From contig JBLKOM010000004.1 in assembly GCA_047602755.1 (NCBI GenBank), forward strand, positions 27,305-91,304: a stretch of DNA of 64,000 nt. Direction: 5' to 3'. Positions 1-64,000 of this stretch are shown here, piece by piece. The notes beneath the pieces were generated by a model. It did not search any database and had not been told where the DNA came from. It saw only the letters and a program-made list of their open reading frames with translations. Numbering within the stretch: position 1 is the first letter of the stretch; every line of letters begins with the position of its first letter. The translations under genes were made by a program, and so were the position numbers. The DNA is from Candidatus Woesearchaeota archaeon (GTDB lineage Archaea; Nanobdellota; Nanobdellia; Woesearchaeales; JACJVV01).

Positions 1-55
1 TTTCTGGGTCAATAATTTTTGATAATACTTCAACAACTTCTTCTTTTGTTTTCAT
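1..55 (-). CDS. DUF59/MIP18-family Fe-S assembly protein, N-terminal fragment (runs off the window)
   Basis: My own translation of the reverse strand from ATG at 55-53 gives MKTKEEVVEVLSKIIDPE. The IDPE motif is typical of DUF59 proteins, and the gene lies directly downstream of sufD. Confidence 0.5.
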   Translation of the reverse strand, partial: MKTKEEVVEVLSKIIDPE

Positions 56-59
56 TTTT

Positions 60-1073
60 CTATAACCCATAAGATATATTTTTATTCAAAAAATCTTGAG
101 TTTTTTCATCTAATTGTGTCAAAATCGGATTAAAAAAACCTTTAATTATTGTATTTATAGCATCTTCTCTTGAAATACCTCTACTCATTAAATAAAATAA
201 TTGCAATTCATCAACTTGTCCTATTGTAGAACCATGACTGCACTTAACATCATGGTTATGAATTTCAAGATTAGGTATAGCATCTGCCTCAGCAGTTTTA
301 CTTAAAATTAATGCATCCTGTTTTTCATAACCATTTGAATTAAAAGCATTCTTTTCAATTCTAACCCATCCTCTACTCAGCGCTTTCGCATTATTATTTA
401 CTGCTCCTCTAGTTAATATATTAGAATATGTTTCTTTATTTTTATGAATACTGCGAGTATCTATATCATATTGTTCATTATCTGTTGCAAGGTATAACAC
501 AGTTGATGTTCCTTTTGCACCTGGCTCTTGAAGAATATTAGTAAAACTTGCATGAGTATACTTACTTCCGGTAAGAGCAGCTACCCATTCAACAGTTGCA
601 TCTTTTTTAATTTTTGCGCCTGTATGTTTAAATGAATGAGTTTGACTTTCATAACCTTGTACAAGAATAATTTTAACATAAGATCCTTCCTCAGCAATTA
701 TATGTAAAGATGTAGCATCATAAGTCGCTGATCCTTTATTAATCAAAATTATTTCTGATTTAGAATTCGGTTTTGCAGTAACATAAATGGCTGTACGCCC
801 TGGGCTAACAGATGTAGTAGTAATAGTCAATGATTTAGCTTCATCTGCTGGAATAGTTAAATAGTATTTATCAGCATGAATATTATCAGAATAATATTGT
901 TTATCTTTATCATCAAACAAAAATTCTTGATAATTACCTTCTTTGCTAAATTCTACATCAGTTTCAACTTTAGTAGCATTAGTAGAATCTATATCCTTAT
1001 AATTAATTTCAGGAGTTAATCGAATTTTAAGACCATGCTTATACACAGGCTCAGGGACATTCTCAAGATTCAT
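60..1073 (-). CDS. sufD: Fe-S cluster assembly protein SufD
   Basis: 337 aa. The C-terminal beta-helix region (GQVDELQLFYLMSRGISREDA) is typical of SufD/SufB. It overlaps the sufB stop by 4 nt. Confidence 0.8.
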   Translation of the reverse strand: MNLENVPEPVYKHGLKIRLTPEINYKDIDSTNATKVETDVEFSKEGNYQEFLFDDKDKQYYSDNIHADKYYLTIPADEAKSLTITTTSVSPGRTAIYVTAKPNSKSEIILINKGSATYDATSLHIIAEEGSYVKIILVQGYESQTHSFKHTGAKIKKDATVEWVAALTGSKYTHASFTNILQEPGAKGTSTVLYLATDNEQYDIDTRSIHKNKETYSNILTRGAVNNNAKALSRGWVRIEKNAFNSNGYEKQDALILSKTAEADAIPNLEIHNHDVKCSHGSTIGQVDELQLFYLMSRGISREDAINTIIKGFFNPILTQLDEKTQDFLNKNISYGL

Positions 1074-2485
1074 CCTAAAGAACCCTCCATCTCAAGTTCA
1101 ATCAAACGATTTAACTCAACAGCATATTCTAAAGGCAATTCTTTAACAATAGGATCAATAAAACCAGAAACTATCATTTGAGTTGCAGTATCTTCATCAA
1201 GACCTCTACTCATTAAATAAAATATTTGGTCTTCATTTATTTTACCAACAGTAGCTTCATGCGCAATATCAACTTTCTCACCTTTCACATCCATATATGG
1301 ATAAGTATTTGATTGAGAAATATTATCAAACATAAGTGCATCACATTTTACACTTGAACTTGCATTTGTTGCACTTTTATGCACACTTAAAAGTCCTCGA
1401 TAAGTTGTAATTCCACCATTCTTGCTTATAGACTTAGACTGAATTGTTGAACTTGTATTTTTACCAATATGAACTATTTTACATCCTGTATCTTGATTTT
1501 GTCCTTTATTGGCAAATGCAATTCCAATAAAATCCGATTTAGATCTATCTCCAATTAAAACAGAACCTGGATATAACATTGTAACATTTGAACCCATATT
1601 ACCATTAATCCATTCAATAACCCCATCTTCATAAACAACTGCACGTTTAGTATTCAAATTAAAAGTATTCTTACTCCAATTTTCAATACTTGAATATCTT
1701 GCACGAGCTCCTTTCAAAACATGAATCTCAACACAACCTGCATGAAGACTACTTTGTGTATATTGTGGAGCTGAACAACCTTCAATATATTGAATTTCTG
1801 CTCCCTCATCAACTATTATCAACGTATGCTCAAATTGACCACCTTGTCTTGCGTTCATTCTAAAATAAGCTTGCAATGGCATTGTAACTTTAACACCTTT
1901 AGGTACATAAATAAATGTTCCACCGCTCCATACTGCTGCATGAAGTGCAGAAAATTTATGTAAATTAACTGGAACACAAGTTGTCATAAAATATTTCTTA
2001 ACTAATTCAGGATATTTCTGAACTGCTTCGTCACAATCTAAGAATACAACACCTAAATCTTCCCATTCTTTTTTTAATTTATGATAAATAACATCAGATT
2101 CATACTGTGCACCTGCACCACCTAAAGCTGTTTGCTCTGCCTTTGGAATCCCAAGCTTATCAAAAGTGTTCTTAATATCTTCAGGTACATCATCCCATGA
2201 CTCTGCATTACGTTTTGCATCCGGTCTTATATAATAATAAATTTGCGATAAATCTAAATTTTCAAGACTAGGTCCCCAATCTGGCATTTTTAATTCAAGG
2301 AATTTTTTATAACCTTCAAGCCTTTTCTGGAGCATCCACTCAGGTTCATTTTTTTGTTTAGAAATTTCTCTAACAATTTCTTCTGAAATACCAGTTTTTG
2401 GCCTGTAAACTAATCTTTCTTCATTATAATGATCATATGTTTCACGATTTATTTCAAAATCTTCAGATTTATCTGCTTCTGCCAT
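1070..2485 (-). CDS. sufB: Fe-S cluster assembly protein SufB
   Basis: 471 aa with highly conserved SufB blocks (EGCSAPQY, HTLIIVDEGAEIQYIEGC, EDQIFYLMSRGL). Confidence 0.9.
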   Translation of the reverse strand: MAEADKSEDFEINRETYDHYNEERLVYRPKTGISEEIVREISKQKNEPEWMLQKRLEGYKKFLELKMPDWGPSLENLDLSQIYYYIRPDAKRNAESWDDVPEDIKNTFDKLGIPKAEQTALGGAGAQYESDVIYHKLKKEWEDLGVVFLDCDEAVQKYPELVKKYFMTTCVPVNLHKFSALHAAVWSGGTFIYVPKGVKVTMPLQAYFRMNARQGGQFEHTLIIVDEGAEIQYIEGCSAPQYTQSSLHAGCVEIHVLKGARARYSSIENWSKNTFNLNTKRAVVYEDGVIEWINGNMGSNVTMLYPGSVLIGDRSKSDFIGIAFANKGQNQDTGCKIVHIGKNTSSTIQSKSISKNGGITTYRGLLSVHKSATNASSSVKCDALMFDNISQSNTYPYMDVKGEKVDIAHEATVGKINEDQIFYLMSRGLDEDTATQMIVSGFIDPIVKELPLEYAVELNRLIELEMEGSLG

Positions 2486-2683
2486 TTTTATATTAATTTT
2501 TTAATCCTAAATGATTTATAAACATTATGAACTAAAATAACCACATTTTAGTATAAATCCAATATAATTTTCGCTTATTTATAAGAATATCTAAAAAATA
2601 CTAGGTATATTTTTGATAGTAAGAGGGAATTAAAACTAAAAGCAATAAACAACTTTTATAAATATTAAAAATACAAATGACTA

Positions 2684-2893
2684 ATGCACACATACAAAAT
2701 AATACTCTGGGAAATTATTCTAATAATAGCTTCTGTATTTGTTTTTAGAAGCTTATGGTTACTTTTAGATAAATACCTAATTTTTCCTAACGAAGATTTA
2801 ACCTTAATAATATCATTAATAATTAGTATAATTTTAACAGCACTTGCAATTTACATGCTTGTTTATTATGAAAAGAAACAAAAAATCAACTAG
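2684..2893 (+). CDS. small hypothetical membrane protein (2 predicted TM)
   Basis: 69-aa ORF with two hydrophobic helices. I recognise no family. Confidence 0.35.
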   Translation: MHTYKIILWEIILIIASVFVFRSLWLLLDKYLIFPNEDLTLIISLIISIILTALAIYMLVYYEKKQKIN

Positions 2894-3024
2894 CAATATA
2901 ATTTTCTTTGTTTGAAACAGATTGCATAACATACGCAACAGCAAGACTAATCATTCCAACAAGTGCAGAATTTAAAATAAATTTTAGAAAAAATAAACAT
3001 AAATTTTTTGAGAATTCAAAAAAA

Positions 3025-3255
3025 TTAAATCTTATCAATTTGTTCTGCTAAAGAATAATCCAAATATGTAATTTTATTTTCTGAATGCGTAAAAAGCATA
3101 ATTTTAACTTTTTTATAACTATGAATTAGGATATCAGGATGATGATTTGCTTCTTCAGCTAAAGGCGTTATCTTTTTTACAAAATCAACTGCCTGAACAT
3201 AATTTTCAAATTGAAATTCTTTTACCAAAAATTTTCCTTCAAATTCCCAACTCAT
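3025..3255 (-). CDS. pterin-4-alpha-carbinolamine dehydratase (PCD/DCoH family)
   Basis: 76 aa. The FxFxxF...A..F...I...AE..NHHPD pattern is characteristic of the PCD family. Confidence 0.8.
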   Translation of the reverse strand: MSWEFEGKFLVKEFQFENYVQAVDFVKKITPLAEEANHHPDILIHSYKKVKIMLFTHSENKITYLDYSLAEQIDKI

Positions 3256-3333
3256 TTTATACTAGAAAATATTAAATTTATATAAAATTAACTATTAAAT
3301 AAAATATGCCCCAAACATACGGAAAAAGTAAAA

Positions 3334-3439
3334 TGCCCTCGCCGGGATTCGAACCCGAGTCACAGGATGTTTTTGAAATCAATAATTAAATTAACTTCTC
3401 GAAAATCCTGTATGATTGGCCGGACTACACCACAAGGGC
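3334..3439 (-). tRNA. tRNA-Glu (anticodon UUC) with ~31-nt intron; no encoded CCA
   Basis: Reverse complement reads GCCCTTG TG GTGTAGTCCGGCCAATCAT A CAGGA TTTTCG[intron]A TCCTG TGAC TCGGG TTCGAAT CCCGG CGAGGGC A. The 7-bp acceptor stem, T-arm TTCGAAT loop and archaeal tRNA-Glu-like D-arm are all present. The anticodon TTC lies at 3403-3401. The intron is about 3369-3399, at the canonical 37/38 site. Confidence 0.8.
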
Positions 3440-3491
3440 AATTTATTGAACTTGTGGTATGAACTATGTTCAGTGCCACAAGGGCAATTTA
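3430..3491. repeat. 16-bp direct repeat duplicating the tRNA 5' end plus its upstream flank
   Basis: ccacaagggcaattta occurs at 3430-3445 and again at 3476-3491. The 30-nt spacer contains the inverted copy cttgtgg and a tgaac/gttca hairpin. Confidence 0.6.
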
Positions 3492-3512
3492 ATATAATTG
3501 TTAAGAAACTGT

Positions 3513-3710
3513 TTATAAAGATTTCTTTTTACCCTTGCTTTTCTTACCTTTTTTTCTAAGTAAAATAGCTAAAAAGACAATGAATCCAATCTGTAAAAGA
3601 ATTGCTATAAACCAGTTCCAAGGCGAAGCAACAAATGGAAAAAATCCAAAAAAAGGCAAAATGATTACCGCAGCGACTAAACCCCATATTATTTTATCTT
3701 GATTTTTCAT
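3513..3710 (-). CDS. small membrane protein with Lys-rich tail
   Basis: 65 aa with two hydrophobic helices. It overlaps the stop of the upstream gene by 4 nt, which suggests coupling. Confidence 0.4.
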   Translation of the reverse strand: MKNQDKIIWGLVAAVIILPFFGFFPFVASPWNWFIAILLQIGFIVFLAILLRKKGKKSKGKKKSL

Positions 3711-5419
3711 TTTCTAAACACCTTACTAATCATTATACCTAATACGATCAATAAAATTAAATAAATGAACACATATGTGTACCAACAAAATGGCCCTAAT
3801 ATTCCAAAATAATAGCCCCATAAAGTACAATCATTACCAAAAATACCAGAAACAACTAAACCAGTAATTGGACTAATTATTCCTGTTTCATTAGTAGAAA
3901 CACCTGAACCTTGTTGATCACCAGATAATCCTTCATCATGATCAGTACTACCAGTTACTGTTGAATCATTTCTTGGTGGATTAACATAAGCAACTAAAGG
4001 TGGTCTTTCATCAACAACCTCAGTATCATTAATTACTTGCGAAGATACAAAAGAAGTACCACCAGATGATCTTCTTGATGTAGTTTGTGTTGTTGGATTA
4101 ATAACATTAAAAGACAAAACTGTTGATGTTGAAACTCTATCAAGAGAATCAACAATTGTCATATTTAAGATATAATTTCCAACAATTAAGTTTGAAGCAA
4201 TATTATACACAACTGGCAAACCAGCATGATTTGCTATAAAATATGGACCTTGAGTATCATTTAATGAATTATTCAAATATAAATTAAAAGTCAAATTAAT
4301 TGGGAATGAACTACTAGAAAAATTAACCTCTACATCTTTTTCTGTTCCGACTAAAATATTATCATCACTTACATTATGTGTAATATTTGTTATCTCAAAT
4401 ATGTCAACAAAAAATGAAACTGACTCACTGATTTGTCCTATTGAATTATTTGCATAGACAATTAAATCATATGTTCCATTCCCTAAAACTAAATTAAAAC
4501 TATCACAATTATTTAGAACAACCATTTCCCCGTTTAAACTATACCAACAATTTGTTGCATTTACAACATCTAATACAATATTAACTTGTGAACTCTCAAT
4601 AACAGCATCTACACTTGGTTCAACTAATACTAAATATGGTACATTATCATATTGTTCACCTGAATCATCATCATTACCATTACCATCATCACCAGAACCA
4701 TCGTCACCACCATTATCATTACCAGAACCATCATCACTACAAGTATCACCATAACATCCATTAACTACAGCATTTACACATTCAATCAATAAATCCTTAG
4801 AATGTTGAGTCCAATATGCTGACTGAACTATTCCAAAATAACAAAGTCCACCTTGCTGAGTTTCCCCATTATTTAAAACAGTCTCAGGCAAAACAAAAGA
4901 AACAACATGACCTTCATGCAAAGGACCTGAAGAAAGCGGTGGAGTATTTGCAATGGAAATCATATACTCTGGTAAATTTTTATTAGCAATATAATAATAA
5001 TCTAAATTAATTCCACTTGGCATTGTCGCTTGAGTATATGCATCATAAATTTGATTATTAAAACTAAACTTAAGGATATGACTAGAGGAAAGACTATTTA
5101 TACCATCATCAGAAACTCCCCACATAGTACCAAACCTTCTAGTTGTTATAATTGAAGGATAATCATTAACTGGTATATCTTGCCGAAATAACTCATCACC
5201 TGCATAAATAAAAACATATTCTGATAAATCAGTAATATCATTCTCGTTAATAGAAACAACTGAATAACCTAAATCTTCGAAAACTTGCACAACATTATTA
5301 TCAATTGCTAAGGAATTTCGATAAATATAAGCTACATCAGAAGCACTAGCAAACATTGTTGCAAGTACAATTATAAATAAGCACAGTATGGATAAAGTTA
5401 GTCTCTTTTGCATAGTCAT
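3707..5419 (-). CDS. secreted/surface protein with acidic Gly/Asp/Ser/Asn linker, Ig-like repeats and C-terminal TM anchor
   Basis: 570 aa. It has an N-terminal signal (LSILCLFIIVLATMFASA), a linker GSGNDNGGDDGSGDDGNGNDDDSG, many N-x-S/T sequons, and a C-terminal hydrophobic helix followed by a basic tail. Confidence 0.6.
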   Translation of the reverse strand: MTMQKRLTLSILCLFIIVLATMFASASDVAYIYRNSLAIDNNVVQVFEDLGYSVVSINENDITDLSEYVFIYAGDELFRQDIPVNDYPSIITTRRFGTMWGVSDDGINSLSSSHILKFSFNNQIYDAYTQATMPSGINLDYYYIANKNLPEYMISIANTPPLSSGPLHEGHVVSFVLPETVLNNGETQQGGLCYFGIVQSAYWTQHSKDLLIECVNAVVNGCYGDTCSDDGSGNDNGGDDGSGDDGNGNDDDSGEQYDNVPYLVLVEPSVDAVIESSQVNIVLDVVNATNCWYSLNGEMVVLNNCDSFNLVLGNGTYDLIVYANNSIGQISESVSFFVDIFEITNITHNVSDDNILVGTEKDVEVNFSSSSFPINLTFNLYLNNSLNDTQGPYFIANHAGLPVVYNIASNLIVGNYILNMTIVDSLDRVSTSTVLSFNVINPTTQTTSRRSSGGTSFVSSQVINDTEVVDERPPLVAYVNPPRNDSTVTGSTDHDEGLSGDQQGSGVSTNETGIISPITGLVVSGIFGNDCTLWGYYFGILGPFCWYTYVFIYLILLIVLGIMISKVFRK

Positions 5420-5591
5420 TAACCCCTCTTAGGTCACGAAACATATGTTATTTTTAAATCTTTCCCACAAAAAAATCACTTATGTCACTATATTGTGACA
5501 AAACATATTGAAATATACATACGAGAAAACAACTATAAAACTAGTAAATTATTAATATTAAAAAAATAATAAGTATCTGAGGAATTAATAA

Positions 5592-6779
5592 ATGGAAAAT
5601 TACATAATATATTTATTTTATTTATCAACATTACTTGTGCTAGGTATTTTAGCAACCGCAGTATCAAACAAATTCAGATTATCAAATATTTTATTTCTGG
5701 TTTTAATTGGATATGGACTTAAAAGTACAGGACTTGATTTTTTTGATGAAGAAATAATACTAGTTCTAAGTGCATTAGCGTTAATACTAATTGTACTAGA
5801 AACAACTATCAGACTAGAATTAACAGGGATAATGAAAAATTTCATACAGGTATTAAAATATAATATTGTTTTTTTAATAATCAGTTCATATATAATTACA
5901 TTAAGTGTTTATGTATTATTTGATATTCCAGGAAAAGGATTTGAAGTGTTTATTTTATGTTTACTATTAAGCTTTATAATATATGGCATTGACCCAATTA
6001 TTGCTACAGAATTTTTCCCTGTAAAAAAAAGTAAAGTCCATGATATCCTAGAAATAGAAGGAATTTTATCTGGTCCAATAGTAGTTATATTTTCTTTCTT
6101 TGTCATAGATTATTTAAATTCATCAATCTCAAATTTTACAATCGACATTTTCTCAACATTAATTATGATAATAAGACAAGTAGGATTAGCAGTAATAATT
6201 GGAATAATAATTGCATTTGTAGTATACAAATTAATTAAAAATTATCCAACAACAAGAGAACTTTCAGCACTATTTATCATCACCATAGCAATATTAACAT
6301 TTGTAATTGGAGAAATAATGTTAACTAATGCAACAATTGCTGTTGCAGTATATGGAATTATGCTAAAAGGTTTACTTAAAGATAATATCTCACCACAATA
6401 TACATCAATGATATCACATATACTTTATATAATTGTATTTATATTATTTGGAATTGAATTCTTTTTCCCAGAAGCAGTATTATGGCTAAAAGGAATTGCT
6501 TTATTTATCGCATATTTAGTTTTAAGATTTATGTGTATACTTCTTTTCATGAAAGAATTAAACTACAGACAAAAATTCTTTATGACATTTAATGTTGCAA
6601 AAGGAATTGAAGTTGCATTAATTATGTTTATAATGAAAATTAACTTTTCACATATTGAAGGAATAAATTTAATACTTTCTATTGGGTTTATGTTTTTTGT
6701 TTTTAGTTATATTGTATCAACTCTAGTAAATCACTTTAATGAATATTTTATTAAAGAAAGATCAAAAATAGAACAATAA
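5592..6779 (+). CDS. cation:proton antiporter-like membrane protein (Na+/H+ exchanger family)
   Basis: 395 aa and about 11 TM. The N-terminal region resembles the CPA-family start (LGILATAVSNKFRLSNILFLVLIGYGL). Confidence 0.55.
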   Translation: MENYIIYLFYLSTLLVLGILATAVSNKFRLSNILFLVLIGYGLKSTGLDFFDEEIILVLSALALILIVLETTIRLELTGIMKNFIQVLKYNIVFLIISSYIITLSVYVLFDIPGKGFEVFILCLLLSFIIYGIDPIIATEFFPVKKSKVHDILEIEGILSGPIVVIFSFFVIDYLNSSISNFTIDIFSTLIMIIRQVGLAVIIGIIIAFVVYKLIKNYPTTRELSALFIITIAILTFVIGEIMLTNATIAVAVYGIMLKGLLKDNISPQYTSMISHILYIIVFILFGIEFFFPEAVLWLKGIALFIAYLVLRFMCILLFMKELNYRQKFFMTFNVAKGIEVALIMFIMKINFSHIEGINLILSIGFMFFVFSYIVSTLVNHFNEYFIKERSKIEQ

Positions 6780-6845
6780 AATTCTGCATTCTAAAATCAA
6801 TAAATCAACGAAATTAATATAAATATAGATAGAATAACATCATAC

Positions 6846-7127
6846 ATGAGATTACTTACAATATTATTATTAATCTTTTTAGTATTTAGTGGTTTTCTAA
6901 TTGTTAAATATAATAATTATAAGTTTAACAATCCACAAGATGTTATTTCATTTACATCAGATTATGGAAGATGGTTATTTGGTGTTGGAAAAAGTGGAGC
7001 AAATGTTGTTGGGGCAGCAATTAATGAACAATGGCTTCCTCAAAATACTTCTGAAATAAATACAACAGATTCTGAGCAAATAAATCAATCAGATGAAACA
7101 AGAAGAGTAAGAATAATATATGAATAA
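6846..7127 (+). CDS. hypothetical protein with N-terminal TM/signal
   Basis: 93-aa ORF with one N-terminal hydrophobic helix. Confidence 0.35.
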   Translation: MRLLTILLLIFLVFSGFLIVKYNNYKFNNPQDVISFTSDYGRWLFGVGKSGANVVGAAINEQWLPQNTSEINTTDSEQINQSDETRRVRIIYE

Positions 7128-7145
7128 ACTAAAATAAAAACTATA

Positions 7146-7529
7146 TTATTCTTGTTTCTTTTGATAATACGTATATTTATGATGCTTACCTTTTACTAAT
7201 TCAATAGGATACTTTTCAGCTGATTTTTCAATTTTCTCCTCAAATGCTTTTGCAATATCAATATTTGAAACTCTTGCAAGATCAAATAAAAAATACACAC
7301 AATCACCAATCTCATCAGCCAATTCTTTTTTATTATTGGGATTAGTTAACCATTCTTTTACTTCATCGGGTGATTTCCAACGAAAATGTTCTAAGACTTC
7401 TGCAACTTCTATTGACAGTGCTAAAGCAACATCTTTTGGGTTATGAAATTGTTCCCAATCTCTATCATCAACAAATTTTTTAACAACATTATTTATATCA
7501 TCAACTGTAGTTTTTTTATCCATGCTCAT
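7146..7529 (-). CDS. MazG-like nucleotide pyrophosphohydrolase
   Basis: 127 aa. The sequence FVDDRDWEQFHNPKDVALALSIEVAEVLEHFRWK and the EIGDCVYFL motif are typical of the MazG/dCTPase-like all-alpha NTP pyrophosphatase family. Confidence 0.8.
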   Translation of the reverse strand: MSMDKKTTVDDINNVVKKFVDDRDWEQFHNPKDVALALSIEVAEVLEHFRWKSPDEVKEWLTNPNNKKELADEIGDCVYFLFDLARVSNIDIAKAFEEKIEKSAEKYPIELVKGKHHKYTYYQKKQE

Positions 7530-8281
7530 AATCGTTTCACCTCAATACTTAATCCTTTTTCATTCATCCTTATATAACGTGGGCATTCAGTAACTTCATA
7601 TCCATGTAATTGACAATGAACTTTTATTTCTTCCATATCAACTCCATCACACTTAATTAAGACATTAATCCCTTGCAAATCTGGATGAATTATTTCAAAC
7701 TTCTTTAAATCTTGTTTTATTTTTTTACTAATATTTTGAAAATGCAAATATCTTTCAGGCAATTTTGAAAGTTTCAAATATAAAATTTCTAACTCTTCAT
7801 TTGTAAAAGAGTATTCATCAATATCCATTTCAAAATTTGAAGCAATAAACCCACCTTTCTCAAGATTAACAGGTTTCCATTTACCAAAACTACCAAATAT
7901 AATATCTCCCCATTTTGAAGTATTTAAACCTAAACAACCTGAAACATCATTAATAACTAAACAATTTTTAGTTTTAATTTTCGACACATCTTGAAGAAAA
8001 GCATATGCCGGCATTGTATTAATTAATAAGACTGCATCACTGAACTCGCCATAAACTAACCCATAATCTGTTTTGATTTCAAAAACTTCAAGAGATGCTT
8101 TTTTAGCAAATTGTTGATATGTCATCCAGCCACCTTGATCTTGTATATGTACTGAATTATAGCCTTTTGATTTTGCATAATTAAATGCTGATTTAATAGC
8201 AGTATTACCTCTATTAGTAAAATAAACATATTTTTTACCAGTATATTTTCTTAATAATTCTTTAACACTATCAATGTTCAT
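7526..8281 (-). CDS. short PLP-dependent (DegT/aminotransferase fold-type I-like) protein
   Basis: 251 aa. The patterns FTNRGNTAIKSAF and GSFGKWKPVNLEKGGFI resemble the DegT-family sGTaAl and SF..xK...geGG motifs. It overlaps the mazG-like gene by 4 nt. Confidence 0.4.
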   Translation of the reverse strand: MNIDSVKELLRKYTGKKYVYFTNRGNTAIKSAFNYAKSKGYNSVHIQDQGGWMTYQQFAKKASLEVFEIKTDYGLVYGEFSDAVLLINTMPAYAFLQDVSKIKTKNCLVINDVSGCLGLNTSKWGDIIFGSFGKWKPVNLEKGGFIASNFEMDIDEYSFTNEELEILYLKLSKLPERYLHFQNISKKIKQDLKKFEIIHPDLQGINVLIKCDGVDMEEIKVHCQLHGYEVTECPRYIRMNEKGLSIEVKRL

Positions 8282-8800
8282 GATAGAAGATGATTAATTA
8301 GTATTTATAAAATAAATTACAAAATACAAAAAAAAGCATATTTATGGCATTTATGACCAGAAAATACTATATAGTTCAAATTCATTAATAACCTAAAGAA
8401 AATGTAGTGGAAGCTATGCAAATATATTATTTCCCAAATTAAAGCAAGGTAACAAAATGATAATCAAAAGAGAAAATAAAACAAAAAAAAGTAAGAATCA
8501 AAATGATAATATAAAAAATAAAGAAATAGATTGGAATATACACTGGAAAAATTATCATGACATTATTGATGATTTTCACTCAAAAAACTCTAAAGTTTAG
8601 AAAGTGATGGAAATGAAATGGAAAAATATAATGAAACCAAAAATAATAAACTTAGATAAAAATTTATTAACTCAAAGAGGTATTTATTCAATCAACTCGA
8701 GAAACATTTACAGAGTAAATGGAAAAATGCGTGGAAGATAAACCAGAAAATAAAAGAATAAAAAAATAAATTTATTAATTATATTTCTCAAAATAACAAT

Positions 8801-9268
8801 TTATTCTTTCAACACAATATGTGTTTCAGTTACTTGGCCCATCGTATCAATAACTGCCCACATCTCAGATATATCTTCATTAAGATAATAAGTTGTAACA
8901 GTATCAATTGGCCCAACAGGTGTATCAATTATACTAATTGAAAGCAATTCACAAACTCTTATTCCATCTCGAATGGTTATACCTATAATTTCTGCATCAA
9001 TTGAAACTTCAGGCTGTTCATCGAAATAAACCTCACCTTCAATACACCATTCTTCTAATGACTGTGTAACTTCATAATCTATTGTTTTATCAGAAACATC
9101 AACTTCAACTATTTCATCATCAATCTGAACATCAATATCCAAATCTTCAACCGTTACTTCTGACAAATCATCATCAGGCAATTGTTCTACTAAATCAGAA
9201 CCATCATCATTTGATGCACACCCTACTAAAATAAAAGCAGTTAATAACAAAGCTAATAAATATTTCAT
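8801..9268 (-). CDS. acidic lipoprotein-like secreted protein
   Basis: 155 aa. It has a signal with a lipobox-like ILVGC motif and a very Asp/Glu-rich mature part. Confidence 0.55.
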   Translation of the reverse strand: MKYLLALLLTAFILVGCASNDDGSDLVEQLPDDDLSEVTVEDLDIDVQIDDEIVEVDVSDKTIDYEVTQSLEEWCIEGEVYFDEQPEVSIDAEIIGITIRDGIRVCELLSISIIDTPVGPIDTVTTYYLNEDISEMWAVIDTMGQVTETHIVLKE

Positions 9269-9635
9269 TAATTCACCTCAAAAAATCTATTAAAATAATC
9301 GTTTATAAATATTTTTAATAAATTTTAACTTAATAGGAACAAAAAATCCTAAAAAAATTAAATAGAATACAAATCAATAACCTTTATTAATAAACCTAAA
9401 TCGGCCATATATTATGGGTGAAATTTACAGTAACTATCCTGTTCGTAAAATAGTAGTAGAATTCAAACAAGGAGAAATACTTGCGAATGGAAGAAAGTAT
9501 AGAGATATAGATGAATTAATCACATGGATCAAAGATTGTGAAAAAGTTCATAGAAATCCTTTCTTTGGTAATGCACATTAAATAAAATTAAATATCTCTT
9601 ATACTATTATTAAATCCAGTACATAATTTAAAAAC

Positions 9636-9845
9636 TTATTTTCTAAAAATTTTAAAAATGAGAAGAGTTGTTAATAATACAAAAGCAATAACAAAATACA
9701 AGATATATTCAATAACAAAATTACTAAAATATGCACCTAAAATTATTCCAAATATTGCAGAAGCCCATTTTAATACTGCAAAATCTAACATTGAGAATTT
9801 TTTCATATTTTTTTCAACAAGATTTGTAAATTTAGTTAAAGACAT
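9636..9845 (-). CDS. small hypothetical membrane protein
   Basis: 69 aa with two hydrophobic helices. I preferred it over the overlapping + strand ORF 9658-9858, which lacks protein-like features. Confidence 0.35.
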   Translation of the reverse strand: MSLTKFTNLVEKNMKKFSMLDFAVLKWASAIFGIILGAYFSNFVIEYILYFVIAFVLLTTLLIFKIFRK

Positions 9846-9934
9846 ATTATATATATAATATGATAGTATATAAAACTTTAGATATTAGATTAAAACGATG
9901 AATAATATAATAAAAATAATGCATCAATAAAAAA

Positions 9935-10207
9935 TTACAGTTCAAACTCATCTATAAAACCACGTATTTCACTATATCTTGCAATATAATCAAATCCTTT
10001 ATCTGTCAAAGAGATATATTTTTTTTTCTTTTTATCAAAATTTTCTCTAATAAAATCTTTATCAAGAAGTTCTTTGTAATAATCAGAAAAACTTTGCGAA
10101 GAAATATTTGTATATCTCAGCAAAGGTGTTGCCTTTATAGAATTATTATTATCCTGTATTATCTTAAGAATTGAATATATAATTTCAAGACGATCTCTTT
10201 TTACCAT
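9935..10207 (-). CDS. winged-helix DNA-binding protein (archaeal COG3432-like regulator)
   Basis: 90 aa. The RDRLEIIYSILKII...ATPLLRYTNISSQSFSDYYKELLDKDFI...YISLTDKGFDY layout matches small archaeal wHTH regulators. Confidence 0.65.
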   Translation of the reverse strand: MVKRDRLEIIYSILKIIQDNNNSIKATPLLRYTNISSQSFSDYYKELLDKDFIRENFDKKKKKYISLTDKGFDYIARYSEIRGFIDEFEL

Positions 10208-10919
10208 CTGGTAACCTCTTCAAAACTCTAACATATATAGAGAAAAATATCACTACTGAAATAAAATATAAAGGAATTCGAAATATACCACCCAAATTTA
10301 ATCCTATGAAAAAAGTATTCACGACCCAGAATAAAAAAAGCAGACCATAAGTTATTTTATTGGTAGATATTTGATTCTTCTTAGATATCACTAATACAAC
10401 AGCAACTATGAATAAAAGCAATTGAATAAACACTAAAAACTGTTGTGATTGTGTAAAAAATATGAATATAGATAGTATTATCGAAACAACATGAAGAAAG
10501 ATTTCTTTAACTTTATGATTCTTCAAAGCTGCCATTATCATAGAAAGTATTGCCATAGTGCTCGTATAAGATATAAGCAATAAAGCTATAGGTGTAAGTA
10601 AAGAAAAACTAATTCCTTCTGACCTAAGATAAATAGCAATAGCAATATAAATAATTCTAAAAGCATAAGCTAAAGCAAAATATAAAAAAATATTTCTAAA
10701 ATGATAAATACCTTTATGCTTAGAAAGCTTATAAATTTCTTTTGTCATAAAATAAATTAATATACAAAGCCCAAAGATAATCAGAAAATAAACTAATTCA
10801 GTCATTAATAGCTCCCAATAATGCTTTTGAAATCTCATAGGAACTCTCATATTAAAGAATATACTCAATTTGTATTTATAAATAATATGGACTAATGATG
10901 TACATTTATTGTTATTCAT
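10185..10919 (-). CDS. polytopic membrane protein (about 7 TM), unknown function
   Basis: 244 aa and strongly hydrophobic. Its 3' end overlaps the wHTH gene start by 23 nt. Confidence 0.5.
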   Translation of the reverse strand: MNNNKCTSLVHIIYKYKLSIFFNMRVPMRFQKHYWELLMTELVYFLIIFGLCILIYFMTKEIYKLSKHKGIYHFRNIFLYFALAYAFRIIYIAIAIYLRSEGISFSLLTPIALLLISYTSTMAILSMIMAALKNHKVKEIFLHVVSIILSIFIFFTQSQQFLVFIQLLLFIVAVVLVISKKNQISTNKITYGLLFLFWVVNTFFIGLNLGGIFRIPLYFISVVIFFSIYVRVLKRLPDGKKRSS

Positions 10920-10978
10920 GTTTAAATACTAATGAGAGATAAACACATTAGCCAATTAAAAAACGGCGGAGGAATAAA

Positions 10979-11404
10979 ATGAAAAAAATAATATTTGTGA
11001 TGCTTGCAATTATGGCAATAGGAATTATCGCAGTTAGTGCAAGTACGTTACAAAGTAAAAACAGAGTAATGAATGAAGAAATGAAATATGCAATTGAAGC
11101 AAATGATTATGATGCATGGTTTAATGCAAGACCTGATAATCCTAATTGCAATAATGCAGTAACTCAAGAAAATTGGGAAACCTTTGTAGCAATGCATAAT
11201 GCAAAACAAGCTGGTGATATAGAAACAGTAAAAGAACTTGCAGAAGAATTAGGACTTTCACCAAGAATGCAACATAAAAAAATAAGAAATAATTATGAAT
11301 TTAGAAATGGCATGGGTAAAGAAACATGCGAAAACCCTGGAACCTGTGAATTAAGACAACAAAAAACAATGCAAAATATCCAAAGAAGAGGAATGCATAG
11401 ATAA
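10979..11404 (+). CDS. secreted hypothetical protein
   Basis: 141 aa with an N-terminal signal peptide. A GGAGG Shine-Dalgarno sequence lies upstream (cggaggaataaaATG). Confidence 0.45.
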   Translation: MKKIIFVMLAIMAIGIIAVSASTLQSKNRVMNEEMKYAIEANDYDAWFNARPDNPNCNNAVTQENWETFVAMHNAKQAGDIETVKELAEELGLSPRMQHKKIRNNYEFRNGMGKETCENPGTCELRQQKTMQNIQRRGMHR

Positions 11405-11564
11405 ACCTAATAAGTCATAAAACAAGATTTTTTGAGAAATAATTTTTACTTTTTTACTTTTTTATAATAAATTATATAATAATATAAAAAGATGCAATAA
11501 TTCTAAAAATGCTATATATAAATTAGCAAAAACTTTTATAAAATAAATAATTAAATCTAAGATA

Positions 11565-11804
11565 ATGAAAAATAAAAAACCAATCATTGGATTAATTTTT
11601 GGGATTCTTAGTTTAATAACATGGTTATTACCTATTATTGGATTACCTGTTGCAATAACTGGAATAGTATTTGGAGTAAAAGGAATAAAAAAGAATAATA
11701 AATATGCAATGTTAACATTAATATTATCAATAATAGGATTAGTTCTTACAGTTATAAATGCTTCAATTGGTGCTTATTTAGGTGCAACAGGTCAAATATT
11801 TTAA
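11565..11804 (+). CDS. small membrane protein (DUF4190-like)
   Basis: 79 aa with two Gly-rich TM helices, in a GLIFGILSL...GIVFGVKGIKK pattern. Confidence 0.45.
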   Translation: MKNKKPIIGLIFGILSLITWLLPIIGLPVAITGIVFGVKGIKKNNKYAMLTLILSIIGLVLTVINASIGAYLGATGQIF

Positions 11805-11907
11805 TAAAATATTAAAGTGATTTATATTAAATTGTTTAACAAACTAAATTACTTATCAATAGACATTTATACTAAAAAGATTTAAACTAGCATAATATTC
11901 TAAACAT

Positions 11908-13512
11908 ATGAATCAGGAAAAATCAAAAGATATTGAACCTATTGAAGATAAATATACAGATCCTTCAATTAATATTGCACTTGATACTATAAAAAAGAAT
12001 AAACAAGCTATTTTTTTTGTAAATACTAAACCCTCTGCAGAGAAATTAGCAGAGGAAATATCTAAAAAAATAAAAGATGTAAATCTAGAAGACCTTTCTG
12101 AATCAATACTTAAAGCATTACCAAAACCAACATATCAATGCAAAAGACTTTCAACAACAGTTCTCAAAGGAATAGCATTTCATCATTCTGGATTAACATC
12201 AAAACAAAGAGATATTATTGAAGATAATTTCAAACAAGGTAAAATTAAAATAATATGCGCAACACCAACATTAGCAGCAGGTGTTGATATGCCAGCATTT
12301 AGATCTGTTGTAAGAGACCTAAAAAGATACGGAGGACAATGGGGCATGATGGATATTCCTGTTTTAGAATACCAACAAATGGCAGGCAGAGCTGGAAGAC
12401 CTAGTTTTGATCCATGGGGAGAAGCAATAACCATTGCAAAATCTGAATCTGATAAAGATGAAATTTATCATAAATATATTACTGCTGATTCTGAAAATAT
12501 TTATAGTAAATTAGCTGTTGAACCTGTACTAAGAACTTACTTGCTTAGTCTCATTGCTTCAGGATTTGTAAAAACAAGAAAAGAAATTATAGAATTTTTC
12601 TCAAAAACATTTTGGGCATACCAATACAAAGATATGTATAAACTTGAAATGATAATTGACAGGATGCTTGAGTTATTAACAGAGTGGGAATTCATAAGAG
12701 AGAATAATAATGATATAACAACACAAACTAATGATGATTTTATATCAGCTAATGAAATTTCTAACAATAAAGAATCAAAATATAGGCCAACATTAATCGG
12801 AAAACGAGTTGCAGAATTATATCTTGACCCATATACAGCACATTTACTAATAACTGCAATGAATAATTCATTAAACAAAAAAACAATATTATTCTCAATA
12901 CTTCATATGGTATGCAGTACACTTGAAATGCGACCTTTACTTAGAGTAAGAACAAAAGAATGGGAATTTATTGAAGACGCACTTGCAAGATATGAAGATT
13001 ATTTACTTTTTGTTGAACCTGAACAATATGATTTAGATTATGATGATTTTATGAATGGAATAAAAACTGCAATGTTCATGCAAGAATGGTGTGATGAAAT
13101 GGATGAAGAATATCTTCTTGAAAAATATAATATAAGACCAGGAGAAATTAGAGCAAAATTAGATATTGCAGATTGGTTAATATATTCTTCATCAGAAATA
13201 GCTAAAATATTATCATTAAATGAATTTAATAAAGGATTAAATATAGCAAGAACAAGATTAAAATTTGGAGCAAAAGAAGAATTAATACCATTATTAAGAT
13301 TAAAAAATATTGGAAGAGTAAGAGCAAGAAAAATGTATAATGCTGGTCTTAAAACAGTTGGTGATTTAAGAAAAGTAGATATAACTACCCTCACACAATT
13401 AATAGGACAGAAAACAGCAAAATCACTTAAAGAAGAACTTGGACAAGAAATAGAATCAAAAACAGGAAGAGAAAGAAAAGGACAAGTTGGTATTAACAAA
13501 TATACAAAATAA
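11908..13512 (+). CDS. Hel308/Ski2-type helicase lacking the N-terminal RecA1 (DEAD/DEAH) domain
   Basis: 534 aa. The protein begins at the RecA2 domain (QAIFFVNTKPSAEKLA). It carries helicase motifs V (ATPTLAAGVDMPAF) and VI (QMAGRAGRP), followed by winged-helix/ratchet regions and a C-terminal HhH (LKNIGRVRARKMYNAGLKTVGDL). Walker A and DEAH motifs are absent. Confidence 0.8.
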   Translation: MNQEKSKDIEPIEDKYTDPSINIALDTIKKNKQAIFFVNTKPSAEKLAEEISKKIKDVNLEDLSESILKALPKPTYQCKRLSTTVLKGIAFHHSGLTSKQRDIIEDNFKQGKIKIICATPTLAAGVDMPAFRSVVRDLKRYGGQWGMMDIPVLEYQQMAGRAGRPSFDPWGEAITIAKSESDKDEIYHKYITADSENIYSKLAVEPVLRTYLLSLIASGFVKTRKEIIEFFSKTFWAYQYKDMYKLEMIIDRMLELLTEWEFIRENNNDITTQTNDDFISANEISNNKESKYRPTLIGKRVAELYLDPYTAHLLITAMNNSLNKKTILFSILHMVCSTLEMRPLLRVRTKEWEFIEDALARYEDYLLFVEPEQYDLDYDDFMNGIKTAMFMQEWCDEMDEEYLLEKYNIRPGEIRAKLDIADWLIYSSSEIAKILSLNEFNKGLNIARTRLKFGAKEELIPLLRLKNIGRVRARKMYNAGLKTVGDLRKVDITTLTQLIGQKTAKSLKEELGQEIESKTGRERKGQVGINKYTK

Positions 13513-13626
13513 AATAAGTTAATTATAAATTATTTAAATAAATATTTTAAACAAAATATTAATCTAAGTATCCTTAACATAATAATTATTAGTAAATATT
13601 ATAAATAAACTTATTACCCAACAAAC

Positions 13627-14805
13627 ATGGTTAATTTTTTAGAAGTCTTTTTAAAAAAAGTAGCAAAATATCAATATAAATATTATTTAGCAATATTCAT
13701 TTTCGTATTCTTATTTACAGCATTTATGGTAATAGGAGTTTCTAAAGTAGAATTTCAAGGTGATATGTCTGAGGACAATCCAACAGACTTAGAGATTTAT
13801 CAATTCAATGAAAAAGTAAGTGAAAGATTTGGTGGCCAAGATAATATTTTAATATTAATTACATTAGATGATTCTTTTAATTTTAAAGATTTACCAAAAG
13901 ACATCCGTAATTATGAAATAATAAGATACATATATAATTTAGAGAAATCATTATCAATTGAATCATCGATAAATTCTGTTTTAAGTGTTGGAACATATTT
14001 TAATTCTAGTGACATAACACAAGAAATAGTTGATGAAACTTTAGGAGATAATCCCTTATCAAATCAATTTTTTGGAAGAGATTATACTTCATCATATTTA
14101 ATAATAACAACTGATATAGGTGGCGGTGAAAGACGTATAAATGAAATAACTAATCTTGTATCAGATAAACTTGAAAGTTTTTCTCAACCTCCTGGAACAA
14201 AAATAGCAATTACCGGAAACCCACCAGTTGAAGTAACAATAACAAGATTATTAATTGAAGACGCAATATATACAATATTACTTGCATGCATATTTATTTT
14301 TATTTTCTTGTTAATAGTTGAAGGCGGTTTAATTAGATCTATTGTTATATTTATACCATTATTAATTGGACTAACTTGGACCATTGGAACAATGGGATGG
14401 CTTGGTATAAAAATATCAATGGTAACAGCTGGACTAGGAGCAATGTTACTTGGTTTAGGAGTTGAATATGGTGTATTTATGCTTAAACGTTATGAAGAAG
14501 AAAGATACAAAGGCAAACCTATAGATGAATCTTTATCAATCTCAGTTCCAAGTGTTGGCTCTGCAATTATAGGGAGTGGTTTTACAACAACTGTAGGATT
14601 TGCAGCATTAATGTTTTCAATCCTCCCAATGCTATCTAAATTAGGCATGAGTCTTGCAATTGGAATTATGTTTACATTCATTTCAGCTGTATTTGTATCA
14701 CCTATTGCATTTATTATAACAGAAAAAATGATTAAATATTTTGATAAAAAATTATTCTTTATTTTCAAACGTCATATAGAAAGCAAGAGGAATGATTTAA
14801 TATGA
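13627..14805 (+). CDS. RND/MMPL-superfamily exporter, N-terminal half (COG1033-like)
   Basis: 392 aa. The layout is TM1, a ~190-aa extracytoplasmic domain, then 5 clustered TM helices (sterol-sensing-like block). Confidence 0.7.
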   Translation: MVNFLEVFLKKVAKYQYKYYLAIFIFVFLFTAFMVIGVSKVEFQGDMSEDNPTDLEIYQFNEKVSERFGGQDNILILITLDDSFNFKDLPKDIRNYEIIRYIYNLEKSLSIESSINSVLSVGTYFNSSDITQEIVDETLGDNPLSNQFFGRDYTSSYLIITTDIGGGERRINEITNLVSDKLESFSQPPGTKIAITGNPPVEVTITRLLIEDAIYTILLACIFIFIFLLIVEGGLIRSIVIFIPLLIGLTWTIGTMGWLGIKISMVTAGLGAMLLGLGVEYGVFMLKRYEEERYKGKPIDESLSISVPSVGSAIIGSGFTTTVGFAALMFSILPMLSKLGMSLAIGIMFTFISAVFVSPIAFIITEKMIKYFDKKLFFIFKRHIESKRNDLI

Positions 14806-15968
14806 GTAAATTAACAGATTATGCAGATAAAATAGTTGAAAAATATGCTAATTTTTTAACTAAGAATCCATTTATAATATTTGGGATTACATTCTTATTT
14901 ATCATATCTGCATTATATTTTGCAGGTAATGTACAACAATCAACTTTTGAACCACAAGATTCAATTCCTGATGACATCCCAGTAATAGCTGCATTTCAAA
15001 GATTCAGTGATGATTTTGGAAGTATTACATCTGTTATGATAGTTTTAGAGATTGAACCTGAAAACATACAATCAAATGAATTAAGAGATATTAGAGATAT
15101 AGCTGTAATAGATTATTTCTCACTAATAAAACAAGAATTAAGTAGAAGTCGTAATATTGAAAGTATCGACACTCCAAATGATTATTTAGCATATATAGGA
15201 AACCCACGTTCCTCTCAAGAATTACAAAATGCTATCAATGATAATCCTGCTTTTTGGAGGTTTTTTTCAAATGATGCTAATATGGCAAGAATCATAATAA
15301 ACCTTTATGATAATTATGACCAAGATGAATTAATAAAAGAATTAGAAGATGCAATATCATTCACACCTAAAATACCTGGAGTAACAAAAAACATTGCAGG
15401 TAATGTAATAGCACAAACCTTAGTTATGAGAGAGATTGGACCTGATATGGCAAAAACTTCAAACATTTCACTAGCCGGAATAATAATAATTTTAATAATT
15501 ATATTTGGTTCAATAAAATACGCATTCTTACCATTAACGACTATTATCATTGGTGTTTTATGGACATTTGGTTTTCTTGGATTTATCGGAACTAGTATCA
15601 ACTCTGCAACATCTGGAGTACTAAGTATGATTATTGGAATAGGTATTGATTTTGGTATTCAGATTATATCAAGATATAGACAAGAATTAAGAAAAAAGAA
15701 AACAATTGAAAATGCAATGAATATTAGCTTAAATAAAACTATTTTTCCGATGTTTATAACAACAATCGCTGCAATTATAGGATTCACATCAATGAGTCTA
15801 GGACAATTAACAGTACTAAAAGAAATAGGAGACATGATGACATATGGAGTTATCTTTTGCTATTTAGCTGCAATAACTTTTGTACCATCTATAATCCTAA
15901 TTATAGAATATATATTAAATGGATATAAAAATACATTAAATATATATAGAAGTAATAGGTCAAAATGA
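14802..15968 (+). CDS. RND/MMPL-superfamily exporter, C-terminal half (COG1033-like)
   Basis: 388 aa with the same 1+5 TM architecture as the upstream gene. Its start overlaps the upstream stop by 4 nt (ATGA). Confidence 0.7.
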   Translation: MSKLTDYADKIVEKYANFLTKNPFIIFGITFLFIISALYFAGNVQQSTFEPQDSIPDDIPVIAAFQRFSDDFGSITSVMIVLEIEPENIQSNELRDIRDIAVIDYFSLIKQELSRSRNIESIDTPNDYLAYIGNPRSSQELQNAINDNPAFWRFFSNDANMARIIINLYDNYDQDELIKELEDAISFTPKIPGVTKNIAGNVIAQTLVMREIGPDMAKTSNISLAGIIIILIIIFGSIKYAFLPLTTIIIGVLWTFGFLGFIGTSINSATSGVLSMIIGIGIDFGIQIISRYRQELRKKKTIENAMNISLNKTIFPMFITTIAAIIGFTSMSLGQLTVLKEIGDMMTYGVIFCYLAAITFVPSIILIIEYILNGYKNTLNIYRSNRSK

Positions 15969-17230
15969 TTATGAAGCAGAAATTTAAGTATTTATTTATA
16001 GTAATAATTGTATTAATTAGTTTATTAATAAACATAGTACATGCATTTAATTCAAATGATTTTCATTTAGATATTGTTTTACTTAATCAAGACCCTGATC
16101 CAGCTGAACCTGGTAAATATGTAGAATTAAGATGGAAAGTTAGTAAATTTGGGAATGCAGAAATTAATAATTTAGAGTTTATTCTAGAACCCAATTATCC
16201 TTTTAGTTTTGATGCAAGTGATACTCCTATAAAAAGAGTTGGATCTTGGTGGGGAACAAATTTAAACAATGAATATTATACCCTTTACTATAAATTATAT
16301 GTAGATGAAAATGCTGTTAAAGGAACATATGATCTTAATTTAGGTTACAGAATAAATGGTGGACAAATAATAAGATATAAAGATAGATTTAATATTCGTG
16401 TAGATGAATCAAATGTTCCTGTTCTAACCAGAGGAAATATAATCACATCACCTGCTAGATTATTACCTGATTCAGATGAAAATAAAATTGAAATACAGAT
16501 TAATAATGTTGGTCAAGGTGATGCACAAAATGTACATGTTAAGTTAGATATGCCTCAAGGATTCTCTTCTACATACAGTTATTCAGATGAAGCATTTTTA
16601 GGAAATATTAAATCATCAGATGATGCAAATGCTATTTTCTATATTGATATTGACAGAACAATTAAATCTGAGCATTATAATGCAAATATAAAATTAACAT
16701 ATAGTGAAACAAATAGTAATAAAATACTTTCAAAAACAATCCCAATTGTCTTAGATATAAAAAATAAACCAACATTCTCAATTGAAGGAATCCAATTTAA
16801 TGAAAATAATATAAAACCTGGTGACAAAGTTAACTTATTAATAGCAATAAAAAATATTGGAAATAAAAAAGCAGAAAATGTTGCAATTAGAGCATTTAGA
16901 GATTCATCACAACCATTTGATTTTGATGAAAGATCAGATTTTATTGGGACATTAGAACCTAATGCATTAGGCCAAGGAATAATTATAATTGACGTTGATA
17001 ATAACGCAGAACCAAAATCATACATATTAGATCTAGAAATAAGAAGCATTGAGAATGGTATTGTATATATCCAAGAAGAAACAATTATAATCAATGTAAA
17101 TGAACCAGATAAAAGAAACATAATACCAATTATCCTAATAATATTTTTAGTTTTAATAATATTAGCAGTTACATTCTTTTTAGGGGTAAATTACGCAAAT
17201 AAAAATAAAAATCAGAAAAATAAAAAATAA
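15965..17230 (+). CDS. CARDB/COG1361-like surface protein with C-terminal TM anchor
   Basis: 421 aa with an N-terminal signal. It has repeated beta-sandwich modules with the LLNQDPDPAEPGKYVELRWKV..G and IQINNVGQGDAQNV / IAIKNIGNKKAENV motifs typical of CARDB/S-layer-like domains. It overlaps the exporter gene by 4 nt. Confidence 0.6.
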   Translation: MIMKQKFKYLFIVIIVLISLLINIVHAFNSNDFHLDIVLLNQDPDPAEPGKYVELRWKVSKFGNAEINNLEFILEPNYPFSFDASDTPIKRVGSWWGTNLNNEYYTLYYKLYVDENAVKGTYDLNLGYRINGGQIIRYKDRFNIRVDESNVPVLTRGNIITSPARLLPDSDENKIEIQINNVGQGDAQNVHVKLDMPQGFSSTYSYSDEAFLGNIKSSDDANAIFYIDIDRTIKSEHYNANIKLTYSETNSNKILSKTIPIVLDIKNKPTFSIEGIQFNENNIKPGDKVNLLIAIKNIGNKKAENVAIRAFRDSSQPFDFDERSDFIGTLEPNALGQGIIIIDVDNNAEPKSYILDLEIRSIENGIVYIQEETIIINVNEPDKRNIIPIILIIFLVLIILAVTFFLGVNYANKNKNQKNKK

Positions 17231-17332
17231 TTTTAATTTATTTATCAAATAATAATTCTAGCTCTAATATAATAAAAATTAGAAATATATATATAATACT
17301 AATTCTAAACATATAAATGGGGTGAATTATTT

Positions 17333-17680
17333 ATGGCTAAAAAAACAAAAGGTATAGGTGGCTGGGCTTTCTTAATTGGATTGGTACTAGCAATTATAAT
17401 TGCAATAATCGGCGCAGATTCTGCACCATGGGCAATAACCACATTAGCAATTTTGGGTATTATTGTAGGATTATTCAATATAACAGGAAAAGAAATGGTA
17501 CCATTTATGATTGCAACATTAACATTTATTGTTACGTTCCAATCACTAAGCACAGTACTTGGTAAAATACCAGGAATTGGAGGATTTTTTGAAAATTTCT
17601 TTCAATTACTAATAGTATTTGTTGCACCTGCAGCAGCATTAGTAGCAATTAGTGCATTAATGATATTAACAAAAGAATAA
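17333..17680 (+). CDS. hypothetical membrane protein (about 4 TM)
   Basis: 115 aa, hydrophobic and Gly/Ala/Ile-rich. The antisense ORF 17305-17553 is judged spurious. Confidence 0.45.
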   Translation: MAKKTKGIGGWAFLIGLVLAIIIAIIGADSAPWAITTLAILGIIVGLFNITGKEMVPFMIATLTFIVTFQSLSTVLGKIPGIGGFFENFFQLLIVFVAPAAALVAISALMILTKE

Positions 17681-17862
17681 ATAAAATTAATATCTTATTT
17701 TTATTTTTTTTATTTTTGGAATTAAAGGAAACATCCAGGCTGTACCAATAGGCAAAGCTGCAATTATAAATACAAATATTTTAAGAATTCTAGAACTTAT
17801 TACAATTGAATTACCATACGTCTTAAGATGATAATTCCAATAAACATAGTCTGAATAATTTA

Positions 17863-18258
17863 TCATTTCATCAACTCCCTCCTTATCCATCTATAAATAA
17901 CATCTAAAACATAATTAACCTCAGAATCAGTTAAGTCATGCCTAGGTGGAATTCTATGCCAACGAAAAAGTGATTTTCGAGATGAACAAGCTGTTGCATG
18001 CATAGCAACAAATATTGGATTTCCTGAATAAGGAATAGAAGTCTCCAAAAGAATAGGATGATATAACTTTCTCATTACTACTTCATTTACCTGATCCATG
18101 ATTACATCTAAACCTATCATACGAATATTCTTTTTTTGAAATTCAGATAAACCAAAATTTCTTCTAAAACGACTTCTTTTTAACTGAACTAATGGATCTG
18201 AACACATAACTGAGTATAACATAATTATAAGAATAAAACAATGATTTAAATACCTCAC
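17863..18258 (-). CDS. DUF4186 family protein
   Basis: The sequence KRSRFRRNFGLSEF...GNPIFVAMHATACSSRKSLFRWHRIP...LTDSEVNYVLDVIYRWI matches the conserved DUF4186 core (hPvF.AqHATa.CCR.CL.kWH). The true start is probably an internal Met (about 18222 or 18207). Confidence 0.6.
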   Translation of the reverse strand: MRYLNHCFILIIMLYSVMCSDPLVQLKRSRFRRNFGLSEFQKKNIRMIGLDVIMDQVNEVVMRKLYHPILLETSIPYSGNPIFVAMHATACSSRKSLFRWHRIPPRHDLTDSEVNYVLDVIYRWIRRELMK

Positions 18259-18350
18259 ATTAAAATGTCCAATGCTAATGATACTTAAATAACAACAATT
18301 ACAAAAAAATAAAAAGAAAAATATATAAATGCTTATATTAGAATTTTGTT

Positions 18351-18674
18351 ATGACAAATAAAAAATGGAATGCTGAGTTAGAGCATTTCACATACAAAAA
18401 TCCGGTTATCAGTATTTGTCTATTTGCATTGACATTAATGGTAACAACAATATTAGTAAGTTATATAATTTTTTCAAACAATAATTATAGCACAGCACAA
18501 GTAATTCTAAAGATAGGCGGATATCTTGGAGCAGTACTATTACTTATTGGCTGGAAAAAAAGTTATGACATCACAAAAGGAAAAACTGATACTATCAAAA
18601 CAATGTATAGTATATCAAACCATATATTACTAATATTAACAATAGTTATAATAATTGCCATAACAGCAATTTAA
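18351..18674 (+). CDS. hypothetical membrane protein (3 TM)
   Basis: 107-aa hydrophobic ORF. Confidence 0.35.
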   Translation: MTNKKWNAELEHFTYKNPVISICLFALTLMVTTILVSYIIFSNNNYSTAQVILKIGGYLGAVLLLIGWKKSYDITKGKTDTIKTMYSISNHILLILTIVIIIAITAI

Positions 18675-18722
18675 TTTTTCTTTTTTATTTTTTAACTCAA
18701 CATTAATTAAAAAACATAGAAA

Positions 18723-19157
18723 ATGAAAATAGCTAATCCAGCAAATTTAATTATAATTAGAAACAATAAATTACTTCTAGCAAAAAGAAATGAAAAAGAG
18801 TGTAAATTTAATAATTATTGGTCAATTCCTGGTGGTGGATCTAATTATGATGAATCAATAGAAGAAACATTACATAGAGAAATAAAAGAAGAATTAGGAT
18901 GCAAAATAAAAAATTATACATACTTCAAATCTTATGTATTTCAACTAAATACTAAATTAGCTGTAAGAGCTTTTTATTTCTATGGTGATATAATTGGTAA
19001 AATAAAATTAAATGAAGAATTATCAGAATTTAAATGGTTTGAAATAAATGATAAAGAAATATTCAAAAACAAAATAGCATTCAATCAAAAACAAGTAATA
19101 AAAGATTTTATCAAATTTTGGAAAAATAAACATAAAAATCTAAAAATAAAATACTAA
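18723..19157 (+). CDS. NUDIX hydrolase
   Basis: A complete Nudix box is present: GGSNYDE-SIEETLH-REIKEELGC (Gx5Ex7REUxEExGU). Confidence 0.85.
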   Translation: MKIANPANLIIIRNNKLLLAKRNEKECKFNNYWSIPGGGSNYDESIEETLHREIKEELGCKIKNYTYFKSYVFQLNTKLAVRAFYFYGDIIGKIKLNEELSEFKWFEINDKEIFKNKIAFNQKQVIKDFIKFWKNKHKNLKIKY

Positions 19158-19175
19158 AAAATAGATATACAATAA

Positions 19176-20915
19176 TCAATCTAAATAAGCATTAGCAACA
19201 TATTGCTGTGCCATCCTGTATGTATTAAAGAAACTTGCATTCATTGCAATTGCATGTCTTCTTATATCTAACCATTTATCTTTATTAGCATAATACATTG
19301 GAACTATTACGTTTTCTAATTTATAATATAAATCCTCAGCTTCTTCAGTAGGATCAAAATCCTCATTAAATCCTGGGTCTTGAGGTGCTTTACCTAATCC
19401 CCAACCTGTAACATTTTCAACTAAACCTTCAACCCACCAACCATCAATAGTAGAAATTTGTGGAACACCATTTAGAGCAGCTTTCATCCCAGAAGTTCCT
19501 GAAGCTTCATAAGGTCTTTGAGGAGTATTTAACCAAACATCTGAACCAGAAACCATTTTTCTTGATAATAACATATTATAATTCTCTAAAAAAACCATTT
19601 TTAACTTACCATTTTCATCATTTATTTGATTACAAGTATTAATTATCTTATTTATGATTTGTTTTCCGACAGTATCACTTGGATGTGCTTTACCTGCAAA
19701 AACAACCTGTATATCACCAACTTTCTCAGCAACTTTTTTTAATCTTTCAATATCATGTAAAATTAAATCTGGTCTTTTATATGCAGTAAATCTTCTAGCA
19801 AAACCAATAGTAAACCTATCTGGATGAAAACCAATATTTTTCTCTTGATTAATATAATCAATCAGAATATTTTTTGCTTCATGATGAGCATGGTCAATAT
19901 CCTCTTTTGGGATCGATAAAGCAGATCTTAATGTATAAGGATCAATTGACCAACCTGGTATATGTTTATCAAATACAGATTTCATCTGCATAGATATCCA
20001 TGATGGAAGATGAACACCATTAGTTATGGAATCAATTTGATATTCAGGGAACATTTCACGCGAAACTTCACCATGTCGTTTAGCAACCCCATTTACATAA
20101 GTACTCATAATTAATGCAAGTAAAGTCATATTTACTTTACCATCTTGAACAATTTTCTCCATTATTTCAATAGGAACAAGATTTCCTGTTGCTTTTAAAA
20201 ATAAATCAACATCAAATTTATCATGACCAGCAGCAACAGGTGTATGAGTTGTAAAAACACATTTATCTTTTACTGGAATAATATCTATATTTTCATTAAC
20301 AGAAGACTTATTTAAAAGTTCCACAGTTAATAAAGCAGCATGCCCTTCATTCATATGATATTTCTTAATTTTATTATAATTTAATGACTCCAACATTCTT
20401 ACTCCACCAACCCCTAAAACAATTTCTTGGCAAAGTCTATACCATCTATCTCCTCCATAAAGATGTGATGTTATATTTTTATCCCATTCTGAATTTTCTT
20501 CACAATCAGTATCTAAGAAAATAACTGGGATATTATGCCCTAATTGACCACGAATCATATGCTTCCATGCTTTAACATAAACATCTCTTCCTTCAATATT
20601 TACAACAACTTTATTAGGTAATAACTCCATTGACTCTTCAATATTCCAATTAACAGGATCTTCAATTTGATTATGATTCTCATCAAACTTTTGATAAAAA
20701 TAACCTTTAGAATTAAGTAAAGTTATACCTATTACAGGCAAATTAATATCAGCATATGATTTTAGTATATCTCCTGCTAGTATTCCAAGTCCACCACTAT
20801 AAGTAGGAATCATATGACTAATTCCAACTTCCATAGTAAAATAAGCAATATGATCTTTTTCAGGCGGATGCTCTTTTAAATCTCGAATGTTTAACATAAT
20901 AGTAAAATAAAGCAT
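19176..20915 (-). CDS. alpha-glucan phosphorylase (GT35, short glgP-type)
   Basis: 579 aa. Conserved blocks are YFTMEVGI...YSGGLGILAGD and the PLP-lysine block EASGTSGMKAALNG. The start is probably the internal Met near 20897. Confidence 0.85.
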   Translation of the reverse strand: MLYFTIMLNIRDLKEHPPEKDHIAYFTMEVGISHMIPTYSGGLGILAGDILKSYADINLPVIGITLLNSKGYFYQKFDENHNQIEDPVNWNIEESMELLPNKVVVNIEGRDVYVKAWKHMIRGQLGHNIPVIFLDTDCEENSEWDKNITSHLYGGDRWYRLCQEIVLGVGGVRMLESLNYNKIKKYHMNEGHAALLTVELLNKSSVNENIDIIPVKDKCVFTTHTPVAAGHDKFDVDLFLKATGNLVPIEIMEKIVQDGKVNMTLLALIMSTYVNGVAKRHGEVSREMFPEYQIDSITNGVHLPSWISMQMKSVFDKHIPGWSIDPYTLRSALSIPKEDIDHAHHEAKNILIDYINQEKNIGFHPDRFTIGFARRFTAYKRPDLILHDIERLKKVAEKVGDIQVVFAGKAHPSDTVGKQIINKIINTCNQINDENGKLKMVFLENYNMLLSRKMVSGSDVWLNTPQRPYEASGTSGMKAALNGVPQISTIDGWWVEGLVENVTGWGLGKAPQDPGFNEDFDPTEEAEDLYYKLENVIVPMYYANKDKWLDIRRHAIAMNASFFNTYRMAQQYVANAYLD

Positions 20916-21083
20916 ACTGTTTAAATATTTATGATTTCTCTCAAAAGTGATAACAAAAGAACAGTAACAAAAATAAAAGTACTAATTGTAATAATAATAA
21001 TAATAACAAAGAAGGTAAAAAATAATAGTTACAATAGAATAACTTACAAAATATTTATAAAAACAATATATTAGTAAAGTATC

Positions 21084-21629
21084 ATGCTAGAAACTATAAA
21101 AAAAAGAAAAACTTGTTTTTGTTTTTCAGGAAAAAAAGTCTCAGATAAAAAAATAAAACTAATACTAGAAGCAGGAAGATATGCTCCAAGTTCACATAAT
21201 TCTCAAGACTGGAAGTTTATAGTAGTTAAAGACAAAAAAAAGATAGAAGAAATTGTTTGTAATTGTACTTATGGACTATTTCATCATTGCCCCCCAATTA
21301 TTATAGCATTAGTAGCAGAACCAATTTATGCAAAAGATAAAAAAGGATTATTAAAAAAGAATCTTTTAGAAAAAGCTCAATATCATAAATATCTAAATAT
21401 AGGTGCGCTAACTGCACATATGGTTTTAATGGCTGAATCTTTAGGGATAAACACAGCAATTTTATCTACTACTATAAAAGAAACTAATAAACTTTTACAT
21501 GTTCCTAAAAAAAGTGAAGCAGTAATATGTATTGCATTAGGATATGAAGATAAAAAATTTAGTATACCAAAAGAAGCCCGGAAAGAACTAAAAGAAATAG
21601 TAAGATATGAAAAATATAATGGTAGATAA
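21084..21629 (+). CDS. nitroreductase family protein
   Basis: 181 aa. LEAGRYAPSSHNSQDWKFIVV is the classical nitroreductase N-terminal motif. Confidence 0.8.
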   Translation: MLETIKKRKTCFCFSGKKVSDKKIKLILEAGRYAPSSHNSQDWKFIVVKDKKKIEEIVCNCTYGLFHHCPPIIIALVAEPIYAKDKKGLLKKNLLEKAQYHKYLNIGALTAHMVLMAESLGINTAILSTTIKETNKLLHVPKKSEAVICIALGYEDKKFSIPKEARKELKEIVRYEKYNGR

Positions 21630-21632
21630 GAT

Positions 21633-22187
21633 ATGGAACAAAAAGAAGTTGAAAAAATATTGGAAGAAAATCTTAAAAAAAGTAAAAAAACAATAGTTAT
21701 AGCACCTGGAGGAATAGATTATACCACTAATGATAACATAATTAATTATTTATTGAAGAAAAATAATAAAATTGCTTGGATGACATTATCTTTTCCAGCA
21801 AGAATATTAATAAAACGATTAGAACTTACTAAAAAACAAATTAATAATCTTATTTTTATTGACGGTGCCAGTGAAGAAAAAAAATCAGAAAAAGTAAAAG
21901 GTTCATTTAATATAGATTATCCAGAATCATTAGCATCATTATCAAAAGGTGTAACTGAATTACTTGATTCAGGTCAAAAGATTAATTTATTCTTTTGTGA
22001 ATCAATAGGGACTGTATTATCTAACAACAAACCTGAAAATGTAAAACTATTTATGAAATATCTTATCAAAAAATTAAATGAGCATGGAATAGAATATATA
22101 ATATTTTCATTAAAAGAACAAATATATCATGCTTACGGAGAATCAATAAAACCCATTTTTGACAAAGAAATATTTCTTCTTGAATAA
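21633..22187 (+). CDS. hypothetical protein (possibly a RecA/KaiC-like fold without a P-loop)
   Basis: 184 aa, starting 4 nt after the nitroreductase stop. The alternating beta/alpha pattern loosely resembles KaiC-like domains, but no Walker A motif is seen. Confidence 0.3.
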   Translation: MEQKEVEKILEENLKKSKKTIVIAPGGIDYTTNDNIINYLLKKNNKIAWMTLSFPARILIKRLELTKKQINNLIFIDGASEEKKSEKVKGSFNIDYPESLASLSKGVTELLDSGQKINLFFCESIGTVLSNNKPENVKLFMKYLIKKLNEHGIEYIIFSLKEQIYHAYGESIKPIFDKEIFLLE

Positions 22188-22364
22188 AAATAAAATAATA
22201 AAAACAAAGGATAAATAAATTGCAAAAGAATAAAGATTAAAAGATCATTATGCCATTAATTCTAAAGTAGCAACAAAAGTTTATATAAGATGCATTTATA
22301 AATACTATAAATTATATTAATAATTAATATATTGTATAAATAATATAAAAAGGGGTGTTTACGC

Positions 22365-23030
22365 ATGAGTTATTTTGTAAAATTAGGAGAATCTATAGTT
22401 CTTCCTTTAACAGCACTATTGGAGAGTTTCTTAAATTTGTTCCCAGGTCTTTTAGGTGGTATTTTAATATTAATCTTTGGATACTTACTTGGGGAAGTAA
22501 TTGAAATCATGATTATCAAAGGACTTGAAAAAGCAAAATTCAATAAATTTATCCATAATCTAAAAATTTCAAAAGAATTAGAAAAGTTTGATCTATCACA
22601 TTTTATTGGTGTATTAGTTAAATGGTATATCTTTATCATCTTCTTACTACCAGCAGCAAGATTAATGCAATTAACCACATTAACACCTTTGCTAATGGAT
22701 TTTGCAAGATGGGCACCACTGTTTTTACTTGCAGTATTAATAGTAGTATTTGGTTGGATCGGTGCAGATGTACTTGGATCAAGGATAGAATCAACTAAAC
22801 TAAAATATAAACATGCAATCTCAGTTACAGTAAGAGCATTTGTTATATTAATGATATTAGTAATTGCATTAGACCAAATAGGAATTAATCTTTCAATTAT
22901 AGAACAAACCTATCTCATATTGCTAAGTGCTGCTGCTTTTGGAACAGCATTAGCATTAGGACTTGGATTTGGACTAGCATTAAAAGAAGATGCTAAAAAA
23001 ACTATCAAAGAAATAAAAAAGAAATTATAA
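22365..23030 (+). CDS. membrane protein with conserved TM-helix repeats (mechanosensitive-channel-associated TM_helix type)
   Basis: 221 aa with four TM segments. Repeated P.LL.AILILIFGW..G-type helices occur. The Shine-Dalgarno sequence AGGGGTG lies upstream. Confidence 0.5.
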   Translation: MSYFVKLGESIVLPLTALLESFLNLFPGLLGGILILIFGYLLGEVIEIMIIKGLEKAKFNKFIHNLKISKELEKFDLSHFIGVLVKWYIFIIFLLPAARLMQLTTLTPLLMDFARWAPLFLLAVLIVVFGWIGADVLGSRIESTKLKYKHAISVTVRAFVILMILVIALDQIGINLSIIEQTYLILLSAAAFGTALALGLGFGLALKEDAKKTIKEIKKKL

Positions 23031-23120
23031 AAAATTTATATTTTTTTATTTTAATTTTTTCTTATTCAGATCATATAATAACAAATAAATTTATATAGTA
23101 CTAAAAATAAGAATAATTCT

Positions 23121-23534
23121 ATGAAAAAAGTAATGGTATTTGGGACATTTAATATAATACATCCAGGACATCTACATTTATTCCGCCAAGCAAAGAAATA
23201 TGGTGAAAAACTAATAGTAGTCCTTGCAAGAGATTATACTGTAAAAGACTTAAAAGGTTATGAACCATTAACTGAGATTGATAGGAGAGAAAAACTTCTA
23301 AAAATACCAACAGTTGATGAAGTAATATTTGGAAATATTGATGATAAAATGAAGGTTGTTAAAGATAATCAGCCTGATGCAATATGCTTAGGCTATGATC
23401 AAAGCTTTTTTGTTGAAGAATTAGAAGGATTTCTTAATGAAAATAACCTAAATATACCTATAATCAGGTTAAATCCTTACAAACAAAACATATATAAAAG
23501 TAGTAAATTAAAAAAAGATAAACTAAACGAATAA
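23121..23534 (+). CDS. cytidylyltransferase-fold nucleotidyltransferase, likely archaeal FAD synthetase RibL-like
   Basis: 137 aa. VMVFGTFNIIHPGHLHLFRQAKKYGEKLIVVLARD contains the (T/H)xGH motif of the cytidylyltransferase superfamily. The size and layout match RibL. Confidence 0.7.
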   Translation: MKKVMVFGTFNIIHPGHLHLFRQAKKYGEKLIVVLARDYTVKDLKGYEPLTEIDRREKLLKIPTVDEVIFGNIDDKMKVVKDNQPDAICLGYDQSFFVEELEGFLNENNLNIPIIRLNPYKQNIYKSSKLKKDKLNE

Positions 23535-23633
23535 ACTCTTTCTAAAAAATAAACTTTTAAGAAATAATTATATATAATAATTAACAAATTTCAATACCAT
23601 ATATTTAAAAAAGCATTAATATTCTTAAGTATC

Positions 23634-24218
23634 ATGAATCATGATAATGAGCAAGAAACAATAACTGGAATAATTAATAATGATAATAAAAAACCAGCTA
23701 AAATCCAAAATATTGAAACAACCATAGAAGAGTTTTTAGAGTATCTTGACTTAAAACAAAATGATAAAAAAGAAATAGTTCAATTTTATATAGGACTTTT
23801 AACTGCTGCTTATGGAAGAGATAATTTTCTTGAAAGATTAGTAAAATATGAAGAAAGAATAAACACTATTGAAGGTACAGAAGAACTATTAAATGAATAT
23901 CTAGCAAATTATTACGGATTAAGAGAAGAAACAAGACTAAGAAGAATGATTGGAACCACATATATTCCTATGTTTTTCATAGATGATAATAAACAAATAA
24001 ATCAAGAACAACAACAAGAAATAGAAAGATTAAAAGAAGAATTAGCATTAACAAAAATAGGGTTTTATGAAGAAAGAATAAAACATAAGATTGATAATCT
24101 TTATAGAGATCAACCAAATAAATATGAAATGTTACAAGAAGCAATGGATTTTATTATGCTTAAATCAGAAATAAAAGGAATACATTATTCTTTCAAAGAT
24201 GAAACATTCCCTTTTTAA
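23634..24218 (+). CDS. hypothetical protein
   Basis: 194-aa ORF, helical with a coiled-coil segment. I recognise no family. Confidence 0.4.
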   Translation: MNHDNEQETITGIINNDNKKPAKIQNIETTIEEFLEYLDLKQNDKKEIVQFYIGLLTAAYGRDNFLERLVKYEERINTIEGTEELLNEYLANYYGLREETRLRRMIGTTYIPMFFIDDNKQINQEQQQEIERLKEELALTKIGFYEERIKHKIDNLYRDQPNKYEMLQEAMDFIMLKSEIKGIHYSFKDETFPF

Positions 24219-24276
24219 AAACATAAAAATAAATAAATAAATAATAATAAATAATAATCAAAAATTAACTAAATAA

Positions 24277-25524
24277 TTAACGTGTCATAATTTTATATAC
24301 ATCATCATTTTTTCTCACTTTAGAATTTACAATAAAAGTAATAATACCACCTTTATTAATTTCTCCTTTAATATTTCTTATTTTTTGACGAATTAAACCT
24401 GTAGTTTTACCAAGTATAATTATATCTTTATTATTTTCGGGAGAATATGAATCAATTTTAACTTCTGCAACTTTCTTTTTAGGATAATAATTTACAACTT
24501 TTCCTACAAACAACTTATATTCTTTACCCTTACTACCATATTCTTTTGACCATTCATTAACTGGTTTACCAAGAAAAAAACCATCAGAAAAACCCTTATT
24601 GTAAACATTAATCATATTAGAAACTAACTCTTTTTTCATTTTCTGAAAAATAATATTAGCATTTTTAGATGTAGATATTTTATTTTTGTTTAATACATAA
24701 TAATCAATTATTTTCCTATAAGAACTAATTACATTATTGACATATTCTGGATTTCTATTCCTACCTTCAACTTTAAAACAAGTTATTCCTGAATCAATTA
24801 ATTTTTCAATAAAAGGCATAGCACACAAATCTTTTGGAGACATTACATAATCTTTACCTAAAGACAACTCTTTTCCTTCTTCAGGATCTTTTAAAAAAGC
24901 TTCATATTCCCTCCGACATGGTTGAATACATTCACCTCTATTTGCACTTTTTCCAAAAAGTTCTTGTGACATAAAACACCTTCCAGAAATAGAAACACAC
25001 ATTGCTCCATGGATAAATACCTCAATTTCAATATCAAGTTTATTTTTCCTTATCTTTTGAATAATATTTTTAATTTGTGATAAAGTACATTCTCTTGCAA
25101 GAACAACACGTTTAAGATTTGGAATGAAATTTTTATAAAATGAAATACTTTCAAAATTACTTACACTTGCTTGAGTTGAAAGATGTATTTCTAAACCTAA
25201 TTTTAAAGCAATATTTATAACAGACATATCCCATGCAATAATTGCATCAATTCCATATTTTTTAGCTTTTTTTAATATTAACTCAACTTTCTTTATTTCA
25301 TTATCATAAACAATAGTATTAATAGCAAGAAAAGCACGACAATTATTTTGATGACACAAATTGATTATTTTTTTAATATCAGAAATAACAAAATTTTGAG
25401 CTCCTGCACGCATATTTAATCCTTTAACTCCAAAATAAACTTCATCTGCTCCACTATCTAAAGCAACTTTTAATGCTACAAAATTACCAACAGGTGCTAA
25501 TAGCTTTGGCTTCATAAAATACAA
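24277..25524 (-). CDS. U32 family peptidase-like protein
   Basis: 415 aa. The N-terminus KLLAPVGNFVALKVALDSGADEVYFG and the Cys-rich GECIQPCRREY block are typical of the U32 family. The start is probably the Met at about 25515. Confidence 0.85.
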   Translation of the reverse strand: MYFMKPKLLAPVGNFVALKVALDSGADEVYFGVKGLNMRAGAQNFVISDIKKIINLCHQNNCRAFLAINTIVYDNEIKKVELILKKAKKYGIDAIIAWDMSVINIALKLGLEIHLSTQASVSNFESISFYKNFIPNLKRVVLARECTLSQIKNIIQKIRKNKLDIEIEVFIHGAMCVSISGRCFMSQELFGKSANRGECIQPCRREYEAFLKDPEEGKELSLGKDYVMSPKDLCAMPFIEKLIDSGITCFKVEGRNRNPEYVNNVISSYRKIIDYYVLNKNKISTSKNANIIFQKMKKELVSNMINVYNKGFSDGFFLGKPVNEWSKEYGSKGKEYKLFVGKVVNYYPKKKVAEVKIDSYSPENNKDIIILGKTTGLIRQKIRNIKGEINKGGIITFIVNSKVRKNDDVYKIMTR

Positions 25525-25583
25525 AAAGAAACAAATGTTTAAATGATTTATCGTTTCAAAAAAAATTAATTCAATACAAGAAA

Positions 25584-28500
25584 TTAACTAATTACAATAT
25601 TAAATACTTCAGATCTAGCATTTCCACCTGCACCTAATGGTGATGCAAGTACAGTCATGTTGTATGTTCCAGGAATAGTTGGTGACCAACGTTGATTTCC
25701 AACAGTAATCCAACCTTGAGCAGAACCCGGATTTTCTCTTTGAAGTACCTTCCAATCATCAACAGTACCATCTGGTCTTCTTATTTCATAAGTAACACCA
25801 GCAAGTGCAATTAGTGAACTAACATTAACATCATAAGTTGTACCAGCTAATAAATTAATGGAATTTTTACTTCCTGATGAGAATACATCTTGATTACCAA
25901 CAGATACAGTATTAATAAAACTAGCAAAAGTATCAGTAGGAGTTGTCGTACCTGGAACAGAAGTATCAGTTGTAGAAGTACCTGCACAATTTATTCTAAT
26001 ACTAAATGTACGTTCTTGCGGTTGACCGCTATTACCCTCATGAATTTTATTACTAATACTATATACACCGTTATTTTCCTGTGAATCATACAATCTTAAA
26101 GTAATTCTCCAAACATTCTCAGGCTTACCATGACAAATATCTGATACAGCTGATGAAGCAGAAGATTGTGCTTTAACAATTACTTTACTTGTAGTATCAA
26201 TAGGAGTTCCTGGATCAATAGAAGGCCTTGTTGTTATATCAAAATTCTTTCCTTGATGTGAACATGTACAAGAAACTGAATTTGAATCAAAAATACAATC
26301 ATTTGTAGTCCCTTTAATTTTACATGCTTCACCATTTTCAATCTTAACAATATTAGCACTAACTTCTAAAATAAAATTATCACTTAACGAATTAAAATTA
26401 TGATTAGTACATGAAGTAATCCAACTTTCTTCTGGATCAACAGCACAACCAAAATTAGTTGTTGAAGCAGCTGTTACTAAATCTTGAGATAACTGAATAG
26501 GTGAAGGAGGCATACTATATGCAGTTTGACCATTAATTAAAACAGGTCTATAACTACCAACAGCTAATGGGTCACGAAGCATTGTGTTTGTATGCTCATC
26601 ATAAATTTCAATTGATAACCATTTAGTACTTGGACAACTTTCAGGAGAAGAACACTCAAGTGTATTTGGTAACACTTGATTAACAAATGCTGTTACACTT
26701 AAATAATCTCCAGGTCTCCAATAAGGTGAATTTATTTTAGGATCATCATGATTAGTTAATTCAGCATAATCTTCATGACCTATATCTAAAGAACAACGAT
26801 ATATTCCTTGTCCAACATCAAATTGACAGAATGCTGGTGCACCACCGCCAACTTCTCTTATATTACATGAAATATTACTTGTAACTCTCTCTCGATCTTT
26901 ATTTGTATAGGTATATTCAAGAACAACTTTATCATACCTAACCTCAGAATTAGTATCCATGATATCAGCTTCTTCTTCAAGAACATCGTAACGTTTCATA
27001 CCAGAAGATGCACCTCGTAAGTATACTTGTTTTGTTCTAACTCTATCTGCACAATCACATCTTTCATTACCATAACCATAATCACAATCCCATCCATCTG
27101 AACATACAAGTCTTAAATTATATGTAAGATCAGCACCTGCAACTAAACCTACTCCAAAATAATAGTTCCATGTTGCACGACCATTTGCTGAATTATATGA
27201 AATAAATCTTCTTTGACAAGGTGATAATAATCCTTGACTATCTACAGGAATATCACCAAATTCACCTTCAACCATTGCATTGAAATCAAAATCAAATGTT
27301 CCTGTAAATGCCCATAAACATAACGCATGTACCAGCTGACGCTCTGCAAACATGGCTCTAAAGAGTGAACTGCTACCATATCTTCCTGCAATACTTCTTT
27401 GAACATCACGGCCAGCTGAAGTTAATGCACCAAGAATATTACCAGGAGTACTATCGGTCCCTATTGTTCTTTGATGGCCTAAACTATATTTATTAGCTAC
27501 ACACTTTATTAAATCATAAATTAAATCACAAACATATCTTGTTAAAACTGCTCTACATATTCCTGGATTACCATCACCTGTTATCAAAATTGTTTCAAGA
27601 CAAGCTTTAACAGCAGTCATAATAGCTTTCCACAATTTCAAATAACCTGTAATACCTGGTAAACATAAACATTGAACACTTCTCAAAAATGATGATGAAG
27701 GATCAACTATTTTCTCTTTATCAGCTAATCCAAGTGCCGCTTGAATCTTAAGATAAATTTCTTGAGCTCTCCGATCATCTACTTCATATTCTTGGAAAAT
27801 CTTAGCAAATTCGGTTGATAATACTTCAGTATCATCAGAAATATTACAATCTCTTAAAAGAACATCATCAGTACAACCATCATGACCTGCAACTATTTGA
27901 CTAAAAGTAACACCATTTACTCTACCACTATTGTGACGATCATCTCGTAACTCTTCTTTAAGATCTCTTATTTGTCTATCCTTATTTGCTTGTTTATATG
28001 CTTGAAAATCTCTAACCAATGCTGATCTATCTGTTGCAGTCATTCTGCTTTGATCACCAGAACTTGCGCAATGATTCAAATCACGTTTAAACTCTGCAAA
28101 ACCAGTTGGATTAATGTAAGAATTAAATAATTGACTATCAGAATCAATAGTAGTGCCTTCTGGAACTTTGAAAACATCAACAGGTATTTCAGACAAAGGC
28201 CTAAATACTTTATTTGCAGCGACTGGAGAATCACCTTGACCATCTGTAAATAATAATGAATTCCAACCAACAACACTTGTATCTAGATCAATGTTTTGTA
28301 ATATTATTCCTCTATGAACAATAAATTCACCAGCAATATCAAAAGAAGTATCTTCTCCTGCAGCTGTTTGAACTCTTTTAGGAAGTACCCTATAAAAAAT
28401 ACCATGTTCGTCATGAGAACGCAAAGTCTGCGGACAATCACTATCAATATAAATTGTATGTGCCCCATCAAAATCTCCTGCATCTCTAGGGTGAATAGTA

Positions 28501-31500
28501 TTATGAACTGTCACAGTTGGATCAGCTCTTTGAGCACTAAGGAAATTGTATCTCTCAGCAAAAGTTGGAGCTGTTTGAGTAGTTGGAGTTTGTTCTACTC
28601 TAGTAAAATATCTTCCAGTTGATTCTGTTGCATAATTTAAACCTGTATCAACTATTTGCATATTACCAGCTGGATTTGCCTCACATATTCCAGCTAATGC
28701 ATTCCATGTTCGCCTTGCAGGTGAATTACATAATTTATCATAATCAACTGCACCTAAGAAATCATCACCGCTACCAATTAAATTACCTTCACCGCTATAT
28801 AATGGAATTATTCTACGCTCTTCTGTAACACCATTTACATCTACTTCTTCAGTACCAAATACAAAATCAGGAGTTGGAATAGTTATACCTGTTTCAGTTC
28901 TATGTAAAGTATCTTTTGCCATAAAGCTTGCAGCTACACAATAACTTTCTTCCATTTCATCAAATAAAAATCCATCTTGCAAGCCACAAACACTATCATA
29001 TTTCCTCATATATTCAACCACACAACAATTAGGATTAGGTGTACGTGGATCAAAACAACTAACTTTTTTAGTATCAAGTCCAGAAACACCTGGCAAATTT
29101 GATTCTGCAGGTGTACCAACGCCAAAATAAGGATTCTCAAATAAAACAGCGTCACGTCCTTCTTCTTTATATTTCTTCCATATCTGATACTGATATTGTA
29201 TAAACTCAATGCTTAATTCAATTCCTGCACAATCACTTCGTGATGTTAATGACAAACGATCAGTTGCACCATCAGGACCATCTAATTGTATATCTACAGA
29301 TTGTTGCCTTCCTCTATCACGTTGTGCATCTCTTACATATTTCATAAAACTAGGAGCTGAAGGACAAGCAATTCTATCACACAATAACTGCATCTTCTCT
29401 TCCCAATCCCAGAAATCCTTAGTAGCATTTGCACATTTAAGACAAGCTTCTAAACGAGGATTATCATCAATAGATAAGTCAAAAGCTCCTCCCTCTGATT
29501 CACGTTCAGCATAAACAAATTCACACAAACCTTGTTCAGCAACAATTGACTTAAAACCTGTCTGAGTAATTAAGTCTTTAATATTACCACCACCAAATTC
29601 ACAATTCCAACGTTTTTGAAACGCTTTAACATACATTACAACCCATGAACCCATACATGCATAAAGAGTATATTCTTTTATCTTATTTAATGGTTCAAGA
29701 AGATTATCAATTAATTGAATAGTATTATTTAGAAATTTAATAGCAGTACGCAAGAAGCTTTCAGGTATTACATTAGTATCAATTCTTCTATCAATTGCAA
29801 TCTCAAAATCAATACATTGTCTTTGTGTTATTTGTCCAGAAGATGTTGCAGTACTTCCAATAAGGTTATCTCTATTAGTTTGATATACAGGATCAGTGAA
29901 TCTTATTTCAATTTGAACTGGTAACCTTACACAACCAAATTGACTAATCATACATGATTTATTATTGGTCCAATCACTTCCTCGTCTATTATCAGAGATT
30001 TTTTGTTCTTTTTGTAAAAGTGTTTCAAAATCTTCTACTTCATCTTCTCTAACTGCTCTTTCTAAATCTCTTCGATAACGATTAGTATCTGTCGCACTTC
30101 TATCCAGAGCTTTAGATTGTATAACAACATAACCTTGTGTATTATTACTTCCTGGGACCATAAACACTCTTGGTGGGTCATTAAACCAACCAACATCCCA
30201 ATCAGCTTGATCTTCTCTTGAAATTCTTCTAAATCGAAAATTAATATTTGGTCTAGGAATTTCTTCATCAACAAAACTTCCTGTACCACCAAGCCATTCT
30301 AAATCAAAATTAAATGTAACTTGTGCAACACCCGTGAGTAAATGTCTAGGATTTAACATTGAAGGCATAGGGTTACTTAAATTGATTCCCCAATAACTAC
30401 CATAGCTACACATCCTATATTCAATATCATGCCTTTGTACCGTACTGTTTCTACCTACGGCATCAGTAGCCATAATTTCAACACGATTTCTAAATGCACC
30501 ATCATCTGCTATCCATGTTGAACGAGTTGTTTCAAAATCAACACCACCAGTTTGATAAGAATAATAATTTTGTCTATTTATTCCTTCAGCTCCTGGTTGA
30601 TCTAAAACAGAATATCCTGTAACTCTTCCTGTAATTTGATCTTGTGCTCTAGTAGTTTCAGTTGTTTCTTCAAAATTATATTTTCGTAGTTCAATTTCAA
30701 TACTAAAATTACCATTAGAATCGGTTCTACCAATAAATGTTGAATCATTATTTACTGTTACAGCAACAGTTGCAGGTTCATCGACATGTCCTCTTACTGT
30801 AACTTTATCATCATACGCAGGAGTTAAATCACGTAGATTATGCCATGTAATAGTTGGATCTTTTCTATCATAAATAGTTGTTCCAAATACTTCAACTTTA
30901 TTACCACCAGCATCAACAAACTCTAGCCTTATTCTATTACTACCTTCTTCTAAAGGAATTGATTGTCTAAAATCACCTTGATTAATTCGTATACTACGTA
31001 CAGGAGTATCAGAAGAACAACTATCTTCATATTCTACAGAAGTTGTACAATTTGTACCTGCAGGTGTCCTAACACTAACTGTATTAGAAAATGCTCCTTC
31101 ATCACAATTTTTATTAACTGCTGCAACTTGATATGTATAACTTGTTTCAGGCATGGTACAATCAGAAAAGGATGTTGAACGAGATGTCCCAATTGCTCTT
31201 GAATTTCTATATATTCTATAAAACTGTATATCCTCACTTCTATTATTAGCATCCCATCTTAATGAGACTGAATTAGAATTAACACTTTGATTAACTAAAT
31301 TCATCACCTGTGATGGAGGAGGAATTCCACCAATATAATCTGTCTCAACATAAATATTTAATGTAACATCTTTTGAAATAGTTCCATTAATAGGTAACGA
31401 AGCAACTAATGACAATGGAGGTATTTCACTCATCTCAACAATTGGTTTAGTTGCATCGACTTGCACAGTAAATTGTCTTTCTGCTGTATTACCTGAAAAA

Positions 31501-32633
31501 TCCATTGCTCTAATTAACACTTGATTTGTACTAACCAAATCAGGAAATCTAACTGAAGTTGAAAATTTACCATCAAGATCAGATTGAACAGCAAATTGTG
31601 GATTATTAAAATCATTTACAAATACAAAAACTCTTGTAAGAGGAGTTGTTGTTCCATTGATAGGCATAATATTAGCATTCCAATTACTAGGTAATGATAC
31701 ACTTAATGTTGGTGGACTATTACTTCCACCTGCCAAAAAAGAAAACTGAGAAGAATTTCGACAATTTTCATACTTATCACAAGATTGTACTATATATCGA
31801 TAAGTATTACCACCTTCTAATCTATTCAAAGTTACTGTATGATTTAATCGATATCCAGATGTACGAGCAGTCATATTTAATGAATGACGGCCATAATAAA
31901 CAGTTGAATCTGCTTCTTTATTAGTAGTCCAATGGATAAGAGTAGACGTATTACTCATCCCTATTGCTTTTATATTAAACAGATCTGGTGGGGTTAAATC
32001 TGGTTCAGGGATAGAAGCAATAATTCCATCTGAAGGTGGACCAATACTTCCAGTAACATCACTTGCAGCAATTGTATAAATATATGTTGCCAAAGGAGTT
32101 ATATTCTTTTCATCTTTAAAAGGAGATCTTGTAACATTTGCAATATTCTCACCATTTCTAAAAATCAAATAATTAGCTAAATCTGTAACCTCATTTCTAT
32201 CAAGTAAATCCCATTCTATTTCAACATAATCTAAAGTTGCATTTATTAATCGTGCACCTGTTATTTGAGGAGGAGGATTATCACTAGGAACAATAAAAGA
32301 ACCAATATATGTTTGACGCAATGGATTCAAAGAATGATTAGACCATGCTATTATTTGATAAGAATAAGATTCTCCTGAAATCAAACCTGTCAAATCCACT
32401 TTATGACGAGTATTAAATTGACTTTGAGACTTTTCATTATTATATCCTGTACGTGAAACATCCCACAAAAAAGAATAATTTGTATTTACAGACGTATTCC
32501 AAGAAATATCTACATTATTACGATCAATATTTACAACAGGTTGAGAAATAGTAAAAGCTGTAACAATAGGGAACAATATAATTAATTCTATACAAAATAA
32601 GGCAAATAATTTGTTAATTCCATCCATCGACAT
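25584..32633 (-). CDS. giant (2,349 aa) secreted/surface protein: N-terminal signal anchor, about four FN3-like modules, Ig-like region, large cysteine-rich core of unknown fold
   Basis: This is a single uninterrupted 7-kb ORF with non-repetitive protein-like composition. The N-terminal helix is LFALFCIELIILFPIVTAF. FN3/PAP-N-like modules have W...Y.Y signatures (e.g. VSLRWDANN...FYRIYRN...YTYQVAAVN). There are dozens of N-x-S/T sequons and many Cys. A Thr-rich linker (TSTTDTSVPGTTTPTDT) precedes a C-terminal beta-rich domain. Confidence 0.8.
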   Translation of the reverse strand: MSMDGINKLFALFCIELIILFPIVTAFTISQPVVNIDRNNVDISWNTSVNTNYSFLWDVSRTGYNNEKSQSQFNTRHKVDLTGLISGESYSYQIIAWSNHSLNPLRQTYIGSFIVPSDNPPPQITGARLINATLDYVEIEWDLLDRNEVTDLANYLIFRNGENIANVTRSPFKDEKNITPLATYIYTIAASDVTGSIGPPSDGIIASIPEPDLTPPDLFNIKAIGMSNTSTLIHWTTNKEADSTVYYGRHSLNMTARTSGYRLNHTVTLNRLEGGNTYRYIVQSCDKYENCRNSSQFSFLAGGSNSPPTLSVSLPSNWNANIMPINGTTTPLTRVFVFVNDFNNPQFAVQSDLDGKFSTSVRFPDLVSTNQVLIRAMDFSGNTAERQFTVQVDATKPIVEMSEIPPLSLVASLPINGTISKDVTLNIYVETDYIGGIPPPSQVMNLVNQSVNSNSVSLRWDANNRSEDIQFYRIYRNSRAIGTSRSTSFSDCTMPETSYTYQVAAVNKNCDEGAFSNTVSVRTPAGTNCTTSVEYEDSCSSDTPVRSIRINQGDFRQSIPLEEGSNRIRLEFVDAGGNKVEVFGTTIYDRKDPTITWHNLRDLTPAYDDKVTVRGHVDEPATVAVTVNNDSTFIGRTDSNGNFSIEIELRKYNFEETTETTRAQDQITGRVTGYSVLDQPGAEGINRQNYYSYQTGGVDFETTRSTWIADDGAFRNRVEIMATDAVGRNSTVQRHDIEYRMCSYGSYWGINLSNPMPSMLNPRHLLTGVAQVTFNFDLEWLGGTGSFVDEEIPRPNINFRFRRISREDQADWDVGWFNDPPRVFMVPGSNNTQGYVVIQSKALDRSATDTNRYRRDLERAVREDEVEDFETLLQKEQKISDNRRGSDWTNNKSCMISQFGCVRLPVQIEIRFTDPVYQTNRDNLIGSTATSSGQITQRQCIDFEIAIDRRIDTNVIPESFLRTAIKFLNNTIQLIDNLLEPLNKIKEYTLYACMGSWVVMYVKAFQKRWNCEFGGGNIKDLITQTGFKSIVAEQGLCEFVYAERESEGGAFDLSIDDNPRLEACLKCANATKDFWDWEEKMQLLCDRIACPSAPSFMKYVRDAQRDRGRQQSVDIQLDGPDGATDRLSLTSRSDCAGIELSIEFIQYQYQIWKKYKEEGRDAVLFENPYFGVGTPAESNLPGVSGLDTKKVSCFDPRTPNPNCCVVEYMRKYDSVCGLQDGFLFDEMEESYCVAASFMAKDTLHRTETGITIPTPDFVFGTEEVDVNGVTEERRIIPLYSGEGNLIGSGDDFLGAVDYDKLCNSPARRTWNALAGICEANPAGNMQIVDTGLNYATESTGRYFTRVEQTPTTQTAPTFAERYNFLSAQRADPTVTVHNTIHPRDAGDFDGAHTIYIDSDCPQTLRSHDEHGIFYRVLPKRVQTAAGEDTSFDIAGEFIVHRGIILQNIDLDTSVVGWNSLLFTDGQGDSPVAANKVFRPLSEIPVDVFKVPEGTTIDSDSQLFNSYINPTGFAEFKRDLNHCASSGDQSRMTATDRSALVRDFQAYKQANKDRQIRDLKEELRDDRHNSGRVNGVTFSQIVAGHDGCTDDVLLRDCNISDDTEVLSTEFAKIFQEYEVDDRRAQEIYLKIQAALGLADKEKIVDPSSSFLRSVQCLCLPGITGYLKLWKAIMTAVKACLETILITGDGNPGICRAVLTRYVCDLIYDLIKCVANKYSLGHQRTIGTDSTPGNILGALTSAGRDVQRSIAGRYGSSSLFRAMFAERQLVHALCLWAFTGTFDFDFNAMVEGEFGDIPVDSQGLLSPCQRRFISYNSANGRATWNYYFGVGLVAGADLTYNLRLVCSDGWDCDYGYGNERCDCADRVRTKQVYLRGASSGMKRYDVLEEEADIMDTNSEVRYDKVVLEYTYTNKDRERVTSNISCNIREVGGGAPAFCQFDVGQGIYRCSLDIGHEDYAELTNHDDPKINSPYWRPGDYLSVTAFVNQVLPNTLECSSPESCPSTKWLSIEIYDEHTNTMLRDPLAVGSYRPVLINGQTAYSMPPSPIQLSQDLVTAASTTNFGCAVDPEESWITSCTNHNFNSLSDNFILEVSANIVKIENGEACKIKGTTNDCIFDSNSVSCTCSHQGKNFDITTRPSIDPGTPIDTTSKVIVKAQSSASSAVSDICHGKPENVWRITLRLYDSQENNGVYSISNKIHEGNSGQPQERTFSIRINCAGTSTTDTSVPGTTTPTDTFASFINTVSVGNQDVFSSGSKNSINLLAGTTYDVNVSSLIALAGVTYEIRRPDGTVDDWKVLQRENPGSAQGWITVGNQRWSPTIPGTYNMTVLASPLGAGGNARSEVFNIVIS

Positions 32634-32718
32634 TATATCTATATCCTCTTTTTATATATGTTATGGATATTTTTAGTAAAAAACTAAACAATCCAATTAT
32701 TATTTCTAAATCAAACAA

Positions 32719-34761
32719 TTAATTAATCTTAGGTAATAATTCTGTTGAAGTAATATTATTAATTTGAGCTATAGTCAAAGCAGCATGTTCATCAAGAGTA
32801 CTAACTAATGCTTCAATAAAATGGAAAGTAACAGTATTTCCCATTATAAGATTTGCCCTACGAGGCATCCACACATCATAATATCCACCACCAAAATCTT
32901 CTCCTTCAGCCATATATGTTATTGAAAGATCAAAATCACCGTCTGCAACAGGCAATGATATTGTATTAGGCTGCCCAGGAAATATTATAAAATTATCTTC
33001 ATATAAAATATCATCAATATAACCTATTATATTTATGCTAACAGTTCCTGAAGTTACATCTTGTGCAGGACCATATTCACCATCAGCAGGATTAAGACGA
33101 TGTTTTCGAAGATTAACATTAAATTCTTTTAATCTAATCATCTCAACGTCTATAATATCTTCAATTTCATTTTCAACAACATGAATTCCATGCATGAAAC
33201 CTTCTTTTTCTGCCATTATAAAAGGATTTGAACATGCAGTAGTCAAAGGAGTATAAAGCAAAGCATCACCACCAATAGCATTAGTAACACCTAAAGGACA
33301 TTTTTTATTGACACATACCATTGATATATTCACATCTGATAATGCAACAGTTGAACCTTTTTCATAAGCACGTATAACTGCATTTCTACCAGGATTTTCC
33401 AAACAAAAAGTATCTAATGCAGGTCCTGTTGGATGAAAATCCATAAATTGCTTAGTACGCATTCCTTCATTATTTCGAATTATAACAGGAAAAGCATATC
33501 TAAATGTAAAACCTTGACCTGCTAAAGCATCAGGGTCATGAATTGTAACAACAACAGGATAATTTATATCATAAGCAAAATGATAAATATTTATACATAA
33601 GAAACTCAAATAACGTTGTAAACCTCTTATATTATTAGACTTTAAAACACCATTATGACTTGGTTTAGCCTGTATATCCATACCATAATCATAAAAATAA
33701 TTAAAATCAACACTAAAATTTTCATATTTTGGGTTAGTATCAAGCATTGGAACACGATAGTTAAAATAATAATAAGCATCAGGAGGTAAAGATTCTGAAG
33801 GGGGAGTTACTCTACCTGCAGCAGCCTCAACTGCAGCAAGAAAATCACCATCAGCATCAAAAACATCTAATAAAGAAGGTTCTTCATAAGCAGCACGTAA
33901 TGCATCAGCATATTCTGAATACAACCTATAAACTGAATCGTTAGCATAAAAAGGATAATAATCAGTACCCTCAACTCTAATTTCTGGTAATGTATGATAC
34001 AGACTATCTTGCAAACTACTTCTTATATCAGAGATATGCCATGTATCACTACCACATTTAAACTCCATACCTGATAATGGAATATCATCATTAATTGACA
34101 TTAAACCAATAGTTATATTCTCTAAAAAATAATATGTGTTTTCATAATGTAAAATATATTCTGCAAGATTAAACATATCTTTGAACCTAACATCATAAAT
34201 AGTAAAAAAATTATCAATACGAATTTGAATAGTATTATCAAGTGTTGATATCTCCATTGGATAAAAAATATTAACAGATACATCACGTTCATTAATATTA
34301 ACTTCAGTTCTAACATCACTTCTTATTCTTCGAACATGAAAACCTTGACGAGAAAAATCCGCCTGATTTATGCAATCCAGAAATTGTTCACCAACATAAT
34401 CTGATAATTGCTGCTCCATAAACTCAAATCTAGGTATATAATTCATATTATCATAATACCAATACGGAAGCATTTCTGCACCTCTACCAAAACTTAACCT
34501 TCGACCAGGATTAACCATAATATCCACTGGAATTTCTATATACCCCCCTTGCCTTCCTAAAAAAAATAAAGCATCAAGAGCGGCGTTAGTAGCACAAAAA
34601 TCTAAAAAAGCTTTAGCTGGTTGTAAAGCTGGAGGAACAACAATAACATCATCCACTCTCAAAGATGATGAACGCATAAAAAGAGTAACAACTAATATCA
34701 AAAGAAGAACTATACCTACCATTAAGAAAATCGAAATCTGTCCCCTCTTTTTTTTAAACAT
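32719..34761 (-). CDS. 680-aa extracytoplasmic protein with class III (type IV pilin/archaellin-like) signal peptide, unknown function
   Basis: The N-terminus MFKKKRG/QISIFLMVGIVLLLILVVTLF fits the basic-G/Q-hydrophobic pattern cleaved by archaeal prepilin peptidases. I recognise no family for the rest. It lies 85 nt upstream of the giant gene on the same strand. Confidence 0.7.
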   Translation of the reverse strand: MFKKKRGQISIFLMVGIVLLLILVVTLFMRSSSLRVDDVIVVPPALQPAKAFLDFCATNAALDALFFLGRQGGYIEIPVDIMVNPGRRLSFGRGAEMLPYWYYDNMNYIPRFEFMEQQLSDYVGEQFLDCINQADFSRQGFHVRRIRSDVRTEVNINERDVSVNIFYPMEISTLDNTIQIRIDNFFTIYDVRFKDMFNLAEYILHYENTYYFLENITIGLMSINDDIPLSGMEFKCGSDTWHISDIRSSLQDSLYHTLPEIRVEGTDYYPFYANDSVYRLYSEYADALRAAYEEPSLLDVFDADGDFLAAVEAAAGRVTPPSESLPPDAYYYFNYRVPMLDTNPKYENFSVDFNYFYDYGMDIQAKPSHNGVLKSNNIRGLQRYLSFLCINIYHFAYDINYPVVVTIHDPDALAGQGFTFRYAFPVIIRNNEGMRTKQFMDFHPTGPALDTFCLENPGRNAVIRAYEKGSTVALSDVNISMVCVNKKCPLGVTNAIGGDALLYTPLTTACSNPFIMAEKEGFMHGIHVVENEIEDIIDVEMIRLKEFNVNLRKHRLNPADGEYGPAQDVTSGTVSINIIGYIDDILYEDNFIIFPGQPNTISLPVADGDFDLSITYMAEGEDFGGGYYDVWMPRRANLIMGNTVTFHFIEALVSTLDEHAALTIAQINNITSTELLPKIN

Positions 34762-34784
34762 TATATCAAGAAATCAGATTTTCA

Positions 34785-34796
34785 CATTTATAAATG
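34785..34796 (-). promoter_or_regulatory. candidate TATA box (palindromic CATTTATAAATG) for the 680-aa/giant gene pair
   Basis: It is centred about 29 nt upstream of the ATG at 34761, consistent with an archaeal promoter driving a leaderless or short-leader mRNA. AT-rich DNA makes chance matches likely. Confidence 0.35.
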
Positions 34797-34869
34797 TTTT
34801 TAATCATTATCATAGAAAAATGATAACCAAACAAATATCAAAATAAGACAAAAATCCCAATAATCAAAT

Positions 34870-35358
34870 TTAATCTTTAGAAATAATTTCATCAACATCT
34901 TCATCAGGTGTTGATAATCTTAATGGTTTTCTACTTTCCTCACGTAATTCAATCTGATCAACAAGAATATCAAACAATTGAGGTTCAATTTTAAGTATAT
35001 CTTTATCTGTTAATATACCAACAAATTTACCTTCGTTAACAACAGGCATTCTTCTAACATTAAGATCTCTCATTTTCATAATTGCTTCAAAAATATCATT
35101 ATTTGCTTCAATAGTCCGAACATTTTTTGACATAACTTCCTTAACCTTAATCTTAGTATAATCTTTATTATCAGCTAATATCTTATGAACCATGTCTTGT
35201 TCAGTACATATTCCTAAAACATTATCTCCATCTACAACTAAAACTCCACCCACATCATGTTCTTTCATAGTAATAGCACAAACTGCAATAGAATCATCAG
35301 GATTAACACTAACTGGCTCATGTGTCATTGCTTCAAAAACTCTTATTCCTGTTTTCAT
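34870..35358 (-). CDS. CBS domain pair protein
   Basis: 162 aa with two tandem CBS motifs (VMTHEPVSV...GGVLVVD; VMSKNVRTI...RRMPVVNEGKFVGILTDKDIL). Confidence 0.85.
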   Translation of the reverse strand: MKTGIRVFEAMTHEPVSVNPDDSIAVCAITMKEHDVGGVLVVDGDNVLGICTEQDMVHKILADNKDYTKIKVKEVMSKNVRTIEANNDIFEAIMKMRDLNVRRMPVVNEGKFVGILTDKDILKIEPQLFDILVDQIELREESRKPLRLSTPDEDVDEIISKD

Positions 35359-35456
35359 AAAAACAAAAGAATATTATTAATTTAAAAATATTTCTTAAAG
35401 ATAGAATATATAAATTAAATATGAAAGAAAAAATGTAAAAAGAACAATTTCTATAT

Positions 35457-36002
35457 TTATACTGTAATTATTTTAATATCTAATTTTCTAAGAAAATTAG
35501 TGATATAAATTTTATAATTTCCAATATCCTGCATTTTTTCATCAATCTCAGTAACATATTTTTTAATATTCTTTTTTTGATTTTTTACAAAACAAGATAA
35601 AGATTTATCCCTAGATCTATAAGAGCAATTATCAAGAAAAGATTGAAAACTAGATTGAAAATAAGAGAATTGCTCATCATAAATTTCAACTCTACTCAAA
35701 AAAATATCAAAGTTAAGAACTAAAGAATCATCAGTTTCAGTTTTAGAAGATTCTGATAACCAAGTTGAAAATTCTCTGACAAAAATAGAATATGAAGAAC
35801 GTATAGCTAAATACTGCTCGATTAATGATTGAGTATCTAAAATACGTGACAACCCATTAGAATAAGCTAAATTTAAATCAGGAATATAAGCATCTAAAGA
35901 ATCAGGACTGAGTAATAATAAACCATCTTGATGATTTCTAACTTCACTTGAATTAGCAAAAAAAGATATTAATTCTTCTAAATCATTCTCAAATACCATC
36001 AA
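35457..36002 (-). CDS. hypothetical protein
   Basis: 181-aa ORF on the same strand as the flanking genes. I recognise no family. Confidence 0.4.
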   Translation of the reverse strand: MMVFENDLEELISFFANSSEVRNHQDGLLLLSPDSLDAYIPDLNLAYSNGLSRILDTQSLIEQYLAIRSSYSIFVREFSTWLSESSKTETDDSLVLNFDIFLSRVEIYDEQFSYFQSSFQSFLDNCSYRSRDKSLSCFVKNQKKNIKKYVTEIDEKMQDIGNYKIYITNFLRKLDIKIITV

Positions 36003-36074
36003 GATGAAGTTATTTAGTCTATTTTAAATGTATCGAAAATTAATTAAAAAAGAATAGGACAATAAACAACAAAA

Positions 36075-37088
36075 TTAGATTATAATACCCTCAGAAGTTG
36101 ATGCCTTTAAAGAATCACCAATCCCTCTTCCAATACTATAAGCACGTCCTTGCTGAGATGCTGAAAATAAATCAAATAAGCTTGTTCTTTTTCTATATTC
36201 AACAACGTTTACATTAAAACCAAGCTGTTCTTCAAGATAAATAATTGCTTCTTTCTTTCCACCTAGATCATCAATTAATCCTAAATCTAATCCTTGTAAA
36301 CCTGTAACAAACATTCCATTTGCAAGTTCTTCAACTTCCTCAAATGACATATTACGATTTTCTGCGATCTCAGCTATAAATATGTGATGAATCTGATTTA
36401 ATTGTTCTTGAAATAATTCACGCTCAGTTCTTGTAGGTTCTCTAAATGGTGAACCAAAGTCTTTGTAATCACCTGCAACAAACCTTTGATAGCTAACATT
36501 ATAATTCTCAAGTAAACCTGAAAATTCAAGATAAGACGCAATAACACCAATACTTCCAACTAATGATAATCTATTAGCGATTACATGATCAGTACTTGAA
36601 GCTATCCAATATGCTGCACTTGTTCCAATATTTCTTACATAAGCGACTGTAGGTTTACCTAAAGATTTAATTGCAAGACTTATCTCATCAGCAGCAACTC
36701 CACTACCACCTGGAGAATTTATTTCAAACATTATAGCTTTAATTTTTTCATCCTTTGCAAGCTTTTCTAATTGATTAACAATAGCAGTTGAAGATGTACC
36801 CTCAGAACCACTAAACAAACTTGATGAAGTTTCAGTTAATATAGGACCGTTAATTTTAATTAAAGCAACATTCCCATCAGAACTTGTAGCATAAAAATCA
36901 TCTGAAGAAGAAATAGCACCAAATAAAATACTTAATATCCCTGCAAATATCATTGCAGAAAATGCTAATAATAGTATTGTAATTATAATAAAAATCCATT
37001 TTCCAATCTTAGATTTATGACTTGTTGAATTATTTTTATTTCCTGAAAACTTAATTCCTTGATTATTTTGATTTGCCATACGTACCAC
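36075..37088 (-). CDS. sppA: signal peptide peptidase SppA (S49, 36K type)
   Basis: 337 aa with an N-terminal TM. It has S49 blocks INSPGGSGVAADEI, GTSAAYWIASSTDHVIA and LVGSIGV. Confidence 0.85.
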   Translation of the reverse strand: MVRMANQNNQGIKFSGNKNNSTSHKSKIGKWIFIIITILLLAFSAMIFAGILSILFGAISSSDDFYATSSDGNVALIKINGPILTETSSSLFSGSEGTSSTAIVNQLEKLAKDEKIKAIMFEINSPGGSGVAADEISLAIKSLGKPTVAYVRNIGTSAAYWIASSTDHVIANRLSLVGSIGVIASYLEFSGLLENYNVSYQRFVAGDYKDFGSPFREPTRTERELFQEQLNQIHHIFIAEIAENRNMSFEEVEELANGMFVTGLQGLDLGLIDDLGGKKEAIIYLEEQLGFNVNVVEYRKRTSLFDLFSASQQGRAYSIGRGIGDSLKASTSEGIII

Positions 37089-37580
37089 CTATATTAAATC
37101 AGTTTGAACAGTTTTTGTTTTTGATAAAACTTCTAGTAATCTTTGTTTTTGTGGATTAAAATAAACCCAAGCCACATCTATTGCAAAACCAATTGGAAAT
37201 ACAAAAAGTAAAAATACATGTAGACTTCTTAAAAAAGATTTCTTAAAAGTCATAACAGACTTATCTAATGTAACAATGTTTATGTTAAAAAATATTTTAC
37301 CGATTGAAGAAAATCTTGTTTCAATTATTGCAAAATATAATGTTGCAAATATACCCATAAAAGCTGCAATATAAATTAATGCTGATAAGCTTACAGCACC
37401 ACTTGAAAATAAAGCAAGCATTTCAGTAAAACTATCATATTTAACCATTCTATTAACTAAATTATTGAATGGGAATAATATTAAAGAATTTATAATAAAG
37501 TAATCAATTATAAATGCTAAAGAACGCTTCCATATTGGAGCTTCAACAACAATTTTTTTCAAACGATTTACCATAAACAA
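37089..37580 (-). CDS. RDD family membrane protein
   Basis: 163 aa. It has an N-terminal WKRSLAFIIDYFII motif, three TM segments and a C-terminal Q(R)L.E...KT pattern typical of RDD domains. It abuts the sppA start with no gap. Confidence 0.55.
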   Translation of the reverse strand: MFMVNRLKKIVVEAPIWKRSLAFIIDYFIINSLILFPFNNLVNRMVKYDSFTEMLALFSSGAVSLSALIYIAAFMGIFATLYFAIIETRFSSIGKIFFNINIVTLDKSVMTFKKSFLRSLHVFLLFVFPIGFAIDVAWVYFNPQKQRLLEVLSKTKTVQTDLI

Positions 37581-37597
37581 ATTTAGAATACCACTAT

Positions 37598-38791
37598 TTA
37601 TAAAACTTTTTTAAGTTTAAAAAATAATTTTTGCTCTGCTGATTTTTGAATTTGACGAATCCTCTCTCTTGTAATATTAAAAATTTTACCAACCTCTGCT
37701 AAAGTTTTATCTTCACCATCAAAACCATGTCGAAGTTCAAGTATTCTAACCTCTCTATCATCTAGAACTCCAGAATAGAGTAAATCTCGTATTTTCTCAT
37801 GATTATCTAACGTTTCAGAAACCTCAGAAGAATCAACTGAATTATTATCTGCAACAAAATTGATTAATTCAACATCATCATCACCAACTTTCGCATTCAA
37901 TCGACTGACCCTACGCATATTATTATATCTTTGATATTTCTTCAGTACAGACAATGAAACATTTAATCTATTTGCAACATCTTGGTCATCGGCAACTCCA
38001 AATTCTGATTCCAGTTCTGCAACCACACGATTCATCTTTGCTAATTTATCAATCATATGTGTGGGTATTTTATAATCACTATTTCCTGCCAATGCTCTTT
38101 TTATACGTTGTCTAATCCACCATGAAGCGTATGTTGAAAATTTTCCCCTACCTGGTTCAAATCTATCGATTGCAACTCTTAATCCAATATTTCCTTCCTG
38201 ATACAAATCCAGCAAATGAATTCCCCAATTTTTATATGGATTAGCAATTTTAACAACTAAACGCAAATTAGAATTGTATAATTCATCTCTTGCAGCTAAA
38301 TAATTATCACGAGAATAACAATATTCGGCTACAGACTTTGTTAATTTATCTAAATCCATTCCTGTTTTTCTAGCTACTTTTCTAGGAGTTGTTTCCAATA
38401 ATTTTTCAAGGCTATCACCAGCATCAATTACAATTTCAGTTGGTACATCAATTTCATCCAAAACCTCACAAGCCTTTGATTTCCAATAATGAGAATTACC
38501 ATTTGCACTAAGAATTGATTCAGCAATATAAAACAAATTTTCATGTTCTTTATTTAGTCTTTTTACATAAGGTAAATCTGAATTAGATTGTTCTAACAAC
38601 TGATGTAAACAATAACTTGTTGAGAAAACAAATTTTTTAATTAAAAATTTATTTTTTTGAATCACAGATGCTAATTCTTGCTCCCTTTGAATAGTAAGCA
38701 AATCATGTTGAGCTATTTCAGATAAATACCTTGCAATTCCCTTTTCTTGAATATCAGACCCATATACCATAACAATAAGAGTAATTGCCAC
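37598..38791 (-). CDS. bacterial-type RNA polymerase sigma-70 family factor (RpoD-like; regions 1.2, 2, 3, 4)
   Basis: Region 1.2 reads IARYLSEIAQHDLLTIQREQELA. Region 2 reads NLRLVVKIANPY...LLDLYQEGNIGLRVAIDRFEPGRGKFSTYASWWIRQRIKRAL. Region 3 reads KIPTHMIDKLAKMNR. Region 4.2 reads TLAEVGKIFNITRERIRQIQKSAEQKL. The track start is GTG. The ATG at 38770 is more likely, with a TTATAAAT box at 38793-38800. Confidence 0.85.
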   Translation of the reverse strand: MAITLIVMVYGSDIQEKGIARYLSEIAQHDLLTIQREQELASVIQKNKFLIKKFVFSTSYCLHQLLEQSNSDLPYVKRLNKEHENLFYIAESILSANGNSHYWKSKACEVLDEIDVPTEIVIDAGDSLEKLLETTPRKVARKTGMDLDKLTKSVAEYCYSRDNYLAARDELYNSNLRLVVKIANPYKNWGIHLLDLYQEGNIGLRVAIDRFEPGRGKFSTYASWWIRQRIKRALAGNSDYKIPTHMIDKLAKMNRVVAELESEFGVADDQDVANRLNVSLSVLKKYQRYNNMRRVSRLNAKVGDDDVELINFVADNNSVDSSEVSETLDNHEKIRDLLYSGVLDDREVRILELRHGFDGEDKTLAEVGKIFNITRERIRQIQKSAEQKLFFKLKKVL

Positions 38792-39001
38792 CTTATAAAT
38801 ATTAAGAAATATATAATAAAATTATGCATCAATAATAAATATATTAGATTGAATAAAATAATCAATGATTCTAAATTAATAGCATTTATATACTACTTCT
38901 AGTTCCCTGAAATACAAGATATCTAAAAAGAAATCAATATATTACCATTAATCAAAAATTAATGTAACAAATATTGATAATACAAATATGGAGGTATTAA
39001 A

Positions 39002-39331
39002 ATGTCTGAAATAGAATTAAACAATGAAAATTTTGATCAAGAAATCAATAAAGATGTTCCAATAATTGTAGATTTTTGGGCATCATGGTGTGGTCCATGT
39101 CAAATGTTAGGTCCAGTTTTTGAAGAATTAAGCAAAGAATATGATGCAACAAAATTAAGATTTGCAAAATGTTCAACAGAAACAAGTCCAGAACCACCTT
39201 CAAAATATGGTGTAACCGGAATTCCTTGTTTGATATTGTTCAAAAACGGCAAAGAAGTTGATAGAATCGTAGGTTTCATGCCAAAAGACGCATTAAAAGC
39301 AAAAATTGATGAAATATTAAGCAAAGCTTAA
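39002..39331 (+). CDS. trxA: thioredoxin
   Basis: 109 aa with the WCGPC active site and the GIPCLILFKNGKEV block. A GGAGGT Shine-Dalgarno sequence lies upstream. Confidence 0.9.
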   Translation: MSEIELNNENFDQEINKDVPIIVDFWASWCGPCQMLGPVFEELSKEYDATKLRFAKCSTETSPEPPSKYGVTGIPCLILFKNGKEVDRIVGFMPKDALKAKIDEILSKA

Positions 39332-39359
39332 TTTTTTATTTTTTTATATATTAATTTTT

Positions 39360-40850
39360 TTATATAATCAATTTTATACCTCTTATTGATACACGACAAT
39401 CTGAATCACCTTTAATTCCTAACCTTGTATGAAGTAATCCAGATGTTTTGATAGTACCGGGAAAAAATGTAACTGGCCATATTTGTGTATCCCAATCAGA
39501 ATATCCACTACAACTTTCATCCTCACCTGAACCACATTGCTCAACTTGAGGTAAAACTTGACCTAAGCAAGAACTCCAACTACTATCTGACTGACAAGTA
39601 TAAGTACCATTTATACAAATTCCTGTCCCTACTAAATCCTTATTCCCAGTATAACAAGGTGCAGTTTGACCTTGTGAATAAGTTAAACCATCATAATCAT
39701 TAAAACATTGAGCAATACAATTGTATGTCCCAGGTTGCCTTATATAACCTTCTCTACAACCCCACCGACAAGAATTAGTAACTTTATCATTACTATCTAC
39801 ATAAACCCATGCTTGATTAAGATTTGAAGGAGACCCAAAATTAATCCAACGAGAAGATGATGATGTTGGACCATCACTAGCACAGAAATTAGCAACACAA
39901 TCATTACCTACTCTTGTATATCCTGGCAAACAACCCCATCGACAATCTCCCTCTGGTTCTTGACTAGAACTTGGTTGCCATGATTGATCTATAGAAGTAG
40001 GAGAACCTTCATTAATCCATTTACCTGTCTGACTAGCAGGCCAAGATGAACTACATTTCCAGCAAGCACTTCCTGACACAGTTGAACCTGGTGCATTATC
40101 AATAATACCATCACAATCATTATCCCACCCATCACAAACTTCATCAGTTGCATAACACTCTACCTGAACAAAATTATAATTTATTACAGGCCAATGATGG
40201 TTATGAGAATCAGAAGCATAACCTATATGATGACCTAAAATTATATGAGGATTCTGAGTCGGTTGATTACAGCCTGTATATGTATTCTCAGATACAGAAA
40301 ACCAATCAGGACCAGCATGATTCATTCTATAAGATTGATTAAAAATTTCAAGATTATAACCATACCAATTCATATTATTCTGACCAAGACCTCTTTGATT
40401 AAATTGATTAGCCCATAAACCACCTGGATAAACTTGAATAAACAATTGATTATTAATACCAACATCTTGCCAAACTAATCCAACTAATTCACCACAAGGA
40501 CCATGAAAAACAAATCCAGCACCATTACCTCTAACATCAGAATATTGCATTGATACAGTAGCTTTAAGTCTATTTGACATTGGTAAAGGATTTACATTAT
40601 GCAATCTAGGAAACTTTTTTCCATAAGGTGCAGTTAATTCAACTACATCATAAGAATCATGTACAACAATACTGCCCTCACGAGGATCACTAACCCAATT
40701 ATTTAAGTCAAGAACTGGTGATGTAAAATCATCATAAAAAACAGTAACCCATCCTGCAGAAACATAAATTATACTTAATAATAAAATAAGAAAACTAATA
40801 ATAACAAACCTTTTTTTTATATAAATAAACCTATTTTTCATTTTAAACAT
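39360..40850 (-). CDS. secreted Cys-rich protein: ConA/LamG-like N-domain, MopE-like CDGxDNDCDG motif, duplicated CRWGC-containing modules
   Basis: 496 aa with a signal anchor. The DEVCDGWDNDCDGIIDN motif is present. Two related modules follow: KWINEGSPTSIDQSW...CRWGCLPGYTR and RWINFGSPSNLNQAW...CRWGCREGYIR. Further Cys-rich tail repeats occur. Confidence 0.65.
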   Translation of the reverse strand: MFKMKNRFIYIKKRFVIISFLILLLSIIYVSAGWVTVFYDDFTSPVLDLNNWVSDPREGSIVVHDSYDVVELTAPYGKKFPRLHNVNPLPMSNRLKATVSMQYSDVRGNGAGFVFHGPCGELVGLVWQDVGINNQLFIQVYPGGLWANQFNQRGLGQNNMNWYGYNLEIFNQSYRMNHAGPDWFSVSENTYTGCNQPTQNPHIILGHHIGYASDSHNHHWPVINYNFVQVECYATDEVCDGWDNDCDGIIDNAPGSTVSGSACWKCSSSWPASQTGKWINEGSPTSIDQSWQPSSSQEPEGDCRWGCLPGYTRVGNDCVANFCASDGPTSSSSRWINFGSPSNLNQAWVYVDSNDKVTNSCRWGCREGYIRQPGTYNCIAQCFNDYDGLTYSQGQTAPCYTGNKDLVGTGICINGTYTCQSDSSWSSCLGQVLPQVEQCGSGEDESCSGYSDWDTQIWPVTFFPGTIKTSGLLHTRLGIKGDSDCRVSIRGIKLII

Positions 40851-40860
40851 TTAATGATTC

Positions 40861-41316
40861 TCAAATCTTATCATCCTTTAATGTAAATGCACCTAATGCT
40901 AACATTAAACCAGCAAATGCATAAAAACCATATATAATTTCATCAGGGATTGCAGGTAACGTAAAAGTAATTGCACCAAAATTATAAAGTGCAGGAACAG
41001 TAGTAATAACAATCAAAATAATGCCAGCAAATATTGAAACAAGACCAACTGCGCCTTCTTCACCTTTAAATCCTTCTATAATTAATTCCCTCCCAGCAAA
41101 AATTGCAATTATTAAAACCAAATACTGAAATATTGGAATAGTATATGTATTAAAATTAACTAAACCAAGCCCATGTAAGAATGGAATTACACCTAAAGCA
41201 AGTAATATCAGACCATTAGCAAAATACTTCCATATCTTTGGAAGCATTAATGTCATTGTAAATACTAAAACTGCAATTACAGCAGTTACATTCATTATAA
41301 AAGCTTCATCTATCAT
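40861..41316 (-). CDS. hypothetical membrane protein (about 5 TM)
   Basis: 151 aa and hydrophobic. Confidence 0.45.
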   Translation of the reverse strand: MIDEAFIMNVTAVIAVLVFTMTLMLPKIWKYFANGLILLALGVIPFLHGLGLVNFNTYTIPIFQYLVLIIAIFAGRELIIEGFKGEEGAVGLVSIFAGIILIVITTVPALYNFGAITFTLPAIPDEIIYGFYAFAGLMLALGAFTLKDDKI

Positions 41317-41435
41317 TTATAATATATAAAAAATCGCTATTTATATACTTTGTTCCTAAATAACACTAAAAATATTAAACCAACAACTAACTTAATAACA
41401 GACAGATTTAAAAAAGAAATAATAATCTTCTCATT

Positions 41436-42131
41436 ATGGATTTAGCAGAAAAATTAGAGCAAGAATTTGACTTGTTTAGAAGCAGAAATAGATTAATTTC
41501 AATGACATCTAATTTTATTCCTTTTCCAACAGAAGATTTTCAAAAAATGCTAGATGAGCTTCTAATTAAAGGAATAATAAATCAACAACAAAATTTTGTA
41601 GAATTAGGACATGGGATTGGACTAAATCTTGTGATTGCATCTAACTACTTTAGAAATGTTTATGGAATTGAATTAAATAGCCATCTTGAAAAAACAACAA
41701 CACAAATAATAAAAAAATATGGTAATAAAAACAGCAATATACAACATGTATCAGGAAATTATATTACAGAAGAATTCAGACAATTACATGAAGAGAAAAA
41801 AACTCTAACATCAACACTTTGGGAAGAAGACATAACCTATCGTGCATTACAAAAACTTCATAAAGATTATACTATGCATGGTGAAGACGGATTTAAATTA
41901 TTAGATATGCCTATGAATGAATTTGATGTATTTTATGCATTTACATGGGGTGTTGAATTACCTTCAATAATTGAAAGTATTGCATTGTTTGGCAAACACG
42001 GAAGTATTTTGTTAAATGCAACAGCAAGTAAATTTCAAGATTTAGATGAGTTCAATCAAAAGCTTGATGTTATGAGAATTGCAACAATTAATTTAAGCAG
42101 ATACAATATTGATGTATACAGAAAATCTTAA
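41436..42131 (+). CDS. putative class I SAM-dependent methyltransferase-like protein
   Basis: 231 aa. VELGHGIGLNLVIASNYFRNVYGIELN resembles motif I plus the acidic post-I residue. Confidence 0.4.
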   Translation: MDLAEKLEQEFDLFRSRNRLISMTSNFIPFPTEDFQKMLDELLIKGIINQQQNFVELGHGIGLNLVIASNYFRNVYGIELNSHLEKTTTQIIKKYGNKNSNIQHVSGNYITEEFRQLHEEKKTLTSTLWEEDITYRALQKLHKDYTMHGEDGFKLLDMPMNEFDVFYAFTWGVELPSIIESIALFGKHGSILLNATASKFQDLDEFNQKLDVMRIATINLSRYNIDVYRKS

Positions 42132-42146
42132 AACGATAATCTAAAA

Positions 42147-42821
42147 TTATATTTTCTTGTAAATAAACATTCCTTCATAATTATCTAACAAAATAATATC
42201 ATTAGGTATAACAAAACTATCATCTTTTGTTTGAACAAATATTAACAATGCATTTTGTTTTGCAAATTCTGAAAATAAATTTAGAATATTTTGTCTTCTT
42301 TCAACCTGATAATGATACCATAAATCTGCAAAAAAATTATAGCTTGTATGTTTTACTTTTATTTTTTCTAAATCAACTCTAAAATCATCCTCATTAGAAT
42401 TATTCAACATTTTTTCAATCTTAAATTTTAAAGGAAAAAAATTTTCATTCCTTAATTGTATTTTTGATACATCATAACCTTTCTCTTTCGCAAGTGCAAT
42501 ATTCTTAATACTCCCTTTAATGCAACCTTTAGAAAATTCAATTCCAATTGCTTTCCATCCCTGATTAGAAGCATATATCAAAATGTTACCTACACCTGAA
42601 CCTAAATCTAAAAATTCTCCTTTAGGTAATACATCAAAAAAAGTTCTAAGCAAAGCCATATGTGTAAATAAAGTAGTAGAATGTGTTGTTCCATACTGAC
42701 CAAAAGCAATTCCTTTTTCATCATAATAAATAGAATCAAAATCTTGAGAAGTAGATACATCTATTTTGTATTTTACATAAATATTTGATTTCATTAATTC
42801 ATTTATTTTTGTAAATTTCAT
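42147..42821 (-). CDS. class I SAM-dependent methyltransferase (motif I resembles Dot1-type DLGSGVG)
   Basis: 224 aa. FLDLGSGVGNILIYASNQGWKAIGIEFS contains a clear Rossmann SAM-binding motif I followed by GIE. Confidence 0.6.
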   Translation of the reverse strand: MKFTKINELMKSNIYVKYKIDVSTSQDFDSIYYDEKGIAFGQYGTTHSTTLFTHMALLRTFFDVLPKGEFLDLGSGVGNILIYASNQGWKAIGIEFSKGCIKGSIKNIALAKEKGYDVSKIQLRNENFFPLKFKIEKMLNNSNEDDFRVDLEKIKVKHTSYNFFADLWYHYQVERRQNILNLFSEFAKQNALLIFVQTKDDSFVIPNDIILLDNYEGMFIYKKI

Positions 42822-42857
42822 AATATATTACTAAAAGAAATCAAAATATATAAATTA

Positions 42858-43265
42858 TTATAAAAGAACTGGCTCAGGAACATATGGTTTCAATAAATTT
42901 TTCTCAATTAATCTCTTAAACTCTTTCAAATCATTCTTCGGATAAAAATCAGCTTGAACTTCTTGAGCAGTTTGAGCATAATTAAAAGAAGACATTAAAA
43001 TTAAATTACCTTGATAACCTTGAGCTCTCATTTGTGCAAAAACATCACCTGCATGCCTAGGTTTAATTAAATGATTAGCAATAACTAAATCAAATTCTTG
43101 TCTAGTCATATGCTCAAGTAAAGAATCACTATTATCTGCAACAGATATATTAACAGCTTCACCAGCTTCATCTGAATACAAATCAATAAACTTACCTAAC
43201 ATATTTACAAATATTTCACGATAATCAACTAATAATACTTCTTTCATATAAATTAGAGCTAGCAA
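42858..43265 (-). CDS. stand-alone receiver-like (CheY-fold) domain with non-canonical acceptor site
   Basis: 135 aa. The beta1 strand is VLLVDY (not DD). The beta3 strand is FDLVIANHL, with Asn where the phospho-acceptor Asp is expected. The beta4 strand is LILMSS, and FYPKN supplies the conserved Lys. This assignment rests on pattern only. Confidence 0.35.
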   Translation of the reverse strand: MLALIYMKEVLLVDYREIFVNMLGKFIDLYSDEAGEAVNISVADNSDSLLEHMTRQEFDLVIANHLIKPRHAGDVFAQMRAQGYQGNLILMSSFNYAQTAQEVQADFYPKNDLKEFKRLIEKNLLKPYVPEPVLL

Positions 43266-43299
43266 ACTTTTTATAAATATATCGGTTTATTTAATAACA

Positions 43300-43956
43300 A
43301 TGGTTAAAAAAGCAAGTATAAAAAATAATACTAAAAGTAATGATGATAGCATACATGTAACAGATGAGAAAATAAATTCAATTACACATCTTTTTGCATT
43401 AATAATTTTTGTTCCACTATCAGTTCTATTAATAATAGAATCAAATAATGCTTGGGAATATGTTGGATATAGTATATATGCAACAGGAGTAATAATGCTT
43501 TTTTTGTTTAGCACATTACATCATTCCATAAAAAACAAAACATTACAAATTCTAGATTATTGTAGTGTATTCTTACTTATTGCAGGAACATTTACAGCGT
43601 TCGCTTTTATGCTTAGAACTCCAACTGCTTTTGTAATATTTGGAACTGTTTGGTTATTTAGCATAATAGGCATTACACTTAAATTATTAATTAAAATATC
43701 AAAATATTTCACAAATACAATGTATATTACATTAGGCTGGCTTGCAGTCTTTCTTGCAATCCCTTTATATGAAATAGTTAATTTAACTTCTGTTATATTA
43801 CTTGGATTAGGAGGAATAGTTTATTCAATTGGATTTACAGTTTATTGTTTAGAAAAACCAAATTTAATTAAAGGAAAATTTGGATTTCATGAAATATGGC
43901 ATATTCTAGTAATAATTGCAGCATTCCTCCATTGGTTAGCACTATATCTTGCATAA
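43300..43956 (+). CDS. hemolysin III / PAQR family membrane protein
   Basis: 218 aa and 7 TM. The conserved SxxxH (STLHHS) and C-terminal HEIWHILV motifs are present. Confidence 0.8.
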   Translation: MVKKASIKNNTKSNDDSIHVTDEKINSITHLFALIIFVPLSVLLIIESNNAWEYVGYSIYATGVIMLFLFSTLHHSIKNKTLQILDYCSVFLLIAGTFTAFAFMLRTPTAFVIFGTVWLFSIIGITLKLLIKISKYFTNTMYITLGWLAVFLAIPLYEIVNLTSVILLGLGGIVYSIGFTVYCLEKPNLIKGKFGFHEIWHILVIIAAFLHWLALYLA

Positions 43957-43962
43957 AATTAC

Positions 43963-44475
43963 TTATAACCTAATCCCTAAAGAAGCAACTATAGCTGCAG
44001 AATTTGTCATTGTAAATTCTTCTCTAAGAACTACCAAATAATTTTCATCATCTTTTTGATATAAAATTGAACCACCTGCTTTTCTTAAAGCTTCTATAAA
44101 TCCCATTCTTAGATCTGCAAAATTTTGGAATGTATCTGTATATGCTGTTGCTCTACCAAGCGATACTTCTCCTCCATCAGCTTTTTGCATATAAACATAA
44201 GCATCAAAATGTGCTTTTATTCCACTATCATATGATGCACTCATTTCAATTCTAAAATCTAATTCATGGGGTGAAATATATTGTTTAGATCTATAAAAAG
44301 AAATCATTTTATCACGTAAAATCAAAACAAACTCACCTAAAAACGTTTCATAATCCTGAATTTTTAATTTTTCTTTTTGACTTCGTCGCAAATAAGCATC
44401 AGCTATATCAACAATACTTATCTCATAATAATTATCATCTAATTTATCATCTAATGCCATAAACTTAAGATTCAA
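43963..44475 (-). CDS. hypothetical protein
   Basis: 170-aa ORF with balanced composition. I recognise no family. Confidence 0.4.
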   Translation of the reverse strand: MNLKFMALDDKLDDNYYEISIVDIADAYLRRSQKEKLKIQDYETFLGEFVLILRDKMISFYRSKQYISPHELDFRIEMSASYDSGIKAHFDAYVYMQKADGGEVSLGRATAYTDTFQNFADLRMGFIEALRKAGGSILYQKDDENYLVVLREEFTMTNSAAIVASLGIRL

Positions 44476-44589
44476 ATGTGATTTATAATGTTAATTATCT
44501 TTAAATATACTATATAATCATTTAACAACAAAAAAGTATCAACTAAATAAAACCAAAAAAAATAAAAAACATTAATTTCTAAAAGTTTT

Positions 44590-45852
44590 ATGCGAAAAAT
44601 TATTTTAACTTTTTTAGTAAATATTATTTTTATTTTAGTTCTAGCAGGATGTACAACTTTAATTAACGAACAAACAAATAATTTCTACACTGAAATAATC
44701 AATGAAGATAATTATAATGAATTAATTGAAAGAATGAAAGATAAAGATTTAGTTTTACTTGGTGAATCAACCCATGGAACACAAGAATATTATGAAATAA
44801 GAAGTTTAATTTCAAAAAAACTAATTGAAGAACATGATTTTAGGTTTATTGCAGTAGAAGGTGATTGGAAACCAATCTACAAAATCAATCTTTATGTTAA
44901 AGGACTAAGTGAATATGAAAATGCAAATGAAATATTAAAAACATTTGATAGATGGCCTGAATGGATGTGGGCAAATAAAGTTATAGAAGAACTTGCTGAA
45001 TGGTTAAAAGAATACAATCAAAATCTTTCAGAACATGAACAAGTAGGAATTTATGGGTTTGATGTATATGGTGCAGGAAAATCATTAATAACAGTACAAG
45101 AAATGTCTAATCTAGAATATAATTGTATGTCACAATTTTTAACAGATTTTACAGAATATGCAAGATCACTTGCTTCTAATAATGATACATGTGAAAGTGA
45201 AGTTATAGAAATATATGAATCAATAATTCAAGATGAAAATATAAAAGAAAGACTTAATGACAAAGAATATTTTTATTTAAAACAAAATGCATTAATAGTA
45301 AAGAATGCAGAAAGACATTATAGAGCAATGGTTTATCCATGGCTATCATCATGGAACGAAAGGGTATTTCATATGAATCAAACAATTACCTATCTAATAA
45401 ATGAAAAACAAGGCAAAGGAATCCTGTGGGCACACAATACTCATGTAGGAGATTCAAGAGCAACAAGTATGATTGATTCAGGAAGTGTAAATATGGGTCA
45501 ATTGTTAAGAGAAACTGAAAAAGATATATTTATTTTAGGATTTGGTACATACACAGGAAAAGTTTTAGCAGGAAGACAATGGGGAGATAATATGCAAATA
45601 TTGAACATTCCTAACGCTGGTTCACCAAGTTATGAAGCTATAATGAACAATCACGGAATTAATAAAGGAATTATTTTCATGAATAATGAAGATTTGCCAC
45701 AAGATATAATAGACATTAACTACAACAGAGCAATTGGAGTTGTATACAATCCAGAGCATGAGTTTCCTGGAAATTATGTAAGAACAAATATCACAGCAAG
45801 ATATGATGCATTTATTTTTATCAATCAGACAAATGAACTTCAAGTAATATAG
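44590..45852 (+). CDS. erythromycin esterase family protein, lipoprotein-like signal
   Basis: 420 aa with a signal ending LVLAGC. LVLLGESTHGTQEYYEIRSLISKKLIEEHDFRFIAVEGDW and WAHNTHVGD match conserved erythromycin esterase (Ere/ChaN-like) blocks. Confidence 0.75.
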   Translation: MRKIILTFLVNIIFILVLAGCTTLINEQTNNFYTEIINEDNYNELIERMKDKDLVLLGESTHGTQEYYEIRSLISKKLIEEHDFRFIAVEGDWKPIYKINLYVKGLSEYENANEILKTFDRWPEWMWANKVIEELAEWLKEYNQNLSEHEQVGIYGFDVYGAGKSLITVQEMSNLEYNCMSQFLTDFTEYARSLASNNDTCESEVIEIYESIIQDENIKERLNDKEYFYLKQNALIVKNAERHYRAMVYPWLSSWNERVFHMNQTITYLINEKQGKGILWAHNTHVGDSRATSMIDSGSVNMGQLLRETEKDIFILGFGTYTGKVLAGRQWGDNMQILNIPNAGSPSYEAIMNNHGINKGIIFMNNEDLPQDIIDINYNRAIGVVYNPEHEFPGNYVRTNITARYDAFIFINQTNELQVI

Positions 45853-45893
45853 AATTCAAAAAGATTAAAAACCAATAATTATTCTCATTTTTT

Positions 45894-46286
45894 ATGCATT
45901 TATACGATCCAAACAAAGAAACTTTACAAGAAAGTCTTCAAAGACAACCTAATCATCGTCTTGAAGAAATAATAAAAGTTTACGGACCAAGTACAAGATT
46001 CAGAGAAAAATCAAGCAATAAAATGATAGGGATAGGAACATTTGTTACATTACCTTTAATCTATGCAGTCTTTAACGACCCTTCTGAAAACTTTGAAGTA
46101 ACTAAATTTATTCTAAAAAGTCCCATAACACAACTTGGATTATTTACATTAATAGCAGGTTATGTAATAAAAATGTATAATAAAACACTAAAGAAAAACG
46201 AATCTGAAATATATCACAATGCATGTGACATATTAATAAAAAGGGATATGCAATCATATGAAAGAGCAATTTCTTACAATTCATAA
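45894..46286 (+). CDS. hypothetical protein with two TM segments
   Basis: 130-aa ORF. Confidence 0.35.
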   Translation: MHLYDPNKETLQESLQRQPNHRLEEIIKVYGPSTRFREKSSNKMIGIGTFVTLPLIYAVFNDPSENFEVTKFILKSPITQLGLFTLIAGYVIKMYNKTLKKNESEIYHNACDILIKRDMQSYERAISYNS

Positions 46287-47381
46287 TTAATTTCTTACAA
46301 TCCAACCAAAATCATTCTCAACAAAATCAGTTACATTCGCAGGCATTTTAGGCATGCGTACTAAATCATCTAAATCATATTCAATTATTTTTCCATCTCT
46401 TATTACATCAAATCTTTCAGGTAAAAAACCACTCCATGTACCTTCATAACCAAAAAAAGGATTAGAGCGAGCAATTTCTAAATGATCACTACCACCATTA
46501 ATCAAAAGAGCACTAGTTGTAGCAGGTTGATCTAACTCATCAACCAACTTATCAAATAATGTAGTAGCTCTAACTTCTTTATCAAAAGTTTCCTCTGGTT
46601 TTATAACTTCACTAGTAGGTATATCATCTAATGATAAAAATGTATCAGTCTCAACATCAGTAGATGAAAGCGTAGGTTTAACAAAATCAGGTTGTCTTAC
46701 TTGTTTAGTTTCTGGTAAAATTAAATTTTCAGGAGTATAAATAGTAGTAGCATTATCCAAATTTACATCAGCAACATACTTTAATGATGGTAAGCTCTCA
46801 GTATTATCCATATACTTATCATATAAAGCTTTTATTCCTGTAGCAGCTAATACAACAGATGCAGCAACTGCAGAAGCTGTAGCAAATCCTTTAAAAAAAT
46901 TTTTCCAAGAAACCTTATCATTCGACGTAGTAATTGGTACTGGATCAGAGTTATATATTTGAAAATCTCTAGGATAATTATCTAATTTTTCTTCTAAATC
47001 TTCAATTTGTAAATGAAGTTTTGTATATGAATATCTAATATTAACAGAAGTCTTAGCATTACTAGAGTATTCTCCTGAATCATCTATTGCAAAATTATTA
47101 AGTAAAGATTCTTTGGAATTCATCTCATTAAAAACAGATCTAATTCCTTCATAAAGAAAACATAAATCATTCCTACTACCATCATAAGAATAATTCAACA
47201 TATCAACAAGATATGATAAATGTTCTAATCTTGTTTCCCAACGAAGACCACCAGGACCCTTAAGACCATTAGAACCTTTAGCAATATTAACAGCATCATC
47301 TAAAACTTTTCTATAATTATCATCTTTAATGTTTTCCTTAAATTGTAATGCTGCTGCATAAGCCATAAAGAGATAAATCAA
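46287..47381 (-). CDS. hypothetical single-pass membrane protein
   Basis: 364 aa. It has a helical N-domain, a central TM (ATASAVAASVVLAATGIKAL) and an acidic C-domain. I recognise no family. Confidence 0.45.
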   Translation of the reverse strand: MIYLFMAYAAALQFKENIKDDNYRKVLDDAVNIAKGSNGLKGPGGLRWETRLEHLSYLVDMLNYSYDGSRNDLCFLYEGIRSVFNEMNSKESLLNNFAIDDSGEYSSNAKTSVNIRYSYTKLHLQIEDLEEKLDNYPRDFQIYNSDPVPITTSNDKVSWKNFFKGFATASAVAASVVLAATGIKALYDKYMDNTESLPSLKYVADVNLDNATTIYTPENLILPETKQVRQPDFVKPTLSSTDVETDTFLSLDDIPTSEVIKPEETFDKEVRATTLFDKLVDELDQPATTSALLINGGSDHLEIARSNPFFGYEGTWSGFLPERFDVIRDGKIIEYDLDDLVRMPKMPANVTDFVENDFGWIVRN

Positions 47382-47424
47382 AGAAATTTTATAAACGTTA
47401 TTATTATTAAGTAACTATATCAAA

Positions 47425-47979
47425 TTATATACCATAATTCCAATCTCTATGATGTTTATGTTTTATATTAAAATCAACCAATCTTAAATGAAAATCATTC
47501 CATAAATTTGTAAGATAATCAAGATCAGCATTATCTTGTGTTACTTTTGGAACATCTATATGGATAACATGAAGAAATATTCCTGAATAATATTCGCCTT
47601 TCATAGGACCACTTCTATGAACATCACCTTTACCTTCTAAACTTTTTTCCAAGAAATTATTAAATCGAAGAAAAAGAGGATGTGCAGTATATGAATGAGC
47701 ATGAATTAAAGCATGAGGATTTCCTTGTAAACCATTTACTGGACTATAATTTGTTTCATTATGTTCCTGTGGTATTCCTGAACAACTAAAAACTGTAAAA
47801 GAAAAAGGAATATCATCCCAGGCATTTAACACAGGTAGTAATTTTAAATCAAGTGTATAACGTGAAGGACTATCATGTAATACTCTAGCAGCAGCATGTG
47901 TAAGAATTTCTTTTCTTGCATAATCTTTTCTTCGTTGGAATTCATCCCAAGATACTCTACTTGCAAGATTATTATTCAT
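47425..47979 (-). CDS. hypothetical His-rich protein
   Basis: 184 aa. It overlaps the FKBP gene stop by 8 nt. I recognise no family. Confidence 0.45.
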   Translation of the reverse strand: MNNNLASRVSWDEFQRRKDYARKEILTHAAARVLHDSPSRYTLDLKLLPVLNAWDDIPFSFTVFSCSGIPQEHNETNYSPVNGLQGNPHALIHAHSYTAHPLFLRFNNFLEKSLEGKGDVHRSGPMKGEYYSGIFLHVIHIDVPKVTQDNADLDYLTNLWNDFHLRLVDFNIKHKHHRDWNYGI

Positions 47980-48484
47980 TTTTTATTAATTCAACTAATT
48001 CAATTTCAAAAATTAAAATTTTTCCTGCTAATGGATTATTTGCATCAAGAACAATATGAGTTTCATTAATATCAGCAATACTTGTAAATCGCATTCTCCC
48101 ATTTTCTAAGAAATAAGAAAATCTTCTTCCTAACTCTCTTCCTTCAACATAAGGAAAATCTTCTTCAAATTCTTCTAATGTAAGTACCATAACAAGCTCA
48201 GGATCATGTAACCCATAACCATATTGAGGTTCAACTTCAACACTTCTTGTCTGGCCTTGTCTCATTCCCCTTACACCATTAGTAAAACCAACAATTAAAC
48301 CTGGATCACCAACAGTAAACCTAAGTAAATCTTCAGAATCTACATTACTATCAAAAACAGTTCCATTTTGGAATTTTCCTGTATAAATAACTGCAACCTC
48401 ATCTCCAAAATCTGCTGTTTCAGCTGGGCTACATGCTGCAAGCATCAACAAAGCAAGTAAAATAACGATTTTCATAATAAACAA
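47972..48484 (-). CDS. FKBP-type peptidyl-prolyl cis-trans isomerase with lipoprotein-like signal
   Basis: 170 aa with a signal ending LMLAAC. The FKBP core is VIYTGKFQNGTVFDSN...RFTVGDPGLIVGFTNGVRGMRQGQTRSVEVEPQYGYG. Confidence 0.8.
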   Translation of the reverse strand: MFIMKIVILLALLMLAACSPAETADFGDEVAVIYTGKFQNGTVFDSNVDSEDLLRFTVGDPGLIVGFTNGVRGMRQGQTRSVEVEPQYGYGLHDPELVMVLTLEEFEEDFPYVEGRELGRRFSYFLENGRMRFTSIADINETHIVLDANNPLAGKILIFEIELVELIKNE

Positions 48485-48598
48485 GAATACATTTCAAGTT
48501 TTAAAGATTGTGATTTCATAATAATGAGAAGTTATTTATATAACCCTGATGACTTTTGATATCATTTCGCAACATTTTTATATAGAAAGGTAATTAAT

Positions 48599-48853
48599 AT
48601 GGATATGGCAAATCAATTAATAAATATAAGAATTCCAAAAGAATTGTATAACGAAATAGAACAATTTACAAAAATTGAAGGATATACCAATATACAAGAA
48701 TTTACTAGACAATCAATAAGAGAGAAAGTTGAGAAATTAAGAACCAAACAAGTAATTTTTGAACTTACCAAGTTAAAAGGAAGCCAGAAAGGTAAGAAAA
48801 AACTAGCTACAAAAGAAGAGCTTGAAAAACTTGCAAAAAAATTCTATAGTTAA
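48599..48853 (+). CDS. ribbon-helix-helix (CopG-like) DNA-binding protein, antitoxin-like, no adjacent toxin
   Basis: 84 aa. INIRIPKELYNEIEQFTKIEGYTNIQEFTRQSIREKVEKL fits the RHH beta-alpha-alpha pattern. Confidence 0.6.
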   Translation: MDMANQLINIRIPKELYNEIEQFTKIEGYTNIQEFTRQSIREKVEKLRTKQVIFELTKLKGSQKGKKKLATKEELEKLAKKFYS

Positions 48854-48882
48854 TATTAATTTCTACGAACTCACCGAAAATT

Positions 48883-48913
48883 ATTCAGAAATTCATCGAA
48901 AACCTATTTATAG
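48883..48913 (+). promoter_or_regulatory. promoter cassette copy 1 (attcagaaattcatcgaaaacctatttatag) upstream of hicB
   Basis: It is 29/31 identical to 49449-49479. It ends in the TATA-like ctatttatag, centred about 27 nt upstream of the ATG at 48935. Confidence 0.5.
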
Positions 48914-48934
48914 ACTAAGTATCTAATATTCTTC

Positions 48935-49180
48935 ATGAAAAAAGATATAAATAATACTGATATACTACAAGAAATGGTAAAATATAATGTTCTAATCGAG
49001 AAAGACATTGAAGGTTGGTATATATCTGAAGTTATAGAACTTCCAGGATGCCATACACAAGCAAAAAATATACCTCAGCTTATCGAAAGAACAAAAGAAG
49101 CAATAAAAGCATATCTTGGTGAAAAAGAAGAGATAGAAATTATCCATAAATTTGTAGGTGTCAGACAAATAGAGGTCTGA
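48935..49180 (+). CDS. hicB: HicB-family antitoxin (UPF0150)
   Basis: 81 aa. YNVLIEKDIEGWYISEVIELPGCHTQAKNIPQLIERTKEAIKAYL is the typical HicB N-domain. Confidence 0.8.
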   Translation: MKKDINNTDILQEMVKYNVLIEKDIEGWYISEVIELPGCHTQAKNIPQLIERTKEAIKAYLGEKEEIEIIHKFVGVRQIEV

Positions 49181-49182
49181 CT

Positions 49183-49422
49183 TTGCCATCAAAAACACCA
49201 AATATCTCTGGAAAAAAATTGGTTAAAATTCTTAAAAAATTAGGATTCATACATACTCATACAGTTGGTAGTCATTTCATATTAAAACACACAGATGGAA
49301 GAAAAACAACAATTCCAGTGCATTCAAATGAAACAATAGGTATTGGATTATTGAATAAAATAATAAAAAAAGATTTGAATATGACAAAAAAGCAATTTCT
49401 TAACTTAATCCAGAAATTCTAA
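49183..49422 (+). CDS. hicA: HicA-family mRNA interferase toxin
   Basis: 79 aa with a TTG start. ISGKKLVKILKKLGFIHTHTVGSHFILKHTDGRKTTIPVHSNETIGIGLLNKIIKD is the canonical YcfA/HicA fold sequence. Confidence 0.8.
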   Translation: MPSKTPNISGKKLVKILKKLGFIHTHTVGSHFILKHTDGRKTTIPVHSNETIGIGLLNKIIKKDLNMTKKQFLNLIQKF

Positions 49423-49448
49423 AACAAATCACGAATTTAATAGAAAAT

Positions 49449-49479
49449 ATTCAGAAATCCATCGAAAAACTATTTATAG
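49449..49479 (+). promoter_or_regulatory. promoter cassette copy 2 (attcagaaatccatcgaaaaactatttatag) upstream of the AbrB-PIN pair
   Basis: It is 29/31 identical to 48883-48913, and the flanking ~20 nt are also similar. It lies 62 nt upstream of the ATG at 49541, which has a GGTGAT Shine-Dalgarno sequence. Confidence 0.5.
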
Positions 49480-49540
49480 GTTTAATTCTTAATAATATTT
49501 ATATAGTTTAACAGTTTAACTGTTGAACTGGTGATAAATA

Positions 49541-49789
49541 ATGAAAGAAACAGATATAGTCAAAATGTCAGATAAAGGTCAACTTGTAGTTCCTGAGGGA
49601 GTAAGAAAAATTGCAAATTTAAACCCTGGTGAAAGATTTATTGCATGGCCAATAGGAGAAGGAGTTGTCTTTAAAAAAGTAGAAATTGATTTTGAAAAAT
49701 TAACTAATGAGATCGAAAAACAATTCAAAACCAAAAATATAACAAAATCTGACATAAATGGAGCTGTCAGATGGGCAAGAAAAAAATAG
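49541..49789 (+). CDS. AbrB/MazE/SpoVT-family antitoxin
   Basis: 82 aa. KMSDKGQLVVPEGVRKIANLNPGERF is the swapped-hairpin AbrB motif. It overlaps the PIN gene by 19 nt. Confidence 0.75.
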   Translation: MKETDIVKMSDKGQLVVPEGVRKIANLNPGERFIAWPIGEGVVFKKVEIDFEKLTNEIEKQFKTKNITKSDINGAVRWARKK

Positions 49790-50169
49790 TAATAGATACA
49801 AATATATTAATTTCTGGCTTTGCATATAAAGGAAATGAGCATAAGCTTTTAAGAAAAATAAATGAATACAACAATTACTTATCATTAAGTCAAATAAGTG
49901 AAATAGAAAAAGTTCTAAAATATCCTAAATTTGAAATAACTCATGAGTTTCAAAAAAATATTCTTGAATGGATAAAAAATAACTCAAATATAATCGATAT
50001 TAAGACAAAAACTAATATATGTAGAGATAGTAAAGATAACATTATAATCGAAACAGCAATAGATGGAAAAGCAGAGTTCATAATAACAGGCGATAAAGAC
50101 TTGTTAGAATTAAAGAAAGTTAAAAACATTGCAATTATATCAACAAAAGATTTTCTTAAACTCCAATAA
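49771..50169 (+). CDS. PIN-domain toxin (VapC-like, PIN_3 type)
   Basis: 132 aa. It has KIVIDTNILISGF at the N-terminus and the IITGDKDLL motif near the C-terminus. Confidence 0.8.
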   Translation: MGKKKIVIDTNILISGFAYKGNEHKLLRKINEYNNYLSLSQISEIEKVLKYPKFEITHEFQKNILEWIKNNSNIIDIKTKTNICRDSKDNIIIETAIDGKAEFIITGDKDLLELKKVKNIAIISTKDFLKLQ

Positions 50170-50206
50170 AAACATTTATAAATAAGTTGTCACTTATTAG
50201 TAGTAT

Positions 50207-50467
50207 ATGATTGAACCTCTAGAGAAAAGCTACAAAGAGCTAGAAAAAGCTGCAAAAGAACTTTCTAAAGTAGAATATACTTCTAACGCTAAATTAGTTG
50301 AACAAATAAATCTCATAAATGAAGCAATTGAAGATTTACATCTAAAAGTCAAACAATGTGTTACAAGAAGAGAATTTGAAGAAAAACTAAATACTATTGA
50401 ACGAAACCCTAATAAAGGCAAAAGTTTATGGTCTAAAACAGTAGATTTTTTAGCAGGTGAACCATGA
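50207..50467 (+). CDS. hypothetical coiled-coil protein
   Basis: 86 aa. A TATA-like catttataaata (50173-50184) lies about 28 nt upstream. The stop overlaps the next start (ATGA). Confidence 0.4.
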   Translation: MIEPLEKSYKELEKAAKELSKVEYTSNAKLVEQINLINEAIEDLHLKVKQCVTRREFEEKLNTIERNPNKGKSLWSKTVDFLAGEP

Positions 50468-50832
50468 AAAATGACGAAATTGGCCTTGGGTTAAAGAAAT
50501 TAGTCAAAGATACTGTTAAAAATGAACTTGCAACAGAAAGAAAAAAGCAAGAAAAATTATTCAAAAAAAACATTTCAGAACATATAAAAGATTTTGATAC
50601 AAGAATAGAAAAATTAGAATACCGATTTATGCGTGAAAGTGAAATAGTAAAAGATCTTTTGAAAAAGAAACAATTAACAGAAGACTTAACTTGGAAGAAA
50701 TTCACAGAAGAAGTATTAATCGAAGCAAAAAAAGAACTAGAAGTCGCTAAAATAAAGAAAAAGAAAAAAAATGTATTGAACAGTGTTATGAAAAAAATCA
50801 ATAAAGCATTAGAATATTTAGCAAGTGATTAA
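50464..50832 (+). CDS. hypothetical Lys/Glu-rich coiled-coil protein
   Basis: 122 aa, translationally coupled to the upstream ORF. The antisense ORF 50433-50801 is low-complexity and judged spurious. Confidence 0.4.
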   Translation: MKNDEIGLGLKKLVKDTVKNELATERKKQEKLFKKNISEHIKDFDTRIEKLEYRFMRESEIVKDLLKKKQLTEDLTWKKFTEEVLIEAKKELEVAKIKKKKKNVLNSVMKKINKALEYLASD

Positions 50833-50845
50833 TAATTCAATTTTT

Positions 50846-51706
50846 TCACTTTATTTTATCTAAAATCTTAATATCCATTTTATTAAATGCAAACCATTTC
50901 TTTCCTAGATCCTTTAGCGAAGCACCTATATGATATGTTTGATTATCTATTAATAGAAACCTATCATGACTTTTATTAAAGTATTTTATTTCTAAATTGC
51001 CGTATTGTTTGTTGAATTTATCTTTTGCTAATAATAATTTATCTGAAATATTAGCAGTGTAGATTTTTATTTTTACTTCTTTATTTTTATTTGATAATAA
51101 AGTCAAAACACTTTCATCAATATAATTGTCAACTAGAATTATTTCTTTTTTAGCTGATTTAACAAGATCTGTTACAAATTTATACGCATCAAATATCTGC
51201 CCATCATAAAATATGCCCTGATTTGGTGTTAATTGCTTTTCTTCAATTGCTCTAAAAATTTTGTTAAAATTAGAATCATATTCTATTTGTTTTTTTTCAA
51301 CATTATCTAATCGAATAAAAACTTCAGCATTTTTTATTAAGAAATGGCGCATTTTAACAAACGCTTCCATTATTAATATACTTGTTTTAATTGCTTTTTT
51401 ACTTTTTAAAATTCCTGAAAGCATTGCTATTCCTTGTTCTGTAAATGCATATGGAAGTTTCCTCAATCCTTTAATGATCTTATTGGAAGTCACATTTTGT
51501 GACATCCAATTTTTTATTAAATTAATACGTAGATTCCTAAATTCTTCTTCATTTAATTGAAAGCAGAAATTATTTGGGAATCTTTCAATATTTCTTTTAA
51601 CAGCTTGATTTAGAACTTTAGTTTTTACTTCATACAACTCAGCTAAATCCCTATCTAATATTACTTGTTTTCCTCTGATTGTGTGAATCTTATTATTTAT
51701 ATCCAT
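50846..51706 (-). CDS. ORF6N (KilA-N-related) DNA-binding domain protein with PLD-like C-terminal region
   Basis: 286 aa. The ORF6N signature IHTIRGKQVILDRDLAELYEVKTKVLNQAVKRNIERFPNNFCFQL is at the N-terminus. The C-terminus has HDRFLLID...IGASLKDLG, resembling an HxK(x)4D...GSxN PLD motif with Arg in place of Lys. Confidence 0.75.
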   Translation of the reverse strand: MDINNKIHTIRGKQVILDRDLAELYEVKTKVLNQAVKRNIERFPNNFCFQLNEEEFRNLRINLIKNWMSQNVTSNKIIKGLRKLPYAFTEQGIAMLSGILKSKKAIKTSILIMEAFVKMRHFLIKNAEVFIRLDNVEKKQIEYDSNFNKIFRAIEEKQLTPNQGIFYDGQIFDAYKFVTDLVKSAKKEIILVDNYIDESVLTLLSNKNKEVKIKIYTANISDKLLLAKDKFNKQYGNLEIKYFNKSHDRFLLIDNQTYHIGASLKDLGKKWFAFNKMDIKILDKIK

Positions 51707-51856
51707 GCTAATAAATAGAAAACTCTCATTAATATACTTATGGTGGGTAAAATAGGAAATATTTCAAAGAAATCGTAGAATATTTTCCTTAATTTAGTAA
51801 CTAATTAGTAGTAAATATAGAAAGATTTATAAATAACATTTAGTTTTATAGTATGA

Positions 51857-53041
51857 ATGAAAAAAACAATAATATCAAGTGGATTAGGTTTAATTATTAT
51901 ATCTGGAATAATGTCATTTTTAGGTTCAATTATAGGTTATAATATAAGTTATATTTCTAGGATTGTATTTATTATATTAAGTGCATTATACATTACTTTA
52001 GCATTATACAGAATAAATCATCCTTCTTCAAAAGAAATGGCTAAAAAACCAATGAGCTATAGAGTTGGTATTGCACTAGCTTATATCGTTCCTTTGATAG
52101 TTATTGGTCTTTTAATATATGTAAACTGGCTACCATTTGGTTATCAAAGAACATTTGTAATTGATGTTGGTAATTCTAATGATTTAGATGGTGTGTTTAG
52201 TATAGAAGAATTTGGTGTACGTGAAATGGTAGATGGAAAATATTTTCGCACATTAAATGGTGTTGCGTATGCTGTGTTTAAACCTAAAGTTGTATTAAAT
52301 AATGCTTCCTATACTGTTACTTTAGAAGGTACTAATGTTTCTTTTTTAAGTATGCCTTCAATAGACTTCGACTGGGATTATGACTGGACTGCTGACAATA
52401 TTTTAGATGATTTTATCGTAGTTGATAGCGAAGGCAATTCAAAAGAGTTAGTTGTTAAAGATGATTGTATTTATTTCGATGGTGATACTAGATTAGTCTT
52501 TCCAAATTCTTCTGATATGTTTGAAGAAGGACCTTTTGCAGTCTACGTAGAATGGGTGCCTGAGAAGGCTGAGAACAGACAACAGCTAATTGGACATTAC
52601 AACTGGGAAATTGAACAAAATGAAGATAATGTCAATTTCATGATTGGAAGATTAACAGAAAGCAATTCCAGACCTAACATAAGATTAAATATTGAAGAAA
52701 ATTTTTACAATCTATCATATAATTTATTAGCAATATACAATCCATCAGAAGATGGTTATTTTGAATTATACATTAATTATGAACATATAAACAGAAGAAA
52801 TATACAAAATGAAACTTTACGTCCAGACTACTCACAAGATTTAACAATTGGTAATACATTTCATAGTGGTGGAAGAGATGTATTTTTTGAAGGCTCAATT
52901 TGCAACATAAAATTCACATATATAGAACTAAAACCAAACATAACAACAATAACATTCAACTCAGACGACGAAGAAATAAGAATTCCAATTGTAGGAGAAC
53001 AAGGAAAATTAGATAAAATAAGACTTGAAGTAAGAAAATGA
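51857..53041 (+). CDS. membrane-anchored protein with LamG/ConA-like jelly-roll domain
   Basis: 394 aa with three N-terminal TM segments. The extracytoplasmic region has a LamG-like pattern (FAVYVEWVPEKAENRQQLIGHYNWEI...NVNFMIGR). Confidence 0.45.
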   Translation: MKKTIISSGLGLIIISGIMSFLGSIIGYNISYISRIVFIILSALYITLALYRINHPSSKEMAKKPMSYRVGIALAYIVPLIVIGLLIYVNWLPFGYQRTFVIDVGNSNDLDGVFSIEEFGVREMVDGKYFRTLNGVAYAVFKPKVVLNNASYTVTLEGTNVSFLSMPSIDFDWDYDWTADNILDDFIVVDSEGNSKELVVKDDCIYFDGDTRLVFPNSSDMFEEGPFAVYVEWVPEKAENRQQLIGHYNWEIEQNEDNVNFMIGRLTESNSRPNIRLNIEENFYNLSYNLLAIYNPSEDGYFELYINYEHINRRNIQNETLRPDYSQDLTIGNTFHSGGRDVFFEGSICNIKFTYIELKPNITTITFNSDDEEIRIPIVGEQGKLDKIRLEVRK

Positions 53042-53685
53042 CTTCTTTTATTGAAAAATACAATACAATATTTTCAGATACTTCAAGGAATGTATTCATA
53101 TTAAGTATTTTATTATTTATTCTAGAATATTTATCACCTATAAGAATTAGTTTTTACATAAATATGAATTTATTAACATTCATATTAATCTTTACAGGAT
53201 TTGCTTGGTTATTTTTTACAATACAAAATAATCAAGAAAAATATAAAAAACTAGAACCATATTTTAAATATGGATTTTTAATATTTCTTTTAATTATAAC
53301 AATAGGTTCATTAAGATTTGAATTTCTAAATAATATTGAGATAATTAAACTAATAATCAATACAATAAATAATTATACATATATCATAACATTAATAACA
53401 ATAGGTTTTGGTTTTCTAACATTTTACTTTAACAGAGAAAGAGTTGAAAAAGAAATAGAAGAAGAAAAAGATGCAGAGGAAAAAGCAGAACAAAAAAGAG
53501 CAGAAGAATTTGACAGTAAATTCCCAACACTTTCAAAATTTAATTTAAATTATCAAATAATAGAAAACTGGAAACAAAAACAATATTTATTTTTCATAAT
53601 ATCAATATTAATAAGTCCATTGGTTTTTATTATAAGACTTCCATATTCAATTATTAACTGGATTTATAAGGAGTGGGAATTATGA
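53038..53685 (+). CDS. hypothetical membrane protein with acidic coiled-coil segment
   Basis: 215 aa. It overlaps the upstream gene by 4 nt. Confidence 0.4.
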   Translation: MTSFIEKYNTIFSDTSRNVFILSILLFILEYLSPIRISFYINMNLLTFILIFTGFAWLFFTIQNNQEKYKKLEPYFKYGFLIFLLIITIGSLRFEFLNNIEIIKLIINTINNYTYIITLITIGFGFLTFYFNRERVEKEIEEEKDAEEKAEQKRAEEFDSKFPTLSKFNLNYQIIENWKQKQYLFFIISILISPLVFIIRLPYSIINWIYKEWEL

Positions 53686-54911
53686 AAAAAAAGCCAACAA
53701 TTACCTATATAGTGCCTTGTTCAAAAAAAAGATTTTTTATTCATGAGGAAAGAATTAATCCTTTTTTATCTGAATTTAATTTTAATATAGTTGTCTTTGA
53801 TAAAGAAATAAAAAAATTAAAAATAATTAAAGAAAAAAATAAAAGCTATTATATTTATCCTTTAAAAAAAACATATCTTAATCCGCCTCTTTCTACTTTA
53901 ATAGGAATAAAAACATGCACTATAATGAATAAATTTGAGAAAGAAACAGATATTTTTCATATCGCTGGTGTTGATTTAATAACAGGAGCAGGAATGTATA
54001 AATTATCTGGAGGAAAAAAACCAGTTTTAGCAAGATTAAATTCTTATGGCTTATTAAGTCCAGATTATTCATTATTTTATAATAATAAACTTTATTTAAA
54101 ATCAAGTTTTAAAATAAGACTTAATAAAATAAATTCAAAAATAAATAATCCTTTATTAAAAATATTATCACCGATTTATGCATTATATTTCCAATTTGAC
54201 AAAATGTATTGGATGAGATATATAGAAAAATTTCATGCAATTGATAAATCTGTTAAAGAATATTATTCTTCATTTAATAATCATCAAATAAAAGTACCAG
54301 TAAATAAAATACAAGTAATCCCTAATTTTATAGATAGAGAATTTATTAAGAAATCTAAAATAAATATAAAAAAAGATAAAAAATTCACGTTCATTTATAT
54401 TGGAAGAATAACAGAGAATAAAGGAATTAAAATATTAGTAAAAGCATTTTCTGAAGAATTTAAAAACACAAAAAACATTCAACTTAAGATAATAGGAGAT
54501 GGTGATCTAAAAAAATATGTTTTAAAAAATAAAACAGATAATATTTCATTTGAAAATTTTATAGACCATAATAATATATATAAAGAATATAAAAAAGCAA
54601 ATGTTTTCATTCATCCAACATTAAATCCTGAACCTTTTGGAAGAACTATTTTAGAAGCATTATATTGTGACTTACCAGTAATATGTACAGATATAGGTGC
54701 ACCACCAAATATTGTAGGAAAAGCAGGGATAAAAATTAAAATAAATTCTGTAAAAAGTCTTAAAAAATCATTAAAAAATATTTATGAAAATAAAAAATTA
54801 TACAATACACTAAGAAATAATTGCAAAAAAGAAAGAGAAAAATACTCACAAGAGAAATCAGATAAAATGTTAAGTAAATTATATAAGGAGATTATTTATG
54901 GAAAAATATAA
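53673..54911 (+). CDS. glycosyltransferase family 4 (GT-B)
   Basis: 412 aa. The C-terminal block NVFIHPTLNPEPFGRTILEALYCDLPVICTDIGAPPNIV matches the E(x)7E-type GT4 motif. Confidence 0.8.
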   Translation: MGIMKKKPTITYIVPCSKKRFFIHEERINPFLSEFNFNIVVFDKEIKKLKIIKEKNKSYYIYPLKKTYLNPPLSTLIGIKTCTIMNKFEKETDIFHIAGVDLITGAGMYKLSGGKKPVLARLNSYGLLSPDYSLFYNNKLYLKSSFKIRLNKINSKINNPLLKILSPIYALYFQFDKMYWMRYIEKFHAIDKSVKEYYSSFNNHQIKVPVNKIQVIPNFIDREFIKKSKINIKKDKKFTFIYIGRITENKGIKILVKAFSEEFKNTKNIQLKIIGDGDLKKYVLKNKTDNISFENFIDHNNIYKEYKKANVFIHPTLNPEPFGRTILEALYCDLPVICTDIGAPPNIVGKAGIKIKINSVKSLKKSLKNIYENKKLYNTLRNNCKKEREKYSQEKSDKMLSKLYKEIIYGKI

Positions 54912-56475
54912 AGAAACTATAATCTGGAGCATAGTAATTTTAAGCATATTCATAGGTGTTTTAATTAGATTCCCAAATAATTTTCCTATTCAAACAGGAC
55001 ATCATACATTTGATGTAGCACAACAAATATTGGAAACAGGAACTCCTCAATTAAAATCAGAGATTATCTATTTTAGAGCAATAGGATATACATATACATT
55101 AGCAGGTTTTTTTTATATTTTAGGAGTTTCTGATTTTACAACTAAGTTTGTAGGATTTTTGTTTGGAGTAGGAAGTATTTTTCTAATCTACTTATTTACA
55201 AAAAAGATTTCAAATAAAAAAGCTGCAATAATAGCGACAATTCTTATGTCATTATCTCCATGGGCAGTAAGATACAGTGCTGAAAGATGGTACTCTTTTT
55301 ATATTTTCTTTTTTCTTTTAACACTTTATTTATATTATAATTGCTTAATTACAAAAGACAACATAAGAAAAAGATATTTTATAATCTTACCTGTTATTTT
55401 TTATATCACAATTAATACAACAATTACAGGTACTTTTATTATGTTTTTATTTCCATTGATATATGTATTTAATTACAAAAATAATTCATTAAAAATAAAA
55501 TCTATATTAAATTATATCTTAAAAAACAAGGATAAGATAATATTAACATTTTTATTATTTTTAGTCTTTATATTACATTATTTTATTATGCCTCAAAGAA
55601 TCCTTCCAGAATTTATATCTCCTGAAGAATATTTTGGGAGTCCTAATTTGACTAAATTTAGTATAACAAATATTAATTTTTCTTTTGTTGAAGAAATATT
55701 TAAAATTTATCCTATCGAATCAATATTAATATTCATCTTTTTAATAGCAATACTATTTACAAATCTTAAATATAAGAAAGAGTCTTTACCATTCTATCTT
55801 TTATTTTTAATGTTTATAGTTACTATTATAATGGAGGTAGGGAAATCATTTCAACCAAGATATCTTTTTTGGCTCATACCTATTTTTTATATTTGTTTAA
55901 GTATTATTTTGAATTATATTTGCAAAATCATTAAGAATATTAAGATTAAGTCTATTTTTTTAATAATACTTATGATATATATAATTAATCCTTTGGACTT
56001 ATATCATGTCAATTCATTAGATAAATGCAATGTTAATATAAAAGACTGGTACTTATACTCAACTTCAATGAAATTTACTTATGATTCTAGAACTCCTGTT
56101 GAATATGTTTTAGAAAGATTTAATCCAGAAACAGATTTGATAATCCTCGGAACATCAGGATATGGAAGTTACATTAACAAAGAAATTAATAGTCGCTATG
56201 CTAAAGATATAGCTCCTAGAAGACATGCAGAAGGATCTAGAATCGCTTTTTATGAGGGAGATTATAGGCTAACATATACTGGAGCTTCAATATTATTTCA
56301 CGATGATTTAGAAAAATTTAATATTCTATTAAATTCATATCCTAGAATTTGGTTATTAGATAGTTATACAACACCCTTAAATAGATATCCCATTTATGAA
56401 ATAATAGAAAATAATTTTAAACAAGTCTATATTGGTTGCAATGTAGGTTCAGGGGTATTATTATATGAAAGATGA
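54898..56475 (+). CDS. polytopic membrane protein, candidate GT-C (ArnT/PMT-like) glycosyltransferase
   Basis: 525 aa and about 12 TM. Its size and topology, together with its position in the glycosylation cluster, suggest GT-C. The sequence motifs are weak. Confidence 0.5.
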   Translation: MEKYKETIIWSIVILSIFIGVLIRFPNNFPIQTGHHTFDVAQQILETGTPQLKSEIIYFRAIGYTYTLAGFFYILGVSDFTTKFVGFLFGVGSIFLIYLFTKKISNKKAAIIATILMSLSPWAVRYSAERWYSFYIFFFLLTLYLYYNCLITKDNIRKRYFIILPVIFYITINTTITGTFIMFLFPLIYVFNYKNNSLKIKSILNYILKNKDKIILTFLLFLVFILHYFIMPQRILPEFISPEEYFGSPNLTKFSITNINFSFVEEIFKIYPIESILIFIFLIAILFTNLKYKKESLPFYLLFLMFIVTIIMEVGKSFQPRYLFWLIPIFYICLSIILNYICKIIKNIKIKSIFLIILMIYIINPLDLYHVNSLDKCNVNIKDWYLYSTSMKFTYDSRTPVEYVLERFNPETDLIILGTSGYGSYINKEINSRYAKDIAPRRHAEGSRIAFYEGDYRLTYTGASILFHDDLEKFNILLNSYPRIWLLDSYTTPLNRYPIYEIIENNFKQVYIGCNVGSGVLLYER

Positions 56476-57874
56476 AACAAATACATTCTTAAAAAAAGGT
56501 TTTTCTGCTTCATTTTTAAGCTTTATAATAAAATATTTTCTTTTCCTTATAGCAATCCCTTTCATTGCAAGAATTTCGAATGAAGAAACAATAGGTAATT
56601 TTGGACTTTATAAATCTATTATTTTTTTTGGAGGTTTTGTTTTATTATTAGGTTTAAACGAAGGAATTAAAAAATATATCTCTAGTTTAAAGAATGATAA
56701 TATTGAAATTAATAATATACTATCATATTATTTAATAATAATAGGTTTTTTAACATTAATTATATCCATAATATTTTATTCTAAATCAGAATATTTATTA
56801 TTATTTCTAACAATAGCAGTTTTTTTTGCAGGAATATTCAATTTAATTAGAGCAATATTATTTAATACTAAAAACGAATACTTTAGCGAATTAGTAAAAA
56901 ATATTTATCATATTTTAATTTTTTTAATAGGGATACCTTTAATTTTTATTTTAAAAGATAATAGAAGTTTAGCATATGGTGTTATCTTTTCAACTATTAT
57001 AACTGGACTTATTTTGAGTGTTTGGTTCTTTATAAATAAAGTAAAATTAAAAATAAATCAAAAATTTTATCAAAATAAAAAATTTATCAAAATCTTTTTA
57101 TATTCTAAAAAATCATTTTTATCAATTAGTCTTACAACTTATTTAATGGATATATTATTAATAATTTATGCGTTTTTTTTAAGTATAGGAGAACTTGGTC
57201 TTTTAAAAATATCTATTTCCATAATATCTATTACTTTATTGTTCCCTAATATAACTAACCAAATATTAATCCCTCTTTTCTCAAAAACTAACATCAAAAA
57301 AAAAAGAGAAAAATTTTTTGTTTTTTTATTACACCATTTATTAATACTTATTTCATTGATGATCATAGCTCTAAGTTTTTTTTCAAAAGAAATAATAACA
57401 ATTTATGTAGGAAAAGATTACTTTCAATCTATAGTTTATCTTATTTATCTTTCCCCATCATTCTTACTATTTCCACTTATAAGATTAATTCAAACATATC
57501 ATCAATATAATGAAAAATTTAAATTAATATTAAAGAGTCAATTTATAGGGATTATTATATTTTTAATTTTATCTTTTTTATTTTTTAAAATAAAAAAAGA
57601 AATGATATTCCTAGGTCTATTTATTATGCTAGTTTATCTTTTTTTAACGTATTATCTAAATCTAAATAAAGCAATTAAGAAAGAATTTATAAACAAAAAA
57701 ACCTATTTAATCTTTATAATCTCTATAATATATTCTTTATTGGGGTTTTTTATTTCAAATACAAATTTATTTTTTAGAATAATATTATTTATCTCATTTA
57801 TCTTATTTATACTTATTAATTTACAAAAAAAAGATATTAAAAAAATATATTTGCTTTTAAATAAATCTAAGTAA
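56465..57874 (+). CDS. polysaccharide/oligosaccharide flippase (Wzx/MOP superfamily)-like membrane protein
   Basis: 469 aa and about 12-14 TM. This is the typical flippase size and context. Confidence 0.6.
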   Translation: MKDETNTFLKKGFSASFLSFIIKYFLFLIAIPFIARISNEETIGNFGLYKSIIFFGGFVLLLGLNEGIKKYISSLKNDNIEINNILSYYLIIIGFLTLIISIIFYSKSEYLLLFLTIAVFFAGIFNLIRAILFNTKNEYFSELVKNIYHILIFLIGIPLIFILKDNRSLAYGVIFSTIITGLILSVWFFINKVKLKINQKFYQNKKFIKIFLYSKKSFLSISLTTYLMDILLIIYAFFLSIGELGLLKISISIISITLLFPNITNQILIPLFSKTNIKKKREKFFVFLLHHLLILISLMIIALSFFSKEIITIYVGKDYFQSIVYLIYLSPSFLLFPLIRLIQTYHQYNEKFKLILKSQFIGIIIFLILSFLFFKIKKEMIFLGLFIMLVYLFLTYYLNLNKAIKKEFINKKTYLIFIISIIYSLLGFFISNTNLFFRIILFISFILFILINLQKKDIKKIYLLLNKSK

Positions 57875-58958
57875 TGATTCTTATGAAGGTTTTTGCATTA
57901 ATTTTTATATTATGATTGTCTTTTGCATATTTATATGCATTTTGTGATTTTTCTTTAAGTTTAAATGGATTTTTTAAAAGACTATTAAACTCCTCATTAA
58001 AAACATTAAAATTACTATTACACAAGACTCCTCCTTCATATTTATCAATAAGGTAATCATAATTTAATTTATAACTAATTATTGGAATTCCACAAGAAGT
58101 TGCTTCTAAAACAGTCATAGGCCAATCCCCTTCATATTCTGAAGTAAAAATAAAAACTTTACTTTGCTTCATAATTGAATAAATCTCTTTTTGTTGACAA
58201 AAATTAATAAATTTTAAATTCTTTATTTTTTTAGATTTATTCAATATTTTATTAAAATATTTTTCTTTATTTGTAGCTTTAGGACAAATACAAATAAATT
58301 TTCTATTTTTATTTTGTTCTGCTAATCTAAAGAATAATTCAACATTTTTTAATTTTTCACATCTCCCTACCCAAATACCATCATACATCTTTTTAGAAGT
58401 AACTAATTTATTTATTATTAATCCTTTTTTTAAAATTACAATTTTTTTAGTTTTAACATTAAAATTTTTATAAATAGAGTTATATTGAAAATTATTTTGA
58501 ACACAAATTTTATCAGCAATTTTAAATGTTTTCTCAGATAAATATCTTGACAAAAAAGAATTATAATTCTTTTTTTTATCTACTTCTCTATCACTAGCAA
58601 CCATATAAATAAACTTTTTTCTTTTAATTTTACAATATAATGCAATTAAACCAGATTGAGGCGTTAAGGTTCTTTGAACATATATATCTGCATCAATTTT
58701 ATTAAAAATTTTAAAAAAATTAAATACTTGTTTAACAACATTTTGTTTAAAATTTAATGACTTCCATATATTAACATTTTGTATAGTTTCAATATCTTTC
58801 TGACCATAATCTGCAACCATAAAATTAATATTTAAATTTTCATCTTTAGCGATTTCTTTAGAAAGTAGAGTCAATTGAACCTCTGCACCACCAAATGTTG
58901 CTTTCACTTTGGGATTAAAAACAGGATATGCTTTTGGTGCAATAAAACATAATTTCAT
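57867..58958 (-). CDS. glycosyltransferase family 4 (GT-B)
   Basis: 363 aa. VFIFTSEYEGDWPMTVLEATSCGIPIISY is a GT4 C-terminal motif. Confidence 0.7.
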   Translation of the reverse strand: MKLCFIAPKAYPVFNPKVKATFGGAEVQLTLLSKEIAKDENLNINFMVADYGQKDIETIQNVNIWKSLNFKQNVVKQVFNFFKIFNKIDADIYVQRTLTPQSGLIALYCKIKRKKFIYMVASDREVDKKKNYNSFLSRYLSEKTFKIADKICVQNNFQYNSIYKNFNVKTKKIVILKKGLIINKLVTSKKMYDGIWVGRCEKLKNVELFFRLAEQNKNRKFICICPKATNKEKYFNKILNKSKKIKNLKFINFCQQKEIYSIMKQSKVFIFTSEYEGDWPMTVLEATSCGIPIISYKLNYDYLIDKYEGGVLCNSNFNVFNEEFNSLLKNPFKLKEKSQNAYKYAKDNHNIKINAKTFIRIIT

Positions 58959-58959
58959 T

Positions 58960-60225
58960 TTACCTACCTATACCTTGATATAATATTCCTTTAGAACAAA
59001 TATTATCTTTATCTAAACAATTTCTACCATCTATTATTACTTTTACATTCTTCCAATCAGAAATGGATAAGAATTCCTTATGATTTGTTGCTAAAATAAC
59101 ACCTATACAATTATCTAATAATTCATTAAGTTCTCCTTCAATATAAGGGTCATAAATAAAAAGTTCAGCACCTAAATCTAATAATCTTTTTTTAATCTCT
59201 AATGCAGGACTTTCACGTAAATCTCCAACATTCGCTTTATAAGATAATCCTAATAGACCTATTTTTGTTCCTTTAACAGGTAAACCTAAATAATTTAATT
59301 GCAAAATCAGTTTGTTTACTGTATATTCAGGCATGCTATTATTAACTTCTCTTGCAATTTTTAAAAATTTATGATCAAAACCTATAGATTTTGCTTTCTC
59401 AATTAAATAATATGGATCAACAGGAATACAATGTCCTCCAACACCACAACCTGGATAATGAGCCATAAATGCAAAAGGTTTATTATTTGCACCATTAATA
59501 ATTTCAAGTATATCTAAACCCATAACATCAAAAGATTTAGCAAGTTCATTAACATAAGCTAAATTAACATCTCTAAAAGTATTTTCAATAATTTTAGTTG
59601 CTTCTGCTGCCTTTAAACAAGACATTTCATTAATTTCAGCATTAATAAAACTACGATAAAAATTAGCAGTTAATTTACAACCCTCACGAGAAGTACTTCC
59701 AACATTACGAGCAATATTATAAACATTCCATTTCTCATCCCCAGGATTAATTCTTTCAGGACAATGTGATAAATTAAAATCTATTCCGGCTTTTAGACCT
59801 GATTTCTCAAGAATAGGAAGTATAACATCATCACAAACACCAGGATTTACAGTTGATTCTAAAATAACTATTTGATTCTTTTTTAAATAAGGCAAAATAG
59901 ATTTAGTTGCATCTATAACAGGAGTTAAATCTGGGTCTTTATTTTCCTTTACTGGTGTTGGAACACAAATAATAACAATATCGGAATCTTTTATCTTATC
60001 AAAAGAATTTGAAACCTGTAAATTGGTAGATTTTATATCTATTTCAGCTTGTTTATCTTCAATAGGAAGAACTCTGCTTTTAATTTTATTAATTTTCTCT
60101 ATGTCTAAATCAATACCAATTACAATTTCATGTTTTTTTGCAATTGCTAATGCAAGAGGTAATCCTACATATCCTAATCCAATTATTGATACTTTCATTT
60201 TCATTAAAACCCCATTATAGTTCAA
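58960..60225 (-). CDS. nucleotide-sugar dehydrogenase (UDP-glucose/GDP-mannose dehydrogenase family)
   Basis: The Rossmann motif MKVSIIGLGYVGLPLA is present, as are the catalytic Cys block GGHCIPVDPYYL and the C-terminal LGLSYKANVGDLRESP. The true start is probably the Met at about 60198-60204. Confidence 0.85.
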   Translation of the reverse strand: MNYNGVLMKMKVSIIGLGYVGLPLALAIAKKHEIVIGIDLDIEKINKIKSRVLPIEDKQAEIDIKSTNLQVSNSFDKIKDSDIVIICVPTPVKENKDPDLTPVIDATKSILPYLKKNQIVILESTVNPGVCDDVILPILEKSGLKAGIDFNLSHCPERINPGDEKWNVYNIARNVGSTSREGCKLTANFYRSFINAEINEMSCLKAAEATKIIENTFRDVNLAYVNELAKSFDVMGLDILEIINGANNKPFAFMAHYPGCGVGGHCIPVDPYYLIEKAKSIGFDHKFLKIAREVNNSMPEYTVNKLILQLNYLGLPVKGTKIGLLGLSYKANVGDLRESPALEIKKRLLDLGAELFIYDPYIEGELNELLDNCIGVILATNHKEFLSISDWKNVKVIIDGRNCLDKDNICSKGILYQGIGR

Positions 60226-60282
60226 AAAACTTTATTTCAATAAACATAAGTTTATTAGTGATTTCTTGATTAACATTTCATT

Positions 60283-60519
60283 TTAAGCTCTATCCCATTT
60301 AAAAGATAAACCAATTATTACAATTAACATTAAAAAACTAAAAAAAATAATTGCACAAATATTCTTTTCCCAACCAACCCATTCTAAGACAAGAGGAACT
60401 AGTATCAAAATTAAACCTGCTGTTACTCCACCTAATAAACTATTAAATAAATCAAAAGACATACCATAATACTTTTTTCTTCCTTTTACAAACATAATCC
60501 GATTATCTTTCTCAACCAT
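60283..60519 (-). CDS. small membrane protein
   Basis: 78 aa with two TM segments. It overlaps the upstream GT4 stop by 8 nt. Confidence 0.35.
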   Translation of the reverse strand: MVEKDNRIMFVKGRKKYYGMSFDLFNSLLGGVTAGLILILVPLVLEWVGWEKNICAIIFFSFLMLIVIIGLSFKWDRA

Positions 60520-61573
60520 ACACCTTCACATACTCCTTTGCAACTTTATTCCATGTCATTTTTAATGCTAATTCACGTGAATTTTTGCCCATTTTTTCTA
60601 TTAAACTTGGATCTTTTAAAAATTTCTCTATAGCATTACGTAACGAAGTAACAGAACCTTTTTTAACAATAAAACCATTATCAGAAACTAATTCAGCAGA
60701 ACCACCAACATCAGTAACTATCACAGGTAATCCGCATGCCATTGCTTCTAAAACAGAATTACTCATTCCTTCATTTAAAGAAGGCAAAACAAATACTGAA
60801 GCTTTAGATAAATATTTAGGTATAGAAGAATGTTTTACTTTACCTAAAAACTCAACATTTCCATTTAATTTTTTTAATTCAGGAAGTAAATTACCTTCAC
60901 CTATTAATTGTAATTTAACATTAGGTGGTAATGCAGGTATTAAATATTGATATCCTTTACGTGTAATCAATCTACCAGTAGATATTAATGTAAAGCCTTT
61001 CTTAGTTGAAGGTTTAAATTCTTTAACATCAACTCCATTATAAATTACTTTTATATCACATTTAAGTGTTTTAAGTGCTAATTCTTTTAGACCCTTTGAA
61101 TTAGCAGTAACACATTTAGCATTCTTCCAAACCAATTTAGAAATAGGAGAAAAAATAAATTTATCTAACCATTTCAAACGAACATTATAGCCAGGAACAT
61201 CACTTCCACGTAGAGCAATAATGTAAGGTAGTTTAGAAAAATAAGCAATTACGCCTGTAGGCCATCCAAACCAACTATGACATAAAGAATATTTATTTTT
61301 AGAAATCAATTCTTTTACTTTTTTATTAGCTCTTAAACTCCATAATAATAATTCAGAAGCTTTCCAATAATGAAGACTTTTTTTCTTTACTTTAATTTTA
61401 TATATTGTAATATTTTTAGAAAACTTTTCAACTGAACCATTACCTGCTGTAACTAAATCTATTTCAATATTCATCTTAGAAAATTCTTTTAACATATAGT
61501 AACATGCATTAGAAGCACCACCACCAAGCGGCGGGAATTCGTAGTTAAGCATTAATATTCTCATATTAAACAT
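60512..61573 (-). CDS. glycosyltransferase family 4 (GT-B)
   Basis: 353 aa. It has MRILMLNYEFPPLGGGASNA at the N-terminus and VFVLPSLNEGMSNSVLEAMACGLPVIVTDVGG at the C-terminus. Confidence 0.8.
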   Translation of the reverse strand: MFNMRILMLNYEFPPLGGGASNACYYMLKEFSKMNIEIDLVTAGNGSVEKFSKNITIYKIKVKKKSLHYWKASELLLWSLRANKKVKELISKNKYSLCHSWFGWPTGVIAYFSKLPYIIALRGSDVPGYNVRLKWLDKFIFSPISKLVWKNAKCVTANSKGLKELALKTLKCDIKVIYNGVDVKEFKPSTKKGFTLISTGRLITRKGYQYLIPALPPNVKLQLIGEGNLLPELKKLNGNVEFLGKVKHSSIPKYLSKASVFVLPSLNEGMSNSVLEAMACGLPVIVTDVGGSAELVSDNGFIVKKGSVTSLRNAIEKFLKDPSLIEKMGKNSRELALKMTWNKVAKEYVKVYG

Positions 61574-61634
61574 ATTCTTATAAGCATTTATAAATGTTTA
61601 GTGACGATAAGTTAATTATCATTCGCTATAAGAA

Positions 61635-62627
61635 TTAGCCTTTTAGTAAATCTTTAAGTTGACTTATAAGCAACTTCTTGCTTGGAAGATATAATTTATA
61701 TTTAGATACAAAGACTTTATTTAAAATTCCAGATGTTGCATATTCTACCTGTACATCATGCTTATCAGTGCATAATATAATTCCAATAGGATCATTATCA
61801 TCTTTATTATTAAGCTCTTTCTTAACATAATTTAAGTAGAAATTCATCTGACCTGTATCTTTATGACTAAATTTTGAAGTTTTCAGTTCAATTATCACAT
61901 AGCATTTAAGATAAATATTATAAAAAAGTAAATCAATAAAGTAATGCTCATTATCTAAAGTAAATCTTTTTTGTCTTGCAACAAAGCTAAATCCTTGCCC
62001 TAATTCTAATAAGAAATATTGCAATTTACTTAAAATTCTTGTTTCAAGCTCTTTTTCAGAGTAAGCATATTTTTCTTCTAAGTTTAGAAATTCCAAAACA
62101 TAAGGATCTTTAAACACTTCATCTATTTTTGAAGGTATAAATGACTTTTTCTCATATTCAATTAATGATTTCTTATCTTTACTCATAAGAAGCCTTTCGT
62201 AATGAAGAGAATAAATCTGTCTTTTTAAGTCTCTTACGCTTAAATTCTCAGTTATTGCATATTTTTCAAAATAAGCTCTTTTATAATTATCATCTATTTT
62301 TATTAATTCACAATAATGAGACCAAGACAATTTGGGAGACAGTGTCTCCCATTTCTCATAAGTTAGATAAAACCTTCTCATTCTTCTTAAGTTAGTAACA
62401 TCAAATCCCTTCTTAAACTCTTTTAATAGTTCTTTTGATAATTCTTCTATTAAATAGATTCCATAATCTGCTCTCTTCTTTCCATTTTGTTCTTCTTCTA
62501 CTATTTTTCTTCCTATTTCAAAATATGCTTTTAACATTTCTTTATTTATAGAATAATATGCAGACATTCTTGTCTTTAGTATAACTTTTTTTATATCTGC
62601 AAAAAAATTATTATTGAGCAAAACCAT
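61635..62627 (-). CDS. PD-(D/E)xK nuclease superfamily protein, YhcG/DUF1016 family
   Basis: 330 aa. The N-terminal helical domain (NKEMLKAYFEIGRKIVEEEQNGKKRADYG) and the C-terminal nuclease core (IDLLFYNIYLKCYVIIELK) are typical of DUF1016. Confidence 0.8.
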   Translation of the reverse strand: MVLLNNNFFADIKKVILKTRMSAYYSINKEMLKAYFEIGRKIVEEEQNGKKRADYGIYLIEELSKELLKEFKKGFDVTNLRRMRRFYLTYEKWETLSPKLSWSHYCELIKIDDNYKRAYFEKYAITENLSVRDLKRQIYSLHYERLLMSKDKKSLIEYEKKSFIPSKIDEVFKDPYVLEFLNLEEKYAYSEKELETRILSKLQYFLLELGQGFSFVARQKRFTLDNEHYFIDLLFYNIYLKCYVIIELKTSKFSHKDTGQMNFYLNYVKKELNNKDDNDPIGIILCTDKHDVQVEYATSGILNKVFVSKYKLYLPSKKLLISQLKDLLKG

Positions 62628-62772
62628 ATTTTTGGATAAAGATTACACCTTAATATACATATCATGAGCAAAACCAAAAATACTTCAAAGAAACCATAAA
62701 CATTACAATAGAAACAAAATATTTTCAAAGAAATGTATAGTTTAAAAAAAAATTCTAAAAAGAATAAAATAT

Positions 62773-63765
62773 TTACTTAAGAATAACTTCCCTAATATAA
62801 TATCGTCTTTCAGTAGGTGAAGTGTTTAGGTATATTCGTATTAACATATCCATTAAAATTCCTAAAGAGAAAAACATAACACCAACCATTACAAAGAAAA
62901 TTGCTAAAAAAAACCAACCATTTCTGTTTAATGATAATCCTTGTATTCTATCAATTATAGCAAGTAAACCAGATAAACTACCAATAAGAAGACTCATCCA
63001 ACTAAGCCTTCCAAAGATATGTAAAGGCCTTTGTGAATATTTTGAGATAAACCAAATATACACTAAATCTAAAAAACCACGCTCAGCTTTTGAATAATTA
63101 TATTTTGATTTTCCAAATTTACGTGCTCTATCATTAACTATCAATTCACCTATCTTAAAACCTTTCCAACGTAATAATGCTAAGACATATCTATGCATTT
63201 CTCCTTGTAAATCTAAACTTTTTACAGCTTCTTTAGTATAAACACGTAAAGTACAACCAGTATCATGCACATTATCCCTAATTAAAACTCTTCTAATCAT
63301 TCTAGAAATCCGAGTTAATACTTTTATTCCATTTCTATCAGATCTACGTTTTCTCCAACCAGCAACAACATCAAGATTTTCAGCTTTCATTTTAGCTAAA
63401 AGACGAGGTATGTCACTTGGATCATTCTGACCATCACCATCTAGAGAAATAACAATTTTACCTTTAGCTTCTTTAAACCCTGCATCTAAAGCAGTTGCTT
63501 GTCCATAATTTCGATTGAGAGTAATTATTTTAACATTTTTTAATGTTTTTAACTCATTTAAAGAATCATCAGAAGAATTATCATTTACATATATTATCTC
63601 ATATTTACCAAGCTTATTCATAACTTGTTTGATTTCATTATCCAGAAAAGTAATATTCCCTTCTTCATTATATACTGGAACAACAACTGAATATTCAATA
63701 GCTTTCATATATAGTAAAAAACAAGCTTTATTTATAAAGTTTTTGTCATTTAGTAGTAGTATCAT
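62773..63765 (-). CDS. GT2 polyprenyl/dolichyl-phosphate glycosyltransferase (GtrB/DPM-synthase-like)
   Basis: YSVVVPVYNEEGNI, the DGDGQNDP (DxD) motif and two C-terminal TM helices are present. The start is probably the Met at about 63708. Confidence 0.85.
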   Translation of the reverse strand: MILLLNDKNFINKACFLLYMKAIEYSVVVPVYNEEGNITFLDNEIKQVMNKLGKYEIIYVNDNSSDDSLNELKTLKNVKIITLNRNYGQATALDAGFKEAKGKIVISLDGDGQNDPSDIPRLLAKMKAENLDVVAGWRKRRSDRNGIKVLTRISRMIRRVLIRDNVHDTGCTLRVYTKEAVKSLDLQGEMHRYVLALLRWKGFKIGELIVNDRARKFGKSKYNYSKAERGFLDLVYIWFISKYSQRPLHIFGRLSWMSLLIGSLSGLLAIIDRIQGLSLNRNGWFFLAIFFVMVGVMFFSLGILMDMLIRIYLNTSPTERRYYIREVILK

Positions 63766-63803
63766 AAATAAAGTCTAATGACTTTAATCTTTTTCTAAAA
63801 AAA

Positions 63804-64000
63804 CTATTTAGGTGGTACAGTATGAAATTGAGCTTTAATGACTTCATTAGTGGGGCTTAAGAAAAACCTTAGAGGAATTTTATATTTATTTTTACTAACA
63901 TCTGAATATACAACACTAACTCCTAAAATAGTATTACCTATCCAATAAGGATCAACAAATGATAATGGTTTAGAATCTAAATAAGGAACAAGATTATTAG
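63804..64000 (-). CDS. C-terminal end of an unidentified protein (partial, continues beyond the window)
   Basis: My own translation of the reverse strand gives an open frame, ...NNLVPYLDSKPLSFVDPYWIGNTILGVSVVYSDVSKNKYKIPLRFFLSPTNEVIKAQFHTVPPK, ending at the TAG at 63806-63804. Confidence 0.3.
   Translation of the reverse strand, partial: NNLVPYLDSKPLSFVDPYWIGNTILGVSVVYSDVSKNKYKIPLRFFLSPTNEVIKAQFHTVPPK

Follow-up and report, generated by a model that had tools for sequence, protein, structure and literature searches.

What does a pair of very large adjacent genes, for which no function has been assigned, do for a small-genome archaeon? The two genes, here called A and B, together occupy 9,178 nt, or 14%, of the 64,000-nt stretch of DNA that was analyzed (the window). 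We hold with moderate confidence that they encode a two-component extracellular contact module of Woesearchaeota-/Pacearchaeota-type DPANN archaea, with A tethering B. The two products probably make up an apparatus on the cell surface with which other cells are gripped or attacked.

25584..32633, minus strand: gene B, secreted giant, 2,349 aa (open reading frame and translation)
32634..32718, minus strand: A-B spacer, 85 nt (sequence read)
32719..34761, minus strand: gene A, 680 aa (open reading frame and translation); product a predicted membrane-tethered ectoprotein, partner of giant B (homologues and AlphaFold2)

Conservation of the gene pair

A and B are genuine genes, chance open reading frames being impossible at 27% GC; the reading frames, coordinates, 85-nt gap and 14% share given in the initial annotation were all reproduced on the minus strand. 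Searches returned 25 homologues for A and, in species genomes, 123 A relatives; for the B core there are 548 cluster representatives, none of which has an assigned name. The A homologues are labelled Woesearchaeota, Nanoarchaeota or Nanobdellota, in keeping with the small-genome archaeon suggested earlier. The source organism is a Woesearchaeota-type DPANN archaeon with a small genome, and the origin of the A-B module is not viral.

Pairing of A with a giant is near-obligate. Among the 93 A-family genes whose loci include at least 1.5 kb of downstream sequence, 90 have as the next gene on the same strand one for a B-type protein or a large relative of it. These partners are B (62 loci), c4 (21 loci) and c10 (7 loci), which profile comparison shows to be related (hhalign 98.4% and 95.3%). 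Neighborhood conservation had been proposed as a check on the initial annotation, and it is stronger than could have been known from the sequence of one locus. The median gap between A and its partner in relatives is 0 to -4 nt, versus 85 nt in the window, and the genes flanking the pair vary from locus to locus. Many genomes contain two or three paralogous A-giant pairs, and B-family proteins range from 1,300 to 3,300 aa with variable C-termini. In the window, the spacer has a T6 run, a TATA-like CATATATAAAAAG and, 5' of the B ATG, GAGGA. Two observations count against the module: near-universal pairing and conservation would fit a structural envelope role, e.g., an S-layer, as well, and in the window the A-B interval has candidate signals for a separate promoter and a terminator.

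Architecture of proteins A and B

Protein A is divided as follows.

34741..34761, minus strand: A aa 1-7, MFKKKRG, charged class III leader (family motif)
34669..34740, minus strand: A aa 8-31, hydrophobic helix, membrane anchor or pilin-like alpha-1 (Kyte-Doolittle, AlphaFold2)
33472..34632, minus strand: A aa 44-430, alpha/beta ectodomain region (confident AlphaFold2 model)
32812..33387, minus strand: A aa 459-650, tandem beta-sandwiches (AlphaFold2 strands, Foldseek)

The N-terminus of A, MFKKKRG/QISIFLMVGIVLLLIL, fits the archaeal class III (prepilin-type) signal that had been recognized there (K-R-G/Q-I-S-x-F), with cleavage predicted after G7. Of 105 complete family members, 93 retain the pattern [KR][GAS]/Q[IV][ST]xF, and residues Q8, F12 and G16 reach a conservation of at least 90% in the family alignment. 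In the public annotation, A is called as P0001 (667 aa), which begins at M14 and thereby loses the signal motif; the family alignment supports the 680-aa start. A has one hydrophobic segment only (aa 5-36, Kyte-Doolittle), with a helix modelled at aa 5-31. The AlphaFold2 model (pLDDT 84.2) consists of this membrane helix, the alpha/beta region and the C-terminal beta-sandwiches. All eight Cys of A are conserved, among them those at A residues 56, 130, 236 and 389 in the alpha/beta region, which has no recognizable fold and is spanned by no Foldseek match to PDB or BFVD. The beta-sandwiches are modelled as the transthyretin, CarboxypepD_reg or PEGA kind, with weak Foldseek matches to pilin/adhesin Ig-like and CPD-regulatory-like domains. 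A has no match in Pfam and, as noted initially, could be placed in no family.

Protein B is divided as follows.

32556..32633, minus strand: B aa 1-26, Sec-type signal peptide (sole hydrophobic segment of B)
30474..32555, minus strand: B aa 27-720, FN3, PAP-N and Ig-like stalk (Pfam)
28644..30446, minus strand: B aa 730-1330, conserved core block 1 (tblastn, conserved in most loci)
27828..28643, minus strand: B aa 1331-1602, poorly conserved linker between core blocks (pairwise BLAST boundaries)
26604..27827, minus strand: B aa 1603-2010, core block 2, the family signature (conservation)
27489..27707, minus strand: B aa 1643-1715, amphipathic helical segment (DPxxSxxRSxQCxCLPGI...TGDG...YVCD...C)
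25584..26603, minus strand: B aa 2011-2349 and stop codon, variable C-terminal end (conservation)

The signal peptide of B shares an h/c-region motif, P-[VI]-[YF]-[TS]-A, with other B and c4 family members, and its cleavage is predicted after V-T-A (residue 26). No second hydrophobic segment follows the signal, and B therefore has no C-terminal anchor. Pfam matches in the N-terminal part are Pur_ac_phosph_N (225-299), fn3 (442-521), Glucodextran_B (546-582) and a weak Big_13 (328-393); stalk length differs between homologues. Core block 1 contains an invariant C-D-R-I-x-C-P-S-A-P-S motif (aa 1085-1095), and block 2 is the best-conserved stretch in all 150 representatives listed, at 67-71% identity to the nearest relatives versus 45% for the stalk. 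Against the nearest genome (L008), identity is 45% in the stalk, 46% in block 1, 67% in block 2 and 29% at the C-terminal end, which is conserved in that genome only. This end contains stretches rich in beta structure, a linker rich in Thr (~2203-2222) and a terminal domain of ~125 aa. The helical segment with its CLPGI motif is the only part of B that recurs in the paralogous c4 and c10 giants, and nowhere is mature B more hydrophobic (19-residue Kyte-Doolittle maximum 1.29). Of its six conserved Cys (1655, 1657, 1678, 1693, 1702 and 1711), five are invariant and C1657 is present in at least 90%. B has 55 Cys (54 in the mature protein), 36 of them within aa 1101-2200, and many are invariant across the family. 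The AlphaFold2 model of the core has a pLDDT of 27.

The initial description of B as a protein with an N-terminal signal, an FN3/PAP-N/Ig N-terminal part, a Cys-rich core with a helical segment (aa ~1650-1716), a Thr-rich linker, a small end domain and no C-terminal membrane anchor is borne out, and internal DNA repeats were again not found. Its "very frequent" N-x-S/T sequons did not hold up: B overall is at compositional expectation (27 observed versus 25.0 +/- 4.5 expected, z = 0.45). Sequons are unevenly distributed: they are enriched in the stalk (17 versus 11.7 in aa 27-720), number 23 versus ~14.6 expected in aa 37-1100 and are scarce in aa 1101-2200 of the core (2 versus 8.1, z = -2.4). 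Pfam, PDB sequence and profile searches and Foldseek were uninformative in assigning either protein to a characterized family. None of the outcomes that had been named as fatal to the initial annotation, from full-length homology to a known S-layer or adhesin class to genes that never co-occur, was encountered.

Function of the pair

As parts of a contact module, A would be exported by its class III signal and kept on the cell by its N-terminal hydrophobic helix, cleaved or not, with ~650 residues outside the cell (the novel alpha/beta region, then the beta-sandwich domains). B would be exported via Sec and lose its signal peptide and, having no anchor of its own, would most likely be retained on the cell by A. 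It may be pictured as a long modular arm made of a sequon-rich, possibly glycosylated FN3/Ig stalk, a core probably stabilized by disulfides, and a fast-evolving C-terminal end that would touch the target. The conserved Cys of A and B fit the expectation for extracellular proteins.

In some relatives, SLT, VanY or Amidase_2 domains occupy the position of the variable C-terminal end of B. These include P0092 (SLT and VanY), P0084 (Amidase_2, E = 3e-21), P0166 (SLT) and the c10 giants L083, L079 and L080 (SLT, with additional DUF2272 and GDSL in L080); L076 and L028 have SLT-like regions. Because these C-termini are peptidoglycan hydrolases, the module would generally serve to touch the envelope of another cell and, in some lineages, to breach it. 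The hydrolase domains independently support the host contact proposed initially. They are frequent in the divergent c10 subfamily and scarce in B proper, where about 215 members were inspected and 4 carry them, and Pfam finds no enzyme domain, SLT or other, in the B of the window. A host-attack role is therefore one that we infer for this protein, whose C-terminal end would be non-enzymatic and probably an adhesin.

The module would instead be structural, and not dedicated to host contact, if A and B formed a two-component S-layer or envelope lattice with B as outer glycoprotein and A as membrane stalk, which we judge unlikely. The model for such a lattice is SlaA/SlaB of Sulfolobales, in which a large anchorless secreted glycoprotein is likewise encoded beside a membrane-anchored partner thought to hold it (eLife 2024, PMC10903991). 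The A-B pair is widespread in its lineage, the stalk of B is rich in Ser, Thr, Asn and sequons, its sequon-poor core could serve as lattice contact, and no other obvious S-layer gene was recognized within the window. However, neither protein has sequence or fold similarity to SlaA/SlaB or any other solved S-layer protein, and B differs from SlaA in its unusually high content of conserved Cys, in the great variation of the giants in length and at their C-termini, and in its enzyme-bearing relatives. The anchor of A is N-terminal and of class III type, whereas that of SlaB is a C-terminal transmembrane helix. The two or three paralogous pairs per genome also argue against a lattice, as do the lytic domains, which archaeal S-layer proteins are not known to carry.

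We consider it quite improbable that a prepilin peptidase cleaves A and that A then serves as a minor or tip pilin in a type IV pilus-like fiber with B at its tip. The class III motif is conserved with a nearly invariant Q at +1, and a role as adhesins or minor pilins has been proposed for large class-III-signal proteins near archaeal pilus loci, which often have conserved cysteines, but class III signals also occur on surface proteins that form no filament, for example those of the Sulfolobus bindosome (PMC4858521). Neither the window nor 87 related loci (~1.2 Mb in total) show a gene for a pilus ATPase, TadC/FlaJ-type platform protein, prepilin peptidase or small pilin in linkage with the pair, so the fiber display suggested initially has no contextual support. 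A is also far larger than known archaeal pilins, and its modelled helix is broken at aa 32-43 rather than forming a long pilin alpha-1 packed on a sheet (AlphaFold2).

A released, soluble, bacteriocin-like lytic or membrane-active toxin, with A as export, maturation or immunity partner, is highly improbable, given that most B-family members (including the B of the window) have no enzyme domain, that the long FN3/Ig stalk of B is typical of cell-attached proteins, and that A is a large ectoprotein with adhesin-like beta-sandwiches, unlike small immunity proteins. In its favor are the anchorless B, the SLT, Amidase_2, VanY and GDSL domains of relatives, conserved amphipathic Cys-stapled helices that could be membrane-active, and documented killing of bacteria by archaeal peptidoglycan hydrolases, prominent in Nanoarchaeota (PMC12352652). 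From the initial interpretation, host contact and the class III signal are retained, and pilus display and high sequon frequency are not.

Comparison with known systems

Archaeal class III signal proteins include pilins, minor pilins or putative tip adhesins, and bindosome substrate-binding proteins (Makarova et al. 2016, PMC4858521). A resembles them in having [KR][GA], then Q, then a hydrophobic helix, and it resembles the large members with conserved cysteines that are predicted adhesins (PMC4858521). It is unlike them in its conserved Phe, not Glu, at +5, its 680-aa length (several times that of structural pilins), its unmatched ectodomain fold and its lack of linkage to pilus-assembly genes.

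B is, like the SPEARE proteins of Nanohaloarchaeota, a giant secreted DPANN protein with a proposed role in host contact. SPEARE proteins were reportedly put forward by Hamm et al. 2019 as mediators of such contact, and are said to be defined by serine-protease, adhesion and restriction-endonuclease domains. By Pfam, B has none of these domains, and it has no detectable homology to SPEARE proteins.

Extracellular lytic-transglycosylase-domain proteins of up to 3,000 aa have been recorded in Woesearchaeota and Pacearchaeota as fam00969 (2021, PMC8204110), and a "large lytic murein transglycosylase" was named in the same lineages (Vigneron et al. 2022, PMC9723730). Compared by description, the B giants and fam00969 very probably belong to the same superfamily. 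They occur in the same lineages, reach the same size (up to ~3,000 aa) and are predicted to be extracellular, and SLT domains of just this kind lie C-terminally in homologues of B (c10 and a few B-proper members). The B of the window differs in having no SLT or other enzyme domain, and the published family is defined by its SLT domain. The giant that the initial annotation could not place is in no characterized family but is not wholly unrecorded. Large transglycosylase-bearing proteins of these lineages were already known, whereas in the literature consulted neither the A partner nor the paired architecture was found described; its accounts of SLT giants mention no conserved Cys-rich core, obligate class-III-signal partner or duplicated A-plus-giant pairs. 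The proposed role is the same for both, in that the large lytic-transglycosylase proteins are proposed to attach to bacterial cell walls (PMC8204110; PMC9723730) and the A-B module would attach to the wall of another cell.

Gene pair and genomic surroundings

The two co-directional ORFs described in the initial annotation, gene A (a 680-aa protein with a class III signal) and gene B (a 2,349-aa Cys-rich giant), were recovered by ORF search and translation on the minus strand, separated by 85 nt, and both have many homologues. ORFs of such length cannot arise by chance in the 27% GC DNA of the window. Features discussed here are as follows.

25584-32633, minus: gene B, 2,349 aa
32719-34761, minus: gene A, 680 aa
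37598-38791, minus: bacterial-type sigma-70 gene with regions 1.2, 2, 3 and 4, four genes upstream of A
39360-40850, minus: secreted Cys-rich protein of 496 aa in which Cys-containing modules are repeated and a MopE-like motif, CDGWDNDCDG, occurs; an unannotated candidate surface protein
3334-3439, minus: tRNA gene, 106 nt
51857-63765: island of glycan-biosynthesis genes, among them several glycosyltransferases (GT1, GT2 and GT4), PMT_2-like and Polysacc_synt flippase-like genes and UDP-glucose dehydrogenase

No tandem or dispersed repeats were found across the region, in agreement with the initial annotation. In the public gene call P0001, A starts at M14 and is 667 aa long, losing window 34723-34761 (minus strand) and with it the K-R-G/Q motif; the family alignment, in which this motif is conserved, supports the longer start. 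Gene B is locally G+C-richer (33-34% at window 26000-32000 versus about 25-30% elsewhere in the window), which is probably better explained by its amino-acid composition (Gly, Asp, Arg, Cys) than by foreign origin, the latter being less likely because the gene is vertically conserved. A viral or mobile origin of the module was rejected, as no relatives were found in IMG/VR or GenBank phages.

The source as a small-genome DPANN archaeon is upheld by an archaeal Hel308-type helicase domain encoded in the window, by the long tRNA gene, which was detected by Rfam (45 bits) and missed by ARAGORN, and by the named homologues of A and B, all from Woesearchaeota, Nanoarchaeota or Nanobdellota. The length of the tRNA gene suggests an intron, and tRNA introns are common in archaea. 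A bacterial origin, prompted by the adjacent sigma-70 gene, was rejected in view of the Hel308 domain, the DPANN-named homologues and the fact that sigma-70 genes of bacterial type are already documented in Woesearchaeota (PMC8204110).

Pairing and gene order in related genomes

At least 123 relatives of A were found in species-representative genomes, all of them DPANN archaea. A full-length B query was swamped by FN3 matches and was replaced by the genomic context of A homologues plus a core-only alignment. An exhaustive search with a single query sequence, B aa 790-1989, returned 548 cluster representatives (273 at E <= 1e-30), nearly all 1,300-3,300 aa long and named in databases only as "hypothetical" or "FN3 domain-containing", with core block 2 always the best-conserved stretch.

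Downstream DNA of 1.5 kb or more was available for 93 A-family genes, and in 90 of these the next gene on the same strand encodes a B, c4 or c10 protein (median gap 0 to -4 nt), confirming that the pair is conserved as neighbours. The partner is a B-family giant in 62 cases, a c4 protein of ~1,000-1,160 aa in 21 and a c10 giant of 1,700-2,500 aa in seven; the patterns used to scan the related loci were strict and such counts are lower bounds. Flanking genes vary between loci, and the pair itself is therefore the conserved unit. Profile comparison related B to c4 with 98.4% probability and to c10 with 95.3% probability over block 2, and the motif DPxxS..S...CLPGI...L..W is common to all three. 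The similarity of the c10 proteins (L076, L077, L079, L080, L083, L085) to B is confined to the helical, Cys-rich portion of block 2, and these proteins are preceded by distant A homologues.

In about 25-30 genomes, the pair sits within a larger co-directional array, A'-c4-c3-c2-A-B-c2, in which a second A paralogue (A') is followed by its own ~1,000-aa partner c4, c3 is a secreted protein of 600-1,200 aa, and c2 is a membrane protein of ~280 aa found on both sides. The array was observed in L004, L010, L012, L017, L023-L025, L027, L029, L030 and L034, and further in L039, L045, L046, L048, L049, L057, L065, L066, L072, L075 and L082. Pfam provided no annotation for c2, c3 or c4, and an HMM search of the window found none of c2, c3, c4 and c10. 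Metagenome contigs very often end within the giant gene (L001, L002, L003, L005, L007, L011, L015, L016, L020, L023, L025 and L026, among others), which suggests strain-level variation or assembly difficulty.

Architecture of proteins A and B

The N-terminus of A, MFKKKRG/QISIFLMVGIVLLLILVVTLFM (MFKKKRG/QISIFLMVG...), matches the FlaFind-type class III pattern, in which a basic leader ending in [KR][GA] is followed by a small residue or Q and then by a hydrophobic run of 14 or more residues. The class III signal assigned initially is thus borne out, and the motif is kept in 93/105 complete A-family ORFs from 87 loci; no non-A ORF in the ~1.2 Mb that these loci span was found to carry it. Among 22 aligned homologues, which share 22-54% identity with A, conservation reaches at least 90% at Q8, F12 and G16; position -1 holds G, A or S, and all eight cysteines are conserved. 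Such conservation of the motif would not be expected of a generic signal anchor.

Protein A has no relatives in Pfam, or in the PDB by sequence and profile searches. An AlphaFold2 model built from the 22-sequence alignment (pLDDT 84.2) predicts the following elements.

aa 5-31: membrane helix
aa 32-43: low-confidence break
aa 44-70: helix, followed by alpha/beta elements
aa 44-430: alpha/beta region
aa 459-650: beta-sandwich domains

Foldseek searches of the PDB and BFVD with this model matched the beta-sandwiches alone, at TM-scores <=0.18, to Ig-like pilin or adhesin domains and to transthyretin, CPD-regulatory or PEGA-like domains, and gave no recognisable fold match for the N-terminal 400 residues. 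The matches to teneurin, SpaA, SpaC and TIE reflect Ig-like or CPD-regulatory-like domains and do not indicate homology. A pilin fold consists of a single long N-terminal helix that packs on an antiparallel beta-sheet; in the model, the helix at 5-31 is followed by the low-confidence residues 32-43, and no type IV pilin was matched.

The sole hydrophobic segment of B is its N-terminal signal. Pfam identified fn3 (E = 8.7e-10), Pur_ac_phosph_N (E = 1.8e-7) and Glucodextran_B (E = 1e-10) within the first ~650 residues and no domains beyond, so that the FN3, PAP-N and Ig-like modules read initially from the N-terminal part stand; these stalk-type domains recur in 9 to 17 of 21 family members. The remaining parts were delimited by comparison with the homologous giants that adjoin A homologues.

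aa ~730-1330: core block 1
between the core blocks: variable linker
aa ~1603-2010: core block 2
aa 2011-2349: poorly conserved C-terminal region

The mature protein contains 54 of the 55 cysteines, many of them invariant. Six lie within ~57 residues of amphipathic helix (aa 1655-1711), the helical Cys-rich segment singled out in the initial annotation, which is also the most hydrophobic part of mature B. As to heme or metal motifs, B contains no CxxCH and a single CxxC. N-x-S/T sequons, initially described as very frequent, occur at chance level overall, with an excess in the stalk and a deficit in the core. The glycan-biosynthesis island may be a source of surface glycans, including those on the sequon-rich stalk. 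Sequence and profile searches found no PDB relatives of B, and AlphaFold2 applied to aa 790-1989 with a two-sequence alignment gave an unusable model (mean pLDDT 27.1).

A Pfam scan of 21 diverse B-family members with single-protein follow-up placed peptidoglycan hydrolase domains C-terminal to the core in some relatives.

Peptidoglycan hydrolase domains in relatives of B (protein or locus; family; domains)
P0092; B proper; SLT + VanY
P0084; B proper; Amidase_2 (E = 3e-21)
P0166; B proper; SLT
L083; c10; SLT (E = 2e-18)
L079; c10; SLT
L080; c10; SLT + DUF2272 + GDSL (GDSL/SGNH hydrolase)
L076; c10; added by iterative searches
L028; B proper; added by iterative searches

Such domains were present in 4/7 c10 proteins versus about 4/215 of B proper, and Pfam detected neither SLT nor any other peptidoglycan hydrolase domain in the window's B. 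A T7-lysozyme query gave no match for Amidase_2, which was located by Pfam, and a 3D/MltA-like domain considered in P0064 received no support from Pfam. Attachment to bacterial walls has been proposed for large extracellular lytic-transglycosylase proteins (PMC8204110; PMC9723730), and bacteria-killing archaeal peptidoglycan hydrolases are prominent in Nanoarchaeota (PMC12352652).

Proposed role and comparison with known systems

The pair is near-obligate, and both products are predicted to be exported, A with an N-terminal hydrophobic helix and B without an anchor; B has a polarity running from stalk to core to variable end, with enzyme payloads at that end in relatives. We propose that A is cut by a prepilin-type peptidase, stays tethered via its helix and would hold B on the cell surface, where the core of B would be stabilised by disulfides and its C-terminus may contact a partner cell. 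We judge the chances of this whole proposal to be evenly balanced. That A and B instead form an envelope lattice of the SlaA/SlaB kind is unlikely; the pairing and its ubiquity fit a lattice, while the cysteines, the paralogous pairs and the enzyme ends do not. True display at a pilus tip is more doubtful still. It would fit the signal of A, but the pilus-like fibre suggested initially finds no contextual support: across the 87 loci and the window, the recurrent neighbours of the pair are c2, c3 and c4, which lack Pfam matches, or housekeeping genes, and they include no pilus ATPase, TadC/FlaJ platform or prepilin peptidase. None of these three was found among the window ORFs either, with no Peptidase_A24-type ORF (prepilin peptidase PibD, FlaK or EppA) among those of at least 100 aa in the 64-kb window. 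The least probable of these readings is an antibacterial toxin that is released and has A as helper.

A bolder reading, which we regard as a long shot, is that the A-plus-giant pairs (A-B, A'-c4, A-c10) are structural subunits of a Woesearchaeales organelle dedicated to host attachment and penetration. The Cys-stapled amphipathic helical hairpin, conserved in all the giants, would then act as a novel membrane-active element, opening or bridging the envelope of the partner, and host specificity would be determined by the variable C-terminus, which in some lineages would also cut peptidoglycan. An organelle of this kind would correspond to the cone-and-filament "attachment organelle" observed by cryo-ET in Nanobdellota, the component proteins of which are still unknown (PMC11420986).

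The module, its function being inferential, is relevant to the way in which DPANN archaea make contact with other cells. These archaea constitute a large share of archaeal diversity, and most are thought to be attached to other cells. To our knowledge, hardly any proteins involved in this contact have been identified, and no culture of Woesearchaeota is well studied. The pair offers a concrete, lineage-wide candidate, often duplicated and taking as much as about 1% of a genome of ~1 Mb, with a clear topology of tethered partner and anchorless giant and a variable end that carries bacterial cell-wall hydrolases in some relatives. If it is a contact apparatus, the type of host (bacterial or archaeal) may be predictable from genomes, the proteins would be antibody or labelling targets for finding hosts in enrichments, and structural work would gain a new conserved Cys-rich domain family. 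If it proves to be the S-layer, it would give this large group its first identified envelope protein.

In the literature searched, we found no description of the A family or its conserved class III-type N-terminus, of the near-obligate A-plus-giant pairing, of its duplication into paralogous pairs, or of the conserved core, rich in Cys, and the helical signature that it carries. SPEARE of Nanohaloarchaeota reportedly combines serine protease, adhesion and restriction-endonuclease domains in one giant protein, whereas Pfam detected no protease or endonuclease domain in B. The pair resembles SlaA/SlaB in that a large anchorless secreted protein adjoins a membrane-anchored partner, although the anchor here is N-terminal and no known S-layer homologue was found by PDB sequence and profile searches (A and B) or by Foldseek (A model only), whose PDB matches were generic beta-sandwiches at TM-scores <=0.15. 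A further likeness is to fam00969, the published large extracellular lytic-transglycosylase-domain proteins of Woesearchaeota and Pacearchaeota (PMC8204110): these are extracellular and reach ~3,000 aa, while B has 2,349 aa and a signal peptide, with homologues of 1,300-3,300 aa named Woesearchaeota. The defining SLT/GH23 domain is absent from the window's B and present in P0092, P0166, L083, L079 and L080. B is best seen, fam00969 being compared by description, as an enzyme-less member or variant of a giant extracellular superfamily known in these lineages.
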